Notes under the pieces: model-generated | What the model was told of the DNA's origin: nothing | Databases searched by the model: none | The model's input: the letters and a program-made list of their open reading frames with translations, nothing else | From: an uncultured Gemmatimonadales bacterium | GTDB taxonomy: Bacteria > Gemmatimonadota > Gemmatimonadetes > Longimicrobiales > RSA9 | Assembly (NCBI GenBank): GCA_963798085.1 | Contig: CAWCRS010000008.1 | Coordinates: 192,001-256,000, forward strand | Reading direction: 5' to 3' | Length of the DNA stretch: 64,000 nt | Shown here: positions 1-64,000 of the stretch, one piece after another | How positions within the stretch are numbered: the first letter of the stretch is position 1 | How the letters are laid out: every line of letters begins with the position of its first letter | Made by a program: the position numbers and the translations under genes

Positions 1-377
1 TACACCGCGCCCGCGCCAATACCGCCCAGGATCGCGCCCGCGTACAGCAGCGGCAGTGTGTTGGCGATGGAGTTGAGCACCCACGCGGCGGTCACCAGTA
101 ACGCGGCTGTTACGACGACGACGCGCGGACCGAAGCGGTCGACGAGGTAGCCTTCAATGGGCACGAGCCAGGTCTCGGTGAGCACGAAGAGCGTGAACGC
201 GACCTGGATCGCGGGGCGGCCCCAGTGCCAGGTGTCGTTGATGGGGTTCACGAACAGCGTCCAGCCGTACTGCAGGTTGGCGATCATCGACATGCAGATG
301 ACGCCCACCAGCAGCTGCAGCCAGCGGCCGCGTGGCACTGTGCGCGTCGCGCTGCCGGATGCGGCGGATCCGTTCAT
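1..377 (-). CDS. oxlT: OFA-family MFS transporter (oxalate/formate antiporter-like), 5' part; runs off window start
   Basis: Own translation (not in ORF track): MNGSAASG...RWLQLLVGVICMSMIANLQYGWTLFVNPI...AIQVAFTLFVLTETWLVPIEGYLVDRFGPR, a typical OxlT N-terminus; GGGAG RBS upstream. Confidence 0.85.
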   Translation of the reverse strand, partial: MNGSAASGSATRTVPRGRWLQLLVGVICMSMIANLQYGWTLFVNPINDTWHWGRPAIQVAFTLFVLTETWLVPIEGYLVDRFGPRVVVVTAALLVTAAWVLNSIANTLPLLYAGAILGGIGAGAV

Positions 378-486
378 GACGCGGGGCTCCCGTGCTTTGA
401 GGTGGGGCGCAAAGTGGCGAGCCCGGCACGCGGCGGCAAGGCGGCCTTCGCCGCGGCATGCCGCACGTGCAGCGCGCGCGAACGGA

Positions 487-2925
487 TCACTCCATGCGTA
501 GTGTCTCGACGGGCGAGATCCGGCTGGCCCGGCGCACGGGCAACCACGCGGCCGCAAGGCCAGCGACGAGCAGGAGCGCGGCGGCGGCTGCAAGCGAAAG
601 CGGATCGATCGGCCGCACGTCGAACAGCTGCGACGCCAGCACGTGCCCGCCGATGACAGCGCCCAGCACGCCGGCCAGCGCGCCCGCACCCAGCACGCGC
701 AGGGCATCGCCCAGCACCAGGCGACGCACGTTGCGCGCGGTCGCGCCCAGCGCCATGCGCACGCCGATGTCGCGCGCCTGCTGGCGCACACTCGACGACA
801 GCACGCCGTAGAGGCCGATCACGGAGAGCAGCAGGGACACCGCGCTGACGCCGGTCATCAGCAGCGCGCTCATGCGCGGTCGCGCGAGCGGCGCCTCCAG
901 CAGCTGATCCATGGTCTGCGTGCGCCAGATCAGCAGGTCGGGATTCACCTCGCGGGTGGCGGCGCGCAGGGCCGGCAGCATGGCGGCCGGCGGCCTCGTC
1001 GTGCGCACGACTAACAGACCGTTCCAGAAGGGATCGATCTGATCCCAGTCGAAGTACACGACCGGTCCGACGGCCTTCAGCTCGCGGAAGCGGGTGTCGC
1101 GCGCCACACCGGCGACCGTCCATGTGTCGCTCCGCATTGCCGGCTGCTCGTTCACCAGTTGTTTGCCAATCGGACTCTCACCGGGCCAGAGCTGTCGTGC
1201 GAGCGTCTCATTGATCACGACGACTCTCCCGGAACTCCTGGTGTCTGCCGTGGTGAAGCCGCGCCCCTGAACGATGGGGATGCGCAAGGTGCGGAAGTAA
1301 TCCGGCCCCACGAACTCGAAGGGGACGAACGGCACGTTCTCGCGCTGTGTCGACGGCTGGTCCGCACGCGTCAGCTTCATGATGTAGAACGATTGACCCT
1401 GGAACGGCATCTGCTCGATGGGCGTGACTGCCACGACGTCGGGTGTGGCCTCGAGGCGAGCGACCAGTGCCTTCGCCACTTCGTGGATCCGCGGATCGTC
1501 CGGGAGCACGCTCTGCGGAGCAGTGAACGAGAGAACCCAGAGGTGATCGGGCTGGTAGCCGAGGTCCATGAACTCGAGGTGCGCCAGCGTACGGACCAGC
1601 AGGCCGGCGCCGGTGAGCATCACCACTGCGAGCGCGATCTGCGTCGCGACCAGCCAGCGCCGCGCACGTCGGCGGAAACGGCTTTCCATTCCGGTCCGCG
1701 AATCGCTGCGCAATGCGGCGTACGAATTGATGCGCGACGCGATCACGCTGGGCAGCACGCCGAACAGCACCATGCCCAGTCCTGTGACCGTCGCCGCCAG
1801 CGCCAGAGGCGTGCTCATGGCGCCGAGCGCGTCACTGCGCGGCAGTCCGGGTGGCGCGGCCGCGCGGATCACGCGCAGCAGCACGAGTGCGGCGAGCAAT
1901 CCGAGTGCGCCGCCGATGGCACCGAGCACTGCGTTCTCGACCACGAACAGCCGGCCGACATTGCCTGCGGTAGCGCCCAGTGCACGGCGCACGACAATGT
2001 CGCGCGTGCGGCCGAGCAACCGCACCAGCATGAGGTTGCCAATGTTGAAGCAGGCGATGAGCAGCAGCAGCCCGACCGCGAGCGTGAGTGCAATGAGGAC
2101 CGGCCGCGAACTGCCCAGCACGGTTTCCGCAAACGACTCTGCCGCTACGCCCGCCACCACGAACGTCTGTGGCGAAACATTCTGGCCCGGTCGCGTGCTG
2201 GTGAACGGATTCACGCGCTGCGTCAGCGCGAACAGTCGTGACCTCGCGGATTCCATGGTCACGCCGGTTGCGAGACGGGCGATGATGTCGACCTGGCCGG
2301 TGAAGTCCGGCGGAATCGGCAGCCACGCAGCGACGCCCGCCGGGTACTCGAATCCTGCGGGCGCCACCCCCACGATTTGTGCGCGCTGCCGTGTGTAGGG
2401 CATGGTGAGCGAACGGCCGATGACACCAGGATCGCCTCCGAAGCTTCGGCGCCACGCGACATTGCTCAATACAATCACCGGCGGTGCGCCCGCGGCGCCA
2501 TCCTCCGGCCGGAAGAACCGCCCCACCACGGGTCGCATGCCGAGCACATTGAAGAAGTTCGCGGTAGCGTTCACCAGCCCCAGCTCGACCGACACATCTC
2601 CATTCAGCAGTGGTGCCGGCTGTGTGCCCAGGTGGTACACGCCGGCAACGCCCTGAAACACGCCACTGTCGCGGCCAATCTCCGGCAGGTACGCGAAGGG
2701 CGCATCCAGGTGCGTTCCCTTGCTGTCGAGCGGGTGCATGATGGCGACGCGGTCCTGCGCCGCGACCGGCAGCCGGTCCAGTAACACGGTCTTGCAGACC
2801 GTGAACATCACTGTAGACACGCCAATCGCGAGGGCGAGGATGAGGATGGTGGTGAGTGCGAAGGCGGGGGCGCGGCGCAGTGCGCGCAATGCGAGTCGGA
2901 GGTCTCCGGGAATCGTCGCCATCAT
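487..2925 (-). CDS. ADOP-type duplicated ABC permease (MacB_PCD/FtsX x2)
   Basis: DLRLALRALRRAPAF N-terminus, LLLLIACFNIGNL, DIGVRMALGA, RRASRISPVETLRME C-terminus; start chosen at MMATIPG. Confidence 0.9.
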   Translation of the reverse strand: MMATIPGDLRLALRALRRAPAFALTTILILALAIGVSTVMFTVCKTVLLDRLPVAAQDRVAIMHPLDSKGTHLDAPFAYLPEIGRDSGVFQGVAGVYHLGTQPAPLLNGDVSVELGLVNATANFFNVLGMRPVVGRFFRPEDGAAGAPPVIVLSNVAWRRSFGGDPGVIGRSLTMPYTRQRAQIVGVAPAGFEYPAGVAAWLPIPPDFTGQVDIIARLATGVTMESARSRLFALTQRVNPFTSTRPGQNVSPQTFVVAGVAAESFAETVLGSSRPVLIALTLAVGLLLLIACFNIGNLMLVRLLGRTRDIVVRRALGATAGNVGRLFVVENAVLGAIGGALGLLAALVLLRVIRAAAPPGLPRSDALGAMSTPLALAATVTGLGMVLFGVLPSVIASRINSYAALRSDSRTGMESRFRRRARRWLVATQIALAVVMLTGAGLLVRTLAHLEFMDLGYQPDHLWVLSFTAPQSVLPDDPRIHEVAKALVARLEATPDVVAVTPIEQMPFQGQSFYIMKLTRADQPSTQRENVPFVPFEFVGPDYFRTLRIPIVQGRGFTTADTRSSGRVVVINETLARQLWPGESPIGKQLVNEQPAMRSDTWTVAGVARDTRFRELKAVGPVVYFDWDQIDPFWNGLLVVRTTRPPAAMLPALRAATREVNPDLLIWRTQTMDQLLEAPLARPRMSALLMTGVSAVSLLLSVIGLYGVLSSSVRQQARDIGVRMALGATARNVRRLVLGDALRVLGAGALAGVLGAVIGGHVLASQLFDVRPIDPLSLAAAAALLLVAGLAAAWLPVRRASRISPVETLRME

Positions 2926-3184
2926 TCCATAGTGCCGAGTGTTACGGGCGGCGGCAACCCGGGTAACGGCGGCGCGATCTGCATCTTTCCGACAGGCGCT
3001 TCGATAACCTTTCGTTGGGGGCGCCAGACGGCGAGCCATTGTCCCGGGTACAGCGTGCCACTATCATCAGCGGTGGCTGGTCCTACCCAGATCGACCTTC
3101 CGCAACCGACTCCGCCTCACGATCCGTGACCAGCGTCAGTAGGCTGCACCGCTCTGGCGCACCAACGGAACACGGGGGGGAATC

Positions 3185-5410
3185 ATGCCGGTCGACGTTC
3201 GATCCATCATCAAGGAATCCATCCGTGAGGCGCTGCTCGAATCGAACGTGCGGGTCGTTCGGCTCGCGATCGACGGCGTCGAAGTAACACAGGCGATCCA
3301 GTACTACCATGCGGACCAGCACCTGACGGATCCCGCGGACCGGGGCCCGGACAACTCGGTCGCACTGGTGGCGGACAAGCCGGCCTATGTCCGGGTTTAC
3401 GTGCGCGGCCTCGTCGGGCGGATCAACGACGTGGTGGCAACGGTGATGCTGCAGCGACCCCGCAGTGGCACGTGGCGGGATGACGTCGTGCTCATGAAAG
3501 CGTGGCCCTACGGCGTGGATGCGCAGGTTGCGCCGGGCTACGATGCCGAGCGAGGCAGTGTCGCCAGCACGCTGAACTTCCTGATCCCGGCGGCGGCGAT
3601 GCGCGGCCACATGCGCCTGCACGTCAAGGTCGCTGTGGCAGGGAGTGGCGCATTCGCGACCGAGACCGATGTCGAGATCCACGCGCTGCTTCTGCAGACG
3701 CTGCGCATTCGCGGCATTCCGGTGCAGTACAGCGGCGACGATGGTGCGGGCAATCTGCTGACCCTGCCGGCAACGAATCTGGCGGATTTCCAGCGGACGG
3801 TGGCGACGACGCTCAGGATGTATCCGGTGTCAAAGACGCCGGACATCAGTCTCGCCGGACTCACCACCATCGGGACTCCACTGACGGGCAGCATGGCGAA
3901 CGGCGTTTGCCCTGCCAGCTGGGGCGAGCTGCTCGTGTGGCTGTCGATCGCGAAGTACTTCGACGGGAACCGGACGGACCGCCTGTATTTCGCGCTGTTG
4001 CCCAACGGGATTCCGATCGGCGACACGGGCGGTTGTGGAGGCGGTGGCGCCGTCGGCTCGACGTTCGTCGACCAGGGCATGGGCATGGCCCACGAGCTGG
4101 GTCACGTGCTGGGGCTGTCGCATGCGCCGGGCTGTCTTCCCCGGGACGATCGAACCTTCGACCCCGACTACCCCCGCTATGAGCCCTACGACAGGTTCCT
4201 CACGCGCATGGCGTTGATCGGCGAGTACGGCACGGATGCCACCGACAGTACGATCTACCCTCCGCGCTTCACCAGCGACTTCATGTCGTACTGCAGCAGC
4301 CGCTGGATCTCGCTGTACAACTATCAGAAGCTGCTGATGCACCCCGCACTCGATCCGCAGTGGGTATCGGATCCTAACAGCAAGTTTCCATTGTATCTCG
4401 ACGACAGCGTGCGTGACCCGTTCCGGCCGAAGAGCCCGGAGCCGACAGCGCCCTGGATGGGACGATCGGTTCACCTCCTGGCGGACCCCGATCCGGTGCC
4501 GCTCATCGTGCTGCTGGGCCGTGTCCAGGACGGTGTCATTGACATGCAGCGCGTACTGCGCCTCGAGACCCGTTCCACCGCGACCGGCCAGCGACTGCAG
4601 GGTGCGATCGCCGAAGCGATCGACAGCGACGGCCGCATTGTCGCCCGCGCGCCCGTCCGCTGGCACTCGGCGCAGGCTTGCGGGAGTTGCTCCTGCGGCG
4701 GAGGCGAGGATGACGGTCCTCCCACGGGCTTCGTCGAAGCGATCCTCCCCGAGAGCGCGGATTGTACGCTTGTCAGGATCACGCGCGACGGCGACACCGT
4801 CTGGTCACGACCTGCCACCTCGTTCCCGCCGACCGTCGCCATCGTCTCGACCGACGTCACGGACGATCAGCTCACGGTCCGGTGGGATGTGGCGTCGTCC
4901 GGAGAGTACCCGATAGAGAGCGTTCTGCGCTGGACCCCCGACGCGCAGCCGACGAACTGGCAGGTTCTCGCGGTGTCGCTGCTCCAGAACGAAGCTGTCG
5001 TACCGATCGAGATGCTCGCGTCCGGCACGGTACTGCTGCAGGTGCATGTATCGGACGGATTCTACGGCGTCGAATCCGAGCCCGTCCCGGTCGACATTCC
5101 GGTGCGCGATCCACGGCCCACCATCCTCGCGCCGGCTCAGGATTCGGCCGTCCGCGCAGGCTCGCTGCTCCGACTCTGGGGCACGGCTACCGGGAGCGAC
5201 GGGCATACCCTGCCGTCTTCCGCCATGCAATGGGAGCTCGATGGCGAACCGGTCGGCGACGGTGCCGAGGTCTGGATCGAGCTCGCGGAATGGGACGGTG
5301 AGCATCGCGCAACCCTGCGCGTCACGGAAGGCGATCGTTCGGCCTCCACCGCCGTCATCTTCCTCGCCAACTGCAGCGGCCGGCTCCCCTATCGCCTGCC
5401 GCGCGAATGA
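3185..5410 (+). CDS. Zinc metallopeptidase (metzincin, M66-like) with C-terminal beta-sandwich domains
   Basis: HELGHVLGLSH (HExxHxxGxxH) and Met-turn DFMSYC; LVADKPAYVRVY N-domain; no evident signal peptide. Confidence 0.75.
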   Translation: MPVDVRSIIKESIREALLESNVRVVRLAIDGVEVTQAIQYYHADQHLTDPADRGPDNSVALVADKPAYVRVYVRGLVGRINDVVATVMLQRPRSGTWRDDVVLMKAWPYGVDAQVAPGYDAERGSVASTLNFLIPAAAMRGHMRLHVKVAVAGSGAFATETDVEIHALLLQTLRIRGIPVQYSGDDGAGNLLTLPATNLADFQRTVATTLRMYPVSKTPDISLAGLTTIGTPLTGSMANGVCPASWGELLVWLSIAKYFDGNRTDRLYFALLPNGIPIGDTGGCGGGGAVGSTFVDQGMGMAHELGHVLGLSHAPGCLPRDDRTFDPDYPRYEPYDRFLTRMALIGEYGTDATDSTIYPPRFTSDFMSYCSSRWISLYNYQKLLMHPALDPQWVSDPNSKFPLYLDDSVRDPFRPKSPEPTAPWMGRSVHLLADPDPVPLIVLLGRVQDGVIDMQRVLRLETRSTATGQRLQGAIAEAIDSDGRIVARAPVRWHSAQACGSCSCGGGEDDGPPTGFVEAILPESADCTLVRITRDGDTVWSRPATSFPPTVAIVSTDVTDDQLTVRWDVASSGEYPIESVLRWTPDAQPTNWQVLAVSLLQNEAVVPIEMLASGTVLLQVHVSDGFYGVESEPVPVDIPVRDPRPTILAPAQDSAVRAGSLLRLWGTATGSDGHTLPSSAMQWELDGEPVGDGAEVWIELAEWDGEHRATLRVTEGDRSASTAVIFLANCSGRLPYRLPRE

Positions 5411-5504
5411 GCCGGCGGCGATCGAGCTGCTGCGCCCACACTGACACCCCTCTGCAAGGATGTCGCCAATGCCAACCATACCCTGGATCTGTTCGGCAAC
5501 GTTG

Positions 5505-5720
5505 ATGGCGGCACATTCCGGCCAGTTCACGGGCACGGAGCACGTGAACGAGAACGATTTCACGGGCTTTCCGGTCACGGGCAGCTGGGCCAGTGGCCGC
5601 ATCAGCTTCACGGTCCAGCGCTGTGCGGGCAACGTCAAGTACACAGCCGACATGCCCACCGATGACCTCGACGACCTGACCTTCAGCTCCAGTGCGGGCC
5701 CGCTTCACATCCACAAACAG
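5505..5720 (+). pseudogene. Possible remnant or small beta-rich protein
   Basis: Coding-like codons for GQFTGTEHVNENDFTGFPVTGSWASGRISFTVQR...; no clean start, and the open frame runs into the convergent kinase gene. Confidence 0.25.
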
Positions 5721-5857
5721 CGGAGTGCGCCGTTCATGCCGGCGCTCGCGGGCCGGCGCGCCGGCGCACTAACGCTTCGTCAGGCGTGCTGCTGCGCGTC
5801 CGAACCGTCGTGTCGGCTGCAGCGGCGGCGGCAACCCGGGCGCGAGGGCAGCGCATT

Positions 5858-8580
<2,723 letters not shown>

Positions 8581-8622
8581 GCATGACCCGACGCATCACG
8601 GAACGCGTGGTTAGTGCCCGGC

Positions 8623-11600
8623 TCACGAAATCACGTTCACCAGTCCGCCCAGACCGCGACGGCGCAGAAGCTCGTTGAAGGCGGCGACATCGCCGCGGAT
8701 GGCCTGCTGATAGCGCCCCGACACGGAGAGTAGATGCGTGTGCAGCACGCGCGCAACTTCGCGCTGCTGCGTGGTGGGCGAAAAGTCGGAGCTGCCCACG
8801 TCATTGGCCAGGTAGCCGAGCTGCGCGCCCAGCATCATGGGCCAGCGGATCACGTCCTGGCCGCGTCCCGTCTGCTTCAGCTGTGTCAGCTCGGCCTCGA
8901 CCGCAGCGAGCTTTCTGTCCAGCGAATCCGCGCTCGCGCGCAGATCCGCATTGGTGCCACCGGCGGCCGCACCGGCCGCCGAATCCGCGGCCAGCGTGCG
9001 TTGCAGTGACTGCAATTGCGCGCGCACCAGCTCCAGCCGGTTCACCATGTCGACGACGCCATCCAGATCATCGCGCAGCGACGTCAGCAGCGGCTGCTGC
9101 TGCGCAATGTCCTGCATTGTGCCTGTCGAGTTGGGATCCTTCAGCACCTCGAGCGGCTGCGTGTACTCGCGACCGGCCAGCGTCACGTGCACCGTGTACG
9201 TGCCGGGCGGCACCAGCAGTGACACCGGCGCAATGTCCGGCGAAGCACGCGTGCCGTCGCCGCCCACGCGCACCTCGGGCGCGTCCTCCGGCGCTGTGCG
9301 CATCTTGACGCTCTTCGACGCATCCGCGGCCAGGTCCCACCACACGCGATTGATGCCCGCCTTCGCCGGGCCCGTCAGCTTGCGCACGAGCTTGCCGCTG
9401 GCATCGGTGATGCGGATCTCCAGCGTCGAATCAGGCTTCGCCGCGCCGATCTGTGTGCTGTCGACAACGGTGTCAGCAGGCGACGACGCACTTCCCGCAT
9501 TCGCTGCGCGCGTCTGTGTTCTCGTCGCAGTCTGTGCTCCCCGGGCGGGCGTGGTTGCGCTCGTATCGCCCGGCGCACGCTTCAGCCAGTAGTGCAGGGA
9601 AGCGCCGTAGGTTGGATTCTGGCCCACCGTAGGATCGGCATCCGGCACGAACGGCGACTCGACACCGCGGAAGCGATAGGCCGACCGCGGCGCGAACAGG
9701 TGTCCATCGGCGGCCAGCGCATCCGGTGTCGCCTGCTCCAGTGCGGTGATGTCATCGAGGATCCAGAAGCCACGGCCGTAGGTCGCAATCACCAGGTCGT
9801 GGAAGTGCGGCTGGACCACGATCCAGTAGACGGGCGCGTGCGGCAGGTTCATCTGCAGCGGCTGCCAGTGGCCGCCGTCATCGAAGGAAACGTACATGCC
9901 GTTTTCCGTGCCGGCGTACAGCATGCCGCGGCGGACCGGGTCCTCGCGCACGATGTGCGTGTAGCTGAGCGGACTCTTCGGGATGCCGTCGACGATGAGT
10001 TTCCAGGTGTGGCCGAAATCACTCGTGCGATAGATCCAGGGATCGAAGTTGCCGGTCTGGTGCGCGTCCACGCTCAGGTACGCCGTGCCCGCATCCCAGC
10101 GCGAGGGCTCGATGTTGTCGATCGTGCCCCACTCCGGCAGGCCGGGCAGGTTCGCGCTCAGGTTGTCCCAGCTCTGGCCGCCGTTGCGCGTGACCTGCAC
10201 GCGGCCATCATTGGTCCCCGCCCAGATCAGCCCCGCCTGTACCGGTGATTCCGCAATGGCGAACACGACGCCGCTGTATTCGACGCCGATGTTGTCGGGC
10301 GTGAGCCCGCCCGAGCTGCCCATGCGCGTGGTGTCGTTGCGCGTGAGGTCCGGACTGATCACACGCCAGCTGTTGCCGCCATCCGTGGTCACGTGCACGT
10401 ACTGGCTGCCCACATACACGGTGTTATGGTCGTGCGGCGAGATGGTGAGCGGGAAGTTCCAGACGAAGCGGTACTTCACCGCCTTCGCCGGCCGGCCGAT
10501 GCTGGGCTCGGGCCAGACCTCGACTGCGTGCACCTGCTGCGTGCGCCGGCTGTAGCGCGTGACGATGCCGGACACGCTGCCGAAACCGCTGGCGCTCGAC
10601 CACACGACGTCGTCATCCACCGTATCCGGCGTGGCCCAGCCGCTCTCGCCGCCACCCACCGTGGTCCACGCGCCGCGCGAAATCTCGCCGCCATTGCGTG
10701 TGTTGCTCGTTCCCATCGCCGACGGACCATCCTGCCGGTTGCCGTAGACGCGGTAGGGCACGGCGTTGTCCACCTCGACGTGGTACACCTGCGCGATGGG
10801 CAGCTGCACGCGCAGCCATGTGCGGCCGCGATTCTCGCTGATCGACACTCCGCCATCGTGGCTCACGAACATGCGGTTGCCGTTCGTCGGATCGATCCAG
10901 ATGTCGTGGTGGTCGCCGCCCGGCGTCTCCGCGAAAGGTGGATCAATGACATGCTCGCCACCATCCAGCGTCTTCGACCACGACGCGGCCAGGAAGTACG
11001 CCTCGTTCTCGTCGTCGGGCATCACCGCCATGCGCGTGTAGTACGCGCCGCGGCCCGTGAGATTGCGATCCGTCGTCGTCATCTGCCACGTTGCGCCCGC
11101 GTCATCGGAGCGCCACAGCTCACCCGTGTCGGTGTCCTGCCCGTTCCAGGGCACGCCATCGCCGGTCTCGATCAGCGCATACACGCGGTTGGGATTGGAA
11201 CGCGCCACCGCCAGCCCGATCTTGCCCATGGCGTGTGTGGGAAGGCCATGGCCCTCGAGCCGCTTCCACGTGGTGCCGCCATCCGTCGACTTCCAGATGC
11301 CGCTGCCCGCGCCGCCACTCTGGCGACCCCACGTGTGGATCTCCAGCTGCCACGTGGCCGCGTACAGGATGCGCGCATTGGAAGGATCCATGACCACATC
11401 GATGGCGCCCGTGCTGTCGTTCACGAACAGCACGCGCTCCCACGTACGGCCGCCATCGCGCGTGCGGTAGACACCACGCGCCGGTTGCGGTCCGTAGCTG
11501 TGGCCCTGTGCGGCCACGAACACGATGTCAGGGTTGCCCGGATCGATGGCAATGCGCGCAATGCGGCCCGTGTTCTCGAGTCCCATGCGGCTCCACGTCC

Positions 11601-12014
11601 GGCCGGCATCGGTGCTGCGATAGACGCCGTTGCCCATCGAGATGTGGCTGCGGATGAAGGGCTCGCCCGTGCCCGCCCAGACGATGTTCGCATCCGAAGG
11701 CGCCACGGCGAGCGCGCCAATGGATTGCGCGGTCTGGTCATCGAAGATGGGCGACCAGTGGACGCCCGCCATCCGTCGTCTTCCAGATGCCGCCGGAGGC
11801 CGCGCCCGCGTAGTACGTGGTGCGGTCGCCGGGCACACCCAGCGACCGAGGACACGCGGTTGCCCTCCGGGCCGATGTAGCGCCAGCGCAGCTGCGCATA
11901 CGCTGCCGTATCAGGCGAGACGGCTGGGGGCGCCGGCGCGGGCGCGCGCCGCTGCGCCTGCAGCAGCGCCGGTGTCAACAGCAATGTCAGCAGCAGGGAA
12001 GAGAAGCGTGTCAT
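8623..12014 (-). CDS. Secreted VPS10/sortilin-like BNR-repeat glycosyl hydrolase; two frameshifts (~11839, ~11766)
   Basis: Signal peptide MTRFSSLLLTLLL, WRYIGPEGNRV, repeated S/T-x-D-G-G-x-T-W Asp boxes, C-terminal helical tail. Confidence 0.85.
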
Positions 12015-12078
12015 GGAACCACTCCGTGTGGTGGCCGCAGGGGCCGCGGCCTCGTCGAATTTCGCTTGCAGCTCTTTC

Positions 12079-14484
12079 TCAGCGCCCGGGCGGGATCGTC
12101 CGGATCTCGTAGCCATCAGGTGGCTGCTCGTCGCGCAGCCAGCGCACGAAATAATCCCAGCGTCGTCGCATCATGTAGTTGGATGCCGCACCGTAGCCAT
12201 GATTCGAGTTGGGAATCATGAGCAGGTCGAAGTCCTTGTTCGCCTTGATGAGCGCATCGGCCACAAGCATGGTCTGGTAGGGCGGCACGTTGGTGTCCAT
12301 GGTGCCGTGCGCGAGCAGCAGATGGCCCTTCAGGTTCTGCGCGAAGTTCTGGTTCGCCTCCGCCTCGTAGCTGTCGCTGCCATCCGCATTGCGGACGACG
12401 AGTCCCTGATAGCGCTCGCCCCAGTCGTCTTCGTTCTCGCGCTGGTCATGGTTGCCGGACTCGGCAATGCCCACCTTGAAGAAGTCGGGAAACCGGAACA
12501 TCGCAGTGGTGGTGGCGAAGCCACCGCCCGAGTGGCCCCAGATGCCCGCGCGCTGAATGTCGATCCAGCGATAACGCGCTGCCAGCTCGAACATGCCGGC
12601 GATCTGATCGGGAATCGTGTTGTCGCGGCCCATGGCGCCGTAGTACGCATCCTGGAACGCCTTCGAGCGGCCCGGTGTGCCCGTGCCATCGATGGTCACG
12701 ACAATGAAGCCCAGATCGGCCAGGGCCTGGCGATCGCCGCGCGCGGCCGTGAACGAACGGCTGCCGGTGCTGCCCGTCTGCGGGCCGGGATAGACGTTGT
12801 TCACGATCGGGTACTTCTTCGTGGAATCGAAATCAGTGGGCCGGAACAGCAGGCCGTAGATGTCGGTGCTGCCGTCGTGCGCCTTCATGCGGATCGGCAG
12901 GGGCGGCTTCCAGCCGGTGGCGAGCAGACGCGAGATGTCCGCCTGCTCCAGCGGCATCACTAACCGGCCATTCGCATCGCGCACTACCGCCACCGGCGGC
13001 ACATCCGGCTGCGAATACGTGTCCACCAGATAGCGGCCGTCCGGCGCGAGCTGCATGTCGTGGTTACCCACGCCGGGCGTGAGCGGCGTGTAGCCCTTCC
13101 CGTCCAGGCCAATGCGGTAGAAGTGCCGGAAGTACGGATCTTCGCCCGGCTCGCGGCCCTGTGCGCCGAACCACACCGTGCGCGTTGCCTCGTCCAGGCG
13201 AGCCATGGTCATGACCGGGCCCTCACCCAATGTGATGCGGTTCTTCAGCTGGCCGGTCGTGAGATCATACAGGTAGAGGTGCCCCCAGTTGTCGCGCTCC
13301 GAGTACCACACGAATTCGTTGCTGCCCCACAGCACTTTCCAGCCCGTGCGCGATTCGTACTGCGTGGGCACCGTCTCTTCGTAGACCTTGCGCACTTCAC
13401 CGGTTGCCGCGTCCGCCACACTCAGCCACGCGCGCTTGTGGTCCCGCGAGACGGAAGCGATGGCCAGCCGGGTCGCATCCGGACTCCAGTCGTAGTCGCT
13501 CATGCGGATGTCATCGCCCAGCGTGCCGCAATGGTAATCAGGCGGCATCCTCAGGCGCAGGACCGTGCCCGCGTCGACATCGATGATCACGCGGTGCAAC
13601 ATGGCCATGACGCTGTCGCCGGGCAGCGGGAACTTCGCGATGCGCAGGGCCGGGTGGCCCACGGGCTGTACGGGCGTGCTCACCAGGTACATCTCGCCCA
13701 CGCGGCGCTCGTCCTGCTGCTGGGTGGCGAGCTTCCGCGAGTCCGGTGACCACGCGACCATGGCGCGGTCGCTGCTGCTCCAGCCCGCGTTGTCCGTCGC
13801 GTAGCCGAAATACGCCTCGCCGTCCGTCGTGAGTGCGCGGTCCTGGCCTGTCGCCAGGTCGCGCACCCGCAGGTTCCAGTCGCGGATGTAAACCGCGTGT
13901 TTGCCATCGGGCGACACGTCGAGCGGCGGCTCGCCGGCGTTCCCGCCGGCCGCGCGTCCACCGCCTCGGCCGCCGCGTCCGCCCGCGCCGCCGCGGCCAC
14001 GTCCGCCCGCACCGCCCGGTCCCGCGGCAGCGCCAATGTTCGTGCACTTCGTGCCCATGACGTCGCAGGACCAGCGCCGCGCCCCGAGATCGAACGACAC
14101 AGCCTTCATGTCCGCCGCGACGTCGATCCCCTGGAAGGGCAGCTGCGTCGCGCTGTAATTCGCGCCGGTCCCGGCGGAGAGTGCGGCCGCGAGCTTCGCG
14201 TGATCGAACGCGGGCACGCGCGTTTTCCGTGCCGGATCGACCAGCATGAACGTGTACCCGTCCGCAGTCTGGCTGCGATACCAGAAGCGATCGCCGGGCA
14301 GCCAGTTCGCGTTGACCACGCCGCCCACCACGGTCCCGGCGAGGCTGGGCGCGAGAAAGCGTGCGGCGCGATCGTAGTCGGCCGCGGTGAGATGACGCTG
14401 CTGCGCGCCCCCCGCCCGGACGGCGACGGACGGGGCGAGACACGCCGCGACAATGAAGACAATGTGTCGGCTGCTCAATGACAT
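12079..14484 (-). CDS. S9 family dipeptidyl peptidase IV-like
   Basis: Signal peptide; GIWGHSGGG nucleophile; HGTMDTNV and HGY catalytic Asp/His motifs. Confidence 0.9.
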   Translation of the reverse strand: MSLSSRHIVFIVAACLAPSVAVRAGGAQQRHLTAADYDRAARFLAPSLAGTVVGGVVNANWLPGDRFWYRSQTADGYTFMLVDPARKTRVPAFDHAKLAAALSAGTGANYSATQLPFQGIDVAADMKAVSFDLGARRWSCDVMGTKCTNIGAAAGPGGAGGRGRGGAGGRGGRGGGRAAGGNAGEPPLDVSPDGKHAVYIRDWNLRVRDLATGQDRALTTDGEAYFGYATDNAGWSSSDRAMVAWSPDSRKLATQQQDERRVGEMYLVSTPVQPVGHPALRIAKFPLPGDSVMAMLHRVIIDVDAGTVLRLRMPPDYHCGTLGDDIRMSDYDWSPDATRLAIASVSRDHKRAWLSVADAATGEVRKVYEETVPTQYESRTGWKVLWGSNEFVWYSERDNWGHLYLYDLTTGQLKNRITLGEGPVMTMARLDEATRTVWFGAQGREPGEDPYFRHFYRIGLDGKGYTPLTPGVGNHDMQLAPDGRYLVDTYSQPDVPPVAVVRDANGRLVMPLEQADISRLLATGWKPPLPIRMKAHDGSTDIYGLLFRPTDFDSTKKYPIVNNVYPGPQTGSTGSRSFTAARGDRQALADLGFIVVTIDGTGTPGRSKAFQDAYYGAMGRDNTIPDQIAGMFELAARYRWIDIQRAGIWGHSGGGFATTTAMFRFPDFFKVGIAESGNHDQRENEDDWGERYQGLVVRNADGSDSYEAEANQNFAQNLKGHLLLAHGTMDTNVPPYQTMLVADALIKANKDFDLLMIPNSNHGYGAASNYMMRRRWDYFVRWLRDEQPPDGYEIRTIPPGR

Positions 14485-14764
14485 GGCGCCTCCATGCAGT
14501 TCTGTCCGGCAACCCGCTGATGATAGGGTGCCGCAACCGGCGGAGCGAGCGGGCGCGGTGAGAATGGATCGCGCTGCCGCGCGTCACTCATGCGGGCTCG
14601 CCTTCAAGGGAGCGGACCACGCGCACGCGCGGCGGTTCGCCCCGGAATCACGGGCCATCAACCACTGCTCCCTTGCCGCAGCTCATGCGAGGCACCAGGT
14701 GACGTTCGCAGGACGCACGATCGGCACAAACCGACTCGCCCGGCATTTCCGCTGGGCGATCCGG

Positions 14765-16693
14765 ATGCCGGCAATCGCGCTGACGGTGCCATCACTGCTG
14801 GCGTACGGCTGCAGCGATGCGCCCACCGAGGTTGCGCAGGCGGTGGAAGACAGCGCGTACCTCGAGCCACGCGACACGCTGATCACCGCGCTCGGCGACA
14901 CGTTTCGTGTGCGCGCCAGCGCCGTGACCGCTGGCAGGGTCGCCGACCGCCGCATCGCGGTCCGTCTGACCTCGCTGGACGAGAGCATTGTCGCCGTCGA
15001 CATCACCGGCGTGGCGGTCGCCCTGCGCAATGGCGAGGCCCGCATCGTGGCCACGCAGCCGCAGGGAATCGACACGGTGCACGTCACGGTGAAGCAGACG
15101 GCAGCACTTCTGCGCATCACGCCTCGCACCGACACACTGCGCGCGCTCGGACCGGCCCCGCTGCGTCGCATTCTGCTCGAGGATGCGCGCGGTAATGCGC
15201 TCGCGGGCGCGGCAGAAGTGACATGGTCGAGCCTCGATCCGTCGATCGTCGGGCTCAGCGCAACCGGCCAGCCCTGGGCGATGGGTCCGGGTACGGCGAG
15301 GATCCGCGCGGCCAGCGGCAGCACCGCGGATACCGCGACGATTGTCGTCCGGCCCGTCGCGGTCTCGCTTACCATTGTTGCGCCCGGCGACACCTTCACG
15401 CCCGGGAGCACGGTCACACTTGCCGCCGCCGCCGCTGATAGCAACGGCTTCCCGGTGGACGGCGGCGCACCCATTGCCTGGAGCTCCTCCTCGCCCGGCA
15501 TTGCCAGCATTGATGGTAGCGGCCTGCTCACCGCGCATCAGCCCGGTGCCGCCACCATTACCGCAACGCAGAGCGGACTGCTGCCCGCCACCCTGAATGT
15601 GGTCGTCGTGGGCGGCATTGTCGCCATCACCGCGGGTGACGAGCACAGCTGTCTGCTGCAGGACGGCGGCGTGGCGTATTGCTGGGGCCTCGGCGACGAC
15701 GGTCAGCTGGGTGATGGCACGACGCAGTCCCGTCCGGAGCCGGCGCGCGTCGCGTCCAACACTGCATTTGCGACGGTCCGTTCGGGCGGCTTCCACACCT
15801 GCGGCCTGAGCGCGGCGGGTGCGCTCCTGTGCTGGGGGCGAGGTGGCAACGGCCAGCTCGGTACCGGCGCGTACGATCCGGTGAGCACGCCCATCCCGGT
15901 CAACGCGGCCCCGCCTCTCACCCTGCTTGCGCCCGGGGAAGCGCATACCTGCGGCCTGACGGCGGCGGGCACCGCCTGGTGCTGGGGCAGCAACACCAGC
16001 GGGCAGCTGGGCATCGCCAGCGCCACCGCGCTTCTTCCACTACCACAGTCCGTGACCGGTAATGTCGTGTTTGCCGACCTGTCGGCCGGCGATGCCCATA
16101 CCTGCGGCCGTACTGCGGCCGGCGCCGTATGGTGCTGGGGCGCCAACAACGCCGGTCAGCTGGGCGTGGCCACTGCACCACAGACCTGCGGTATATCCAA
16201 CTGCAGCCGCGCGCCCGTCCTGGTCAGTGGCAACCATGTGTTTGTGCAGCTGAGCGCGCGCGGCAGTCATGTGTGTGCCCTGACTGCTGCCGGCGAGACC
16301 TGGTGCTGGGGTGACAACGCGTGGGGCGCGCTGGGCGACGGCAGCACGAGTAATCGCAGTGCTCCGGTTGCCGTGAGCGGCGGCCTGGCCTTCACGCAGA
16401 TCACGGCCGGCACCAACCACACCTGCGGCCTGACCGCTGCCGGAGCCGCGTATTGCTGGGGCGACAATGCCGCGGGCCAGCTGGGCGACGGCACGCGCAC
16501 GCAACGGACCGCCCCGGCACCGGTTACGGGCGGGCTGCACTTCCGTGCGCTCAGCGCGGGCAATCATCACAGCTGCGGCCTCACAACCGCGGGTGAAGCG
16601 TGGTGCTGGGGCGCGAACGACCATGGCGAGCTGGGCAATGGCACCTGGGGCAGCGTGCCGGCACCGCTGCGCGTAACCGCCCCGGCGCACTAA
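14765..16693 (+). CDS. Lipoprotein with Ig-like (Big_2) domains and RCC1 repeats
   Basis: Lipobox-like LLAYGC; WSSSSPGIASID Ig motif; ~7 repeats of HTCGLTAAGxAxCWGxNxxGQLG; start uncertain. Confidence 0.85.
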   Translation: MPAIALTVPSLLAYGCSDAPTEVAQAVEDSAYLEPRDTLITALGDTFRVRASAVTAGRVADRRIAVRLTSLDESIVAVDITGVAVALRNGEARIVATQPQGIDTVHVTVKQTAALLRITPRTDTLRALGPAPLRRILLEDARGNALAGAAEVTWSSLDPSIVGLSATGQPWAMGPGTARIRAASGSTADTATIVVRPVAVSLTIVAPGDTFTPGSTVTLAAAAADSNGFPVDGGAPIAWSSSSPGIASIDGSGLLTAHQPGAATITATQSGLLPATLNVVVVGGIVAITAGDEHSCLLQDGGVAYCWGLGDDGQLGDGTTQSRPEPARVASNTAFATVRSGGFHTCGLSAAGALLCWGRGGNGQLGTGAYDPVSTPIPVNAAPPLTLLAPGEAHTCGLTAAGTAWCWGSNTSGQLGIASATALLPLPQSVTGNVVFADLSAGDAHTCGRTAAGAVWCWGANNAGQLGVATAPQTCGISNCSRAPVLVSGNHVFVQLSARGSHVCALTAAGETWCWGDNAWGALGDGSTSNRSAPVAVSGGLAFTQITAGTNHTCGLTAAGAAYCWGDNAAGQLGDGTRTQRTAPAPVTGGLHFRALSAGNHHSCGLTTAGEAWCWGANDHGELGNGTWGSVPAPLRVTAPAH

Positions 16694-16741
16694 CACACGA
16701 TTCTGGGTTGACTGCGACGCCCTGCACGACGCGAGGAATGG

Positions 16742-18332
16742 ATGATGGAAACGGAAACGCGCGCCACCGGATTGCCGCGGCAGGTACGGCCGGGCCTCCG
16801 GCTGGCGTCGCTGCTCTTCATTGTGACCTCGGGGCCATGCACGCTCTGCAACGGGGACAACCTCGTCTCTACGGACGGCGGCACCTACATCCAGGGTACC
16901 GTGCTGGACGCGCGCACCAGCCAGCCGGTCGCGGGCGTGGCCATCAGCAGTGATGATGCCAGTGTGCAGGGCGATACGATCACGGATACCGGCGGCAATT
17001 TCCGGCTGTACTTCAGCGCTGAAGCCGCCGTCGTGTACGTCTATCTCGATCTGCCCCAGGGCTATCGCATCAGCGACGCGGGAGAATACAGAAACGCCTC
17101 GTCGGTGGTCCGGCTGCCCATCAATGTGAGCCTCGTACAGACCGGCAACGGCAACACCCGCTGGATGGGCGTGATGGACACGCATTGCCAGACGCTGGGC
17201 TGCCCCCACGCAACCTTCCTGGTTCAGCCGTACACACCCGCCACGCTGGTGGAGCGCGTGGTCGACCCGCAGGGGCGGGGTGTGCCGGGCATGCAGATCC
17301 AGACCCGGTGTTCGAACTTCGCCTGCCGGGCGCAGGCGGCGGTTACCGACAGCCGCGGCGAAATCGTAATGCTCGATCAGCTGCCCGGCACGCGATTCGC
17401 CAGTTTCATGCCCACGTCCGGCTACCAGCCCGCCCCCGGCTTCATGGCGGATCAGACCCTCGAGCTGCTCGATGCTGCGCAGGACACGTTGCAATGGCAG
17501 GTCGTCACGAACCCCGGGGCCGGTTACATCTCGGGGCAACGTCCGCGACGTCTCGCCACACTTCGACCCGGGCATTGTCGCCGGTGTGACCGTGACCATC
17601 ACCGGACCGGCGGGCAGCGATCCGGTGAGCAATGGGCATGGACAGTACATCTCGAGCCCGCTGCCGTTCGGACAATACACGGTCAGCGCCATGGCGCCGC
17701 CCGGCTATTTCGTCGTCAGCAATCCCACCGTGCAGCTCAATGCCGCACACGATGCACAGCGCGTTGACGTGCAGATCCGCGCGGCCGCTTTCGCCGAGAT
17801 CGATGTGGCCATTGTCGATAACTACAATCTGGGCATTCGGGGTGCGCTCGTTGACCTCGCCGGACCGTCCGCCAGCGGCGTCAGCACGGATGCGCAGGGC
17901 AACATCAGGTTCACGGACCTCTATGCGGGGATGTACACGGCCACACTCCGCATGCCCGCCGGCTATACGTTCCTGCGTCCCGATCTGCTGGCCAAGTCCG
18001 TCGTCGCGCTGGACGGTGTCGCCAGTCGCGTGACCTGGCAGCTCATCGGCAACGGCACCGCGTCCGGGTCCGTCATCGACGAATACGGACAGGGCGTGCC
18101 GGGCGCCGGCATCAGGCTCGATGCCACCGCGGTCAGCCACGGCACCAGCTTTGTTCTCACGCGTACCGACGGCAGCTGGTCATTCAGCGGCCTGCCGCCC
18201 GCAGGGTACCGCGTGACCCTGGCGCCACCGCAGGGCTGGTCACTGACCGGGCAGCAGGGAACCGACATTGCCTTCACCGTTCACGCCGGCGAACACGTGC
18301 AGATCGACACCTGGCAGCTGCGCGAGAATTGA
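16742..18332 (+). CDS. Secreted protein with repeated carboxypeptidase-regulatory/SdrD-B-like domains; frameshift ~17533
   Basis: GTVLDARTSQPVAGV, TDAQGNIRFTDLYAGMY, TRTDGSWSFSGLPPAGYRV; the two ORFs join if one G is removed in a G run. Confidence 0.7.
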
Positions 18333-19915
18333 AGCCTTCTAACGGACTATTTCAGACGACCGGCGACACACCGCTCCGGCCCCGACCGCCTGCCACGCCG
18401 CGCTGCAGGCGCTCGACAGGGACGCCCAGCCGCTGGCGTGCCAGGCCTTTCCTGAGCCTGCTGCTGCTGGTAACGGGCTGCAAGAATGCCGGGATGTCAG
18501 GACCGAACTCACAGAACGTCACGGGCCCGTTCGACTGGACTTTTGTCTTTGACTACGGGCCGCCGGCGCGCGCGCGTTTCTATGCCAACGCGCAGGTGGA
18601 TCGGTCGGATAATCCGGACATTGATCCGAACTGTCCGCGCACGACGGTCACCACGCTGCTGGGCGACGCCCAGATTCTGACGTCGCGTGTTACGCCGGAG
18701 CCACTGCACGCACGGATCGAGGGATCGTTCAAGACGGGCGTCTGCACGAACATGTCGATCACGTTTCTGGTCGACGGCGGCGGCACCATCACATTGACGG
18801 GCCCGCTGCGGCAGGACGAACTCTGGATCCACGACGATTCGGCGGGCACTGTGTTCGCCGTGTGGGATCCCGCCGTGCAGGATGTCGTCAATGCCTACGG
18901 CTCTCACCCCGGCGGCGATGCCGCCAATCTGTTCTCGGGTCGATGGGTGACCAATAATCAGGCAATCGGCGGCTTCTTCCACGTGCGCGACAGACTGTTC
19001 TCCTACCATCCTGACACGTGGCTGCGGTTCAGCGTCGACAACCGCACCAGCATGCAGTTCGACAGTGCGCACCTCGCCGTACTCGGGCATGCGCGGCTGT
19101 ATGACACAACCCCAGCCTTCAACAACCTGCCCGGCAACTTCGAGGTGCACGGTGGCCTGCGGCGCGTGGACAGCGCGCAGGCGGTCCTCGGCGGGACGGC
19201 CAAAGGCCCGCTGCCGTACCAGTTCGATTTCTACAGGAATGGGCAGATCCAGTCATCCGCACGCTGCACCATTTCCGCCGAAACTCCCGACTCGGTGGTG
19301 GTGCGTGTGCTGACGACCGGACCATTCGGCGCCGTGTGCGACCGCTGGCAACCAGCGACCACCACGCCGCGCACTGTGTTCTTCGATGACTTCAACAGTG
19401 GCGACACCTCGCTCTGGTCGGCGACGGAGATCATCACGCCGCAAGCGATTCCTTCCATTTCACAGGGCTGGTACAATCCCATCGTGGGCGGCAATCCGGG
19501 TGGATTCCGCCGCATGGTGCACCACTTTACGGCTGCCACGGCGCCCGATTTCTACACGATCGCCGTCTATCACCTGTTCAACGCGGCTTACAATCCCGCG
19601 ACCGACGGCTCCCTCCAGAGCATCGTGTACACCGAGGACCGCAGGCGCATCAGCGCGAACGGCGATGTGGGTACGGCCGCGCTCATCTATCAGGGTAACG
19701 TCTACCACGTGGCGCTGCTCAGTAACGGGGTGTTCAACAACCCGGACTGGCAGACGCTCACCGTCACGCTGCACGCCAGCGACTTCCTGCCACCCGTGGA
19801 CTTCTCAGCCGGCGGCGGGCCCATGAAGTTCGGCTACGTCCGCTCCAACTCCTCGCGTTTTCCCATCGATATCGAGCACGGCATCGACAACTGGGGCGTG
19901 CGCGTCGTGCGTTGA
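18329..19915 (+). CDS. Hypothetical lipoprotein, C-terminal beta-sandwich
   Basis: LLLLVTGC lipobox; FFDDFNSG...IDNWGV jelly-roll-like end; start uncertain. Confidence 0.65.
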   Translation: MKPSNGLFQTTGDTPLRPRPPATPRCRRSTGTPSRWRARPFLSLLLLVTGCKNAGMSGPNSQNVTGPFDWTFVFDYGPPARARFYANAQVDRSDNPDIDPNCPRTTVTTLLGDAQILTSRVTPEPLHARIEGSFKTGVCTNMSITFLVDGGGTITLTGPLRQDELWIHDDSAGTVFAVWDPAVQDVVNAYGSHPGGDAANLFSGRWVTNNQAIGGFFHVRDRLFSYHPDTWLRFSVDNRTSMQFDSAHLAVLGHARLYDTTPAFNNLPGNFEVHGGLRRVDSAQAVLGGTAKGPLPYQFDFYRNGQIQSSARCTISAETPDSVVVRVLTTGPFGAVCDRWQPATTTPRTVFFDDFNSGDTSLWSATEIITPQAIPSISQGWYNPIVGGNPGGFRRMVHHFTAATAPDFYTIAVYHLFNAAYNPATDGSLQSIVYTEDRRRISANGDVGTAALIYQGNVYHVALLSNGVFNNPDWQTLTVTLHASDFLPPVDFSAGGGPMKFGYVRSNSSRFPIDIEHGIDNWGVRVVR

Positions 19916-19966
19916 GAAACCGATCTGCGTCGGCAAAGTCCGGTCGAGTCTGCCCTGCACTGCCGA

Positions 19967-22840
19967 TCATCCGCTCGCACGCGCGCGCCGCCGCCGAAGC
20001 CCGAGGCCCATGAGCACGACGAGCAGCAGCGCCAATGGCACCAGCAAGGGCAGGGGCGAGAATGGCGCACGCAGGTTCAGCGTGACCAGCGGATCGCCGA
20101 CCAGCGTGAACGCGGCCCATTCGTGCGGAGCCGCACCACGCCGGATGGCACGCAGCTGTGCGCCGCGCAGGGCATCGGCCACATTGCTGTGTCTGGCCAG
20201 TCCACGGTACACGTCCTCGACGAAGCGTGCGGCCGCGGCATCACCCACCGCCCACTGACTGGCCAGCACTGCACGGGCGCCGGCCGCGAGCAGCGGTGCC
20301 GTCAGACCCTGCACCCCCTCGCCGCGCACGATGGCGCCGCCCGCCGTGCGACAGCCGGACAGCACCACCAGATCCGCCGCCAGCTGCAGACCGGCCAGCT
20401 CCGCGGGCGTGACAAACCCGTCGTTAGAAGAGTCCGGCGCCAGCACCAGGGCCGTGCGCTCCGCACTGCGATCATCGACCTGTGCGTGCGTCGCGAAGTG
20501 CAGCACGGCGAACTGCGCAGCCTGCTGGTCCAGCGCGGACTCCGAAGCGGCCGAGCCGGTACGCACATCGGACCGCGGGAAGTAGCGCGCCACGGCCCGC
20601 ACCTCGTCGCGCGACGCGGGCAGCCGCGCGAGGCCCGCCGATTCCGCGAACATGCGGGGCACACCCACGGAATCGGGCATGCGGCCGGGCGAGGGATCGG
20701 TGGGATCACCGAACGCGAGCAGGGAGGGCGGCTGCGACGCGTTGCGGCTCGCCAGCAGTGCGCTGGCCAGCGCTGCCGAGGGCGCGAGCGCGATGGCGTA
20801 ACGCTCGATCAGGTAGTGGCCATCTCGGTCCAGCAGCGCAGCGAACGGCAGACGATGAAGTACGTCGTCAGGAATCAGAATCAGCCGCGTCACACCGGAA
20901 GGCAGTGTGGCCAGCGCCGTATCCAGCAACGCGCGTCCCAGCTCCCGTGCCGGCGCGCGCAGTGCAGTCGAATTATCCAGCAGCGCGAGCAGCGCATCGA
21001 TGCGCGGGGCCAGTGAGTCGATCGCTGGCAGTGTGAATGCGCTTGCGCTCGAGCGTGTGACGAGGAAGAGCGTCGTCGCTTCACCACCGCGACCGGTCAC
21101 GTATTCCAGCAATGCGGTGGCATCGTCCAGGGACTGCTGCACGGAGTTGAGCGTGGTCCGGCTCTCGGGAATGCGCGCGTGCGCGGCGGTGCTGGTGTCG
21201 CCACGCATGCGGCCCGCGCGGTAGCGGTCGTACAACGCGCGCGCCCGCCGCTGCTCGGCGTAACGGAAAGCCGCACTGATGCGGCCCGCGGCAACGAAGC
21301 GCTCGAGGATGGTCGCGAAACCGAGATCCGGATCGGCCGGACTGTACCCCATCTGATAGGAGAGCAGGCGCAGGTCGGCGTCGTGCAGCGTGCCGCGCCA
21401 CTGGTCCAGCCGGTCCGCCGCTTCCCGCAGCGCCCCATCCGCGCCATCGAGATCACCCGACCTCGCCAGCAGCTCCGCACGCATGATCTCGAGCTGGTAG
21501 TGACGCACCGGCTGTTCCGGACGGTTGAATGCGGAATCGAGCGCGCTCCCCGCCCCCGCGAGATCACCGGAGCGCATGAGTGCGATCGCGAATTCGGGCG
21601 TGAGCGCTGCGCCATCGCCCGCGGAGCCGGTGGCGCGCGCGACCGCACGCGCGGAATCGAGATAGGCGAGCGCCGCGGCCGGCCGGTTCTCGCGCAGCAG
21701 CAGGTCCGCCCAGCGGCGATACTGCCGCAGACGGAAGGATGGGTCCTCCGCTGTCCGGCCCCGGGCTTCCAGTTCGGTCAGCCGCGCACGCACATCGGCC
21801 AGCGCGCCGATCTGCAGTGCAACGACCGCCAGATTCTCGTCCGCATTGAGCACGCGCGCGTCATCGCCGATCGCCTCGAACAGCGCGCGCGCTCTCTCCG
21901 ACTCCTCCTGCGCAGCCGCAATGTCGAACGTGGCGATGGCATCCCAGCCGAGCGCCAGGCGCGTCATGGCCAGCGCCCAGTCATTGCCGGACGCAGCAGC
22001 CTCGCGCAGCGCCTCCGTCAGATAACGCCGTGCAAGGGTGTGGTTGTCCACCGAGGTGAGGATGCTGCCACCCAGCTGCAGCGCCACAGCCAGTGCGGCG
22101 CGGTCGTGCGCGGCTCGTGAGAGGGCGACGGCGCGCAGAATGCTCTGGCCCGCGGCGGGCACGTTGCCGGCGGCGAAGTCGAGATTCGCGAGCGCCAGCA
22201 GACAGCGTGACTCGACACGCGGCTCCGCCATGGCGCGGGCCAGTTGTGCTCCCCGTGTCGCGTCCGCACGTGCCTGCTCGCGATGCGCCGTCCTCGCGCT
22301 CGAGTAGGAGGCCCGTGCGCAGAGGACGCGCGCGCGCAGTCCGGGATCGCCGCCCAGCGAGCGTCGCGCGAGCCGCTCGAACAGCGTGTCAGCCGAGCGC
22401 GCATCGGCGCCGAACCGCGCTGCCGCCACACCCAGCAGCGCCTCGGTCTCGCCGGCATCGTCGTGCAGCACCCGCGCCGTCGTCATGGCCGCGAGCGCGC
22501 GGTCCGCGGCATTGCGCCAGCGCGCGCGCACCAGCAGCGCCTCGGTCTGACCCAGCAGTGCCCACACCGTCCACGGGTCGACCGCGCCGCTCTCCGTGGT
22601 CAGGCGGGCGTACAGCGCTTCGGCGGCGGTGTAGTCGTAGCGAAGACGGGCCAGTGAGGCGAGGCCTAACACGGCAGCACGATCGGCGGAATCGCGCGCC
22701 AGCGCGGCATGCCAGCGCGCCTCGAGCGGCGCAACGCTGTCCGCCTCCACCGCGTGCAGCGCCTGCCGCACCACAGCCCGAGGGTCCGCCGGGCCCGCCT
22801 GCGCCAGCAGCCAGCCTGCGACCAGAAACGCGATCGGCAT
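19967..22840 (-). CDS. TPR-CHAT (caspase-like) protease with N-terminal signal-like segment and C-terminal membrane anchor
   Basis: VLHFATHA (His) and LVVLSGCRT (Cys) dyad, HEWAAFTLVG end motif, TPR-like helices, PLALLLVVLMGLGLRRRR tail. Confidence 0.9.
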   Translation of the reverse strand: MPIAFLVAGWLLAQAGPADPRAVVRQALHAVEADSVAPLEARWHAALARDSADRAAVLGLASLARLRYDYTAAEALYARLTTESGAVDPWTVWALLGQTEALLVRARWRNAADRALAAMTTARVLHDDAGETEALLGVAAARFGADARSADTLFERLARRSLGGDPGLRARVLCARASYSSARTAHREQARADATRGAQLARAMAEPRVESRCLLALANLDFAAGNVPAAGQSILRAVALSRAAHDRAALAVALQLGGSILTSVDNHTLARRYLTEALREAAASGNDWALAMTRLALGWDAIATFDIAAAQEESERARALFEAIGDDARVLNADENLAVVALQIGALADVRARLTELEARGRTAEDPSFRLRQYRRWADLLLRENRPAAALAYLDSARAVARATGSAGDGAALTPEFAIALMRSGDLAGAGSALDSAFNRPEQPVRHYQLEIMRAELLARSGDLDGADGALREAADRLDQWRGTLHDADLRLLSYQMGYSPADPDLGFATILERFVAAGRISAAFRYAEQRRARALYDRYRAGRMRGDTSTAAHARIPESRTTLNSVQQSLDDATALLEYVTGRGGEATTLFLVTRSSASAFTLPAIDSLAPRIDALLALLDNSTALRAPARELGRALLDTALATLPSGVTRLILIPDDVLHRLPFAALLDRDGHYLIERYAIALAPSAALASALLASRNASQPPSLLAFGDPTDPSPGRMPDSVGVPRMFAESAGLARLPASRDEVRAVARYFPRSDVRTGSAASESALDQQAAQFAVLHFATHAQVDDRSAERTALVLAPDSSNDGFVTPAELAGLQLAADLVVLSGCRTAGGAIVRGEGVQGLTAPLLAAGARAVLASQWAVGDAAAARFVEDVYRGLARHSNVADALRGAQLRAIRRGAAPHEWAAFTLVGDPLVTLNLRAPFSPLPLLVPLALLLVVLMGLGLRRRRARASG

Positions 22841-22963
22841 GCAGGAGGTTACGCACGCCGCCGCGAAAGGCAACTATCCGGACCATGGGTGGACCATCCG
22901 CAGCGCGCCTGGCAGCCGTCGCTGACCGGTGGGTTCCCGGGCGATGCGGCCAGCGGACTGCGG

Positions 22964-23639
22964 TCAGGGCGTCCTGACGCGGAAGTTGCGCACGGGGGAA
23001 CGGATCTCCGCGCCGGTCTTCGTGAGTGCGCTCACGAACCAGTTGTAGGCGACGTCGCCGCCCAGCCCTTGCGTCGCGCCCACGGTCAACGCCGTGTCCG
23101 TCGTCGCGGTGGCAAAGGCGCGCGTTCCGCCGGCCGCGAGTACCGTGACCCGATACTCGAGGGCGCCCGGCAGCGCGTGCCACACCAGCTGCACGGGGAG
23201 CGCAACCGTCGCGCCCGCCGCCGGACCCACGATCGCCATGGTTGCGGTGGCGCCGCGCAGCGTGTCGGACGCAGTGCCGCTGGCGCCGCACCAGCTCGGT
23301 CGTGATGCCGAGCACGACGAGTGCCGCCAGCGCGAGGGCGGGCCGGCGCCAGGAAGAGAAGCGTCGCCTGCCCGAAGCAGAAAGGACTTCCATGAAGCCC
23401 GACCTGCGCTCCGCCTGGCCCGCCCGCGCAATGCCATCGGCCAGCAGGAATTCGTGGTGGCACTCCGGGCAGGCCATGACGTGATCGAGTGTGGCGAGCC
23501 GCGCGTCTTCACCAACCGTGCGTTCGACCAGTGCCACGATCGCTTCGGGCGCCACGCAGCCGGCGCGCGTGGCCGGCCTCACACTAACGGCGTGGTAGGC
23601 CGCACGCAGCCGTGCGTCGGACACGTTCGGCTCGCTCAT
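22964..23639 (-). CDS. ZAS-type transmembrane anti-sigma factor; frameshift ~23280
   Basis: LDHVMACPEC (HxxxCxxC), TM helix LALAALVVLGI, then DTLRG and a beta-rich domain; overlaps the sigma stop codon. Confidence 0.8.
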
Positions 23640-24186
23640 CCCGCAACTCCCGGACCGATACCCATGCGTTGCAGTTCCTCCCTCAGTTCGGCCAGCCCGC
23701 GATAGAGCAGGTTGCGGGTCTTCGCTTCCGTCCAGCCCATGAGCCGCGCGATCTCCTGCCGGTCATGCCCGCGCAGGTACATGCGCACCACCGGTCGCCT
23801 GGTGTCGTGAATCCTGGCAATGGCGCCGTCGATCACACGCTCCAGTTCCTTCTGCTCCAGCTCGCTCTCAGGCGAGGCCGCCGCTGCAGGCGGGTCCGCC
23901 ACGCGCTCGCCCGGCTGCGACGCGACGCCTTCAGCGAAGCGCGCCCGCCGCCGCCGCATGAAGTCGATCGCGGCACTCATGGCTGTCCGGTATATGTAAG
24001 ACGCAGGCGAGGCTTCGATCTGCTCACCCCCGTGCTTCGCGTGCCACAGCCGGATACGCACTTCCTGAACAGCTCGTCGACATCGTCCCCGGCCAGTCCG
24101 TGCTGCGCCGCGACATGCCCGAGCAGCCGGGCATACCGGTCGAGCACAGCCTCCAGCGCTGCCGAGAGACGGTCGGGTGAGGTCAT
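23636..24186 (-). CDS. ECF RNA polymerase sigma factor; frameshift ~24066
   Basis: DVDELF/QEVRIRLW, YIYRTAMSAAIDFMRR (region 2); EIARLMGWTEAKTRNLLYRG (region 4). Confidence 0.85.
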
Positions 24187-24322
24187 GCGTCACGGTCGCA
24201 CGCAGGGAGCCAGCGAACAAGTCCGCTGGCGGGTCAGCAGTCCGTTCTGTGCAGGAGTACGTGAGGAGGTCCAGCCCCGGGAACGCCAGCCGAACACGCG
24301 TGGAGACAGCCGCGAATGGCAT

Positions 24323-24676
24323 TCACGGCAGGTCGTCCAATGATTTCAGGACGGCAGCGGGAAACGATCCGGCCGGCGCACTTTCCAGCAGAACCCGTTC
24401 GAATCGCCGGAACGCATCGCTGCGCGCGACACGATCGGATCGGACCCGGCGTGTCACGACGCCGCCGAAGGCAGCGTACTCGACATCGTCAGCCGTGAGT
24501 GTGCATCCGCGGTAGCCGAGCGGCGGCGCAGCGGGTGGCGACCCGTGGAACGCATCCAGCGTCTGCCAGATCGCCTCGAGATCGCGCACGACACTCGCGT
24601 CGACATTCCACGCGGGATCCGGTCTGCCGGAAAAGACGCTTGCGCCCGCTCGTCCGCTGCGCCCGCGTTCAGCCAA
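24323..24676 (-). CDS. Small protein homologous to the N-terminal domain of the upstream Cys enzyme
   Basis: VFSGRPDP and PPLGYRG motifs shared with 24669..25583; TTG start overlaps the upstream stop. Confidence 0.65.
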   Translation of the reverse strand: MAERGRSGRAGASVFSGRPDPAWNVDASVVRDLEAIWQTLDAFHGSPPAAPPLGYRGCTLTADDVEYAAFGGVVTRRVRSDRVARSDAFRRFERVLLESAPAGSFPAAVLKSLDDLP

Positions 24677-25583
24677 TCTTGATGTGCCCGTGCATGACGA
24701 TCATGAACGTGCAGAAATCGGTGTACCAGCCGCGGTCTGCGGTCCTGGGATCGGAGATCGTGTTGCCGGAGTTGTCCACGTTGGTGACTGCAGTGCCGCC
24801 CGGCTTGTGCGTCCACATGCCGTCGCGGCCCTTGCGATACCAGTGGAAATCCCATCCGGGCCCCACGACCAGGGCAACGAGGTGGCCTTCCTCGGGGCAC
24901 TTGTTGTCTGCGCCCGGACTGTCGATGAGCTGATCGCGAATGGCGGCCGCCCTGACTTCGGGGCAGGTGATGCTGTGGTACTGGTCGCCGGCCGCACGCC
25001 CGGGTTGTGCGAACGTGTCCGTCCGATAATTGGTGCCGTAGTTGTAGCAGTTGTTGTGAGGTTGCCGCGCCGGCACGTTCCACCACCCGGGCTCGTACAG
25101 CGGCGCGCACTTGCATCGGTTCCTGTGCTTGTGCCGGCATTTCGCCGGCGGGTCGCAGTGGCGCTCGTCCCAGTGGTAGGTGCGCCAGTGGTCCGCCAGC
25201 TTGCGGAACTCGCCGACCGCTTCCGTCAGTCGCTCAGCGGGCAGGTCTCCGCGTACGCTGCCCGTGACGAATTCCTCGAACCCGTCGTCCGCGATCCGGC
25301 TGGCGGACTCCGGTCCCAGCGCGAAACCGTCGGCGACGCGAAACGCGCGTGGCAATCCGGGGATCGGCATGCCGAACTGCTCGACCAGAAGTCCACGATA
25401 TCCCAGCGTCGGCACGGGTGGTAATGCGACGTCGCTCCTGCCGCGGCTTTCGACCGGCGTCAGACGTTCGACGATGCCACCGAGTTGCGCACCGCTGAAC
25501 TCGACCACCGGATTCTCCCTGCCGCTGAAGACGTCGATCGTGATCCGCAGCCGGTCCGCTGCCTTCCGTCGTGCTTGTGCCAT
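24669..25583 (-). CDS. Putative papain-like/transglutaminase-like cysteine enzyme with N-terminal pro-like domain
   Basis: NNCYNYGTN, DFHWYRK, WTHKPG motifs; strong GGAGGAAGG RBS before ATG at 25583. Confidence 0.65.
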   Translation of the reverse strand: MAQARRKAADRLRITIDVFSGRENPVVEFSGAQLGGIVERLTPVESRGRSDVALPPVPTLGYRGLLVEQFGMPIPGLPRAFRVADGFALGPESASRIADDGFEEFVTGSVRGDLPAERLTEAVGEFRKLADHWRTYHWDERHCDPPAKCRHKHRNRCKCAPLYEPGWWNVPARQPHNNCYNYGTNYRTDTFAQPGRAAGDQYHSITCPEVRAAAIRDQLIDSPGADNKCPEEGHLVALVVGPGWDFHWYRKGRDGMWTHKPGGTAVTNVDNSGNTISDPRTADRGWYTDFCTFMIVMHGHIKIG

Positions 25584-26027
25584 GATCCACCTTCCTCCGT
25601 TGCGCTCTCTCAGCCCTTCCGCCACCGCCGCTGCCATCTCTCGATGGCGTCGCCGTGATCGGGCGAAGGCCATCCCGCGACACAGCCGCGCCGGATCCGC
25701 CCGCCAATGAGCCGATGCGCGCCGCGACGCCGCCTCCATGGGTCGACCAATGTCACGACACCCATGGAACCGTGTTGTCCCCAACTCGACACCGTGAGGC
25801 CCTGCGACGTCGACACCACCCAACCGCATTCGTCGATCAGCAGACTGTCTGCCGCTACACGAAGGATCGCCGCGCGGTCGATCACGTCCTCGCAGGGATC
25901 CTTGAAGGAGGTCTGGAAGCTGAGCGCGGCGCCGTCACGTCCAGGGATCGCGGTTCGACTTGCCCGAGCCGGTCTCGAGAGGGACTTTACCTGGCAACGT
26001 GTCCGAAAAAAAGAGTGAGCGAAATCA

Positions 26028-26402
26028 ATGGTGCGTGTGCTGGCTGCCGTCATACGGCGCAACGGGCGAATGCTGTTGTGTCGGCGGCCGACGCACAAGC
26101 GGCACGGCGGTCTCTGGGAGTTTCCCGGAGGGAAGATCGAGCCTGGCGAGTCCGATCTCGAGGCGGCGCGGCGAGAATTGCGGGAGGAGCTGGGCGTGTA
26201 CGCCACCGGCGCTGGCCGCGTGGAAATGACCGTGGCAGACGCTGGATCGGACTTTGTGATCGAGTTCATTCCGGTGAACATTGAAGGCGAACCGGCGTGC
26301 CTGGAGCACAGCGAGCTGGCGTGGCTCACACCGCCCGAGATACTCGCGCTGCCGCTCGCGCCCAGCGATCGCACGTTCGCCGAAACTCTACCAGTCCGGT
26401 AA
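26028..26402 (+). CDS. NUDIX hydrolase (MutT/NudG-like)
   Basis: Nudix box WEFPGGKIEPGESDLEAARRELREELG. Confidence 0.92.
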   Translation: MVRVLAAVIRRNGRMLLCRRPTHKRHGGLWEFPGGKIEPGESDLEAARRELREELGVYATGAGRVEMTVADAGSDFVIEFIPVNIEGEPACLEHSELAWLTPPEILALPLAPSDRTFAETLPVR

Positions 26403-26413
26403 CCCGGGCGATC

Positions 26414-26944
26414 ATGAGCGGAACTCGGTCCTTACTGCCAGTGCGACTGCAGCGGCAGCTGGAACGCTGGAGCGAACTCTGGCACGTGCAGGGCATGGCG
26501 GAAGCGCTGGAGATCCGGAGCAGCCACAGGCTCAAGCAGTCGCTGGCTCGCTGCAGACCGGAGGAAAGCAGCATCACACTTCGCGCCGATCTGCTCGCGT
26601 CCCGATCACGCCGTCTGGAAGAAGTACTCTGCCATGAAGCCGCACACGTCGCGGTCCACCGACTTTACGGGAAACGTACACAACCTCACGGCGATGAGTG
26701 GCGCAGCCTGGTGCGCCAGGCCGGATTCGATCCGCGCGTGAAGGCGGAACCGGAGTCTGCGGGGCCGCGCGGTCTGAAGAACGTCAGCAGGCTGGAGTAT
26801 GAGCACCGCTGCCCGGTGTGCCAGAGTGTGCGGTACGCGCGGCGGCCCGTGAGTCGCTGGCGTTGCGCGGATTGCCTCAATGCGGGCCTGGAAGGTTGCC
26901 TGATCATTACACGGCATTCCGGTCGACGCGCAGCGGAGTCGTAA
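26414..26944 (+). CDS. SprT-like zinc metalloprotease with C-terminal Zn ribbon
   Basis: LCHEAAH...PHGDEW; CPVC...CADC. Confidence 0.82.
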   Translation: MSGTRSLLPVRLQRQLERWSELWHVQGMAEALEIRSSHRLKQSLARCRPEESSITLRADLLASRSRRLEEVLCHEAAHVAVHRLYGKRTQPHGDEWRSLVRQAGFDPRVKAEPESAGPRGLKNVSRLEYEHRCPVCQSVRYARRPVSRWRCADCLNAGLEGCLIITRHSGRRAAES

Positions 26945-26947
26945 GCG

Positions 26948-29900
26948 ATGGCCTGCCCCTACTGCGACGTCGCACGCGATCGCTGCTTCTACACGGGCGA
27001 GCTCGTCGTTGGATTCTGGCATGAGAACGGTGCTGGCGGTTCTGATCCGATGGCTCTGGTGGTCACTCGCCGGCATGTCGCAAGCTGGTTCGACGCGAGC
27101 ATGCCGGAACAGGCAGAGCTGGCTCGAGCTCTGGCAGTGGCACGCATGGAGCTTGCGCGCATCCACGCCTTCCCGGGCTTCCGCATTTCCATAGACATTG
27201 GCGTCGCCGCAGGTCAGGCAGTTCCGCACCTCGCCGTTCAGCTCCGACCGTATCGCGCACGCGACGGGCTATCCGGTGTTGACGCTGACTCGCCGAACGA
27301 CGCTCGCCTGGCGGGCGTGCGTTCGCAGACGTCAGCGGATGTGCCGCATGCGCGCGCCCTCGTGCGTGGCGGCGAAGACGATCCACTGCTGCCGCACCTG
27401 CTCGCCTGTCTCGATGGCGCTCGCAACGTCGATATTGCGGTTGCCTTCACCATGGAGAGTGGTGTGCGCGCGCTGGACGAGCATCTGCGCGACGTGCTCG
27501 ATGGCGGCGGACGAGTCCGCATTGTGACCGGGGACTATCTCGGCATTACGGAACCCCGCGCATTGCTGCGACTCCTCGATCTGCAGGGGGACTTGCAGCT
27601 GCGTGCCTTCGAGAGCGGCGGCCTCAGTTTCCATCCGAAGGCATACATCGTAACCGACCGCGCTGGGGCAGGCACGGCCTTTGTTGGCAGCTCCAACCTC
27701 AGCGAAACCGCGCTGCGCGGCGGCGTGGAATGGAACTACCGTGTCATCACGTCGCGGGACCGGGCCGGGTTTGGCGACGTGGTGGATGCATTCGACAGAC
27801 TCTTCTCGGATCCGCGCTGCGCTCGCGTTGATGCGGCGTGGGTGCGCCGCTACGAAGCGCGCCGTACGCCGCCGCTGCCCGATCGCACCGGCATCGCCGT
27901 CGAGCCACTATTGCCACCGCCCGAGCCGCACCCGATTCAGCGGCAGGCGCTCGCTGCGCTCGAGGCGACACGCGCCGAGGGAAACAGTGCCGGCCTCGTT
28001 GTGCTCGCAACCGGTCTGGGCAAGACGTGGCTGAGCGCATTCGACAGCCAGCGTCCGGAGTATCCCCGTGTACTCTTCGTGGCGCACCGCGAAGAGATTC
28101 TGGCCCAGGCGATGAACACGTTTCGGCGGATCCGGCCGGCTGCCACACTCGGCTACTACACCGGCAGGGAGAAGACGGCTGACGCCGATGTGCTGTTTGC
28201 GTCCATCCAGACACTGGCACGAAGCGAGCACCTGCAGCGTTTCGGCCGGCGTCAGTTCGACTACGTCATTGTCGACGAGTTTCACCACGCCGCAGCGAGT
28301 TCGTACCGCAAGCTGATCAACTACCTCGAACCGAAGTTCCTGCTCGGACTGACCGCGACGCCGGAGCGCACGGATGGCGGCGACCTGCTTTCGCTGTGTG
28401 GCGACAACCTGGTGTACCGCTGCGATGTGGCGGAAGGCATCCGCCAGGGGTTGCTCTCCCCGTTCGCCTACTTCGGTGTTCCGGACGATGTGGACTACGA
28501 GAACATTCCCTGGCGCAGCAACCGCTTCGACGAGACCGAGCTGACCAACGCACTCGCCACGGAGAAGCGGGCCGGCAATGCACTCGAGCAGTTGCAGCGC
28601 CACGGCGGGCGGCGCGCTCTTGCCTTCTGCGCCTCGCAGCGACACGCGGATTTCATGGCGCGCTTCTTCAACGGTGCGGGCCTTCGCGCGGCTGCCGTCC
28701 ACGCTGGAGCAGACTCGGCACCGCGTGCCCGTTCGCTGGAGCGCCTTGAGGCCGGCGACCTCGACGTGGTGTGCGCCGTCGACATGTTCAACGAGGGCGT
28801 CGACCTGCCCAGGGTCGACACCGTTCTCATGCTGCGGCCTACGGAATCGCGCATCGTGTGGCTGCAGCAATTCGGTCGCGGTCTGCGCTACGTTCCCGAC
28901 AAGCAGCTCAAGGTTATCGACTACATCGGGAACCATCGCGTCTTCCTGACGAAGACGCGAGCACTGCTCAACCTCGGTGACTCGAATCGCGATGTCGCCT
29001 ACGCTCTCGACCAGCTGGAGAAAGGCACGCTCGAGTTGCCGCCCGGCTGCGCCGTAACCTACGACCTCGATGTAGTGAGGATACTGCGGGCGCTCGTTCA
29101 GCCCGCGCAGGTGCACCAGCTGCTGGAGACGTTCTATCGCGAATTCCGGGAACGCCTCGGCCGCCGGCCACTCGCGCTGGAATTGTTCAACGAGGGTCTC
29201 GATCCGAAGAGCGTGCGGAAGCACCATGGTTCCTGGCTCGATTTCGTTCGCAACATGGGCGATTTCGATGCGCAGCAGGAGCAGGTGTGGAACGGGCTGC
29301 GCGATTTCCTGCGCGAACTCGAGGTCATGCCGCTCGTGCGTGCGGACCGGATGCTCGTGTTCCTGGCACTCGTCGGCATGGATGCGTTTCCGGGACATGC
29401 CGGGCTGGCTGCGGTCGCCGAGCGCGTCGCTGAGCTCGCGAAGCGCTGGGCGGTCGTACGTAACGAGATCGGCAACGCTGTGAACGATCGTACTGCGCTG
29501 CGAACGCTGCTGAACGGCGCTGTTGCGGAACTCACTCGCGACGGGAGGGCCGGTGGCGCATGGTTCACCTCTGACGGCGAATCACTGGCGAGTTCACCGG
29601 ATCTCGATGTGCCGCCCCATCTGCGGGAGACGATCCAGGACCTGGTGGGCGAAATCGCGGACTGGCGGATCGCCCAGTACGTACGGCGCACGTCGGCGTC
29701 AACGGCAGACCGCATCATCTGCAGCGTGAGCCACAGCGCCGGCCGTCCCATTCTGTTGCTGCCGTCGCGCGAGCGGCACGAGGGGATCCCCGAAGGCTGG
29801 CGCGATGTGGTCATCGAAGACAAACCGCACCAGGCGAATTTCGCCAGGATCGCCATTGGCGCCGTAACGGCACCGGAATCAGAGGAGAACATTCTGCCGG

Positions 29901-30487
29901 CGCTGCTTCAGAAGTGGTTCGGCCCGGACGCAGGAAAGCCGGGGCGTACGGATCGCGTGCTCTTCCGGCGTGCCGGCAATGAGTACGTGATGTCGCCGAT
30001 GGGCGACGACGAGGGGGGACGTCGGCCCGAGTTGTGGCAGCGCTACGCGCGGCGCGAGTTGCCCGCGCTACTAGGCTTTGAGTTTCAGAGCGGCGAGAAT
30101 CGGGACGGGGTGATCTACAGGGAGGACTTGATCATTCTGTTTGTGAATCTCGAGAAAGCGGACGCACCTGACACTCAGCGGTACGCCGATTATTTCGTTT
30201 CGCCAACGGAGTTCCATTGGCAGAGCCAAAGTACTACCTCTCGACGACACAAACGCGGCCGTCCGCTGGGCGAAAGCCGTGAAAAGGGAATCAAAGTGCA
30301 CCTATTCGTGCGCAGGTGGAAGAAGATTTCAAAGAACACGCAGCCATTCATTTACTGCGGCCCGGTCGAGTTCCTCCGCTGGGAAGGCGACAAGCCAATC
30401 AACGTCTGGTGGCAGCTGCGCGAGCCCGTTCCGGAGAACCTCTGGGTGGAACTGCAGATCCGGAGCCTGGATCCGCCGCCCACCTGA
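26948..30487 (+). CDS. Degenerate HIT + PLD-type nuclease + SF2 (ResIII-like) helicase + DUF3427-like C-terminal domain
   Basis: CPYC...AAGQAVPHL (HIT); FHPKAY...VGSSNLS...GVEWN (PLD); ATGLGKT, DEFHH, TATP, QQFGRGLR (SF2); YADYFVSPTEFHWQSQS...VHLFVR...FIYCG (DUF3427-like). Confidence 0.88.
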   Translation: MACPYCDVARDRCFYTGELVVGFWHENGAGGSDPMALVVTRRHVASWFDASMPEQAELARALAVARMELARIHAFPGFRISIDIGVAAGQAVPHLAVQLRPYRARDGLSGVDADSPNDARLAGVRSQTSADVPHARALVRGGEDDPLLPHLLACLDGARNVDIAVAFTMESGVRALDEHLRDVLDGGGRVRIVTGDYLGITEPRALLRLLDLQGDLQLRAFESGGLSFHPKAYIVTDRAGAGTAFVGSSNLSETALRGGVEWNYRVITSRDRAGFGDVVDAFDRLFSDPRCARVDAAWVRRYEARRTPPLPDRTGIAVEPLLPPPEPHPIQRQALAALEATRAEGNSAGLVVLATGLGKTWLSAFDSQRPEYPRVLFVAHREEILAQAMNTFRRIRPAATLGYYTGREKTADADVLFASIQTLARSEHLQRFGRRQFDYVIVDEFHHAAASSYRKLINYLEPKFLLGLTATPERTDGGDLLSLCGDNLVYRCDVAEGIRQGLLSPFAYFGVPDDVDYENIPWRSNRFDETELTNALATEKRAGNALEQLQRHGGRRALAFCASQRHADFMARFFNGAGLRAAAVHAGADSAPRARSLERLEAGDLDVVCAVDMFNEGVDLPRVDTVLMLRPTESRIVWLQQFGRGLRYVPDKQLKVIDYIGNHRVFLTKTRALLNLGDSNRDVAYALDQLEKGTLELPPGCAVTYDLDVVRILRALVQPAQVHQLLETFYREFRERLGRRPLALELFNEGLDPKSVRKHHGSWLDFVRNMGDFDAQQEQVWNGLRDFLRELEVMPLVRADRMLVFLALVGMDAFPGHAGLAAVAERVAELAKRWAVVRNEIGNAVNDRTALRTLLNGAVAELTRDGRAGGAWFTSDGESLASSPDLDVPPHLRETIQDLVGEIADWRIAQYVRRTSASTADRIICSVSHSAGRPILLLPSRERHEGIPEGWRDVVIEDKPHQANFARIAIGAVTAPESEENILPALLQKWFGPDAGKPGRTDRVLFRRAGNEYVMSPMGDDEGGRRPELWQRYARRELPALLGFEFQSGENRDGVIYREDLIILFVNLEKADAPDTQRYADYFVSPTEFHWQSQSTTSRRHKRGRPLGESREKGIKVHLFVRRWKKISKNTQPFIYCGPVEFLRWEGDKPINVWWQLREPVPENLWVELQIRSLDPPPT

Positions 30488-30683
30488 CCCGCTTGCCGGC
30501 GGAACCGACACCGGCCGCCCGGTCCCGCCGGTCTCACGGTCCGTCCCGCTGTCGTCAGCACCACCGCATTGACCGGCCGCCAGGAAATGCACAGTATTGC
30601 GCCGGCAGCACCCGCGACTGGCAGGACCATGCGCGCTCACGAAGCGCGCCCGAACCTACTAACACGATGTCAGGAGAATACGC

Positions 30684-31808
30684 ATGCCGAAGGCCACTGC
30701 CGGAATCGACGCCCGTAAAGGCAATGTCATCGTGATGATCGGCACCACCAAGGGCGCGTTCCTGCTCCATTCCGACGCCGCACGGAAAAGCTGGCGCATG
30801 GAAGGGCCGCACTTCGCCGGCGAGGAAGTCTACGCCGTCGCGCTGGACCAGCGGGGCGGCCGGCGCACGCTCTGGGCCGCGCCCGGCAATCCGTTCTTCG
30901 GCTGCACACTGCGCCGTTCCAATGACATGGGCGCAACCTGGTCGGGCAAGGAGGAGCGGCCGGTGCGCTTTCCGGAGGGCTCCGGTCTATCGCTCAAACG
31001 CATCTGGCAGATCCGGCCGGGCCATGAGGATCAGCCGGAGCACATGCTGATCGGTGTGGAGCCCACCTGCCTGTTCGAGAGTCACGACAGCGGCGACTCG
31101 TGGCAGCCGGTTGACGGACTCCTCAACCACGAGCACCGCCCGCGCTGGACACCGGGCGCCGGCGGCATGTGTCTGCACACGATCCTCCAGGACCCGGCGT
31201 CGCGCGAGCGCACCGTCATCGCCATGTCGACGGGCGGCGTCTACCGCACCGACAATGGCGGCCGCACGTGGCGCGCGCGCAATCAGGGTGTGCGCGCGCA
31301 GTTCCTGCCCGACAAGTATCCGGAGTTCGGACAGTGCGTGCACAAGATCGCGCAGCACCCGGCGAGGCCGGAACGGCTCTTCCTGCAGAATCACTGGGGG
31401 CTCTACCGCAGCACGGACTGGGGCGACACCTGGCAGGACATCGCCAATGGCGTGCCTTCCGACTTCGGCTTCGGCATGGCCATGCACCCGCACGATCCGG
31501 ACAGCGTGTACATCGTGCCGCTGGAGTCGGACATGTTCCGCTGCGTGCCCGAGGCCAAACTCCGTGTGTACCGGACGCGCAACGCAGGCGATTCCTGGGA
31601 GCCGGCATACGCCGGCATGCCGCAGCAGGATGCCTACGAGACCGTGCTGCGCGACAGCCTGACCACGGACACTCTCGATCCCGCGGGCATCTACTTCGGC
31701 ACGCGCAGCGGCAAGGTGTGGGGCTCTGCCAGCGAGGGCGAGGATTGGACGCTGATTCGCGAATCGCTGCCGTCCGTGACCTGCGTGAAGAGCGCGGTCA
31801 TCGCATGA
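30684..31808 (+). CDS. Cytoplasmic BNR/sialidase-like beta-propeller protein
   Basis: IGTTKGAF, Asp boxes SNDMGATW, TDNGGRTW, STDWGDTW, GQCVHKI, QNHWG; AGGAG RBS. Confidence 0.85.
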   Translation: MPKATAGIDARKGNVIVMIGTTKGAFLLHSDAARKSWRMEGPHFAGEEVYAVALDQRGGRRTLWAAPGNPFFGCTLRRSNDMGATWSGKEERPVRFPEGSGLSLKRIWQIRPGHEDQPEHMLIGVEPTCLFESHDSGDSWQPVDGLLNHEHRPRWTPGAGGMCLHTILQDPASRERTVIAMSTGGVYRTDNGGRTWRARNQGVRAQFLPDKYPEFGQCVHKIAQHPARPERLFLQNHWGLYRSTDWGDTWQDIANGVPSDFGFGMAMHPHDPDSVYIVPLESDMFRCVPEAKLRVYRTRNAGDSWEPAYAGMPQQDAYETVLRDSLTTDTLDPAGIYFGTRSGKVWGSASEGEDWTLIRESLPSVTCVKSAVIA

Positions 31809-32116
31809 GCATCACGCTCCGCCTGCCGGCACCGCTGCGCGAGCTGGCCAGGGGCAGAGGCGAGCTGACGCTGCCGGCGCCTGCTGACAACGGTGTCATC
31901 ACCGTGGGCGATGCGTTCGCCGCGCTGCGCCGTGACTACCGTGCGGTCTATGATCGCATCATGACCGAGCAGGGCGAGCTGCGCCCGCACATCAATGTGT
32001 TTGTCGGTAGCGAGAGCATTCGCTCGGGCGAGGGCATTGCGACGACAGTGCCCGATGGCAGCGAGATCGTTATTCTGCCGGCCGTCAGTGGCGGAGCAGG
32101 CCACCACACAGCCTGA
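31805..32116 (+). CDS. MoaD/ThiS-family ubiquitin-like protein
   Basis: LRPHINVFV...EIVILPAVSGG, followed by AGHHTA; ATGA-coupled to the propeller gene. Confidence 0.85.
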   Translation: MSITLRLPAPLRELARGRGELTLPAPADNGVITVGDAFAALRRDYRAVYDRIMTEQGELRPHINVFVGSESIRSGEGIATTVPDGSEIVILPAVSGGAGHHTA

Positions 32117-32155
32117 CGTTCGTCGCGCGCGACTCGCACGCACGAACGCATCGCG

Positions 32156-32182
32156 GACGGGCCCGACATTGCCGGGCCCGTC
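32156..32182. terminator. Stem-loop between convergent genes
   Basis: GACGGGCCCG-acattgc-CGGGCCCGTC, 10-bp perfect stem. Confidence 0.55.
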
Positions 32183-32189
32183 GTGCGTT

Positions 32190-34650
32190 TCAGTCCTCGC
32201 GCAGCGCGGTGGTCGGATCCACGCGCGTGGCGCGCCGCGCCGGCACCCACGACGCGATGAGCACCGTGGCCGCGAGCAGGGTTGCGACCAGTGCGTACGT
32301 GGGCACATCAACGGGTGAGACCTCGAAGAGCAGTTCGCCCAGCAGATGCGTCAGCATTGCCGCGCCAGCCAGGCCAATGCCGATGCCCAGCAGTGCGATC
32401 AGACTGGCGCTGCCCAGCACGATGCGCAGAACCTGGCGCGGTCGCGCGCCCAATGCCATGCGCAGCCCGAACTCGCGCGTGCGCCTTCCCACTGCGAACG
32501 AGGCCGAGCCGTAGATACCGGCCGCCGCGAGCAGCAGTCCCGCGATCGCGAACACGGCGATCACGAGGCTGTTGAACTCGGGCTGTCCCATGGCGATGCG
32601 CATCACGGCATCGCCTGTCGAAACACCGTACACGGCCGCGACGGGTGACACCGCGCGGACAGCCGCGCGGAAGTCAGTGGTCAGACGAGCCGGATCGCCA
32701 CGCGTGCGCACTGTATACGCCAGCGCGGACAGCCGCGCGACATCCGACTGCGCGAGCGGATAGTACAGCTGCGGTTTCAGTGCCGCGCCCAGCGTGCCGC
32801 TGCGTACATTGTCGACGACACCCACGATCTCGATCCATGGACGGTCCAGGCCGTAGGCGCCGCGCTTGATGCGCCGGCCCAGCGCGCTGCCGCCGGGCCA
32901 GTAGTGCTGCTCGAACGAGCGGCTCACGATCGCGACCGGCGCAGCGTCCCTGCGGTCCGCATCCGTGAAGTCGCGGCCGGCGAGCAGGCGCACACCCATG
33001 GCGAGGAACCAACCCGGTGTTATGAAACGGCCGGGATTGATCGTCCGCTCACTGGGGCTGGTCGGCGGCTGGTCCTGCACCGAGTAGTTGAAGCCCACAT
33101 CGCCGTCCTCGAAGGGCACCGAACTCACGGCAGCGGCCGCAACCACGCCGGGAATCGTACGCACCTGATCCAGCACCGTACGGGTGAAGGCCGTGCGTCC
33201 CGCCGGTGTGCCCGCGTACAATGCCGGCGCGGAGACACGCGCAATGAAGAGTGCCGTCGCATCGAATCCGGGAGGCACGGCGCGCAGCCGCGCGAAACTG
33301 CGCATCATCAGGGTGGCGCCGATCAGCAGCATCAGACTGAGCGCCACCTGGCCGACGACGAAGCCGTTCTGCAGCCGCCGTTCGCGCCGGCCCATCGAGG
33401 ATCCGCGCGCGTGGCGCAGCGTCTCGATCGAGCCGGCCCCGCGCACCACGGGCACTTTCGCCAGCAGCAGGGCAACAGCGCCGCCGAGCAGCAGCGACCA
33501 GCCCAGGACGGAGGGCGAGAAGCCGACGCGGTCGAATGCGGGATTGTTCGGTGGCGCCACTGCTAACAGCGCCTTGACACCCCACGCGCCCAGCACGCCG
33601 CCCAGCAGCGCGCCGCTCAGGGCCAGTGTCAGGTTCTCCACCAGCACCTGCTGCGTCAGCTGGTGGCGGGGTGCACCGAGCGCCGTGCGCACGGCGTGCT
33701 GCCAGGTCTCGCTCTCCGCGCGCGCCAGCATGAGGTTGGCCACGTTCGCAGTGGCCAGCAGCAGCAGGAACAGTGCGCCGCCGAACAGCGCCCACAGGGG
33801 CCGGCGGAAGCTGCCCACCAGGTATTCGTTGAGCGGTACCGCCTCGTATCCGAAATCGCCGAAGAAGACAGGGTCGACCGCGCGCATGCGGACGGCCAGC
33901 GCATCGAGGTCGTGCGCCAGCGCCGCGCGATTGCTCGTCGGCGGCAGGCGGCCGATCACCGCGAGCACGCCGGTACCGCGCTGCTCGTTCGCGGTGAAGT
34001 CCTCGGGCACGAACGCCGCCCAGATATCGGCGCGGCTGGGAAAGCGAATGACACCCGGCAGCACGCCCACGATCTGATAGGCCTGGCCCGTCAACTCGAG
34101 CGTCTGCCCGAGCACATCGGGACTGCGCCCGAAATGGCTCGACCAGTACGCCTCGCCGATCAGCGCCGTGCGCCGGCCGCGCTCCACATCACGCGGGTCG
34201 AGCAACCGACCCATCAGCGGGCGCACACCCAGCACGGCGAAACTGCCCGCCACCACCTCCGCGCCCGGTACGCGCTCCGCTGTGCCGTCGCGTACCACAT
34301 CGAGATCGCGCTCATAGAACGCGGCGACACCGGACAGCACGCGGCCCTCCTCGATGAGACTGCGCGTGGGCAGCCACGAGACCCAGTAGTTCTCCTTCGG
34401 ATTCGTGCGCGTCCTGCTGAACGCCGCGATCTGGTACAGCTCGCCCGGCCGCTCGAAGGGCTGCGGTCGCAGCAGGACGGGCTCCAGCACCGCGAACACG
34501 CCCGTTGCCGCACCCGTGCCCGTCGCCAGACAGAGCACGAATGATCGCTGTGAACAGGGGACGGCGGCGTGCCCGCCGGCCCACCAGAACCAGATCGCGA
34601 CGCAGTGCATCAATGAAGCGAACAATCCCGCCGCTCATCCCCGTCTCCAT
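32190..34650 (-). CDS. ADOP-type duplicated ABC permease; frameshift ~34540
   Basis: RRDLVLVGRRARRRPLF in one frame; LLLATANVANL, REFGLRMALGA, RRATRVDPTTALRED in the next. Confidence 0.88.
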
Positions 34651-34697
34651 TTGCGTGACGCGCGCGCCGAACGAGTCCGGCGGCGCTGGTTCGCACA

Positions 34698-36281
34698 TCA
34701 GGCCGCCGGCGACACCCGCGTCTCCCGCAGCAGCTCCGCGGCCATGCGCTCCGCCGCATCCACGAAGCTCACGAAATCAGCGCGCGTGCTGCAATGATTG
34801 CAGATGCACACGCGCAGCGTGAAGCGGCCATCCAGCTGCGTGCCCGAGGGCACGGCGACGCCGCTCTCCTGGATGCGCATCAGCAGCTCGCGGTTCAGTG
34901 CATCACTGCGCTCTCCGTCGTCGCGCACTTCGAGCCGAAACGCGACCACGTTCAGCGCGACCGGCGCCACGCGCACGAACAGCGGCGACGAGTCGATCAG
35001 GTGCGCCAGGAACCTCGCCTGCCGCACATTCTGCGCGACGAGTCGCCCGAACTTCTCGATGCCGTGCTCCTTGATCGTGAGCCACACCTTGAGCGCCTTG
35101 AAGCCGCGCGAAAGCTGCAGCCCTCTGCCCCCCGCGCTGTCTCGCAAGGAGCCCGTGCCGCGCGCCAGCGGCTCGAGGTAATCGCCCCCGGCCGCGAACG
35201 TGCGCCGCTGCGCATCCGCATCGCGGATCAGCACACAGCCCGCCTCGTAGTTCACATACATCCATTTGTGGAAGTCGAAGGCGAGGGAATCGGCGCGCGC
35301 GAGGCCGGACACCAGCCGTCGCGTTTCCGGCGAGAGCGCCGCCATGGCGCCGAACGCGCCGTCCACGTGGAACCAGAGTCCCGTGCGCTCCGCCAGGTCA
35401 GCGAGCGCGTTCAGATCATCGATCGCGCCCGTGTTGATCGTGCCCGCCGTGCCCACGATCGCGAACGGACGCAGACCCGCGCGACGATCCTGCTCGATCA
35501 CGGACGCCATCTCCGGGACACACACGCGCCATTCGCTGTCCACGCCGACCAGCCGCACCGCGTCCCGGCCCAGACCCAGCAGCTTCGCCGCCTTGAATAC
35601 CGACGAGTGCACCTCCGTCGACGCGTAGAGCACCAGCCGCTGCGGCGCCGCGCCGACGCCCTGCGCGCGCACATCGAAACCGGCCGCTTCGTCGCGCGCC
35701 ACCGCGAGTCCCACCAGATTCGCGACCGAGCCGCCGCTCACCATCACCCCGCCCGACTCCGCCGGGAAACCGAGCGCCTGCTTCATCCATTGCAGCAGCT
35801 GCGCCTCGACCCGCGCCGCGCCATCATTGAAATTGCCCGGCACCGAGTTCATGCCCGCCGCTAACATCTCTGCTATCATGCCCGCGGGTGAGCCGGTACC
35901 GCCCGCCCAGCCCCAGAAACGCGGATGGTGCAGGCCGGTCGGGTACGGCAGCACCGTCTCCACGAAGTCGCGGAACGCAGCCGCGTGACCACTGCCCGCG
36001 GCCGGCAGTGCCGACCGGAAACGCGCTTCCACCGCCGCCGGCAACGGCCGCCACGCCGGACCCATGCGCGCATCCCGCTGGAAATCGAGCATGCGATCCA
36101 GCAACTCGTGCGCATCCGCGCGGAACGCCTCCCAATCCTGCGGATCGAGCGTCTCCTCGGCGGCGTGCGGCTCAGCCGTGCCTGCGACCTCACCGACATC
36201 GGCTTCATCGCATTCCTCGCGTCCCGCGGTCGCGAATCCGACGACCTCGGTGCGAGCCTCGAGTCCGTTGTCCGGGTCCAT
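34698..36281 (-). CDS. Group II PLP-dependent amino-acid decarboxylase
   Basis: HHPRFWG, SGGSVANL, WFHVDGAFG, DFHKW (PLP lysine), LSRGFKALKVW. Confidence 0.92.
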   Translation of the reverse strand: MDPDNGLEARTEVVGFATAGREECDEADVGEVAGTAEPHAAEETLDPQDWEAFRADAHELLDRMLDFQRDARMGPAWRPLPAAVEARFRSALPAAGSGHAAAFRDFVETVLPYPTGLHHPRFWGWAGGTGSPAGMIAEMLAAGMNSVPGNFNDGAARVEAQLLQWMKQALGFPAESGGVMVSGGSVANLVGLAVARDEAAGFDVRAQGVGAAPQRLVLYASTEVHSSVFKAAKLLGLGRDAVRLVGVDSEWRVCVPEMASVIEQDRRAGLRPFAIVGTAGTINTGAIDDLNALADLAERTGLWFHVDGAFGAMAALSPETRRLVSGLARADSLAFDFHKWMYVNYEAGCVLIRDADAQRRTFAAGGDYLEPLARGTGSLRDSAGGRGLQLSRGFKALKVWLTIKEHGIEKFGRLVAQNVRQARFLAHLIDSSPLFVRVAPVALNVVAFRLEVRDDGERSDALNRELLMRIQESGVAVPSGTQLDGRFTLRVCICNHCSTRADFVSFVDAAERMAAELLRETRVSPAA

Positions 36282-36292
36282 TAGCCGCCTCT

Positions 36293-36399
36293 ATTGTATC
36301 GGTACAATCTGCCAGTACAAATCGCGTATTGTACTGGAGTGAATCACGATAGATGTTGACAATGTTCCCCGTCAATGTCCATGATTGTACCATGACAAT
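36293..36399. promoter_or_regulatory. Divergent promoter region with repeated TTGTAC/GTACAA inverted repeats (likely MocR operator)
   Basis: ATTGTA-tcgg-TACAAT (36293-36308); CCAGTACAA-n8-TTGTACTGG (36312-36337); TTGACA at 36356; ATTGT-n6-ACAAT (36384-36399); locally AT-rich. Confidence 0.7.
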
Positions 36400-37795
36400 A
36401 TGGAAGGCGACTCTCCAGAACAGCGACACACCTCGCTACCTCGCCATTGCGGACGCCATTGCGCGCGATGTCGCGCGCGGCGCGCTGGTGCCGGGTACGC
36501 GACTGCCCACGCATCGGCAGCTGGCGCAGCAGCTGGGCGTGACCGTGGGCACCGTAACACGCGGTTATGAGGAGGCGGAGCGGCGCGGGCTGACCGTGGG
36601 CGAGGTGGGGCGAGGCACGTTCGTGCGGGGCCGGGAGGAGCCGGAGCGTCACGGCTGGAAGAGTGCGCCTCGCCACAGCAGCGGCGTCATCGACCTGAGC
36701 CTGGCGACGCCCTGGGTGCCGCCGGACGGCGAGGATGGGCGAGTGCTGGGGGCGACGCTGCAGCGTCTGGCGGCGGACACGGATCTGAGCGACCTGCTGG
36801 TCTACGATGTCGACACCGCGTCCGCCCGCCAGTGCGCCGCGGCCGCCGCGTGGATCGGTCGCCTGGGGCACACGGTGGCGCCCGGGCAGATCATTGCCAC
36901 GGCGGGTGCCCAACACGCGATTACAGCGATCCTTTCGGCGTTGCTGCGGCCGGGCGACACGCTGCTGGTCGAGGAGCTGACCTATCCGGCGCTCAAGGCG
37001 GTGGCGCAGCTGCTGGGTCTGCGCCTGCGCGCCGTGGCGCTGGATGAGGAGGGCGTGCAGCCGGAGGATCTGGAGCGCGCGTGTGTGGAGACCGGCGCGC
37101 AGCTGCTGTATTGTCTGGCGACGATCCAGAATCCGACCTGCCGCAGCATGTCACTGGCGCGCCGTGAAGCCATCGCCGCGGTGGCGCGCAAACACGGCCT
37201 TACAGTGATCGAGGATGCCGTGCACGTGCCGCTCGCGGAGGATACGACACCGCCCATTGCACAGCTGGCGCCGGAGCGCACGGTGTACGTCGCGACCCTG
37301 TCGAAGTGGGCAACCTTCGGTTTGCGCGTCGGCTTCGTCGCGGCGCCCGAGCCGCTGGTGGAGCGGGTGCGTGCGGCTGTGCGCACCACGCTGTGGATGG
37401 CGGCGCCGCTCATGGTCGAGATCGCGGCCCGCTGGCTGGTGGACGGCACGGGCGAGCGCCTGGCGGCGCGCAAGCGGGAGGAGCTGCGTGAGCGGCACGT
37501 GCTGGTGCAGGAAATCCTGGGCGCACACTATCGCGTGGAAACGCAGCCGCGTTCGCTGCATTTCTGGCTCTACCTGCCCGAACCGTGGCGCAGCGACGAG
37601 CTGGTCATGCAGGCGAGACAGCGCGGCATTCTCGTCGCGGGTGCCGAGGCTTTTGCCGTGGGCCGCGGCGAAGTGCCGCATGCCGTGCGCGTCGCCATCG
37701 CCGCGCCCGCCGAACGCGAGGACCTGCGCCGCGCACTCACCACGCTGCACGACATCCTGTCCGGCGGCGCCCAGTCCTGCGTGAACATCCTCTGA
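36392..37795 (+). CDS. MocR/GabR-family regulator (GntR wHTH + aminotransferase domain)
   Basis: RLPTHRQLAQQLGVTVGTVTRGY, QNPT, TLSK...GLRVG. Confidence 0.92.
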   Translation: MTIWKATLQNSDTPRYLAIADAIARDVARGALVPGTRLPTHRQLAQQLGVTVGTVTRGYEEAERRGLTVGEVGRGTFVRGREEPERHGWKSAPRHSSGVIDLSLATPWVPPDGEDGRVLGATLQRLAADTDLSDLLVYDVDTASARQCAAAAAWIGRLGHTVAPGQIIATAGAQHAITAILSALLRPGDTLLVEELTYPALKAVAQLLGLRLRAVALDEEGVQPEDLERACVETGAQLLYCLATIQNPTCRSMSLARREAIAAVARKHGLTVIEDAVHVPLAEDTTPPIAQLAPERTVYVATLSKWATFGLRVGFVAAPEPLVERVRAAVRTTLWMAAPLMVEIAARWLVDGTGERLAARKREELRERHVLVQEILGAHYRVETQPRSLHFWLYLPEPWRSDELVMQARQRGILVAGAEAFAVGRGEVPHAVRVAIAAPAEREDLRRALTTLHDILSGGAQSCVNIL

Positions 37796-37802
37796 TGGGA
37801 AG

Positions 37803-37839
37803 CGGCCCGGTTCCGCGCTCAGGAAGCGGAACCGGGCCG
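37803..37839. terminator. Stem-loop between convergent genes
   Basis: CGGCCCGGTTCCGC-n9-GCGGAACCGGGCCG, 14-bp perfect stem. Confidence 0.6.
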
Positions 37840-37858
37840 GGACCACGTCGACGGACGA

Positions 37859-38435
37859 CTAGCGGACCTGGATATTCCCCATTATCACCGGCCATGTGCG
37901 CGCGTTATCAGCCGGCCAGATCCGAGCCGCGCAATACTCCGCCGACGTGGCTATGCCGCCACCGCCTTCGAAGCCCATGAATGATGTGCGGTCGGGCTCA
38001 CCCGAGAAGTCACCCGCGTTGAGCACGCGGAACCAGAATGTCGCGACCGATCTGGTGGATGGGCGTCTGCAACGCGGGATCCGTGGTCGCGTTGCGCGTG
38101 ACCACACCGCCGATCCAGGCCCGACCCGTAGCCGGCTCGGTGGCCAGGCAGGTGACGCGGCCTGCGAGATCGTAAACCAGATCGCCATCCGTGAAGTAAA
38201 TGCTGAATGTCCCGGTCGGCGCCGCCGACCCGTGCTGCGTGAGACTGAAGTTGAAGCGCACGTTGTCCACCCCGGCAAACAGGTAGACGCCCTTGCCCTT
38301 TGCGGACATGTCGGGCGGCGGCGCCACATCCATCGAGGGCGACGCTGGTGCTGTCGGGGTTGCCGGCGCGGTGACCGGTCTGTCGCACGATAGAGCGAGC
38401 GCGGAAAGCGCCACACTCAATGCAAGCCTGCGCAT
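37859..38435 (-). CDS. Small hypothetical lipoprotein; frameshift ~38040
   Basis: MRRLALSVALSALALSC lipobox, GGAGG RBS; continues as WFRVLNAG...GNIQVR in another frame. Confidence 0.65.
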
Positions 38436-38718
38436 GACTGCCTCCAGTATGGAACGGGGATGTCCCCTGCGGCGGGGCGACCATTCGGCAGTATGCAGTC
38501 AGGGCGAGCGGCTGTCTTGAACGTTCCAACGGCCATGGAAGGAAAGGGACATCACGGGAGCCTTCGCCCGTGCGCTCAGTTCAGCAGACGCACGGTCAGG
38601 CCTGCCGCCCGAGTCGCGGGCCACCGGGTGGGGGCAAGGACGGACCCCTCCCGTCGCAAAGCAAACGCGGCGCGCGTTGGATGAAGGGGCGTTGTCGACC
38701 TTTCTTTCCGCGGTGCAA

Positions 38719-39537
38719 ATGGCTCTTGATCTGGTGCCGGTCACCATGGGCAGTCCGCGCTTCGTGGCGCGAGAGCTGAACGGGATCGCGGTCCGGGCGC
38801 TCTGGTTCCCGCCCACGCTGCATCTGGTGCCGCACACCCATGAGGAGCCGGTGTTCGGCGTGATGCTGCACGGCTCGATGCGCGGCCACCTCGGCAGGCG
38901 CCGGTATGACTGTCCGGTCGATACAGTGTTCACCGAGCCGGCGGGCGAACCGCACGACAACTACTTCGAGCGCCAGGGCGGTCGCGTGATGGCGCTGCTG
39001 CCGGATACCACACGCAGCGATCTGTTCGGGCCCTTCTCCGAGCTTCTGGGCCGCCCCTCCCACTTCCGCAACGCACAGGTAGTGGCCAGCGCCCGGCGCA
39101 TGCAGCAGGAGATGGCGACACCCGACGCGCTGTCGGTCCTGGCCGTCGAAACGCTGGCCTTCGAGATGCTGATCGCCGCGACACGCATGCAGCGCGAACC
39201 CGAGCGCCCGGCAGCGCCCGCCTGGTTGGAACGGCTGCGCGACATGCTGCACGACCGCGCCCTCGAGCGACTCCTGCTTTCCGACCTCGCCCGGGAATGC
39301 GACGTGCACCCGCGTCACCTCACGCGCCTCTTCCGGCAATGCTACGGTACCAGCATCGCCGCCTACGTCCGCACCCTGCGTCTGCACTGGGCGGCCACGC
39401 AGCTGCGCGGCGGCCGTGCTTCACTCTCCGACATCGCTTTCCGCGCCGGCTTCGCCGACCAGAGCCATTTCACGCGCGTCTTCCGCAGGCACATGGGCTG
39501 CACACCCGGAGAGATGCGCCGCTCCTCGAAAGGCTGA
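38719..39537 (+). CDS. AraC-family transcriptional regulator
   Basis: Cupin PHTHE; LSDIAFRAGFADQSHFTRVFRRHMGCTPG; start uncertain. Confidence 0.9.
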   Translation: MALDLVPVTMGSPRFVARELNGIAVRALWFPPTLHLVPHTHEEPVFGVMLHGSMRGHLGRRRYDCPVDTVFTEPAGEPHDNYFERQGGRVMALLPDTTRSDLFGPFSELLGRPSHFRNAQVVASARRMQQEMATPDALSVLAVETLAFEMLIAATRMQREPERPAAPAWLERLRDMLHDRALERLLLSDLARECDVHPRHLTRLFRQCYGTSIAAYVRTLRLHWAATQLRGGRASLSDIAFRAGFADQSHFTRVFRRHMGCTPGEMRRSSKG

Positions 39538-39541
39538 TACG

Positions 39542-39581
39542 TCCGCCAACCGGCGTCACGCTCCGCCAACCGGCGTCACGC
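39542..39581. repeat. Perfect 20-bp tandem duplication
   Basis: TCCGCCAACCGGCGTCACGC x2 just after the araC stop. Confidence 0.9.
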
Positions 39582-39696
39582 GATGTGAACACACACGTGC
39601 GCGTGGGAAAGCGGGCCGCTGGGACGAGGCCAGCGTTGCCACGATCACTGGTCCTGCGGTTGGACGTGGAGACCGTGCGCGCGGATCCGTTGTCGC

Positions 39697-40191
39697 TTAC
39701 GCCGCCAGACCGGCGAGCTGCTCGTTGACCGTGCGCAAGCGCTGGCGTATTTCATCGGCGAGCGAGTCCACCCGCTCGTTTACATGCAGCACCGCATCCT
39801 CGAGACGGTCGAATCGCTGTTCCAGGTTGCCCAGACGCAGCTCGACGTGCGCGAGTCGCGCCGACATCAAGGCCACTTCCTGACGCAGCTCCGCCATCTC
39901 CGCCAGGATGCGTGCTTCGAAATGATCCATGCGCAGCGTCCGCGAGGCGAAGCGCTCTTCCAGGCTGATGAACTTCTCCTCGAAGCGCACCGCCATCCCA
40001 TCGACCCGCCGTTCCAGTCGCGCAATGCGCTGCTCCAGGGACTCCATGCGCTGCTCGAGCGATTCCATGCGCTGCTCGAGCCGCCGGAAGCGCTCCTCGT
40101 TGTGCACGTCAATGCGCTCGATCAGCGCGACCAGCCCATCGAAACGCTGATCGATCCGTTCGAAGGCGGTCCTCATTTCCGCGTCGCTCAT
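39697..40191 (-). CDS. Heptad-repeat coiled-coil protein
   Basis: LEQRMES LEQRMES LEQRIAR LERRVDG. Confidence 0.65.
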   Translation of the reverse strand: MSDAEMRTAFERIDQRFDGLVALIERIDVHNEERFRRLEQRMESLEQRMESLEQRIARLERRVDGMAVRFEEKFISLEERFASRTLRMDHFEARILAEMAELRQEVALMSARLAHVELRLGNLEQRFDRLEDAVLHVNERVDSLADEIRQRLRTVNEQLAGLAA

Positions 40192-40409
40192 GTCCGCCAA
40201 GGTAGGCGCAGGGCCGGGTCATTGCCATGACGGCGTGGGCCAGCGCGGAACCCGCCGCCGGCCGCCGCGCCCGGGCCGTCGCCCAGCCAGTCGCCACCGC
40301 AAGCGACCGCCACGGGGCAACCTTCTTGTCTGTTCCGATCATCGGACTAATATTCCGACCGCCGGAAGTGAGCACGCGGCCGCGCGCGGAACGATGCGGA
40401 GGGCACAAA

Positions 40410-40754
40410 ATGGAGCCGATCACCCCACTGAGCATGGCGATCCTGCTGGCGCTCGTGAAGCAGGACCAGCACGGCTACGCACTGATGACGGAAGTCGCCG
40501 GACAGCTGGGCAAGCGCCCCGGCACCGGTAGCCTGTATGCGGCGCTCGAGCGGCTGGTGGAAGAGGGCCTGATTCAGGAGACGCCGGACGGACCCGGTCC
40601 ACGCGAGGATCAGCGGCGCAAGTACTTCCGCATCACGAAGCCAGGCCGCGAGTGCGCTCGCGCGGAGGCAGCGCGCATGCTGCGCGTACTGGATCTGGCG
40701 CGCGAGAAATCGCTGATCGGCAGCCTGTCGGATCTGCGCAAGGCGGAGCGCTGA
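40410..40754 (+). CDS. PadR-family regulator
   Basis: HGYAL, GSLYAALERL, RRKYFRIT; GGAGG RBS; TGATG-coupled to the permease. Confidence 0.9.
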   Translation: MEPITPLSMAILLALVKQDQHGYALMTEVAGQLGKRPGTGSLYAALERLVEEGLIQETPDGPGPREDQRRKYFRITKPGRECARAEAARMLRVLDLAREKSLIGSLSDLRKAER

Positions 40755-43375
40755 TGCGTGCGGACTGCAGGTCCCGCCTGTATCGCGTGCTGCTGCGTCT
40801 GCTGCCGCGCGACTTCCGTGCCCGTCAGGGTGAAGCCATGGAACAGGCGTTCGTGACACTGCGGACGCAGGCGCGTGCGCGCGGCCGGCTGCGCGTCGTC
40901 GGCCTCCATGTGAGTGAAGCATGGGACCTCCTGCGCACCGGTGCGGCAATGCGCCGGCGCAACCGGCAGGCATCGATAACAACGGATTACGGCATGTCCT
41001 CGGCATCCTCGCCTCGCGCGGCGTCGCTCTTCCTCGACGAGCTGCGCATGGCACTGCGCTCGGCCACCCGCCACCGCGCCTTCTTCGCGTTTGCCGCGGT
41101 CACCTTCGCGCTGGGTGTGGGCGCGACCACGGCGGTATTCAGCGCCCTCAAGTCCGTGGTGCTGGAGCCGCTGCCCTTTCCGAAGCCGGACCGCCTGGTG
41201 CTCGTGTTTCGCACCGTGCAGAACAACGCGCTGGTCACGCCCGAGCCGGAACAGATCGATTCCCTGCGCGGACTGAGCGCTGTTTTCGAAGACATTGCCA
41301 CGTTCGGTGGCAGCAGTGTCTTCATGACCGGTGCCGGTGATCCGGTCAGGGTGAATGTCGTGCAGATGGGCGCCACGCTGGCATCGTTCCTGGGCATCCG
41401 TCCGGTGCTGGGTCGCACGTTCACGCCGGACGAGCAGGCCGGCGAGGGCGCGCACGTGGCGCTGCTTTCGTGGGAACTCTGGAAGGGTCAATTCGGCGGC
41501 ACGCCCGACGTCACCGGTCGCACCCTCGATCTGAACGGCGAGCCCTGGACGATCATCGGCGTCATGCCGCCCGGCCTGGTGCGGCCCAACGGCGCGGCTG
41601 GCCGTGTGGACCTGTGGCTGCCGCTGCCTTCTAACGCAAAGTTTGTGCTGCCCATCGCCCGCCTGCGACCGGGCGTGAGTCTGGCCGCGGCCACGCAGGC
41701 CGTGGATGCCCTCATCCGGCGCATCGACAGGGAATCGCAGCTCGGCGGCAAGGTCACCCCGGCCACCGCGCTGCGTTCCGGCGGATTGCACGATCCGCTC
41801 AGCATTCTCATGGCGGCCGTGACGCTGCTGCTGCTCATCGCCTGCGTGAACGTGAGCAACCTGCTGCTGCACCGGGCGGCGGCGCGGCAGCGCGAGAGTG
41901 CCGTGCTGGCCGCGCTGGGCGCGACCCGTTCGCGACTGCTGCGTCAGAGTCTGCTGGAGAGTCTGCTGCTGGCGCTGGCGGGTGGATCGCTGGGCGTGCT
42001 GCTCGCCCTCGCCGCCATTCGCGCCGCCGCGACGCTGCGTCCCGCGCGGCTGGAGGCGCTGCAGTCCGTGCATCTCGATGGCCTGGTGCTGGCCTTCTCA
42101 CTGCTGGTCTCGGTCGTGGCGGGTCTGCTCTTCGGCATGCTGCCCGCGCTGCGGGCGGCTCGCAGCGATGCGGCGGCCACGCTGGCGCGTGCGCCGCGCG
42201 AGGGCATTGCCGCATCGGCACGCTTCCGCTGGACGCTCGTGGGCGTCGAGGTGGCGCTCTCCTTCGCGCTGCTCGTCGGCGCATCGCTGCTGATCCGTTC
42301 GCTGGTCGAGCTCTCGTCGCGCGATCCCGGTTACCAGCCGCAAGGCCTGATCGACCTGAGCGTGACGCTGCCCACGTGGCGCTACACGCAGGAGCCGGCG
42401 CGCCGCGAGGCCTTCGCACGCCTGGCCGATGGGGTGCGCCGGATCCCCGGTGTGCAGCTGGTATCACTGTCGACCGGTGCCCCGCCCAACGCCGGCATCT
42501 ACTTCGCCAACCTGCACCTGGAAGGCAGGCCGCCAGCGACGCAATCGACCATGCTGTACGGCATGAACATCGATCCCGACTATCTCGCTGTTATCGGACA
42601 GCCGCTGCGGGCCGGTCGCGGCTTCACGCGCGACGAGATGACCGGCAAGGGCAACAGCGTGATCCTGGGCGAGACGGCGGCGAAGCAGCTGTTTCCCGAC
42701 GGCAGCGCGCTGGGCCAGCGCTTCGGCTTCGGCAGTACCGACATGTACACGGTCGTGGGCATCGTCGGCGATGCTGCGCTCAACGGACTGTCCGAGGGTC
42801 CCGCGGCCATCGCCTACTGGCCCATGACGGAGGTGTACGCAGCTACGCACGTGCTGGTGCGCAGCAACCTGGATGCGGCGAAGCTCGGCAGTGCATTGCG
42901 TGACGCCGTGCGTGCGGTCGAGCCGGCGGCGCTCATTCAAGTCAATCGCGGCACCGAGCTGCTCGGCTTCTCGCTCACGCTGCAGCGCTTCACCACGACG
43001 CTGCTCACGGCATTCGCGGCACTGGCGCTGCTGCTCTCCGCCATTGGCCTGTACAGCGTGCTCAGTCAGCTGGTCACGGGACGAACGCACGAGATCGGCG
43101 TGCGCGTGTCGCTGGGCGCCAATGCAGGGCGCATCCGGCTGATGGTGCTGCGCTCCGGCCTGGGCGCGATTGCGGGCGGGCTGCTCGCGGGCGGGCTGAT
43201 GGCCGCTGCGGGAATCCGCATTGCGGGCAGCCACATGTTCGGCCTCACGCAGCTGCGGCCCTCGGCGTGGCTCGCGGCCGGCGTCGTGCTCGGCGTGGTG
43301 GCGCTGCTGGCCATGTGGTGGCCGGCCGAGCGTGCGGCCCGCACGGACCCGATCCTCGCCATGCGCGCCGAGTAA
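40754..43375 (+). CDS. ADOP-type duplicated ABC permease
   Basis: LYRVLLRLLPRDFR, LLIACVNVSNL, EIGVRVSLGA, RAARTDPILAMRAE. Confidence 0.9.
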   Translation: MRADCRSRLYRVLLRLLPRDFRARQGEAMEQAFVTLRTQARARGRLRVVGLHVSEAWDLLRTGAAMRRRNRQASITTDYGMSSASSPRAASLFLDELRMALRSATRHRAFFAFAAVTFALGVGATTAVFSALKSVVLEPLPFPKPDRLVLVFRTVQNNALVTPEPEQIDSLRGLSAVFEDIATFGGSSVFMTGAGDPVRVNVVQMGATLASFLGIRPVLGRTFTPDEQAGEGAHVALLSWELWKGQFGGTPDVTGRTLDLNGEPWTIIGVMPPGLVRPNGAAGRVDLWLPLPSNAKFVLPIARLRPGVSLAAATQAVDALIRRIDRESQLGGKVTPATALRSGGLHDPLSILMAAVTLLLLIACVNVSNLLLHRAAARQRESAVLAALGATRSRLLRQSLLESLLLALAGGSLGVLLALAAIRAAATLRPARLEALQSVHLDGLVLAFSLLVSVVAGLLFGMLPALRAARSDAAATLARAPREGIAASARFRWTLVGVEVALSFALLVGASLLIRSLVELSSRDPGYQPQGLIDLSVTLPTWRYTQEPARREAFARLADGVRRIPGVQLVSLSTGAPPNAGIYFANLHLEGRPPATQSTMLYGMNIDPDYLAVIGQPLRAGRGFTRDEMTGKGNSVILGETAAKQLFPDGSALGQRFGFGSTDMYTVVGIVGDAALNGLSEGPAAIAYWPMTEVYAATHVLVRSNLDAAKLGSALRDAVRAVEPAALIQVNRGTELLGFSLTLQRFTTTLLTAFAALALLLSAIGLYSVLSQLVTGRTHEIGVRVSLGANAGRIRLMVLRSGLGAIAGGLLAGGLMAAAGIRIAGSHMFGLTQLRPSAWLAAGVVLGVVALLAMWWPAERAARTDPILAMRAE

Positions 43376-44212
43376 TCAGGAACTGCGATCCCACCGACGC
43401 GCGGGAGGCCCGCAGGGCGCCTGCCAGCCTGCCGGGTCGCGCGGCCGTCCTAACTGTCTGTCAGGAGGCGCGCGAACCGTGCGTGGTGCCTGCGCGGTCG
43501 CCCGTCCCTGCGGCCGCTCACCGCGTTGCGGGAACGCAGGCCGGCGCTGGCCGCGCAGCCAGCGCGCGGGTCGCTTGATCAGCTCGGTGCCGAGCGAGCG
43601 GAAGTGGATCAGCGGCGAAGGCGTGCGTACGGACACCGGCCTCGCCTCGCACAGCACGGCGCGCAGCTCTGCCGCGTTCGCGAAGGGTGGCAGCAGGGTG
43701 AAGGCACCACCGATTTCGCGGCCGAAGTGTGCATCCGTGCTGGCGGCGGTCGCCAGTTCCGCGGCTTCCGCCGCATCCCGTGCCAGCCGGTTCCACGCGC
43801 GGACGAAAGCGCGCGCGTTGTGCACCTCCACGATGTCGGCGACTGCCAGCACGTGTGCCGCCCGCTGCATGGCGTGGCGCAGATAGGCGTAAGGGTGCGG
43901 TGCGTAGACCACGCCCCCCTGCTCGCGTATGCGCGCCGCCACTTCCGCGACGGGCAGACCCGCAGGAATCGGCTCGTGCAGGAACAGGCCAATGAGGTCG
44001 GAGCCGTCCGCACAATCGATCTCCTCACCCGGAATGATGAGGTCCGGATCGAGCGCGGCTGCTTCCCACGCGCCCTCCATGCGGTTGTGATCGGTGATCG
44101 CGACGCGGTCGAGGCCGGCAGCACGGGCGCGCCGGACGAGCGTGGCGGGGGAGAGCGTGGAATCCTGTGAGTACCGTGTATGTACGTGAAAGTCGACTCG
44201 AATTCGCTGCAT
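43376..44212 (-). CDS. PHP-domain phosphoesterase
   Basis: DFHVHT, ITDHN, PHP, STDAH. Confidence 0.85.
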   Translation of the reverse strand: MQRIRVDFHVHTRYSQDSTLSPATLVRRARAAGLDRVAITDHNRMEGAWEAAALDPDLIIPGEEIDCADGSDLIGLFLHEPIPAGLPVAEVAARIREQGGVVYAPHPYAYLRHAMQRAAHVLAVADIVEVHNARAFVRAWNRLARDAAEAAELATAASTDAHFGREIGGAFTLLPPFANAAELRAVLCEARPVSVRTPSPLIHFRSLGTELIKRPARWLRGQRRPAFPQRGERPQGRATAQAPRTVRAPPDRQLGRPRDPAGWQAPCGPPARRWDRSS

Positions 44213-44577
44213 GATCCTGATTCGTTCGGGCCGGCCTGCGGCAGCCGGCTTCTCCGTGCTGCTCCTCGTAGTGAGCGTGGGCGATCGAATTCTGCCTGCA
44301 GTATCGGCTCCATACCGCCCACCGTTCAGTCCGGCGCGCTCCTGCGCGCGGGTCGCGAGCGCCGCAGCGATTGCGCTCTCACATATGCACAACCAGCATG
44401 CAGGTTCCGCGCACGGTCACCGCCCGGGCTCCCGGCCACGGCGGCGAAACCGGCGGCGCGGAAGGAGCGTAACGGCATCATTGCACGCCAGAGTAATCAG
44501 GCGACGACGGGTGTGTCATCACCCCGTCGCTGCCGAACACGCACCTGCAGCCCCAATGCAAGGCGAGGAGGTCCTCC

Positions 44578-47013
44578 GTGAGTGGCCAGGGCAATCGCTG
44601 GCGCCTGCTCGACGATTTCGTGCAGGATCTGCGCATCGCGCTGCGCGGACTCGCGCGCCATCGCGGGTTCACAATCGTCGCGGTGATCACTGTGGCCGTA
44701 GGCATGACGGCCACAGCTTCCATTGCCAGCATGGCAAATGCGGTGTTATGGCAGCTGCTGGCCGTGCCCGAGCCGGAACGCCTCGTCTCCATCTGGGAGC
44801 AGCGGCGAGGCATGACCAGCACCGGGCTCGAGGGCATGCTGCTGCCCGCGCCGCGGGTTCGCGAGTACCGCGAAGCCACCCGCGACATCTTCAGCGGGCT
44901 GGCCGCACACGAGTACACGAACCTGGCGCTGCGTTCCGGCGACCGCTCCCAATCGCTCTCCGGCGTCTTCACCTCGGGCAACTACTTCACGGTGCTCGGC
45001 CTCAGCCCGCTTGCCGGACGCTTCTATGCGGACGATCGCGAGCCGGGCGTGGTTCTGAGCGCCGCACTCTGGCGGGGGCGCTTCAACAGTGATCCGGGCG
45101 TGATCGGCCAGTCGATCCGTCTGAACAGTCGGTCGCTCACCGTGCTGGGTGTGGCGCCGCCCGGCTTCACTGGCGTTGCGTGGGGCTTCCCTGTCGACAT
45201 CTGGGTACCGGCTGTCGCCTACGCCGAAGCCGCGGGGCAGAGCGGCGATGGCTTCATGCTCGTGCCCTTCGGCCGGCTGCGCCCGGGCATCGACCGGCGC
45301 CAGGCCGAAGCGCAGGTCGCCGCGATTGCACGCCGCATTCCGCCCGCGGAGCCGCAGACGACCGTGCAGGGCGCGCGTCTCGATCCCGTGCGCTGGCGAG
45401 GCGATGCGCTGCCGGCTCTTGTGGGATTCCTTGCCATGCTGATGATCACGGCGTTGCTCGTGCTCGCCATTGCCAGCGCCAACATCGCGGGCATGCTCAC
45501 GGCACGAGCAGTGGCGCGGCGGCGCGAGCTGGCCGTGCGTCTCGCCATCGGCGCGGGACGCGGCCGGCTGCTGCGCGAGGCGCTGACCGACAGCCTGCTG
45601 CTGTTTCTGCTGGGCGGCGCCGGCGGCGTGCTGCTCGCATTCTGGGGCACGCGCACACTGTCGCGCATGTCCATTCCCATTCCCATTCCCGTGGCATTCG
45701 ACCTCACACCCGACTGGCGCGTGTTGAGCTTCAGTCTCGCCGTCGCTGCGCTGACGGGTCTGCTGTTCGGGCTGGGCCCCGCGTTGCGTGCGACCGGCAT
45801 CGATGTGATGCGGGCGCTCAAGGAGGGCCTGGGCGTGACCGGCGGCCGGAGCGGCCGGCGCCGCGGCCTCTTCGTGGCCGGCCAGCTCGCGATCTCCGTG
45901 CTGCTGCTGGTTACCGCCGCGCTGCTGGCGCGCTCGCTGCAACGCGGCCTGCACGCGAACCCCGGCTTCGATCCGCACGATGTAACCGTGGCCACCACCA
46001 ATCTCGCGCCGCACCACTATGACGAGCCGCGCAGCCGCGCATTCCACGAGGCGCTGGCCGCGCGCGTGCGGCAGTTGCCGGGCGTGGAAGCGGCGGCGCT
46101 CGCGAACATCGTGCTGCTTTCGGGCGAGAGCACGAGCAACGACGTCGAGGACGGCGATCCCGCCGTGGCATCGCCCCGGCGCACTAACATGCGGTTCAAT
46201 GTGGTCGACACCGCGTACTTCCGCACCATGCGGATGGAGCTGGTCGCGGGGCGCGGCTTCACCCCCGCCGACCGGGCGGGCGCCGGCGACGTGACTGTCG
46301 TGAACGAAACTCTGGCGCGCCGGCTGTGGCCCGGCCTGAGCCCGCTGGGCCGGCAGCTGCGCATGGGGAAACGCATCTTCGACGTGATCGGCGTGGTCCG
46401 TGACGGCAAGTACCAGTTCGTGACCGAGAGGCCGCAGGCGTTCGCGTTCCTGCTCTACGCGCAGAACTTCGAGTCACGCATGGCGCTGCATGTGCGCTCC
46501 CGCCTGCCCTCGGCCACGGTGTTCGCCGAGATCGAACGCGCGGTCCAGGCGCTGGATCCGAATGTGGCACTGGAGAACCAGCAGGCGCTGACGCAGACCG
46601 TGGAACTGTCGCTGTTCCCGCAGCGCATTGCCGCCGACCTCATTGGCCTGTTCGGCCTGGCCGGCCTGCTGCTGGCCGCCATCGGCGTATATGGTGTGTT
46701 AGCCATGCACGTGGCCCAGCGGCGTCGCGAATTCGGCATCCGCATGGCCCTGGGCGCGAGCAGTTCCGCACTGCTGCGCGCGGTCCTGGCACAGGGCGCA
46801 CTGCTGGCACTGGCCGGCGCGGGCATCGGCCTGGCTGCCGCATTCGGACTCACGCGCTTCCTGCGTACACTGCTCTACGGCGTGAGCCCGTTCGATCCAC
46901 CGTCGTTCGCGGCAGTGCCCGTGCTGCTGCTGGCGGTGGCGCTGCTGGCGAGCCTGATCCCCGCCCGCCGCGCCACACGCGCCGACCCGCTCGAGGCCAT
47001 GCGCCAGGAATGA
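44578..47013 (+). CDS. ADOP-type duplicated ABC permease
   Basis: QDLRIALRGLARHRGF, ASANIAGML, REFGIRMALGA, RRATRADPLEAMRQE; GAGGAGG RBS. Confidence 0.9.
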   Translation: MSGQGNRWRLLDDFVQDLRIALRGLARHRGFTIVAVITVAVGMTATASIASMANAVLWQLLAVPEPERLVSIWEQRRGMTSTGLEGMLLPAPRVREYREATRDIFSGLAAHEYTNLALRSGDRSQSLSGVFTSGNYFTVLGLSPLAGRFYADDREPGVVLSAALWRGRFNSDPGVIGQSIRLNSRSLTVLGVAPPGFTGVAWGFPVDIWVPAVAYAEAAGQSGDGFMLVPFGRLRPGIDRRQAEAQVAAIARRIPPAEPQTTVQGARLDPVRWRGDALPALVGFLAMLMITALLVLAIASANIAGMLTARAVARRRELAVRLAIGAGRGRLLREALTDSLLLFLLGGAGGVLLAFWGTRTLSRMSIPIPIPVAFDLTPDWRVLSFSLAVAALTGLLFGLGPALRATGIDVMRALKEGLGVTGGRSGRRRGLFVAGQLAISVLLLVTAALLARSLQRGLHANPGFDPHDVTVATTNLAPHHYDEPRSRAFHEALAARVRQLPGVEAAALANIVLLSGESTSNDVEDGDPAVASPRRTNMRFNVVDTAYFRTMRMELVAGRGFTPADRAGAGDVTVVNETLARRLWPGLSPLGRQLRMGKRIFDVIGVVRDGKYQFVTERPQAFAFLLYAQNFESRMALHVRSRLPSATVFAEIERAVQALDPNVALENQQALTQTVELSLFPQRIAADLIGLFGLAGLLLAAIGVYGVLAMHVAQRRREFGIRMALGASSSALLRAVLAQGALLALAGAGIGLAAAFGLTRFLRTLLYGVSPFDPPSFAAVPVLLLAVALLASLIPARRATRADPLEAMRQE

Positions 47014-47343
47014 TGGCATCGCCGTGACGCGCCGACCGTGTGTGTGTTACCACGACCGGCCCGCCGGCGCACCCATCTTGCGCCCTCTGCGGCGACCGCT
47101 TAGGTATCGGCGGGAATTGGCTGCTGCGGCCCCTCGGTCCCGTGACTGCGCGGGTCCCTCGTATCACCTGCCGTGGCGACCGGAAGCAATCCGGGCGCAC
47201 CCCCACGCCTCCAGCCCAATGCCGGGCACGCTGTCCGCATCGAGGCGCTTCGCCCGCTTACTTGAACAACACGAGCGTACCGATGACGTGACCGGTTCGT
47301 GCCGGCGCGTGGTCGTCATGCTGGCTCACCACCGCGGAGCTCC

Positions 47344-48435
47344 GTGGACCCGATCGCATCCGAGGCCGTTGCCACCCTCACCACCGCCGTGACGTCGCTG
47401 CTGCCGCCTCCGGTGGATCCGTCCGTTCCACACGCCGTACTGGTCACGCCACTGCGCATTGCCACCACTGGGCTGGGCGGTTTCGTGGGTCTGAACCCGG
47501 ACCCCCAGGGTGAGATTTTCGGGCGGCGCATCCGGGCGAGAGTGGACGTGAACGTGGGCGCGTTGACCGCGACCGGACTCGATTCCGCGCTCGCTCACGT
47601 GACCAGCGCGGTGATGACGACGGGTCGCGAAGAGTTGTCGCAGCTCGGAATCCTGAAGCTCGGCGTGCTCGAGCTGGGTCCCCAGCCCGATGCCAGCGCC
47701 GCACCGCCTGCCGCCGCGCGCCGCGCCGTGTCGTTCAATGTGCTGTACGAATTCCTGAAGCTGCCCGTGCAGGCCGGCGGCGTCATCCAGACGATCCCGC
47801 TCGACATCGACAGCACCCTGGCGGTGAACGATCCGCGCGTGCTGCTGCGCGGGCCGTTCCTGCCTCCCTCGTTGGATCTCTTCGAAGTCTTCGACGACAA
47901 CGCGGCCACCACGGCGTCGCCTTCGGCATGGTCTTTCGACACGGCCGACGCGGCCATCATCCAGACGGCAGACATCACGGGTGGCGCAAACGCGCCGACG
48001 CCCGACAAGCCCGGAACGTACTGCGTGCTGCGCACCACGCCGGTGCGTCCACCGCTGCGCGACTTCACCATGGCGGCGGAGGTGCTCACTACCTCGCCGG
48101 GCGGCATCGGCATGGTCTTCCGCTTCGTCGATGTGAACAACTTCTATTTCGCGCTGCTCGACAGCCGTAACGGCTTCCGCATGCTGGGCAAGAAGGTGGC
48201 GGGCGTGTTCGGGGCGCTGCAATCCGGAGGTCTGGATGCGGCGGCGGGTTTCAGCGCGGGCACGCTCGTGCGCGTGCGTCTGGTGGCCCAGGGCGATGAG
48301 TTCCGCCTGCTGATCGACGGTCGCGGCGTGCTCGACGGCCGGGATGATGAGCTGGCGGCGGGCGGGCGCGTGGGTTTCCTGACACGTCATTGCACGGGCG
48401 CGCGCTTCTTCGACCTGATGCTCGTCCGGCTGTAA
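47344..48435 (+). CDS. Putative tail terminator/cap-like domain fused to a ConA/LamG-like beta-sandwich
   Basis: GTG start with GGAG RBS; lies directly before the sheath; C-half GIGMVFRFVDVNNFY...FRLLIDGRGVL...GRVGF...ARFFDL resembles a lectin-like jelly roll. Confidence 0.5.
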   Translation: MDPIASEAVATLTTAVTSLLPPPVDPSVPHAVLVTPLRIATTGLGGFVGLNPDPQGEIFGRRIRARVDVNVGALTATGLDSALAHVTSAVMTTGREELSQLGILKLGVLELGPQPDASAAPPAAARRAVSFNVLYEFLKLPVQAGGVIQTIPLDIDSTLAVNDPRVLLRGPFLPPSLDLFEVFDDNAATTASPSAWSFDTADAAIIQTADITGGANAPTPDKPGTYCVLRTTPVRPPLRDFTMAAEVLTTSPGGIGMVFRFVDVNNFYFALLDSRNGFRMLGKKVAGVFGALQSGGLDAAAGFSAGTLVRVRLVAQGDEFRLLIDGRGVLDGRDDELAAGGRVGFLTRHCTGARFFDLMLVRL

Positions 48436-48467
48436 CGAATCGGCGCCCGTCCGCGGGCGAACCCGTC

Positions 48468-48492
48468 CGCGTCCGGCTGGCTCCCGGACGCG
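48468..48492 (+). other. Intercistronic hairpin upstream of the sheath RBS
   Basis: CGCGTCCGG-ctggctc-CCGGACGCG; no U-tract. Confidence 0.4.
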
Positions 48493-48522
48493 CGGCGATC
48501 ACTCCAGCGTGGGAGGCTGCAC

Positions 48523-49599
48523 ATGGCTGAGACTTTCACTCTTTCCGAGCTGGTCGTACCGGGGACGTACATCCGGGTGTCCGCGGAAGGGCTCATTGGC
48601 GTCGGCGGCATCTCGACCGGGAACATCGGCATTGTGGGAACCGCGGGTACTGTGGACGCCGAGACGCACATCCTCGGCGACTACCGCACGACCGGCGAGA
48701 CATTCGGCGCGTACGACGGCGCCAGCAACGGCAGCGGTACGCTGAATCTCACGCGGGCGCTCGAGATCGCCTACCGCAACGGCGGGCGCACCGTGTTTGC
48801 GCGCGCACTGGCGGCGGGCGCCAATGCGGCCGCGTTCTCCACCGCGTTCGACGAGATCATCAAGGAGGATGTCAACATCCTGATCGCGCCCGAGCTGTCC
48901 ACCAGCGATGCGCTCAGCGTGCTGGGCAGCGCCGTGGAGACGGCGGAGAATGCGGGTCGCGACATGATCGCCGTGGTGGGCTCCAATGCCAGCACCGTGG
49001 CCACCATCAACGGCCAGGTGCCCACCAACGATCGCATTGTCTTCACCGGTCCGGGCATCGTCGCGTTCAATGCGGCGCTGGGCGCCTCGGTCGCGCTCAA
49101 CGGCACCTACAGCGCCGCCGCCGTGGCCGGTCTGCTGAGCACGCTGTCGCCGCAGCAGAGCCCCACTAACAAGGTACTATCGGGTGTGGTGCAGCTGGCG
49201 CGGCGTTTCTCCTATGCGGAGAAGATCCAGCTGCTCAACGGTCGCGTGGCCGTGCTGGAGCAGCGCCAGGGCGTGCGCGTGGTGCGCGGCCTCACCACCA
49301 ATGACGGCGGCTTCCGCCAGATCACTACCCGCCGCATCACGGACTTTGCCAAGGCGGGCATCCGCAAGGCATCCGATCCGTTCATCGGCAAGCTGAACAA
49401 CCAGCGTGTGCGCAAGGCGCTCTACGGCGCCATCGACGGCTTCCTCACCACCATGCTGCTGGACGAGCAGCTCACCGGCTACACGCTCGAGGTCACGGCC
49501 TCGCGCCAGGACGAGATCAATGGCCGCGCGCTGGTGAACGCGGTGCTGCGTCCGACGTTCAGCATCGACTTCGTGGCGGTCACTCTGGTCCTCGAATAG
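48523..49599 (+). CDS. Contractile tail sheath protein (short, 358 aa)
   Basis: N-terminal VPGTYI...IGIVGTA; C-terminal ITTRRITDF...FIGKLNN...LRPTFSIDFVAVTL; GGGAGG RBS. Confidence 0.88.
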   Translation: MAETFTLSELVVPGTYIRVSAEGLIGVGGISTGNIGIVGTAGTVDAETHILGDYRTTGETFGAYDGASNGSGTLNLTRALEIAYRNGGRTVFARALAAGANAAAFSTAFDEIIKEDVNILIAPELSTSDALSVLGSAVETAENAGRDMIAVVGSNASTVATINGQVPTNDRIVFTGPGIVAFNAALGASVALNGTYSAAAVAGLLSTLSPQQSPTNKVLSGVVQLARRFSYAEKIQLLNGRVAVLEQRQGVRVVRGLTTNDGGFRQITTRRITDFAKAGIRKASDPFIGKLNNQRVRKALYGAIDGFLTTMLLDEQLTGYTLEVTASRQDEINGRALVNAVLRPTFSIDFVAVTLVLE

Positions 49600-49613
49600 G
49601 GAGAAACACAGCG

Positions 49614-50108
49614 ATGGCGAATACGCGGGTGTACACGGGGGCAGATGGCTCGATCACACTCTCGGCGGGGCAGGGTGCCGAAGGCGACGCCGCTAACGCG
49701 GTGATCACGGCGTTCGACACCATCTCGGTGGGTCGCGTGCAGAACGTGCGCGTCGAGGTGCAGTCCGCCGTGAAGGCGTACCACGAGATCGGCCAGCGCT
49801 ACGCGACCGAGCTGCGCCCCGGCAACGTCACGGTGCGCGGCACGATCGGCCGCGCCATGATCAACGGCGCCATGCTGCGTCTGCTGCTGGGCGAGGCGGC
49901 CAATGGCCGGCCCAAGGCGAGCTGGGCGCAGCCTTCCTTCAACATCACGCTGCTCGCGGAAAACGCGGCGCAGCCGGGCGTGCGCAACACGCTCACGCTG
50001 CACGATGTGAAGCTGGAGTCGTGGGTCTACGCCATGCCCGAAGATGAATTCCTGGCGGAAGCGCTCACCTTCCAGGCGCTCTACGTCACCGTGGCGGATG
50101 AAGGCTGA
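49614..50108 (+). CDS. Tail tube protein
   Basis: 164 aa directly after the sheath; beta-rich VGRVQNVRVEV...HEIGQR...GNVTVRGTI...LTLHDVKLESW...EALTFQA. Confidence 0.75.
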   Translation: MANTRVYTGADGSITLSAGQGAEGDAANAVITAFDTISVGRVQNVRVEVQSAVKAYHEIGQRYATELRPGNVTVRGTIGRAMINGAMLRLLLGEAANGRPKASWAQPSFNITLLAENAAQPGVRNTLTLHDVKLESWVYAMPEDEFLAEALTFQALYVTVADEG

Positions 50109-50581
50109 TGCTGAGCGCCGAGGAATTGCTCGCGGGCAGCGGGCTGGCGTACGAGGTGCGCCTGCCGCCGGAGGTATTGCGGCCGGGCGCGGGTGATGCG
50201 GCGAACGCGGGCGCGCAGACGGTGAAGCTGCGCCCGCTCACCGTGGCCGATCTCCAGCTGGTCACGCGCGCCGCCAGGGAGAGCGACACGCTGGTCGCCA
50301 CGCTCATGGTCCAGCGCGCGCTGATCGAACCCGCCATGACGGTCGTGCAGGTGGCGGGCATGCACGTGGGACTGCTGGAATTCCTGCTCGGCGAAGTCAT
50401 GCGCATCAGCGGCATGAGCGTGACCGAGCCCGAATTGCAGTCCGCGGTGGAGGCGCCGCTGGCGAAGGCGGCGCACGTGCTGGCGAAGGAGTTCGGCTGG
50501 ACACCGCCACAGGTCAGTGAGCTGACGCTGGGCCAGATCATGGTGCACCTGCAGATGCTGCAGCAGGAGGCATCACCTTGA
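50108..50581 (+). CDS. Tail assembly chaperone-like protein
   Basis: Position after the tube; VKLRPLTVADL, and C-terminal LAKEFGWTPPQVSELTLGQI; TGATG coupling. Confidence 0.7.
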   Translation: MLSAEELLAGSGLAYEVRLPPEVLRPGAGDAANAGAQTVKLRPLTVADLQLVTRAARESDTLVATLMVQRALIEPAMTVVQVAGMHVGLLEFLLGEVMRISGMSVTEPELQSAVEAPLAKAAHVLAKEFGWTPPQVSELTLGQIMVHLQMLQQEASP

Positions 50582-51624
50582 GCCGCACGCCGCGCGAAGG
50601 CGGGTCCGAATCCATGCATATGGGCAACGCCGTGCTGCTGGCGCACGTCCGCCACGTGCGTTCGCTGCTGGCGCGGCTGCGCCAGCCGGACGCGCCCCTC
50701 TGGCGCCTGGCGGGGGATGCCGAGGCGCACCTGCGCGTGCTGACACCGCAGTTCGCGGCGCTCGAGGTGGACCCGTTCGCTGGCCTGCCGGCCGTGGCGT
50801 ACGAACAGCCCGTTGAGGGCGACGACGCACCCGCCCCCGTCCGGCGCGAAGTGGAACCGCCGTTGCCGCCGCCGCGTCCGGCGACGTCTTTGGAAGCAGC
50901 GGCCGAGCCTCTGCGTTCGGCGAACCCGGCCCGCGCCGGCGAGGTCGCGCCGAAGGGCCAACACGGTGTCAGAGGTGCCGTGCTGCCACTCTCGCCTCGC
51001 CGGCGGTCGCGCGCAACGGCGGCGGGCTCGGCGGGCAGTCGCGCGCACGCGCTCGGCGCCATCGAACCGCCCGCTCCTCCGGCTGCAGCCGCCCGGGCCG
51101 ACGCAGCAGGACCGCCAGCCGTGGCCGCTAATGTCGTGTCAGTAAGCGTGGAGAACGCGGGCGTTGTCGCGCAGCCGATGGATCTGGGTGCGCTGGCGGC
51201 GCGGGTGCTGGCGCAGGTCGCGGCAGAGAAAGCGCGCACGGCGCCGGCCGGGCCGGGCACGCGCGATCGACTGACACGGGCTGCGCCGCGGTCCGCGAGC
51301 GGGCCTGCTGCAGAGGCGGCGCTGCGCGGCGCCACGCTGCGCCCCGCCGTTCCCCGCAGCGTCGCGCGCGACAGGCGAGCCGGCAATGTACCGTCGGCCG
51401 ACGCGAGTCCCCGGGCAGCGCTGCTGCCATCATTGCCCGATGCCGCGCGCCCTGTGGCGGCGCCGCTGGCCGCACCTGTCGACGGGGCTGCGCGCGAGCC
51501 CGGGTTCTACTTCGACCCGCTCGCGCCGCGTGCGGCGGTGGCGGACGAGGAAGAGCTGCTGGCGGAGCGGGTCGCGCGCGTGCTGCACGAGCAGGCCCGC
51601 CGCCAGGGAGTGGACCTGACGTGA
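50578..51624 (+). CDS. Ala/Pro/Arg-rich low-complexity protein with ordered-looking termini
   Basis: Fills the gap between coupled genes; ends EELLAERVARVLHEQARRQGVDLT; start uncertain. Confidence 0.55.
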   Translation: MSRTPREGGSESMHMGNAVLLAHVRHVRSLLARLRQPDAPLWRLAGDAEAHLRVLTPQFAALEVDPFAGLPAVAYEQPVEGDDAPAPVRREVEPPLPPPRPATSLEAAAEPLRSANPARAGEVAPKGQHGVRGAVLPLSPRRRSRATAAGSAGSRAHALGAIEPPAPPAAAARADAAGPPAVAANVVSVSVENAGVVAQPMDLGALAARVLAQVAAEKARTAPAGPGTRDRLTRAAPRSASGPAAEAALRGATLRPAVPRSVARDRRAGNVPSADASPRAALLPSLPDAARPVAAPLAAPVDGAAREPGFYFDPLAPRAAVADEEELLAERVARVLHEQARRQGVDLT

Positions 51625-51657
51625 CGCGCGGACTGCGCCGCCGTCCGGACTGAAGCC

Positions 51658-54600
51658 ATGGCCACGGTACTCGAGCAGATCCAGGCTGCGCTGTCCGGCA
51701 ATGACGCGAACGTTCGCGTCAGCGCGCAGGCCGGCAACCTGCAGGGCATCGGCGGCCTGGTCGCGGGTCTCGCGAAGAGTCCGCCCGCGCAGATCACGAA
51801 CCTGCAGCGCGCCTTCGCCGCGCTCGAGCTGCCCGACTTCCCCCTGGGCGATTTCGTCTCGCGCATCAGTGACGCGCGCGCGGCCCTGCCCACGGATGCG
51901 GGGGGCGCGCTCAGCGGCGTGCTGGGAGATCTCTCGAACATCGAGCAGGAGTTCAGCGGCGGCATCGCGTCGTCGCTGGCCAATGCACTCGTCGCCTTCG
52001 AAAAGGTGCAGGCGCTGGCCGACATCCGGTTCCACTGCACGAATGGCGCAGGCAGTGCACCGGCGGGCGGCGGCAGTGCGGGCGGAGCGGGCGGAGCGGG
52101 CGGCGCGGGCGGCGCGAGTGGCTCAGGCGGTGCCGGTGGCACGGGCAGCGCCACGGCGCCGCCGCCCACACCCATGGCGCTCGCGGTGGCGCAGGCTGAC
52201 AGCGTGTTCGACCGACTGCCGGTGCCCTTCGATCTGCGCGCGCTGCTGCGCTTCCTGCACGACAAGACAGCGTTCCGCCGCGAACCGCTGTTCCCGGCGG
52301 TGCTGCCGCTGTTCGACGATCTGCGCGATCCGCTGGACACGCTCATGGTGTGGGAGTCGCTGACACCGGCGCAGGTGCTGCAGCAGATCGCGACGGCGCT
52401 GCAGGATGCGAACACGCATGTACGCACGGGTGTGGAGCGCACGCTGGGTCCGCTGTTCGCCGACCTCGATGGCTTCATGGCCACCATGCCGGCGGCGGAC
52501 CTCGCCCGCATCGCGGACCGCATCACCATCCGTCTGGGCGAGCTGCGCGCCGCGGTGCAGGCCGGCAATGTGGGCGGCACAGGCGGGGCCGTGAGCGAGA
52601 TCGGTGCGCTGCTCGACGAATACGATGCGCTGCGCCCCGCACTGGCGCCTCGCATCAATGCGGTGCCGGCGCTGCGTACACGTCTCGCCGAAGTGGCGGA
52701 GGATCTGGACCTCGGCATGGCCAGCATGGTCTCGATCCTGAAGCCGGGCGGCGGCGCGCTCACTCGCCTGGCCATGCCGCGCTTCGAATGCGCTGAACCG
52801 GCTGCAGATCTGGGCGCAGGGCATGGCCGACTGGCTGCACAATGTGGCCGGCGCCATTGACCTCTCCGCCATCCAGGGCCCCATCGGCACCATCGCCGGC
52901 CGCGTCGAGTCCGTGGCCGAGGGGCTGCAACAGGGCATTACCACGATCACGGTGGACGTGCAGAGCGTGTTCACGACCGTGCAGTCCGTGATCGACACGC
53001 TCGATCCTGCGCAGCTGCAGGCGGAGGTGCAGGCCGCAGTCCAGCGTTTCCGCGACGAGATCATTGCGCGTGTCAGCGCCCTGGTCGGCCCGGCGCGCGC
53101 GGCGGTGCTTCAGGCTGTGACCGCGATCGATCAGGCCGTCGGTGCATTCGATCCGGGCAATGTCATTGCGGCCATCTCCGCTGCCATCAATGCGCTGGCC
53201 GGCGTGCTGGGCGATGGTCCCATCGGCCAGGCCATGAGTGCCGTGCACGATGGCCTCGAAGCGGTGGCGAAGCAGCTGACGGCGCTCTCCTTCACACCCA
53301 CCGCCGACTCCGTGGTGAGCGTGATCGACTCCCTCCGATCCACGCTCGAGGCCATCGATCCGGCTCTGCTGCCCTCGCCGGCAGCGGATGCGCTCAAGTC
53401 CGCCGCATCCGTGCTGCCGGGCGATCTCGAGCCCATCACGGATCCCATCATCGACAGCTTCGGCGAGATCGTGGACAGCGGGCCGACCCCGGTTCTCGAG
53501 CAGGTGCGCGATGCGCCCGCGCAGTTGCTCGAGGCCGTGCGCAGCTTCGATCCCGAATCGCTGGTCGGCGATCAGCTGACGGGACCGTTCAATAGCGTGC
53601 TGCGCTCCATGGAGCAGTTCCGGCCGAGCGATCTGCTGAAGCCAGTGGGCAAGGAGCTGGACGCCTTCAAACAGCAGCTGCGCAAGGCAGCCAGTCCGGG
53701 GCGCGCAGCGCAGGCGCTGCAGGCACCGTTCGACGCGCTGAAGCAGACGCTCGCGAACTTCGATCCCAATGCACTGGTGCAGCCGCTGCAGGGGGCGCTC
53801 GCAACCGTGCGCGACGGCCTGCTCAAGGTTGTGCCGGTGGATGAGACGTTCGCCATCATCGACGAAGGTCTTGCCGCCGTCCAGCGCGTGCTTGACACCA
53901 TGGACGCGGTGGTGCGAGTCCTGCGCCGTGTGCACGAGGCTGCGAATTCGCTCGTCGGTGTGCGCGGACAGCTGGACGCGTGGGTGAACAATGTACTGGC
54001 GCGCGTCGAATGGCATTACGGACACGTCGAGCCTGGTGCCGTTGCTGGACAACCTGCGCACCGCGCTGGATGGCACGCGCGCGTCGGCGATCGGTCCGCG
54101 TTTCGCCGCGGGCACGGCCACGGCGCGTGCTGCGCTCGACAGCGTGAACGGCACGACCCGTCTCGCGTCGCTGATCCAGGCGCATCGTGCCATCCCGCGG
54201 CCCGCGCTGCAGGCGCTGCCGGCCTCGGCGCAGAAGACCGCACTGCAGGCGGTGCTGGATCGCTTCGATCCACTGCTGCCCGCGTTCGGTTCGCCATGGC
54301 AGCAGCTGGGCGCGCTGCGCCAGGGACTCGTCGAGGGTGACGCCGAGCTGCAGGCGCTGCTGCCCGTGTGGGACGATCGCTTCCACTTCGCGGGCGGCTC
54401 ACTCGACGAGCTGCGTCAGGCCCAGCCCACCACGGCGCAGTTGCGCGCGTTCGCGCAGCAGGCGCTCGAGACGCACTTCGTCGAGCCCATTGCCAACGCC
54501 CTGTCGTTTCTCGATCCGGCAAGAGAGTTCCTCGATGCTCTGCTGACTCCCTTCGAGGATCTGATCACCACGCTGCACGCGCGCCTGGCCGCACTGCTCA

Positions 54601-55121
54601 CGGGCCCGGCATCACTCACGGCGATTCGCGATGGGCTGGGCCGCATCGACGACCTGGTGAAGGGACTGGACCTCGAGTTCCTGCGCACCAGCCTGCACAC
54701 GCTGTTCGACGACATTCGTCACAAGCTCGACGACGTGAGCCCGCAGAAGCTGGCGGAAGCGCTGGACAGGAGCTTCGCGGCGGTGCTGGACGGCATCACG
54801 ATCGATCTGATCCTGCCGCCCGCCAATGTGAAGCAGATCGACAAGACATACAGCGACGTGGTGGAGAAGCTGCGGTTGCTCGACCCGTCGCACATCGTGA
54901 ACAATGTGGTGAAGCCGCTCTTCGAGCAGAAGGTGGTGCCGCTCGTCGACAAGTTCGACGTCTCGCCCTTCATCGACACGATCAACGATCGCCTGGGTTC
55001 GCTCGACGATGAGCTGCGCGCGGAAATCGGGCATGTGAATCAGGCGTACATCAAGCTGCTCGCGGCACTGCCCTCCGGCAGTACGCCGAGTGCCAGCGTG
55101 TCCGTCTCGGTAGCCGCATGA
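51658..55121 (+). CDS. Large helical-repeat protein A1 (~1150 aa; tape-measure/apolipoprotein-like); frameshifts ~52780 and ~54011
   Basis: Three ORF pieces align end to end with the intact paralog 58217..61669. Confidence 0.8.
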
Positions 55122-55146
55122 GCAGACGAGCGGCAGGGCGGTGCGC

Positions 55147-57615
55147 ATGGTGATGGGCGAAGTGCTGACGCAACCGCAGCGCATGCGACGCGCAACCGTC
55201 ATGGATCCGGGCATTGCCCTGATCAATGACCTGACCAGCCTGGCCACACGACTCGCGCAGGACGCGGAACAGAGCGCTCAGCTTGCGCAGGTTGCACGCA
55301 GTGCGCTGGAAGACGCAGTCCGCACACTGGTGCAGCAGCGGCTGGGAGCGCTGAAGTCGGTATTGCCGAAGCTGGCGGACTGGCTGCTGCGCGTGCTGCG
55401 CGCGACCACCGGCATCGGGCCCGAGCTGATCCCCACGTCTTCCCCCGCGGGTGTGCTGTCTCTGATCAGCCAGCTCATCGACACGATGGCGCAGGCGGCG
55501 CAGAACGGAAATGCCGCGCGCATTCAGCCGTACGTCGCCGAGCTGCTGGGCATCGTGCAGCACGATCTGGGGTTGAGCCTGCCCGCGCTCGAGACTGCCT
55601 TCTGGGGCGTGATCGACTCCATCATTGCACGTCTCGAGGCACTGCCGCTCGAGGCGGATCGCCGCGAGCGCGAGAACCGGCTGGACACGATTCGCGCACT
55701 GCGCCGCATGCGCCGGCTGGTACGCGGCCGGTTCCCGCTGCCCGCACTGGATGCCGATCGCATAGCTGATGCTCTGGCGGCAACGCTGCGCACCATCGAC
55801 GCGGCCGCGCTGGGCCGCGCGGCGCAGTGTGTGGCCCAGGCGATCGAGAAAGTAGCCGATGCGGGCCAGGCCATCGAGCAGCTGGTGCCGCTCGGCGCGC
55901 TGACCGGGTTCCGCAGCCTGGGCGCGGCTGCCGCGGTGGCCAGTGGGGAGACCTACTGCTGGTACGCCAGCTGGCTGTATGAGGAGGACGTGATCATCAA
56001 TGCGGCGGGCACGGAGATCCGGCGCGGCGACACCGTCATTGCCAGCGGCACGGGCCTGACCTTCGCCAGCATCCCCGACTTCACGACGGCCACGCCACAC
56101 TACACCTTCAACTGCGTCAGCCTCGCCACCATGGAGACGCTGACCAACGTCGTGTTTGTGCTGGCCGACGCCATCATCGTGGTGTGCCATCTGGTGTCGA
56201 TCGAAACTGGCGACGTCGCTTCCAATGCCCTGAATGTGGGCGCCTTCGGCTTCCTGGGCGTCATGGGCAAGCTGGTGGGCAGGAGTCCGCTCGCCTCCAG
56301 CGGTGTCGAGGACTGGGTCTACCCCCTGGCGGCCTCGTTCGCGGGCTCGTTCCAGGGTATTCACACGAAAGCGTCGGGCGGCAACATCTTCCTCATGTGG
56401 GTGACGCTGTTCCTGCCCGACTTCATCGAGGCGGTCATCTACAAGCAGGTCTCGCTCATTGCCCGCGACCTGGTGCTGTCGCTGCTGACACTGATCAACT
56501 ACGACGGGCCGCTCGAGTCGTCCGGCTCACCCGATACGCGCCCGCTCAACCGCATTCACATCGACGGCGTGGCCTGGGTGGGCGAGTGGCTGGGCAGTCT
56601 GGTATTCATGACGTTCTATCCCCGCGAGGAGTACGCGCAACCCTTCGCCTCGGGCGGGCACGCGGCCAAGTTCTTCCTGTTCTGGGACCTGTTCCTTAAC
56701 AACCTGTTCTACGTGCTGGGCCGGCTGGTGGGCTGCATCCTGGGCATGTCGGTGGCGCAGGTGTTCGACTTCGACACATGGGTGAAGCCCATGCCGCTCA
56801 AGCTGCTGCTGCTCAATCCGCTCATGTTCATTGTGAGCCTGTACATGGACAAGGAAGGGGACACGAAGGACGGACATTACAACCCGACCGGTGCGGAATA
56901 CGCCGGTTACCCGGACAAGGCGTCGTCGCCCTATCAACTGCCGTTCCCGAAGGACAACACGTACTACCTGGTGCAGGGCAACCAGGGATTCTTCAGTCAC
57001 CACCACCTCAATTTCGATCAGCAGTACTCGTACGACTTCTCCATGGACCAGGACGATCCCATCCTGGCCAGCCGCCCGGGCACGGTCGTCGATTATTTCG
57101 ACTGGATCAAGGACAACACCAATCCGGACACAACGGATATGACTGCGGCGACGACGGAAGCGACCGCGTCCGGCTTCCTCGTACCCGGCCAGACCACGTC
57201 CGACAGCTGGAACTTCATTGCCATCCGCCATGATGTGGACGATGCGGGCGCCGCGCTCCCGCCGGATAACACGCACGACAAGGCGGCGGGCGGCAGCGTG
57301 GTGACGACGTACGCGATCTACGGTCACGGGCGGAAGGGCAGTGTGCGCGATGCATTCCAGGCGAGGGGCGTGGCCGCCAACGCGATCATCGGTACGAAAG
57401 TCAAGCAGGGCCAGCGCATCATGCGCTCCGGTGACACGGGCGTGAGCTTCAACAATCACCTGCACATCATGGTGCAGGAAGGGCCGGCGAGCACGACGGC
57501 GCCGCCGGTTTCGCGGGGCGCGCTGTCGCAGCCGACGCTCCCGTTCGTGTTCAAGGACGCGGGCGTGCCAAAGCACCTGGACTGGTACGAGTCGAGTGTG
57601 ACGGAGGTAGTCTGA
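55147..57615 (+). CDS. Protein B1: helical N-domain + multi-TM region + M23-like peptidase
   Basis: QGNQGFFSH...YSYDF, ILASRPGTV, VKQGQRI, SGDTGVSFNNHLH; several hydrophobic segments mid-protein. Confidence 0.8.
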   Translation: MVMGEVLTQPQRMRRATVMDPGIALINDLTSLATRLAQDAEQSAQLAQVARSALEDAVRTLVQQRLGALKSVLPKLADWLLRVLRATTGIGPELIPTSSPAGVLSLISQLIDTMAQAAQNGNAARIQPYVAELLGIVQHDLGLSLPALETAFWGVIDSIIARLEALPLEADRRERENRLDTIRALRRMRRLVRGRFPLPALDADRIADALAATLRTIDAAALGRAAQCVAQAIEKVADAGQAIEQLVPLGALTGFRSLGAAAAVASGETYCWYASWLYEEDVIINAAGTEIRRGDTVIASGTGLTFASIPDFTTATPHYTFNCVSLATMETLTNVVFVLADAIIVVCHLVSIETGDVASNALNVGAFGFLGVMGKLVGRSPLASSGVEDWVYPLAASFAGSFQGIHTKASGGNIFLMWVTLFLPDFIEAVIYKQVSLIARDLVLSLLTLINYDGPLESSGSPDTRPLNRIHIDGVAWVGEWLGSLVFMTFYPREEYAQPFASGGHAAKFFLFWDLFLNNLFYVLGRLVGCILGMSVAQVFDFDTWVKPMPLKLLLLNPLMFIVSLYMDKEGDTKDGHYNPTGAEYAGYPDKASSPYQLPFPKDNTYYLVQGNQGFFSHHHLNFDQQYSYDFSMDQDDPILASRPGTVVDYFDWIKDNTNPDTTDMTAATTEATASGFLVPGQTTSDSWNFIAIRHDVDDAGAALPPDNTHDKAAGGSVVTTYAIYGHGRKGSVRDAFQARGVAANAIIGTKVKQGQRIMRSGDTGVSFNNHLHIMVQEGPASTTAPPVSRGALSQPTLPFVFKDAGVPKHLDWYESSVTEVV

Positions 57616-57619
57616 TCGC

Positions 57620-58213
57620 ATGAAGATCAAACCGATGCTCGGCGACTGGGAGGTGCCTCACATTGCAGGCATCGAGACGCTCGAGCGCCGCGAGCTGGCG
57701 GAGCTGGAGATTCCCGGGCGCACGGGCAGCCTGTTCCAGGACCTGAACGCCGCGCCCACGCGCATTGCCATTCGCGGCAGCCTCTTCGGCGATGCGAACC
57801 GCGATGACTTCCTGCAGCAGGTGCGCGACAAGTTCCGCGCAGGCGAGCCGGTCACGTTCGTCGCCGACATCATTACCGCGACTGAGGTGCAGTACGTCCT
57901 CATCGAAACCATGCATTTCGCGGAGAGCGGTGTTGCGCCCGATGAGACCAGCTACTTCCTGGTGTTGCGCGAGAGTCCGCCGCCGCCACCGCCACCGGAC
58001 CCACTGGGCGGCCTCGATGCGGGGCTGCTGGATCAGGCGGGCTCGCTGCTCGACACGGTGACGGGCGCGCTCGATGCCCTCGACGCGCTGGCCAACATTC
58101 CCGACCTGCAGGATCCCACGCCACCGCTGCGTGGCATTCTGGACGGTGTGTCCGGCGCGCTCGATGGACTGGGCGGCGTGACCGGCTCCATCAGCGATCT
58201 CTTCGGCAGCTGA
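57620..58213 (+). CDS. Tube-initiator/hub-like protein (Mu gpN N-domain / P2 gpU-like) with helical tail
   Basis: ELEIPGRTGSLFQDL...IAIRGSL...RAGEPVTFV...VLIETMHFAE...YFLVLRE, then poly-Pro and LD/G-rich helices. Confidence 0.6.
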   Translation: MKIKPMLGDWEVPHIAGIETLERRELAELEIPGRTGSLFQDLNAAPTRIAIRGSLFGDANRDDFLQQVRDKFRAGEPVTFVADIITATEVQYVLIETMHFAESGVAPDETSYFLVLRESPPPPPPPDPLGGLDAGLLDQAGSLLDTVTGALDALDALANIPDLQDPTPPLRGILDGVSGALDGLGGVTGSISDLFGS

Positions 58214-58216
58214 CGC

Positions 58217-61200
58217 ATGGCGACCGTCTCCGCGCAGCTCGACGCCAGCATGGCCGGCAATGATGTGTCGGCACGCGTGGGCACGCAGATCACGCAGCTG
58301 AACGGCATCGCGACGCAGCTGGCCACGCTGATCCAGCATCCGCCCGGTGCTGTGAACCAGCTGTTGCGCGCGTTCGGCGATCTGCCGCTGCCCGAGTTCC
58401 AGGTCGCGGCGCAGCTGTCCACCCGGCTGATCGAGATGCGCGGCGCCGTGCCCACCGATGTCAGTGGACTGCTGCGTGGCGTGCTCGATGGCATCGCCCA
58501 ACTGCAGACCGACTTCGGCGGTGCACTGGGTGGCCAGCTGGCGAAGGCGCTGCTGCTGATCGAGCGACTGCACGCGCTGACGCAGATCGACCTGCGCTGT
58601 CTGGGTGGCGCTTCGTCGAGCACGGCGACACTGACGGCGGGCGGGGCAGCGGGCGCAACTGGCGCGAGCGGCGTGGCGGCGGCGACCGGCACGAGCGCGG
58701 CCACTGCACCCTCGCCGTCCGCCACGCAGGACACGGTCGCACGTGCTAACACGATCCTCGATGCCATACCGCAGCCGCCCGGCATCGAGGGTGTGCTGCG
58801 CTGGGCGCACAGCGGCACCGTGATCGAACGCAATGAGCCGCTGCTGCCCGCCGTGATCCCGGTCTGGGATGATCTGCGCGACCCCGTGGATACGCTGATC
58901 ACGTGGGACACCATGACACCGGCGCAGCTGGGCGTCGAGCTGACCACGTCGCTCACCGACACGGCCGCGTTCCTGCGCGAGACGCTGGCACGCGAGCTGG
59001 AGCCGCTGGCCGCGGACATCAGCGCGCTGCTGACGCCGCTGCCGCAGGCGGATCTCACGCGCATTGCGGATCGGCTGACCGCGCGTCTCGTTGCGATCGG
59101 TGCTGCAGTGCACGCCGGCAACCTCAGCGGCATGAGTCCGGCCGCGACGGAAGTGCACGCGCTGCTCGATGAGTACAGCACATTGCAGGCGACACTGCCC
59201 GTCACGCTCGCGACCGACGCGACGCAGCTGCGGGGCCGGCTGGCCGAGCTGGCGGATGATCTGCATGAAGGCTGCTGCCACGCGATCTCGATTCTGCGTC
59301 CGGGCGGCGCGGTCCTCATCAATCTTCCGGCCGGCCTCGAGGCCAATGCGCTGGCGGACCTGCGCAACTGGCTCACCGGCGTTTCCGACTGGCTGGAAAA
59401 TGTGCTGAGCGCCGTCGATCTGGACGCGCTGCAGGCGCCCATCAGGCAGCTGGCGAGTGGTGCGCAGGGTGTGGCCGCTTCGCTGGATGAAGCCCTGGCC
59501 ACGGTCGTGGTGCAGGTGCAGAGCCTGTTCCAGCAGCTGGAATCGCTCATCGATGCGGTCGACATCGCCGCTATAACGACCAGCGTGCAGACCGCGATCA
59601 CGCAGTTCCGCACCGAGGTGGTGCAGCGCATCACGGGTGCGCTCGCTCCTGCGCGCACGGCGATCGAACAGGCCGTTGGCGCACTCGCCGCTGCGGTCAA
59701 TGGTTTCGACCCCGCCGACATTGTGGCCGCGCTGCACGATGCCATTGACCGGGTGGCGGGCGTGCTGCAGGACCCGGGCGTGACCGCGGCGATCGGCCAG
59801 ATCAAAGGTGTGATCGACACCGCCACGCAGCAGGTGCAGTCGCTTTCCTTCACGCCCGTGACCGATCAGGTGATTGCCGTGATCGATGCGCTGAAAGGGA
59901 AGGTGCAGGAGATCGACCCGGCGCAGCTGCCCGATGCCGCAAAGGCGGCGTTAGCGGCGGCCGCGCTGGTGCTGCCCTCCGATCTGCAGCCCATCACGGA
60001 CCCGATCGTGGTGGATTTCAGCGGTCTGGTGGACAGCGGACCCGTGCCCGTGCTGGAGCAGGTGAAGCAGCAGCCGGCGAAGCTGCTCGAGCAGGTGACG
60101 CGCTTCGAGCCGTCGAAGCTGATCGGTGATACACTGTCGCAGCCGTTCCAGAAGCTGCTGCGCGACCTGGATGCGTTCCGGCCGAGCAAGCTGCTCAAGC
60201 CGCTGGGCAGGGAGCTGGACACCTTCAAGCAGACGCTGCTGCGCAGCGCCTCGCCCAGTCGTGCGCTGCAGCCTCTGGCCGGTCCCTTCGGCGAAGTGAC
60301 GGCCGCACTGGGCCGGCTGGATCCGACACAGCTTACCAAGCCGATCGACGACGCACTGGCCGAGGCCGGCAAGAAGCTGTCAGACCTGCTGCCCGTGCAG
60401 GACCTGTTCGATGCGATTGATGCAGTGCTCGGCGCCGTACGCCGTTTTCTCGACAGCTATGACGCCATGCTCGCGCTGCTGCGCCGCCTGCACGGGCTCG
60501 CCGATGCCCTGGCGAATGCGCCCGCCGACCTGGTCGCCTGGATCAACCGCGTGCTGGACAGGATCGAGCAGGTGCCGGATCCCGCGGCCGTCAATCTGGG
60601 CGTCGTAGCCCTGCGTGATGCGGTCGATGCGACGCGCGGCGCCGCCATCGGGGCGCGCTTCAATGCGTTGACCGCGACATCGCGGGCCGCCTTGGACAGT
60701 GTCGATGGCGGGAACCGGCTGTCCGCGCTGATCACGGCGTATCACGGCGTTTCGCGACCCGCGCTCGAGGCATTGCCCGACTCGCCGACGCGCACATCGC
60801 TGCTTGCGGCACTGGACCGCTTCGATCCGCTGACCCCCTCGTTCGGTGCGCCCTGGCTGGCATTGGGTCAGTTGCGCAGCGCAGTGGGCGGCGCCCGCGC
60901 GGCGCTCGAGGCGCAGCAGAGCCAGTGGGACACCGACTACCACTTCGCGGGCAGTGCGCTCTCCGATCTGCGACGCGATTCCGCCACACCGGCCGAACTG
61001 CGCGCGTTCGCGCAGGAGCTGCTGGACGCGCAGCTGGTGCAGCCGATCGCGGCCGTGAGTGCATTCCTGGAGCCGGCGCGCGTGGTCTTCGGCAGCATTC
61101 TCGACGGCGTGGAAGATCTGCTGGGCCGCGTGCGCAGCCGCCTTGATGCGCTGCTGCTCGGGCCGCAGTCGGTGCAGGGTCTGCGCGATGCCATGGGTGA

Positions 61201-61669
61201 CATTGTCGCCGACGTGACCAGCCTGAACGTCGATTTCCTCCCTGACAGCCTCAACACGCTGTTTGGCGCGGTGCGGGCCAGACTCGAGGCCATCTCCCCC
61301 GCAGCACTGGGCAAGCCGCTGGATGACGTGTTCAAGGCCATCCTGGACACCTTGAGCCTCGAGGTCGTGCTGCCGAAAGCGGAGCTGCAGGCGCTGGACG
61401 CCACTTACGAAGCGTTCGTCGCGAAGATCCGTCCGCTCGATCCGGGCCAGCTCGTGATCGAAGCCGTGCAGCCGGTCTGGGATCAGACTGTGCTGCCCCT
61501 GCTGGCGGCGTTCGATCTCACGCCCGTGATCGAGGCGCTGATCGAGAAGCTGCATTCCCTCGATGACAGTCTGCGCGCGGAGCTGGAACGCGTGAACGGC
61601 TCGTACCAGCAGCTGCTCGCCGCCATCCCGTCGGGGGATGTCAGCGTCAGCGCGAGTATCTCGCTATGA
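58217..61669 (+). CDS. Large helical-repeat protein A2 (1150 aa), paralog of A1
   Basis: Intact ORF; shares MATV...GND, DDLRDP.DTL..W...TPAQ, LSFTP..D, DLxPITDPI, DSGPxPVLEQV, LDRFDPLxPxFGxPW with A1. Confidence 0.85.
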   Translation: MATVSAQLDASMAGNDVSARVGTQITQLNGIATQLATLIQHPPGAVNQLLRAFGDLPLPEFQVAAQLSTRLIEMRGAVPTDVSGLLRGVLDGIAQLQTDFGGALGGQLAKALLLIERLHALTQIDLRCLGGASSSTATLTAGGAAGATGASGVAAATGTSAATAPSPSATQDTVARANTILDAIPQPPGIEGVLRWAHSGTVIERNEPLLPAVIPVWDDLRDPVDTLITWDTMTPAQLGVELTTSLTDTAAFLRETLARELEPLAADISALLTPLPQADLTRIADRLTARLVAIGAAVHAGNLSGMSPAATEVHALLDEYSTLQATLPVTLATDATQLRGRLAELADDLHEGCCHAISILRPGGAVLINLPAGLEANALADLRNWLTGVSDWLENVLSAVDLDALQAPIRQLASGAQGVAASLDEALATVVVQVQSLFQQLESLIDAVDIAAITTSVQTAITQFRTEVVQRITGALAPARTAIEQAVGALAAAVNGFDPADIVAALHDAIDRVAGVLQDPGVTAAIGQIKGVIDTATQQVQSLSFTPVTDQVIAVIDALKGKVQEIDPAQLPDAAKAALAAAALVLPSDLQPITDPIVVDFSGLVDSGPVPVLEQVKQQPAKLLEQVTRFEPSKLIGDTLSQPFQKLLRDLDAFRPSKLLKPLGRELDTFKQTLLRSASPSRALQPLAGPFGEVTAALGRLDPTQLTKPIDDALAEAGKKLSDLLPVQDLFDAIDAVLGAVRRFLDSYDAMLALLRRLHGLADALANAPADLVAWINRVLDRIEQVPDPAAVNLGVVALRDAVDATRGAAIGARFNALTATSRAALDSVDGGNRLSALITAYHGVSRPALEALPDSPTRTSLLAALDRFDPLTPSFGAPWLALGQLRSAVGGARAALEAQQSQWDTDYHFAGSALSDLRRDSATPAELRAFAQELLDAQLVQPIAAVSAFLEPARVVFGSILDGVEDLLGRVRSRLDALLLGPQSVQGLRDAMGDIVADVTSLNVDFLPDSLNTLFGAVRARLEAISPAALGKPLDDVFKAILDTLSLEVVLPKAELQALDATYEAFVAKIRPLDPGQLVIEAVQPVWDQTVLPLLAAFDLTPVIEALIEKLHSLDDSLRAELERVNGSYQQLLAAIPSGDVSVSASISL

Positions 61670-61694
61670 CGGTGCGCGGCCGGGAGGCGTGGTC

Positions 61695-64000
61695 ATGGTG
61701 ATGGGCTCCGTGCTGGTGCAGCCGCAGCGCGTGCGCCGCGGCCGGCACGCGGATCCGGGGATCTCGCTGTTCACGGATCTGTTCAGCGTGATTACTCGCC
61801 TGTTGACGGACGCGAAACTGGGCGGCCGGCTGGGCGACATCGCCGGCGAGGCGCTCGTCGCCAATTTCCAGCGCATTGCGACGGAGCGCGTCGCGCGCAT
61901 CGCGCAGGCGGGCCCGCACGCGGTGCAGCGGCTGCTCGATCTGCTGCGCGCGATAACCGGTGTCAGTGCGACGGTTCGCATCGCGGCGCCGGCGGACGCG
62001 CTGGAACTCGCGCGTCAGCTGCTGGACCACTTCGCGGATGGTGTGGAAGGGGTTACCGCGGTGCGTCTGCGCCCGCATGTCGCGGCATTTCTGGACATTC
62101 TCGAGACCGACCTGGGCTTCAGCCTGGTGCAGGCGGAGGCCGAGTTGTGGCGCATCGTCCACGACATCATCGACCGCCTCGAAGCCGAGCCGCCGGAGCC
62201 GAACGTGCGCGCCCGCGAGAATCGCCTCGAGGTCATCTGTCTGCTGCGGCGCATCCTGCGCGTACTCTCGGGTTTCACCATGCCGCGCATCAATGCGGAT
62301 GGGCTCGCCAGCCTCATGGCGTCGCTGCTGGCCGGCCTCAGGGCGCCGGCGTTTGCCGCCCGCCTGCGCTGCGTGGCGCGCGCACTGGAGAGCGCGGCGC
62401 GTACCGGCCAGAGCGTGACCGAGCTGGTCGCGATCGGCTCGTTCGCGGAGTTCCGCAGCCTGGGCGCGGCCGCCGCGGCGGCGGAGCAGCAGGAACGCTT
62501 CTGCTGGTACGCCACGTGGGTGCTGGGGAAGAACACGGTGATCAGCAAGGACCGGTCAGAGATCCGCTTTGGTGGCAAAGTCGTCATGACTGGCGAGAAC
62601 CTCGGCCTGGCCGATATCCCCGAGTTCCGCGACACGAACACAGTCGACGGCAAGCCGTTCTTCTACACGTACGCCAGGGTCGATCTGGAGGCGCTCGACA
62701 CCATCGCGTTCGTGAGTGCCGTGGCGGCGGACGCACTCATTGTGCTGTTCCACACGATCTCAATGGAGGAAGGCGACTTCATCGCCAACCTCGTAAACAT
62801 GCAGTTTGCCATGCTGGCGGGCATTTACAAGGCGGCCGCCGCCAGGCCCATGCTGCCGCTCTGGGCCGAGAACTGGCTCATTCCAATGGGCATCACGATT
62901 CCGGCCTCGCTCGAAGGCATCCACACGCACGCCGCCCCGGCGCAGGGCGCCATTCTGTGGCTCACGCTTTTCGGACCGGATTTCGGCGAGGAACGGTTGT
63001 ACCGGGGGTACGGCCTGACCGCGCGCAACGCGCTGTTATCCATCCTCACACTGGCGAATCACAGGAACGCGCCCAACGGCGTGCCGGAGAATCACAAGGT
63101 CGCGGCCGGCCTCAACGACCTGCTGGGCTTCGTGGTCAGCATGCTGTACAGCCTGAAGGTGCCACGCGACGAGTGGGGCCTGGTCAATACACAGGTGACG
63201 CCGCGCGACTTCAATGCGGGCCTTGTCTTCGGCTGGGTGCTGGGCTTCGCATCGCTGGGCTGGCTCACCGGTCGCGTGGTGGGCGGGCTGCTGGCGTGGG
63301 CGATCACGCGCGAGGTGGCGCCCTGGGCATGGTTCGGCCGGCGCTGGTGGTCCCTCTTCGAGCACTGGCTCTGGTACGCCAGCTTCCTGTACTGGTGGAT
63401 CGAGGGCGACACCGACGGTGGCCATTACAACTCGGCCGGCGGACCGGCGTACGCCGGCTATCCGCCGAAGGAGAACTCGCCGTACACACTGCCCTACGTG
63501 GCTGGAAACTCGTGTTATGTGGGCCAGGGCAACATGGGCCTGTTCAGCCACAACAAGCTGAATGGCGACCAGACGTATGCCATCGACTTCGCACTGGATC
63601 AGGACGAGAAGATCCTGGCCGCGCGCGCCGGCACCGTCGTCGACTGGTTCGACTGGGTCACCGACGACGAGAACATCAGGACGGCATGGCCTGACGCGGC
63701 CGCCGCGGACAATCCCACGGGTGTGCAGCCGGTCGTGCTGCCGGATGGAACATCCCAGACCACATCCTCGGTCAAGAATTTCATCCTCGTGCGTCACGAC
63801 CGCGACGAAGACGGCAACCTGCTGCCCGTGGGCACGTTCAATGACACGCACGATCGGGGCGCGGGCAACACGCCGACACGCACGTACACGGCGTACCTGC
63901 ACGGTCGCAAGGGAAGCATCCGCGAAGCGTTTGCCGCACGCGGCATTACGCCCGTCAACATCATGGGTCAGGTACTGCTGCGCGGGCACTGGATCATGCG
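61695..64000 (+). CDS. Protein B2, paralog of B1 (helical + multi-TM + M23-like); runs off window end
   Basis: Own translation (not in ORF track): GGGAGG RBS, MVMGSVLVQPQRVRR...FRSLGAAAA...CWYATW...GQGNMGLFSH...YAIDF...HGRKGSIREAFAARG, start and end motifs in the same frame. Confidence 0.82.
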   Translation, partial: MVMGSVLVQPQRVRRGRHADPGISLFTDLFSVITRLLTDAKLGGRLGDIAGEALVANFQRIATERVARIAQAGPHAVQRLLDLLRAITGVSATVRIAAPADALELARQLLDHFADGVEGVTAVRLRPHVAAFLDILETDLGFSLVQAEAELWRIVHDIIDRLEAEPPEPNVRARENRLEVICLLRRILRVLSGFTMPRINADGLASLMASLLAGLRAPAFAARLRCVARALESAARTGQSVTELVAIGSFAEFRSLGAAAAAAEQQERFCWYATWVLGKNTVISKDRSEIRFGGKVVMTGENLGLADIPEFRDTNTVDGKPFFYTYARVDLEALDTIAFVSAVAADALIVLFHTISMEEGDFIANLVNMQFAMLAGIYKAAAARPMLPLWAENWLIPMGITIPASLEGIHTHAAPAQGAILWLTLFGPDFGEERLYRGYGLTARNALLSILTLANHRNAPNGVPENHKVAAGLNDLLGFVVSMLYSLKVPRDEWGLVNTQVTPRDFNAGLVFGWVLGFASLGWLTGRVVGGLLAWAITREVAPWAWFGRRWWSLFEHWLWYASFLYWWIEGDTDGGHYNSAGGPAYAGYPPKENSPYTLPYVAGNSCYVGQGNMGLFSHNKLNGDQTYAIDFALDQDEKILAARAGTVVDWFDWVTDDENIRTAWPDAAAADNPTGVQPVVLPDGTSQTTSSVKNFILVRHDRDEDGNLLPVGTFNDTHDRGAGNTPTRTYTAYLHGRKGSIREAFAARGITPVNIMGQVLLRGHWIM

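Follow-up and report, generated by a model that had tools for sequence, protein, structure and literature searches.

The window analysed here, a 64,000-nucleotide stretch of DNA from an uncultured Gemmatimonadales bacterium, ends inside a 32-kb operon. On balance, we favour reading its products as a headless, host-encoded contractile injection system (CIS) of its own lineage, separately domesticated from a myovirus tail, which loads large cargo near the spike with no ATPase and probably attacks bacterial walls. The gene set is conserved among relatives, its ancestry is separate, protein B has an M23 fold, and the slot following protein A is variable. We infer that these genes would make a working particle. 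The chances are about even that the operon represents a further independently domesticated class of CIS beside T6SS, tailocins and Afp/PVC-type eCIS. Such a class would span about a dozen phyla, be invisible to published eCIS screens and have neither the ATPase known from eCIS and T6SS nor a lysis cassette like that of tailocins; a new helical protein of 1150 aa, linked to the initiator, would carry exchangeable cargo of 80-160 kDa (M23 hydrolase, Rhs, protease or propeller) at the spike.

Organization of the operon

The operon runs 15 kb beyond the window end. Its order is terminator cap, sheath, tube, chaperone, low-complexity protein, A1-B1, tube initiator, A2-B2-B3, hub, spike, PAAR, gp25, gpJ, gpI/propeller and three fibre-like genes, with gaps between genes of only -4 to 33 bp from sheath to PAAR. 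Coordinates below are those of the window, or of contig C8 where so marked.

47344..48435, +, cap: terminator-like N-terminal domain (about 150 aa) and optional lectin-like beta-sandwich (Atlas lead, profile match)
48523..49599, +, contractile sheath, 358 aa (PF04984 and PF17482 over cut-off; phrog_279, E 3e-24)
49614..50108, +, tail tube (164 aa) of a type other than Afp1/5 (T4 gp19) (weak PF18906)
50108..50581, +, probable tail assembly chaperone, 157 aa (position 3' of the tube)
50578..51624, +, low-complexity protein with conserved C-terminal motif, in the tape-measure slot (position)
51658..55121, +, A1, A2 paralog in three overlapping reading frames (tblastn of A2)
55141..57615, +, B1: helical bundle at the N terminus, helical and moderately hydrophobic middle part, M23 peptidase fold at the C terminus (AF2, fold match)
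57620..58213, +, tube initiator, 197 aa: Mu N-terminal/gpU-like domain, poly-Pro linker, helical tail (family HMM)
58217..61669, +, A2, 1150 aa, all-helical (AF2 model)
61695..64000, +, B2, ending 205 bp past the window (38% identity to B1, 51% to B3; weak PF01551)
C8 256213-258663, +, B3 (51% identical to B2)
C8 258667-259794, +, hub (PF05954)
C8 259791-260402, +, gp5-like spike (PF04717)
C8 260412-260795, +, PAAR (PF05488)
C8 ~260792-261298, +, gp25 (PF10934/PF04965)
C8 261295-263061, +, gpJ (PF04865)
C8 ~263027-265830, +, gpI-position/propeller, frameshifted near its end (labelled by position only)
C8 265829-267331, +, F500, fibre-like
C8 267331-269268, +, F645, fibre-like (in 5/5 extended genomes)
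C8 269282-271357, +, F691, fibre-like (in 4/5 extended genomes)

The first-pass annotation described a co-oriented operon that begins right after a host permease, has no capsid, portal, terminase, integrase or lysis gene upstream, and may continue into baseplate and spike genes past position 64000. This picture is borne out. All genes are on the + strand at the places given for them, two MacB/FtsX permeases lie directly upstream, and the hub, spike, PAAR, gp25, gpJ and gpI genes follow past the window. Downstream proteins also match PF12836, PHROGs baseplate families and, below cut-off, NF033848, TIGR01644 and NF041539. The operon's neighbours are permeases and one NHL protein, and profile searches found no capsid, portal, terminase or integrase gene in the operon or adjoining genes. 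Head or terminase genes downstream would have pointed to a prophage; none follow the operon on the contig. With all operon genes accounted for, no holin, endolysin or other lysis gene occurs in it or at its ends, and no AAA+ ATPase is found among the proteins of the 32-kb operon. The host-like style proposed for these genes stands for GC content (0.681 in the operon, 0.678 in the contig) and not for tetranucleotides, where the distance of the operon exceeds that of 92% of 189 genome windows. Composition is host-like in the first respect and mildly atypical in the second.

Three features count against our reading: no means of release is encoded, an immunity gene is not apparent (the hub starts 3 bp after B3), and both A1 and gpI are frameshifted in the present assembly. 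The frameshifts could also be signs of a decayed, functionless prophage tail, as could the phage-like contigs that are the nearest outside relatives. We find this scarcely credible, as intact cassettes of the same order with sharp ends occur across phyla and terminase PF03237, the one terminase family searched, is absent from the 90% complete genome. B was not found in the viral collection, and comparison with cultured phages gave no tube match and, in the 20 records listed out of 30, no sheath above 30% identity.

Conservation and spread

We find the operon at 62 loci in about 12 phyla, and 24/24 full-span loci keep the core order, A followed by B; in these, median pairwise identity is 59% for the sheath and 64% for the tube. 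Its occurrence is patchy, with 2/401 genomes in its own phylum and 9/41 in Thauera. Cultured carriers include Thauera mechernichensis and Hahella ganghwensis. Beyond F691, the flanks of five other genomes, examined by ORF call and BLAST, have no operon-linked gene in common. A search of titles and abstract starts, with subscription papers outside its range, found no description of the system. The present genome also carries another, classical eCIS on contig C1 and apparently a separate T6SS-like cluster on C4. The C1 ATPase, used as the single query, matched nothing in 159 loci and their flanks at E 1e-5, and the cap-like protein of C1, used as query for DUF4255-like caps, matched nothing in the 159 loci.

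The first-pass annotation laid weight on the duplication of A and B. This emphasis did not survive: since most relatives carry a single A and a single B, the doubling (A1-B1 plus A2-B2-B3 in the present genome) is a local expansion and not a hallmark. Extra B copies also occur in loci L031 and L039. The hallmark is instead a core with no ATPase and no lysis genes, together with A, which is invariant, and a slot for variable cargo behind it.

Structural proteins

The tube separates this family from eCIS. Among 29 family tubes, PF18906 matches weakly in 20 and PF06841 in none; across the whole genome, PF06841 matches only the classical eCIS on C1. Profile comparison gives an hhalign probability of 99.3% with a myovirus-like tube of the uncultured contigs L168 and L171, versus 0.2% with the same genome's Afp1-like tube on C1. 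The tube HMM gives no more than 0.1 bits to the five listed of seven eCIS tubes, the other two being absent from the listing. The initiator also leads to phage tails. With the HMM of its family, the L168 initiator scores E 1e-19, and that protein in turn matches PF06995/PF07157/PF19512; the 197-aa initiator itself has no Pfam match and no LysM.

The cap resembles phage terminators PF23961/PF22756 in the Atlas (scores 0.85-0.87, a lead only) and a levanase carbohydrate-binding module at E 0.002. Complete homologs (n=30) fall into two sizes, 148-161 aa in 10 and 350-372 aa in 20. Pfam gives no match to DUF4255, the Afp16-type cap, and homology to the terminator-position protein of L168 was rejected (hhalign 0.2%). 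The chaperone is conserved in 37/62 loci and has a homolog at the equivalent position in phage-like contig L168; Pfam, PHROGs and further profile sets returned no family match. In L168 and Mu, the slot that follows holds a true tape measure. Here it is 937-1442 bp in 35 loci, and most loci have an ORF with a similar C-terminal end between chaperone and initiator. This low-complexity protein matches no family, and its similarity to the L168 tape measure is not significant, as 48/500 shuffles of the C-terminal motif score as high.

Protein A

A2 consists of 23-24 residue, proline-punctuated, amphipathic repeats. Its AF2 model contains helices only (pLDDT 75.9, pTM 0.44), with blocks at pLDDT 90-97. 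Length is tightly held, at 1131-1194 aa in 40/49 complete ORFs. A1 had been taken for a gene paralogous to A2; the paralogy stands, and in place of a single ORF there are three overlapping frames that cover A2 residues 1-370, 376-814 and 799-1140 at 41-48% identity (tblastn). Searches of PDB and of viral models yielded no meaningful fold match (TM(query) 0.08 or less for all listed matches), and the Atlas gives two unnamed clusters for A (0.88-0.89). Matches to Baculo_PEP_C and apolipoproteins were rejected as generic amphipathic helices. The match to the C-terminal part of Mu N reaches 6.6 bits, a lead that does not establish homology. In loci L041 and L043, A is fused to the initiator, and the L041 fusion matches PF07157.

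Any special link between A and B finds no backing in co-variation. Their pairwise identities correlate at rho 0.65, with gpJ at 0.66 and hub at 0.65, so that A-B is not above other protein pairs; this counts against our reading. A complex prediction for A(425-1140) with B2(1-245) gave no answer (score 0.00).

The length of A, its helices and its repeats could instead be those of a tape measure, or of the ruler half of one, with B as its lytic half. The particle would then resemble a tailocin, with B a particle-bound wall hydrolase that only eases passage of the tube, and would kill by membrane depolarisation as R-type pyocins do. Several matches lean this way: phrog_1272 matches A weakly (E 0.009), the viral fold search of A returned minor-tail and tape-measure rows, phage tape measures phrog_4070 and phrog_10030 weakly match the last domain of B, and the L168 tape measure, at 1125 aa, is near A in length. 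Pyocins likewise have no ATPase, according to PMC4122934. However, the tape-measure slot is occupied by another gene and A sits after the initiator. A is modelled as folded bundles, with fold matches no better than those given above, and B can be replaced by Rhs, a propeller or a subtilase, or be absent. The present locus has three B and two A copies and no holin or endolysin gene. We therefore judge a pore former of this kind unlikely.

Protein B and the cargo slot

The AF2 model of B1 (pLDDT 81.9) places an M23/LytM fold at residues ~577-823, with structural matches at Z 8-10.4. Its predicted zinc-site ligands H620, D632, H729, H773 and H775 are invariant in 30/30 rows, and in 95/129 long B representatives a rough motif scan recovers the two halves of the site. 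Pfam scores of the PF01551 type for B1-B3 are below the curated cut-off. The C-terminal domain has an M23 fold with a His..Asp plus HxH zinc site and is a predicted peptidoglycan hydrolase. A whole-model search found no clear structural match for the ~570 helical-bundle residues before it. The hydrophobicity profile of the middle region peaks at 1.3-1.6, a moderate value that counts against our reading.

The slot after A is polymorphic, holding B, Rhs, a propeller, a subtilase, an unfamiliar protein or nothing. Of the tube-anchored metagenome loci extending beyond A, 6/15 have B and 9/15 an unrelated large protein, which rejects B as an obligatory subunit. In the viral collection, A was looked for in contigs found with sheath and tube; four distinct contigs carry it, two with Rhs and two with an empty slot. 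Every one of these metagenome and viral-collection loci has A. NHL propellers and Ig-like domains are found among the non-B cargoes and are as adhesin-like as toxin-like, which also counts against our reading. The idea that C-terminal extensions of B form a toxin library was rejected: one unnamed extension is common to 19/150 representatives, and the named additions in 30 proteins scanned are a single OmpA, a single DUF11 and a few weak matches.

Proposed mechanism

By homology to phage tails, the hub, spike and PAAR would nucleate a baseplate of gp25, gpJ and gpI, the initiator would seed the tube, the sheath would polymerise round it, and the terminator would cap it. The low-complexity protein probably sets particle length, and F500, F645 and F691 would bind the target. 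Less securely, A may be anchored where the tube meets the baseplate, beside the initiator, and may act as a carrier or membrane-active sleeve for the product of the next gene, a module apparently expanded in the present genome. Cargo such as B, Rhs shells, propellers and subtilase seems too bulky for the tube lumen and would have to be put in place near the spike as the particle assembles, which would account for the lack of a loading ATPase. On contraction, the spike would breach the target envelope and the M23 domain of B would cut peptidoglycan cross-links, so B-type systems would most likely strike other bacteria.

The particles might instead be self-directed, staying in the cytoplasm as in Streptomyces and firing through the producer's own membrane under stress, with B opening its own wall. 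Cytoplasmic CIS that kill the producer have been described (PMC10066040; PMC12998442), mode of action is not readable from sequence alone, and such a role would suit a system that lacks a lysis cassette and in which an immunity gene is not apparent. Set against this, three conserved fibre-like genes and the optional cap lectin point outward, F500, F645 and F691 have no strongly hydrophobic segment, and polymorphic cargo suits a contest between cells. We regard self-directed firing as distinctly unlikely and keep to an outward-acting injector.

Ancestry and significance

A single sheath clade with eCIS is rejected: uniting nine family and six eCIS sheaths lowers lnL by 62 (p-AU 7.1e-5) in a 22-row tree, a quick tree with long branches. 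The nearest relatives are uncultured myovirus-like tails. The sheath family HMM scores L171/L168 at 240-287 bits versus 9.8 bits for P2 FI, which groups with eCIS. Support for the family as one side of a branch is weak, at 74 in the 22-row tree and 44 in a 34-row tree, and counts against our reading.

Assignment to a known eCIS subtype, or to an unnamed cluster already catalogued, has some points in its favour. Subtypes IIa-c split hub and spike, lineage II has unnamed subtype-specific genes (PMC6899500), and the source data of PMC12923769 mention Thauera 12 times, at least two of them as eBAP3 fibres that could not be tied to a locus. On the other side, tube, ATPase and cap all differ from eCIS, as does the sheath clade (p-AU 7e-5). 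M23 is depleted in the eCIStem set, at 6 of 22,287 domains, and the Thauera K11 operon in that set has no gene sized like Thauera A (~1170 aa) or B (~908 aa) among 12 listed accessory genes. Such an assignment is very improbable. The proposal of a domesticated, possibly undescribed class of CIS gains support, as its sheath, tube and gene content all lie beyond the eCIS subtypes described so far.

An early comparative paper (PMC4122934) maintains that phage-tail protein translocators arose once and always with an AAA+ ATPase, and that pyocins lack the ATPase yet carry lysis genes. The cassette fits neither group. With tube and sheath from another phage stock, phage tails have probably been co-opted as cargo injectors on more than one occasion. 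The profiles on which published screens depend are those of Afp1/5, Afp11 and Afp12-16, and such screens can miss the cassette; H. ganghwensis DSM 17046 was scored ecis=0, yet carries the operon. The system may offer an ATPase-free route for loading large folded proteins, and the cultured carrier strains open it to test.

Comparison with known systems

Like Afp/PVC-type eCIS (PLTS; dbeCIS lineages I, II), the system is headless and patchy across phyla, has no lysis cassette, and shares sheath, tube, hub, spike, PAAR, gp25 and gpJ. It differs in a tube that is not gp19/Afp1/5-like, a cap that is not DUF4255, the sheath clade, the lack of an AAA+ ATPase or LysM match, and the presence, among the structural genes, of a cargo slot and the large, invariant gene for A. 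Although IIa-c also split hub and spike, none of the six eCIS subtypes as described fits one gpJ with PAAR and a split spike (PMC6899500).

R-type pyocins and diffocins are likewise headless myophage tails with no ATPase and a split hub and spike. The best solved sheath match is R2 pyocin, at only 33 bits, and gpJ weakly matches diffocin TRI-2. Unlike them, the present system has PAAR and dedicated large cargo, lacks holin/endolysin and, apparently, a standard tape measure, and is not confined to a single genus; P2 FI groups away from it.

T6SS (i-iii) shares spike and PAAR, and some relatives have Rhs genes beside hub and spike. Large cargo is loaded at the spike in T6SS. Here, the sheath is in one piece, gpJ and a terminator are present, and the operon has no matches to TssB/TssC, Hcp, the membrane complex or ClpV.

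Closest are L168 and L171, with sheaths 41% and 34% identical and the tube and initiator matches given above. Family and contigs agree with Mu in the order terminator-sheath-tube-chaperone-[tape measure]-initiator-hub-spike-gp25-gpJ. A neck gene and a true tape measure are present in L168, which has neither A nor B, whereas the present family has no neck or head genes, fills the tape-measure slot with the low-complexity protein, and places A and cargo after the initiator. Finally, B shares its fold and His...Asp/HxH ligands with the M23 peptidases LytM, LasA, phi29 tail enzyme 3csq and cyanophage A4 ejectosome 9k2v, but its peptidase domain is fused behind the long helical bundle.

Results

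The operon lies on contig C8, of which the window covers positions 192001-256000, in a 6.2-Mb genome of 12 contigs that is 90% complete. Every gene in the first-pass annotation's list is present, and all are in one orientation and tightly packed. Downstream of the window come, in order, the end of B2, a further copy (B3), hub, spike, PAAR, gp25, gpJ, a protein in the gpI position and three fibre-like genes (F500, F645, F691), which a host NHL-repeat gene adjoins at the operon's downstream end. The spike is gp5-like and encoded apart from the hub. Protein A is the large helical protein, and B, the product of the next gene, ends in an M23 fold.

C8:239344-271357, the contractile-tail operon, ~32 kb
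C8:273103-275368, apparently a single host gene just downstream of the operon, read as two overlapping ORFs
Window 40227-47013, ordinary host context: a regulator we take to be PadR-like, two MacB/FtsX permeases and, between them, a presumably PHP-like gene
Window 39697-40200, minus strand, a 167-aa coiled-coil protein built of short near-repeats

A1 is split over three frames that together correspond to A2 residues 1-1140 (identity 41-48%), and another frameshift lies near the end of the gpI-position gene. The split host gene downstream hints that assembly indels may be behind these frameshifts. B1, B2 and B3 have pairwise identities of 38-52%.

An alignment of 30 B proteins (B1-B3 and 27 of 30 database matches) found 87 matching stretches in a species-genome collection, of which 62 loci were retained. 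From record names, we take these to come from Longimicrobiales, cyanobacteria, Pseudomonadota, Desulfobacterota, Chloroflexota, Actinomycetota, Acidobacteriota, Bacteroidota, Deinococcota, Nitrospirota, Fibrobacteria and UASB270. Many are incomplete; the 24 that run from the cap through F645 share, without exception, the order cap-sheath-tube-chaperone-(low-complexity)-initiator-A-B-hub-spike-PAAR-gp25-gpJ-gpI-F500-F645. In five genomes read 20 kb further in both directions, F691 comes next in four, and by ORF calling and BLAST the flanks are otherwise unrelated to the operon. The cassette is thus conserved across bacteria, in loci that are not independent samples (several from Thauera, Rubrivivax and Panacagrimonas). 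A B profile search returned 240 clusters (50% identity) at E <= 1e-30, and the tube profile matches 2 of 401 genomes of the window's own phylum and 9 of 41 Thauera genomes.

Protein A measures 1131-1194 aa in 40 of the 49 complete ORFs; the remaining nine are fragments or miscalled starts, and the median identity is 28%. Residues 425-725 form amphipathic repeats of 23-24 residues punctuated by proline. The predicted model is helical throughout (pLDDT 75.9, pTM 0.44), and a fold search with it gave no meaningful match. In two Bacteroidota loci, initiator and A are fused into a ~1350-aa protein. The predicted model of B is good (pLDDT 81.9), in which residues 1-250 form a helical bundle and 328-571 helices of moderate hydrophobicity, ahead of the M23 fold; H620, D632, H729, H773 and H775 are invariant in the 30-protein alignment. 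A C-terminal extension of ~100-460 aa is common to 19 of 150 B representatives (P0144, P0157, P0161, P0163-P0165, P0171-P0173 and others), without a Pfam match in the 16 scanned. In Ca. Flexifilum, L009:4052-13186 carries A in two pieces and B as fragments plus one full copy; none of the family's structural genes occurs anywhere in the 23 kb of locus L009, possibly an orphan cargo island.

A metagenome scan anchored on the tube, with no selection for B, gave 80 loci from 352 matches. Fifteen extend beyond A, six with B and nine with another protein:

L121, L123: Rhs (L121 assigned by BLAST to L123)
L100, L112, L129: NHL propellers, 1400 aa
L135: S8 protease
L159, L161: unnamed pair
L126: unnamed protein

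Rhs also fills the slot of L169 and L170, and in L080 and L166 the hub directly follows A. Protein A is kept in all of these loci, whatever the cargo. Such variation is the pattern expected for an effector or accessory slot. The A/B duplication, at first thought to be the system's own mark, does not hold as such: A1-B1 and B3 are expansions of this variable slot. The two Bacteroidota loci with the initiator-A fusion (L041:12800-18000, L043:12600-17620) have, between B and hub, a 263-aa and a 1382-aa BNR/propeller gene with a C-terminal region in common. In the cargo-less variants, an unnamed 180-189-aa gene with Cys/His motifs (L080:10736-11302, L166:10065-10604) separates a short ORF in the PAAR position from gp25.

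Discussion

An identity as an Afp/PVC-type eCIS is rejected on tube, ATPase, cap and sheath tree. PMC6899500 describes an eCIS screen keyed on Afp1/5 and Afp11, with Afp15 and Afp16 part of the core. PF06841 is found in none of 29 family tubes, and 20 of the 29 weakly match PF18906. An internal control comes from contig C1 of this genome, where a classical eCIS (~80828-104405; L174, L081, L085) has a 743-aa sheath, the genome's sole PF06841 match as its tube, and an ATPase with Walker A. Neither this ATPase nor the C1 cap-like protein, presumably DUF4255, matched anything in 159 loci and flanks. Against plasmid records the C1 sheath has 132 matches, including Serratia and Streptomyces clusters; the window sheath has 24, all from Bacillota genera, at <=32% identity among the best 20. 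Solved sheath structures score <=33 bits, and gpJ matches six phage or diffocin wedges. A 22-row sheath tree, matched in outline by a 34-row tree, places the family beside phage sheaths (support for its own monophyly only 74), and forcing it into one clade with six eCIS sheaths was rejected (p-AU 7.1e-5). Hahella ganghwensis DSM 17046 is given ecis=0 in PMC8213781, yet H. ganghwensis locus L034 contains the operon. In the supplementary files searched from that paper, M23 accounts for 6 of 22,287 eCIS domains. A 2931-aa ORF lies on the opposite strand ~4 kb past the operon end in the same species (L074:3170-11965).

The family's ancestry lies with phage tails. Cultured phages offer nothing close: sheath identity is <=30% among the best 20 of 30 records, and the tube has no match among them. 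B was not found in the viral collection searched, where a sheath scan found six contigs, four with cassette and A and two phage-like (L168, L171). The closest outside relative is the tail of L168, a 38-kb myovirus-like fragment whose record stops before any head genes and which has no close cultured phage. It has a neck gene, lacks A, and carries a true 1125-aa tape measure where the family has the low-complexity gene; its tube and initiator are clear homologues of the family's. The phage Mu tail module has the same gene order as the core of L168 and the family. These comparisons suggest that a myovirus tail was domesticated, losing head and neck, having its tape measure replaced, and gaining A and the cargo slot.

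The operon genes probably form a particle, with A acting as a putative carrier and bacteria as the likely targets. Tube lumens measure ~4 nm across, and Afp15-type ATPases load lumenal cargo. Because of its size, the cargo here would be loaded on the spike side.

The genome also has a T6SS-like cluster (C4:62349-95000) in which, as read from translations, three genes resemble VgrG and one Rhs. Contractile systems of three kinds thus seem to coexist in it, although PMC6899500 reports that eCIS and T6SS are rarely found together. We found no description of the operon in the non-subscription literature searched. The family of headless contractile systems to which it belongs is widespread and apparently undescribed; it would work like an eCIS yet falls within none of the families compared.

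Follow-up and report, generated by a model that had tools for sequence, protein, structure and literature searches.

In a 64,000-nucleotide stretch of genomic DNA (the window) and just beyond its end, we examined an operon that, as judged from its genes, probably encodes a headless, Mu-type contractile tail and that contains two A-B cassettes. A1-B1 and A2-B2 are two old cassette lineages, each of which occurs alone elsewhere, and the gene slot after A is exchangeable: it may have no B at all, a B without its M23 domain, or an RHS or beta-propeller protein instead. The reading that we favor, at a probability of roughly 55%, is that A acts as a carrier whose swappable, antibacterial payload is B. 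Because the two cassette lineages are accompanied by a tandem extra copy, B3, this genome would hold two carriers and three payload variants.

Operon architecture and known contractile systems

The features of the operon are collected in Table 1, where coordinates past the window end continue the window numbering on contig C8 (position in locus L001 + 61000). The first gene is conserved in that place. Terminator families matched first-gene proteins only at E 0.12–0.18, in one member each; Pvc16_N matched none of 15 members of this terminator-like family, and levanase chains matched at E 0.006. PF18906 was found in 12 of 18 aligned members of the tube family (best E 4e-8) and PF06841 in 0 of 18, whereas the window's own tube copy gave no PF18906 match. 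The position of the next gene suggests a chaperone function, and family searches with its product gave no match. Gene X is disordered, had no match in a family search, and shares mainly the C-terminal motif LA..L...L..QA.R.GVDL with its relatives, which are 315–458 aa long. The gene between the cassettes had been called tube-initiator-like in a sequence-only reading of the window, and its relatives bear this out: PF07157 matched 6 of 22 family members (best E 0.005), DUF6046 6 of 22 and phrog_184 11 of 22, and in the ESM Atlas clusters at 0.96–0.97 to it 13–32% of members carry PF07157. These lines are weak but concordant in pointing to a DNA_circ_N-type initiator. Downstream genes matched PF05954 (below cut-off), PF04717, PF05488, PF04965/PF10934 (below cut-off) and PF04865; the roles given to the fibre-like genes and the PAAR tip are predicted ones. 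A promoter and terminator scan gave chance-level results only.

Table 1. Genes of the operon in window coordinates
Feature	Position	Strand	Basis or remark
Probable tail terminator-like protein, C-terminal levanase-type carbohydrate-binding-like domain	47299..48435	+	start uncertain
Contractile tail sheath, 358 aa	48523..49599	+	PF04984, PF17482 above cut-off; PHROG tail sheath E 3e-24
Tail tube, Phage_tube_2 type, not T4 gp19/Afp1 type	49614..50108	+	PF18906 in relatives
Tail assembly chaperone-like protein, 157 aa	50108..50581	+	conserved place after tube
Gene X, Pro/Ala-rich, low-complexity, 348 aa, tape-measure position	50578..51624	+	relatives
A1, putative helical carrier protein, lineage 1	51658..55121	+	frame breaks near 52785 and 54011
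B1, 822 aa, lineage 1	55147..57615	+	AF2 model, fold matches, tree
Tube initiator, Mu gp43 / DNA_circ_N type (probable), poly-Pro linker and helical tail, 197 aa	57620..58213	+	PF07157, DUF6046, phrog_184
A2, putative helical carrier protein, lineage 2, intact, 1150 aa	58217..61669	+	single ORF
B2, M23-bearing partner, lineage 2, 836 aa	61695..64205	+	ends 205 bases past window end
B3, B2 tandem duplicate	64213-66663, past window	+	before hub gene
Hub, spike, PAAR, gp25-like, baseplate J genes	66667-71061, past window		conserved order, Pfam, PHROGs
Wedge-like gene (one frame break) and three fibre-like genes	71027-79357, past window		

The tail of phage Mu, in the part of its description available to us (PMC11915804), comprises gp39 (sheath), gp40 (tube), gp41 (chaperone), gp42 (tape measure), gp43 (initiator/N protein), gp44 (hub), gp45 (spike) and gp46-48 (wedge). 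The same series and order is found here (sheath-tube-chaperone-initiator-hub-spike-wedges), as are a separate hub and spike and an initiator of DNA_circ_N type with a helical C-terminal part. The operon differs from Mu in its PAAR gene, in the insertion of A and B after the initiator, and in the lack of a recognisable tape measure, whose place the disordered gene X takes. Head, portal and terminase genes were absent from the operon and from 79 proteins scanned in the flanks of it in five other genomes (79 of 143 listed ORFs; ORFs of at least 120 aa at E 1e-6, a scan that small holins could escape), and the same proteins held no eCIS-type AAA or lysis families. PF03237, the single terminase family covered, was not found in genome G000 (90% complete).

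Extracellular contractile injection systems (eCIS; Afp/PVC/MAC/SLP), as far as the accessible portions of PMC6899500 and PMC8213781 describe them, share with this operon the headless contractile tail, a patchy distribution over phyla, and sheath, gp25, baseplate J and PAAR components; their neighbouring toxin-like genes include peptidoglycan hydrolases (EAT10), to which the operon offers a parallel. However, the eCIS tube belongs to PF06841 and the tube here to PF18906, and eCIS have a fused VgrG-like Afp8 whereas the operon and its relatives encode hub and spike in separate ORFs. NF033848 scored far below its cut-off in the operon, which contains no Afp15-type AAA+ ATPase, and DUF4157 matched none of the operon proteins scanned. 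PF00004 was likewise absent from the 79 flanking proteins scanned in the five other genomes, where only AFG1, sigma-54 and STAND NTPases occurred. The same genome carries a separate canonical eCIS on contig C1, with the genome's only PF06841 match, and an Afp15-type ATPase could act in trans from that locus.

R-type tailocins (R pyocins, diffocins, PBSX) are phage-type headless contractile tails that lack an ATPase, adjoin a holin/endolysin lysis cassette, and are lineage-specific prophage relics. The operon resembles them in being a headless contractile tail without an ATPase; its baseplate J protein weakly matched diffocin CD1371 (E 6e-4), and its hub is weakly YqbQ-like. It differs in its variable slot for large genes between initiator and hub and in being conserved across phyla, and no Pfam match to a holin/endolysin cassette was found in the scanned flanks (ORFs of at least 120 aa, E 1e-6).

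The operon family is patchily distributed, with records from Gemmatimonadota, Pseudomonadota, Chloroflexota, cyanobacteria, sulfate reducers, Actinomycetota and Deinococcota, and a frequency of ~1–2% of genomes in four sampled groups. A search with B in 401 genomes of the phylum, scoring two candidates per genome, gave full-length matches only in G000; the other 214 matches were weak (E 5e-12 or higher), and those listed were short M23-type stretches. Of 73 genomes in the family, 2 contained A. No relatives were found of A in plasmids, of B in IMG/VR, or of the tube among 50,697 phage records, and an ESM Atlas search with A returned only clusters under 0.9. The operon has a cultured carrier, Hahella ganghwensis DSM 17046 (locus L029). 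We found no description of the A-B operon family, or of such an injection-machine family, in the literature that we searched; one metagenomic screen, according to the excerpt at hand (PMC12210884), discarded loci that had fibre and tape-measure genes but no ATPase.

Two cassette lineages and the frame breaks of A1

A1 and A2 are colinear and of nearly equal length, as the sequence-only reading had it: read through with X at its breaks, A1 spans 1151 positions against 1150 aa in A2, with 44% identity over about 1150 columns (41, 44 and 48% in the three frames in which A1 matches A2 colinearly). B1 and B2 are colinear too, with 38% identity across 850 columns (blastp E 5e-177), and their alignment includes each of the six motifs quoted for them. 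B3, which lay beyond that first view, is 52% identical to B2 and 40% to B1. A tblastn search of the whole genome found no further copy of A or B.

From this likeness a tandem duplication of the A-B cassette had been proposed. The trees contradict it: A1 and A2 as sisters were rejected (p-AU 3e-8), as was a single clade of B1, B2 and B3 (p-AU 8e-52), and these AU tests thereby reject whole-cassette tandem duplication (LG+G4; 29 and 32 chosen rows, with near-duplicate and many distant rows left out). Each of the two cassettes instead groups with loci from other organisms that have a single cassette, and these copies take congruent places in the A and B trees. The closest relatives of A1 are the single A genes of G021 (55%) and L038 (58%), and the A1-B1 lineage matches the backbone's nearest relative. 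The sole tandem duplicate here is B2-B3, which are sisters at 100/97. Relatives usually have one cassette in the order initiator-A-B-hub; at least two B copies occur in 4 of 62 loci, and no second A gene was found in the 62 loci found by B or in 11 tube-anchored loci, so the case for both cassettes being retained comes from this single genome.

Frame breaks interrupt A1 at two places and none of A2, B1, B2 and B3, and the first cassette might therefore be a displaced, decaying remnant with only A2-B2-B3 (with or without B1) in use. A1 also has no initiator in front, compared with 25 of 26 relatives that have one; no initiator relic was recognisable in the 33 bases between X and A1, and a second genome with two A genes was not mapped. 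Nevertheless, we consider decay improbable, and the breaks are probably assembly errors. Frame breaks also occur in 10 of 50 orthologous genes from other parts of the assembly (11 breaks in 68.7 kb), 9 of the 11 shifting the same way as both A1 breaks by our frame reading, and the single-copy wedge-like gene has one as well. Against assembly error, at least two errors within A1 have only about an 11% chance at the measured rate. Real frameshifts and decay had been named in advance as fatal to the earlier proposal, and we saw no sign of decay: A1 read through has no stop, retains 88% of the 97 conserved columns, against a family median of 84%, has a GC3 of 0.84–0.86 like its neighbours, and gives a dN/dS against G021 of 0.31–0.39, like the 0.36 of B1, with dS near saturation. 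One DNA run contained a small share of A1 words; its contigs closely match short pieces of the locus, and none of those listed bridges either break. No RNA run with A1 words was among those listed.

Proteins A and B and the slot after A

We collected 62 loci by B, several of them near-duplicates. A was immediately upstream of B in 44 of the 44 loci whose upstream DNA reached far enough, the initiator preceded A in 25 of 26, and the hub followed B in 50 of 54; initiator-A fusions occurred in 9 of the best 150 representatives, and in G480 and G1429 the A-B block had shifted to the operon end. At the gene level, the invariable order, the congruent trees and the movement as a block support the earlier suggestion that A and B are cognate pairs, linked to each other and to tail genes. 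The distance correlation of A and B (Spearman 0.81) was not above that of A and tube (0.81) or B and tube (0.80), so there is no special A-B co-evolution signal. A complex prediction with partial chains (A2 430-1145, B2 12-252) gave no answer, with a score of 0.00. A may bind B within or on the particle, and hetero-oligomeric tube contents, one of the two roles first suggested for the pair, are conceivable. The other role, alternative payload modules, is now better supported because the slot after A varies in tube-anchored loci. In seven such loci with A and downstream DNA, the next gene encoded a full B (one), an M23-less B (one), an RHS protein (one), an NHL beta-propeller protein followed by a 924-aa unknown (one), or the hub itself (three). 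That is, an adjacent payload is not always present. Two complete-looking tube-anchored loci, G1162 and G1274, gave no match to A.

Protein A is an acidic chain of ~1,150 residues, predicted to consist of short, Pro-punctuated amphipathic helices, with repeats of about 23 residues. In residues 500-750 and 1000-1150 its internal repeats exceeded the reversed control (97–98% vs 8–60%), and at 400-550 they did not clearly do so (97% vs 92%); a structure prediction run without an alignment reached pLDDT 41. Homology between A and the helical tail of the initiator was rejected (hhalign probability 10%, reversed control 12%). The N-domain of B weakly matched A 917-1073 (85%, compared with 49% when A was reversed and under 1% in 20 column shuffles).

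In B1, the AF2 model (pLDDT 77) predicts a helical N-domain, a small beta insert, a hydrophobic helical bundle and a C-terminal M23 peptidase. The last of these (residues about 582-816) matched M23 folds at Z 9–10, and the best 24 fold matches of B1 align to it and are mostly entries named LytM/M23; the PF01551 match was below the Pfam cut-off. The putative active-site residues are H618 (62 of 62 sequences), D630 (62 of 62), and H771 and H773 (61 of 62 each), in a set partly collected with motifs from the M23 domain and therefore biased to intact domains. We take the motif His, Asp and His to be zinc ligands and the further His to be catalytic; the 12-residue spacing from the first His to the Asp is LasA-like. 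By predicted fold and residues, the domain is probably an M23 peptidase that would cleave peptidoglycan. B thus shares the fold (Z 8–10, rmsd about 3–4 A over 120–146 residues) and the His/Asp/HxH residues of M23 metallopeptidases (LytM, lysostaphin, LasA, pseudoalterin, the phi29 tail enzyme, the cyanophage A4 ejection protein), but differs in large insertions and in a 570-residue helical/hydrophobic N-part, which had no confident structural match. Differences between B variants are spread over all domains and leave the enzyme type unchanged, unlike in toxins with swapped tips.

Proposed carrier and payload roles, and the competing readings

In the mechanism that we propose, the particle would be produced with A as a dedicated cargo carrier, its N-terminus tied to the tube initiator, and the gene after A, here B, would provide the payload, whose helical N-part and hydrophobic helices would travel with A. 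Sheath contraction would drive both into the envelope of a target bacterium; A and the hydrophobic part of B would engage the target membrane, and the M23 domain would cut peptidoglycan cross-links, weakening the wall. The near-constant length of A, which fits a structural role, and its absence from some members count against a carrier, as do the three A loci in which the hub follows directly, the unexceptional A-B distance correlation and the domain-wide spread of differences among B variants.

A structural A (a tape measure, or a helical extension of the initiator wrapping or anchoring the baseplate), with B a baseplate-bound tail lysin clearing the path of the tube and the second cassette a set of interchangeable parts, is in our judgment unlikely. 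It would account for the length of A (1110–1200 aa in most full-length relatives), its weak tape-measure matches (PHROG E 0.009; PDB E 2e-4) and the initiator-A fusions; the helix-rich domain of the Mu initiator touches the wedges, and the hub of cyanophage A-1(L) bears a lytic peptidase domain, as the available parts of PMC11915804 and PMC10966104 report. The A-1(L) entry and the phi29 tail enzyme are among the fold matches of B. However, the tape-measure matches are not specific, since they are ranked together with designed helical bundles, apolipoproteins and viral heptad repeats, the tape-measure position is taken by gene X, whose length varies, two complete-looking loci have no A, and A-B can shift to the operon end.

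We give little credence to action on the producing cell itself, as in the cytoplasmic systems of Streptomyces, with A positioning B as a membrane autolysin for release or programmed lysis. No holin/endolysin family was found in the scanned flanks, so particle release needs another route, B combines hydrophobic helices with a wall hydrolase, and tape-measure-related effectors acting on the producer are described in the portions seen of PMC11126660 and PMC13277306. Three fibre-like genes and a PAAR tip, by their predicted roles, suggest outside targets instead, and several loci have no B and place RHS or other large proteins in the same slot.

For the carrier reading, the closest working analogy may be Tme of Streptomyces davawensis (PMC11126660) and Sle1 (PMC13277306). 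As far as those excerpts go, these proteins combine long helical and hydrophobic modules, as A plus B do, and have an exchangeable C-terminal functional domain and an association with the tube initiator, to which A plus B can be likened. They differ in going with DUF4157 in VgrG-type eCIS, whereas A and B are two genes without DUF4157 and with an M23 peptidase. More tentatively, the operon may represent a class of contractile injection system that has not been described and has a loading route of its own: an initiator-anchored, apolipoprotein-like A, a slot for M23-bearing B proteins, RHS proteins or other enzymes, no AAA or DUF4157, and here two functional carrier lineages with three payloads on one machine.

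Cargo selection and loading in contractile injection systems are only partly understood, and this operon family extends across several phyla although the eCIS markers tested are missing from it. Since a cultured carrier exists in Hahella ganghwensis DSM 17046, the operon is directly testable. For A-B specificity, the double cassette amounts to a rare natural experiment. If A is a carrier, the family would show a new principle of loading and could supply wall hydrolases that act on bacteria.

Layout and ancestry of the cassettes

The sequence-only reading had described two A-B gene pairs (A, a long, probably helical protein; B, its M23-bearing partner) as a tandem duplication around a tube-initiator-like gene. 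The gene order was X-A1-B1-initiator-A2-B2-B3-hub, and 3' of B3 the hub was accompanied by spike, PAAR, gp25-like, baseplate J and wedge-like genes and three fibre-like genes. No further A or B copies were found in a search of the whole window genome (G000). The colinearity held: with the symbol X placed at its frame breaks (near 52785 and 54011), A1 spanned 1151 positions with zero stops and 44% identity to A2, whereas B1 and B2 were 38% identical and contained every motif quoted for them. B3 was 52% identical to B2.

Coordinates of the cassette genes (window numbering, carried past the window's end for B3)
Gene	Position	Remarks
X	50578-51624	Pro/Ala-rich low-complexity gene
A1	51658-55121	end-to-end match to A2 across three successive frames
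B1	55147-57615	
Initiator	57620-58213	tube-initiator-like gene
A2	58217-61669	single ORF, 1150 aa
B2	61695-64205	
B3	64213-66663	third B copy, revealed by genome sequence beyond the window

The broken frame of A1 might mean that the first cassette is decaying. Comparison with same-genus orthologues revealed 11 frame breaks in 68.7 kb of the G000 assembly, in 10 of 50 genes; some of these breaks may be real or errors of the comparison genome. In nine of the 11 the frame moves in the direction seen at both A1 breaks (our reading of the frames), and the single-copy wedge-like gene is likewise broken. At the measured rate, the chance of at least two breaks in A1 was 0.11, and that of zero breaks in A2, B1, B2 and B3 was 0.18. 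A1 retained 88% of the 97 conserved columns, against 91% in A2 and a family median of 84%, its GC3 was normal, and its dN/dS against the relative G021 was 0.31-0.39, with dS near saturation. Assembly error is the likelier cause of the breaks, and we consider decay improbable. Because about one-fifth of the tested genes are frame-broken, a gene of this assembly that looks like a pseudogene should be judged cautiously.

The trees rejected tandem duplication of the whole cassette; the two cassettes are a real feature that had been misread as a simple duplication. A1 grouped with the lone A of G021 and that of locus L038 (100/100), and A2 with proteins P0002-P0005 and the Trueperaceae locus L024. 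Likewise, B1 grouped with B of G021 and L038, and B2 and B3 were sisters (100/97) that joined P0184 and L024. AU tests rejected trees constrained to unite A1 with A2 (p-AU 3e-8) or all three B copies (p-AU 8e-52). B2-B3 is the sole plain tandem duplicate. The operon backbone was closest to that of G021 (initiator 78%, spike 72%, J 73%), whose genes, spread over two contigs, run X-initiator-A-B and include a cassette of the A1/B1 type. A1-B1 therefore matches the backbone, though it is unusually placed, and A2-B2, which stands where a cassette normally does, is a second lineage. Two histories would account for the layout: acquisition through recombination with a related operon, or a very old duplication followed by differential loss.

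The contractile machine and its usual single cassette

Upstream of the cassettes lie a terminator-like gene, sheath, tube, a chaperone-like gene and X, which occupies the tape-measure position. The sheath gene matches PF04984 and PF17482, and the tube family matches PF18906 in 12 of 18 members. Between the cassettes lies a predicted tube initiator of the Mu gp43 type. Neither the operon nor 79 flanking proteins of five other genomes (the 79 of 143 ORFs closest to the operon) gave a match to a head, terminase, eCIS-type ATPase or lysis family. The operon has the same gene series as the Mu tail, as listed in PMC11915804. The operon is therefore classified as a headless contractile tail of Mu type and, judged by the markers examined, lies outside the Afp/PVC superfamily.

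Several genes showed individual peculiarities. In the terminator-like gene (window 47299-48435), the C-terminal domain resembles levanase carbohydrate-binding modules (E 0.006), and some relatives keep its N-terminal 150 residues only. One frame break splits the wedge-like gene (L001:10027-12826; L001 lies on contig C8, position + 61000 giving window numbering); most relatives have this gene as one ORF of ~800-930 aa. A fibre-like gene (L001:14331-16268) combines an N-terminal helix-hairpin-helix motif (PF12836) with C-terminal ~13-residue repeats. Several ~800-900 aa window ORFs, including 44578-47013, resemble ABC permeases, presumably of the duplicated-permease type. G000 also encodes a separate, canonical-looking eCIS on contig C1, at about 80800-104400 (L168:12828 to L169:16402), with sheath, T4 gp19 tube, Pvc16_N, AAA domain, CIS_tube, spike OB domain, gp25, baseplate J and DUF6519.

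The system is sparsely distributed. Of 73 genomes in the window genome's family, to which the nearest relative also belongs, only two yielded A, and tube searches in four other groups yielded 3/301, 4/301, 6/251 and 3/201 genomes (centres included). Hahella ganghwensis DSM 17046 is a carrier available in culture. We collected 62 loci via B, several of them near-duplicates. Wherever the upstream DNA sufficed to tell (44 loci), A lay directly 5' of B. The initiator preceded A in 25 of 26 cases, and the last B was followed by the hub in 50 of 54. Two B genes were present in 4 of the 62 and two A genes in none; one cassette is the normal state among relatives. Ten loci had no visible tail gene: nine were contigs shorter than 6 kb, and in the tenth (L013, genome G480) tail genes lay just upstream of the stretch examined, with the initiator 8 kb before A. 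The proposed tie of A and B to each other and to tail genes stood, as unlinked homologues did not appear in these loci. Separately, P0002 (A2-like, 59%) and P0024 (B1-like, 67%) come from the same source, with 37,988 bases given for each as the longest contig; they may represent another locus with two cassettes, or else a crossed pair.

Proteins A and B and the slot after A

No curated family scored above cut-off in A, apart from a short Baculo_PEP_C match. A profile search recovered 620 representatives with E values no worse than 1e-30; among the best 150, most full-length proteins measured 1110-1200 aa and nine were initiator-A fusions, which argues that the A N-terminus is tied to the baseplate. 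A is acidic and Leu/Ala-rich, with internal repeats by profile comparison and conserved prolines spaced ~23 residues apart at 609 to 726 and again near 1028-1076. Matches to solved structures were generic helical proteins, apolipoproteins and tape measures among them.

An AF2 model of B1 (16 sequences, pLDDT 77, pTM 0.71) placed a helical N-domain at about 20-245 ahead of a small beta insert, then a hydrophobic helical bundle at about 326-570 and, at the C-terminus, a domain matching M23 peptidases (the top match having Z 10.3 and rmsd 3.9 over 138 residues; best Foldseek E 1.5e-3). Conserved residues that we take to be zinc ligands and the catalytic histidine occurred in 61-62 of 62 B sequences, a set biased towards the M23 domain. 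The M23 part was the best conserved (family median 51%) and the hydrophobic part the most divergent among the three copies (29-42%); each copy had only one to three windows of transmembrane-like hydropathy. Some B variants in G480 (C10:78647-84342) and G1429 carry large domains inserted after the N-terminal part, and others in these genomes end just before the M23 domain.

Searching via the tube alone gave 12 new genomes, of which 11 were mapped (G826, with its tube at a contig edge, was excluded); one locus ended after the chaperone, leaving 10 informative. A was present in eight. A full B followed it in G1013 (same locus as L025), and in G1429 its follower was a B that breaks off immediately short of the M23 domain, where the first B of G480 also stops. 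In G1284 a 1320-aa RHS-repeat protein came directly after A at the operon end (L159:14638-18597); the A module also stands at the operon end in G480 and G1429. G1125 had an NHL beta-propeller protein and a 924-aa protein without assigned function, and the hub followed A directly in G628, G707 and G1323, the first two being near-identical in layout and probably close kin. The G1489 locus was cut within A. No A match was found in G1162 or G1274, where a second initiator-like gene preceded other large genes. In G1162 (L150:9551-14713) a beta-helix/TIG-repeat protein came after it; in G1274 (L155:6813-10641) it was itself fused to OmpA and peptidoglycan-binding domains, and a tyrosinase came next. 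The gene that follows A is thus exchangeable, A being the more constant element and B one of several partners.

A as a proposed carrier and B as its proposed payload

We favor, at slightly better than even odds (roughly 55%), a reading in which A, linked to the initiator, serves as the carrier of a payload, B, that is ejected into a bacterial envelope, both presumably being located in the particle. Sheath contraction would eject A and B, amphipathic and hydrophobic helices would engage the target membrane, and the M23 domain would cut the cell wall. The published analogy is Tme (PMC11126660) and Sle1 (PMC13277306), described as tape-measure-related, initiator-associated effectors with variable C-terminal domains that go with DUF4157. 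Against this reading, A-B distances correlated no better than A-tube distances, three A loci showed no partner next to A, and mapping turned up no other locus with two carriers. That A is structural and B a baseplate lysin (compare PMC10966104) is unlikely, but the strongest of the alternatives; decay of the first cassette is less probable, and self-directed lysis ranks a shade below that.

No description of the operon family, A or B was found in the literature, supplementary locus lists and most subscription journals lying outside coverage, nor in passages of PMC6899500, PMC8213781, PMC11566945, PMC12998442, PMC12210884 and bioRxiv 10.64898/2026.08.24.746745. The operon represents a novel form of contractile injection system, probably one with a carrier-payload slot.
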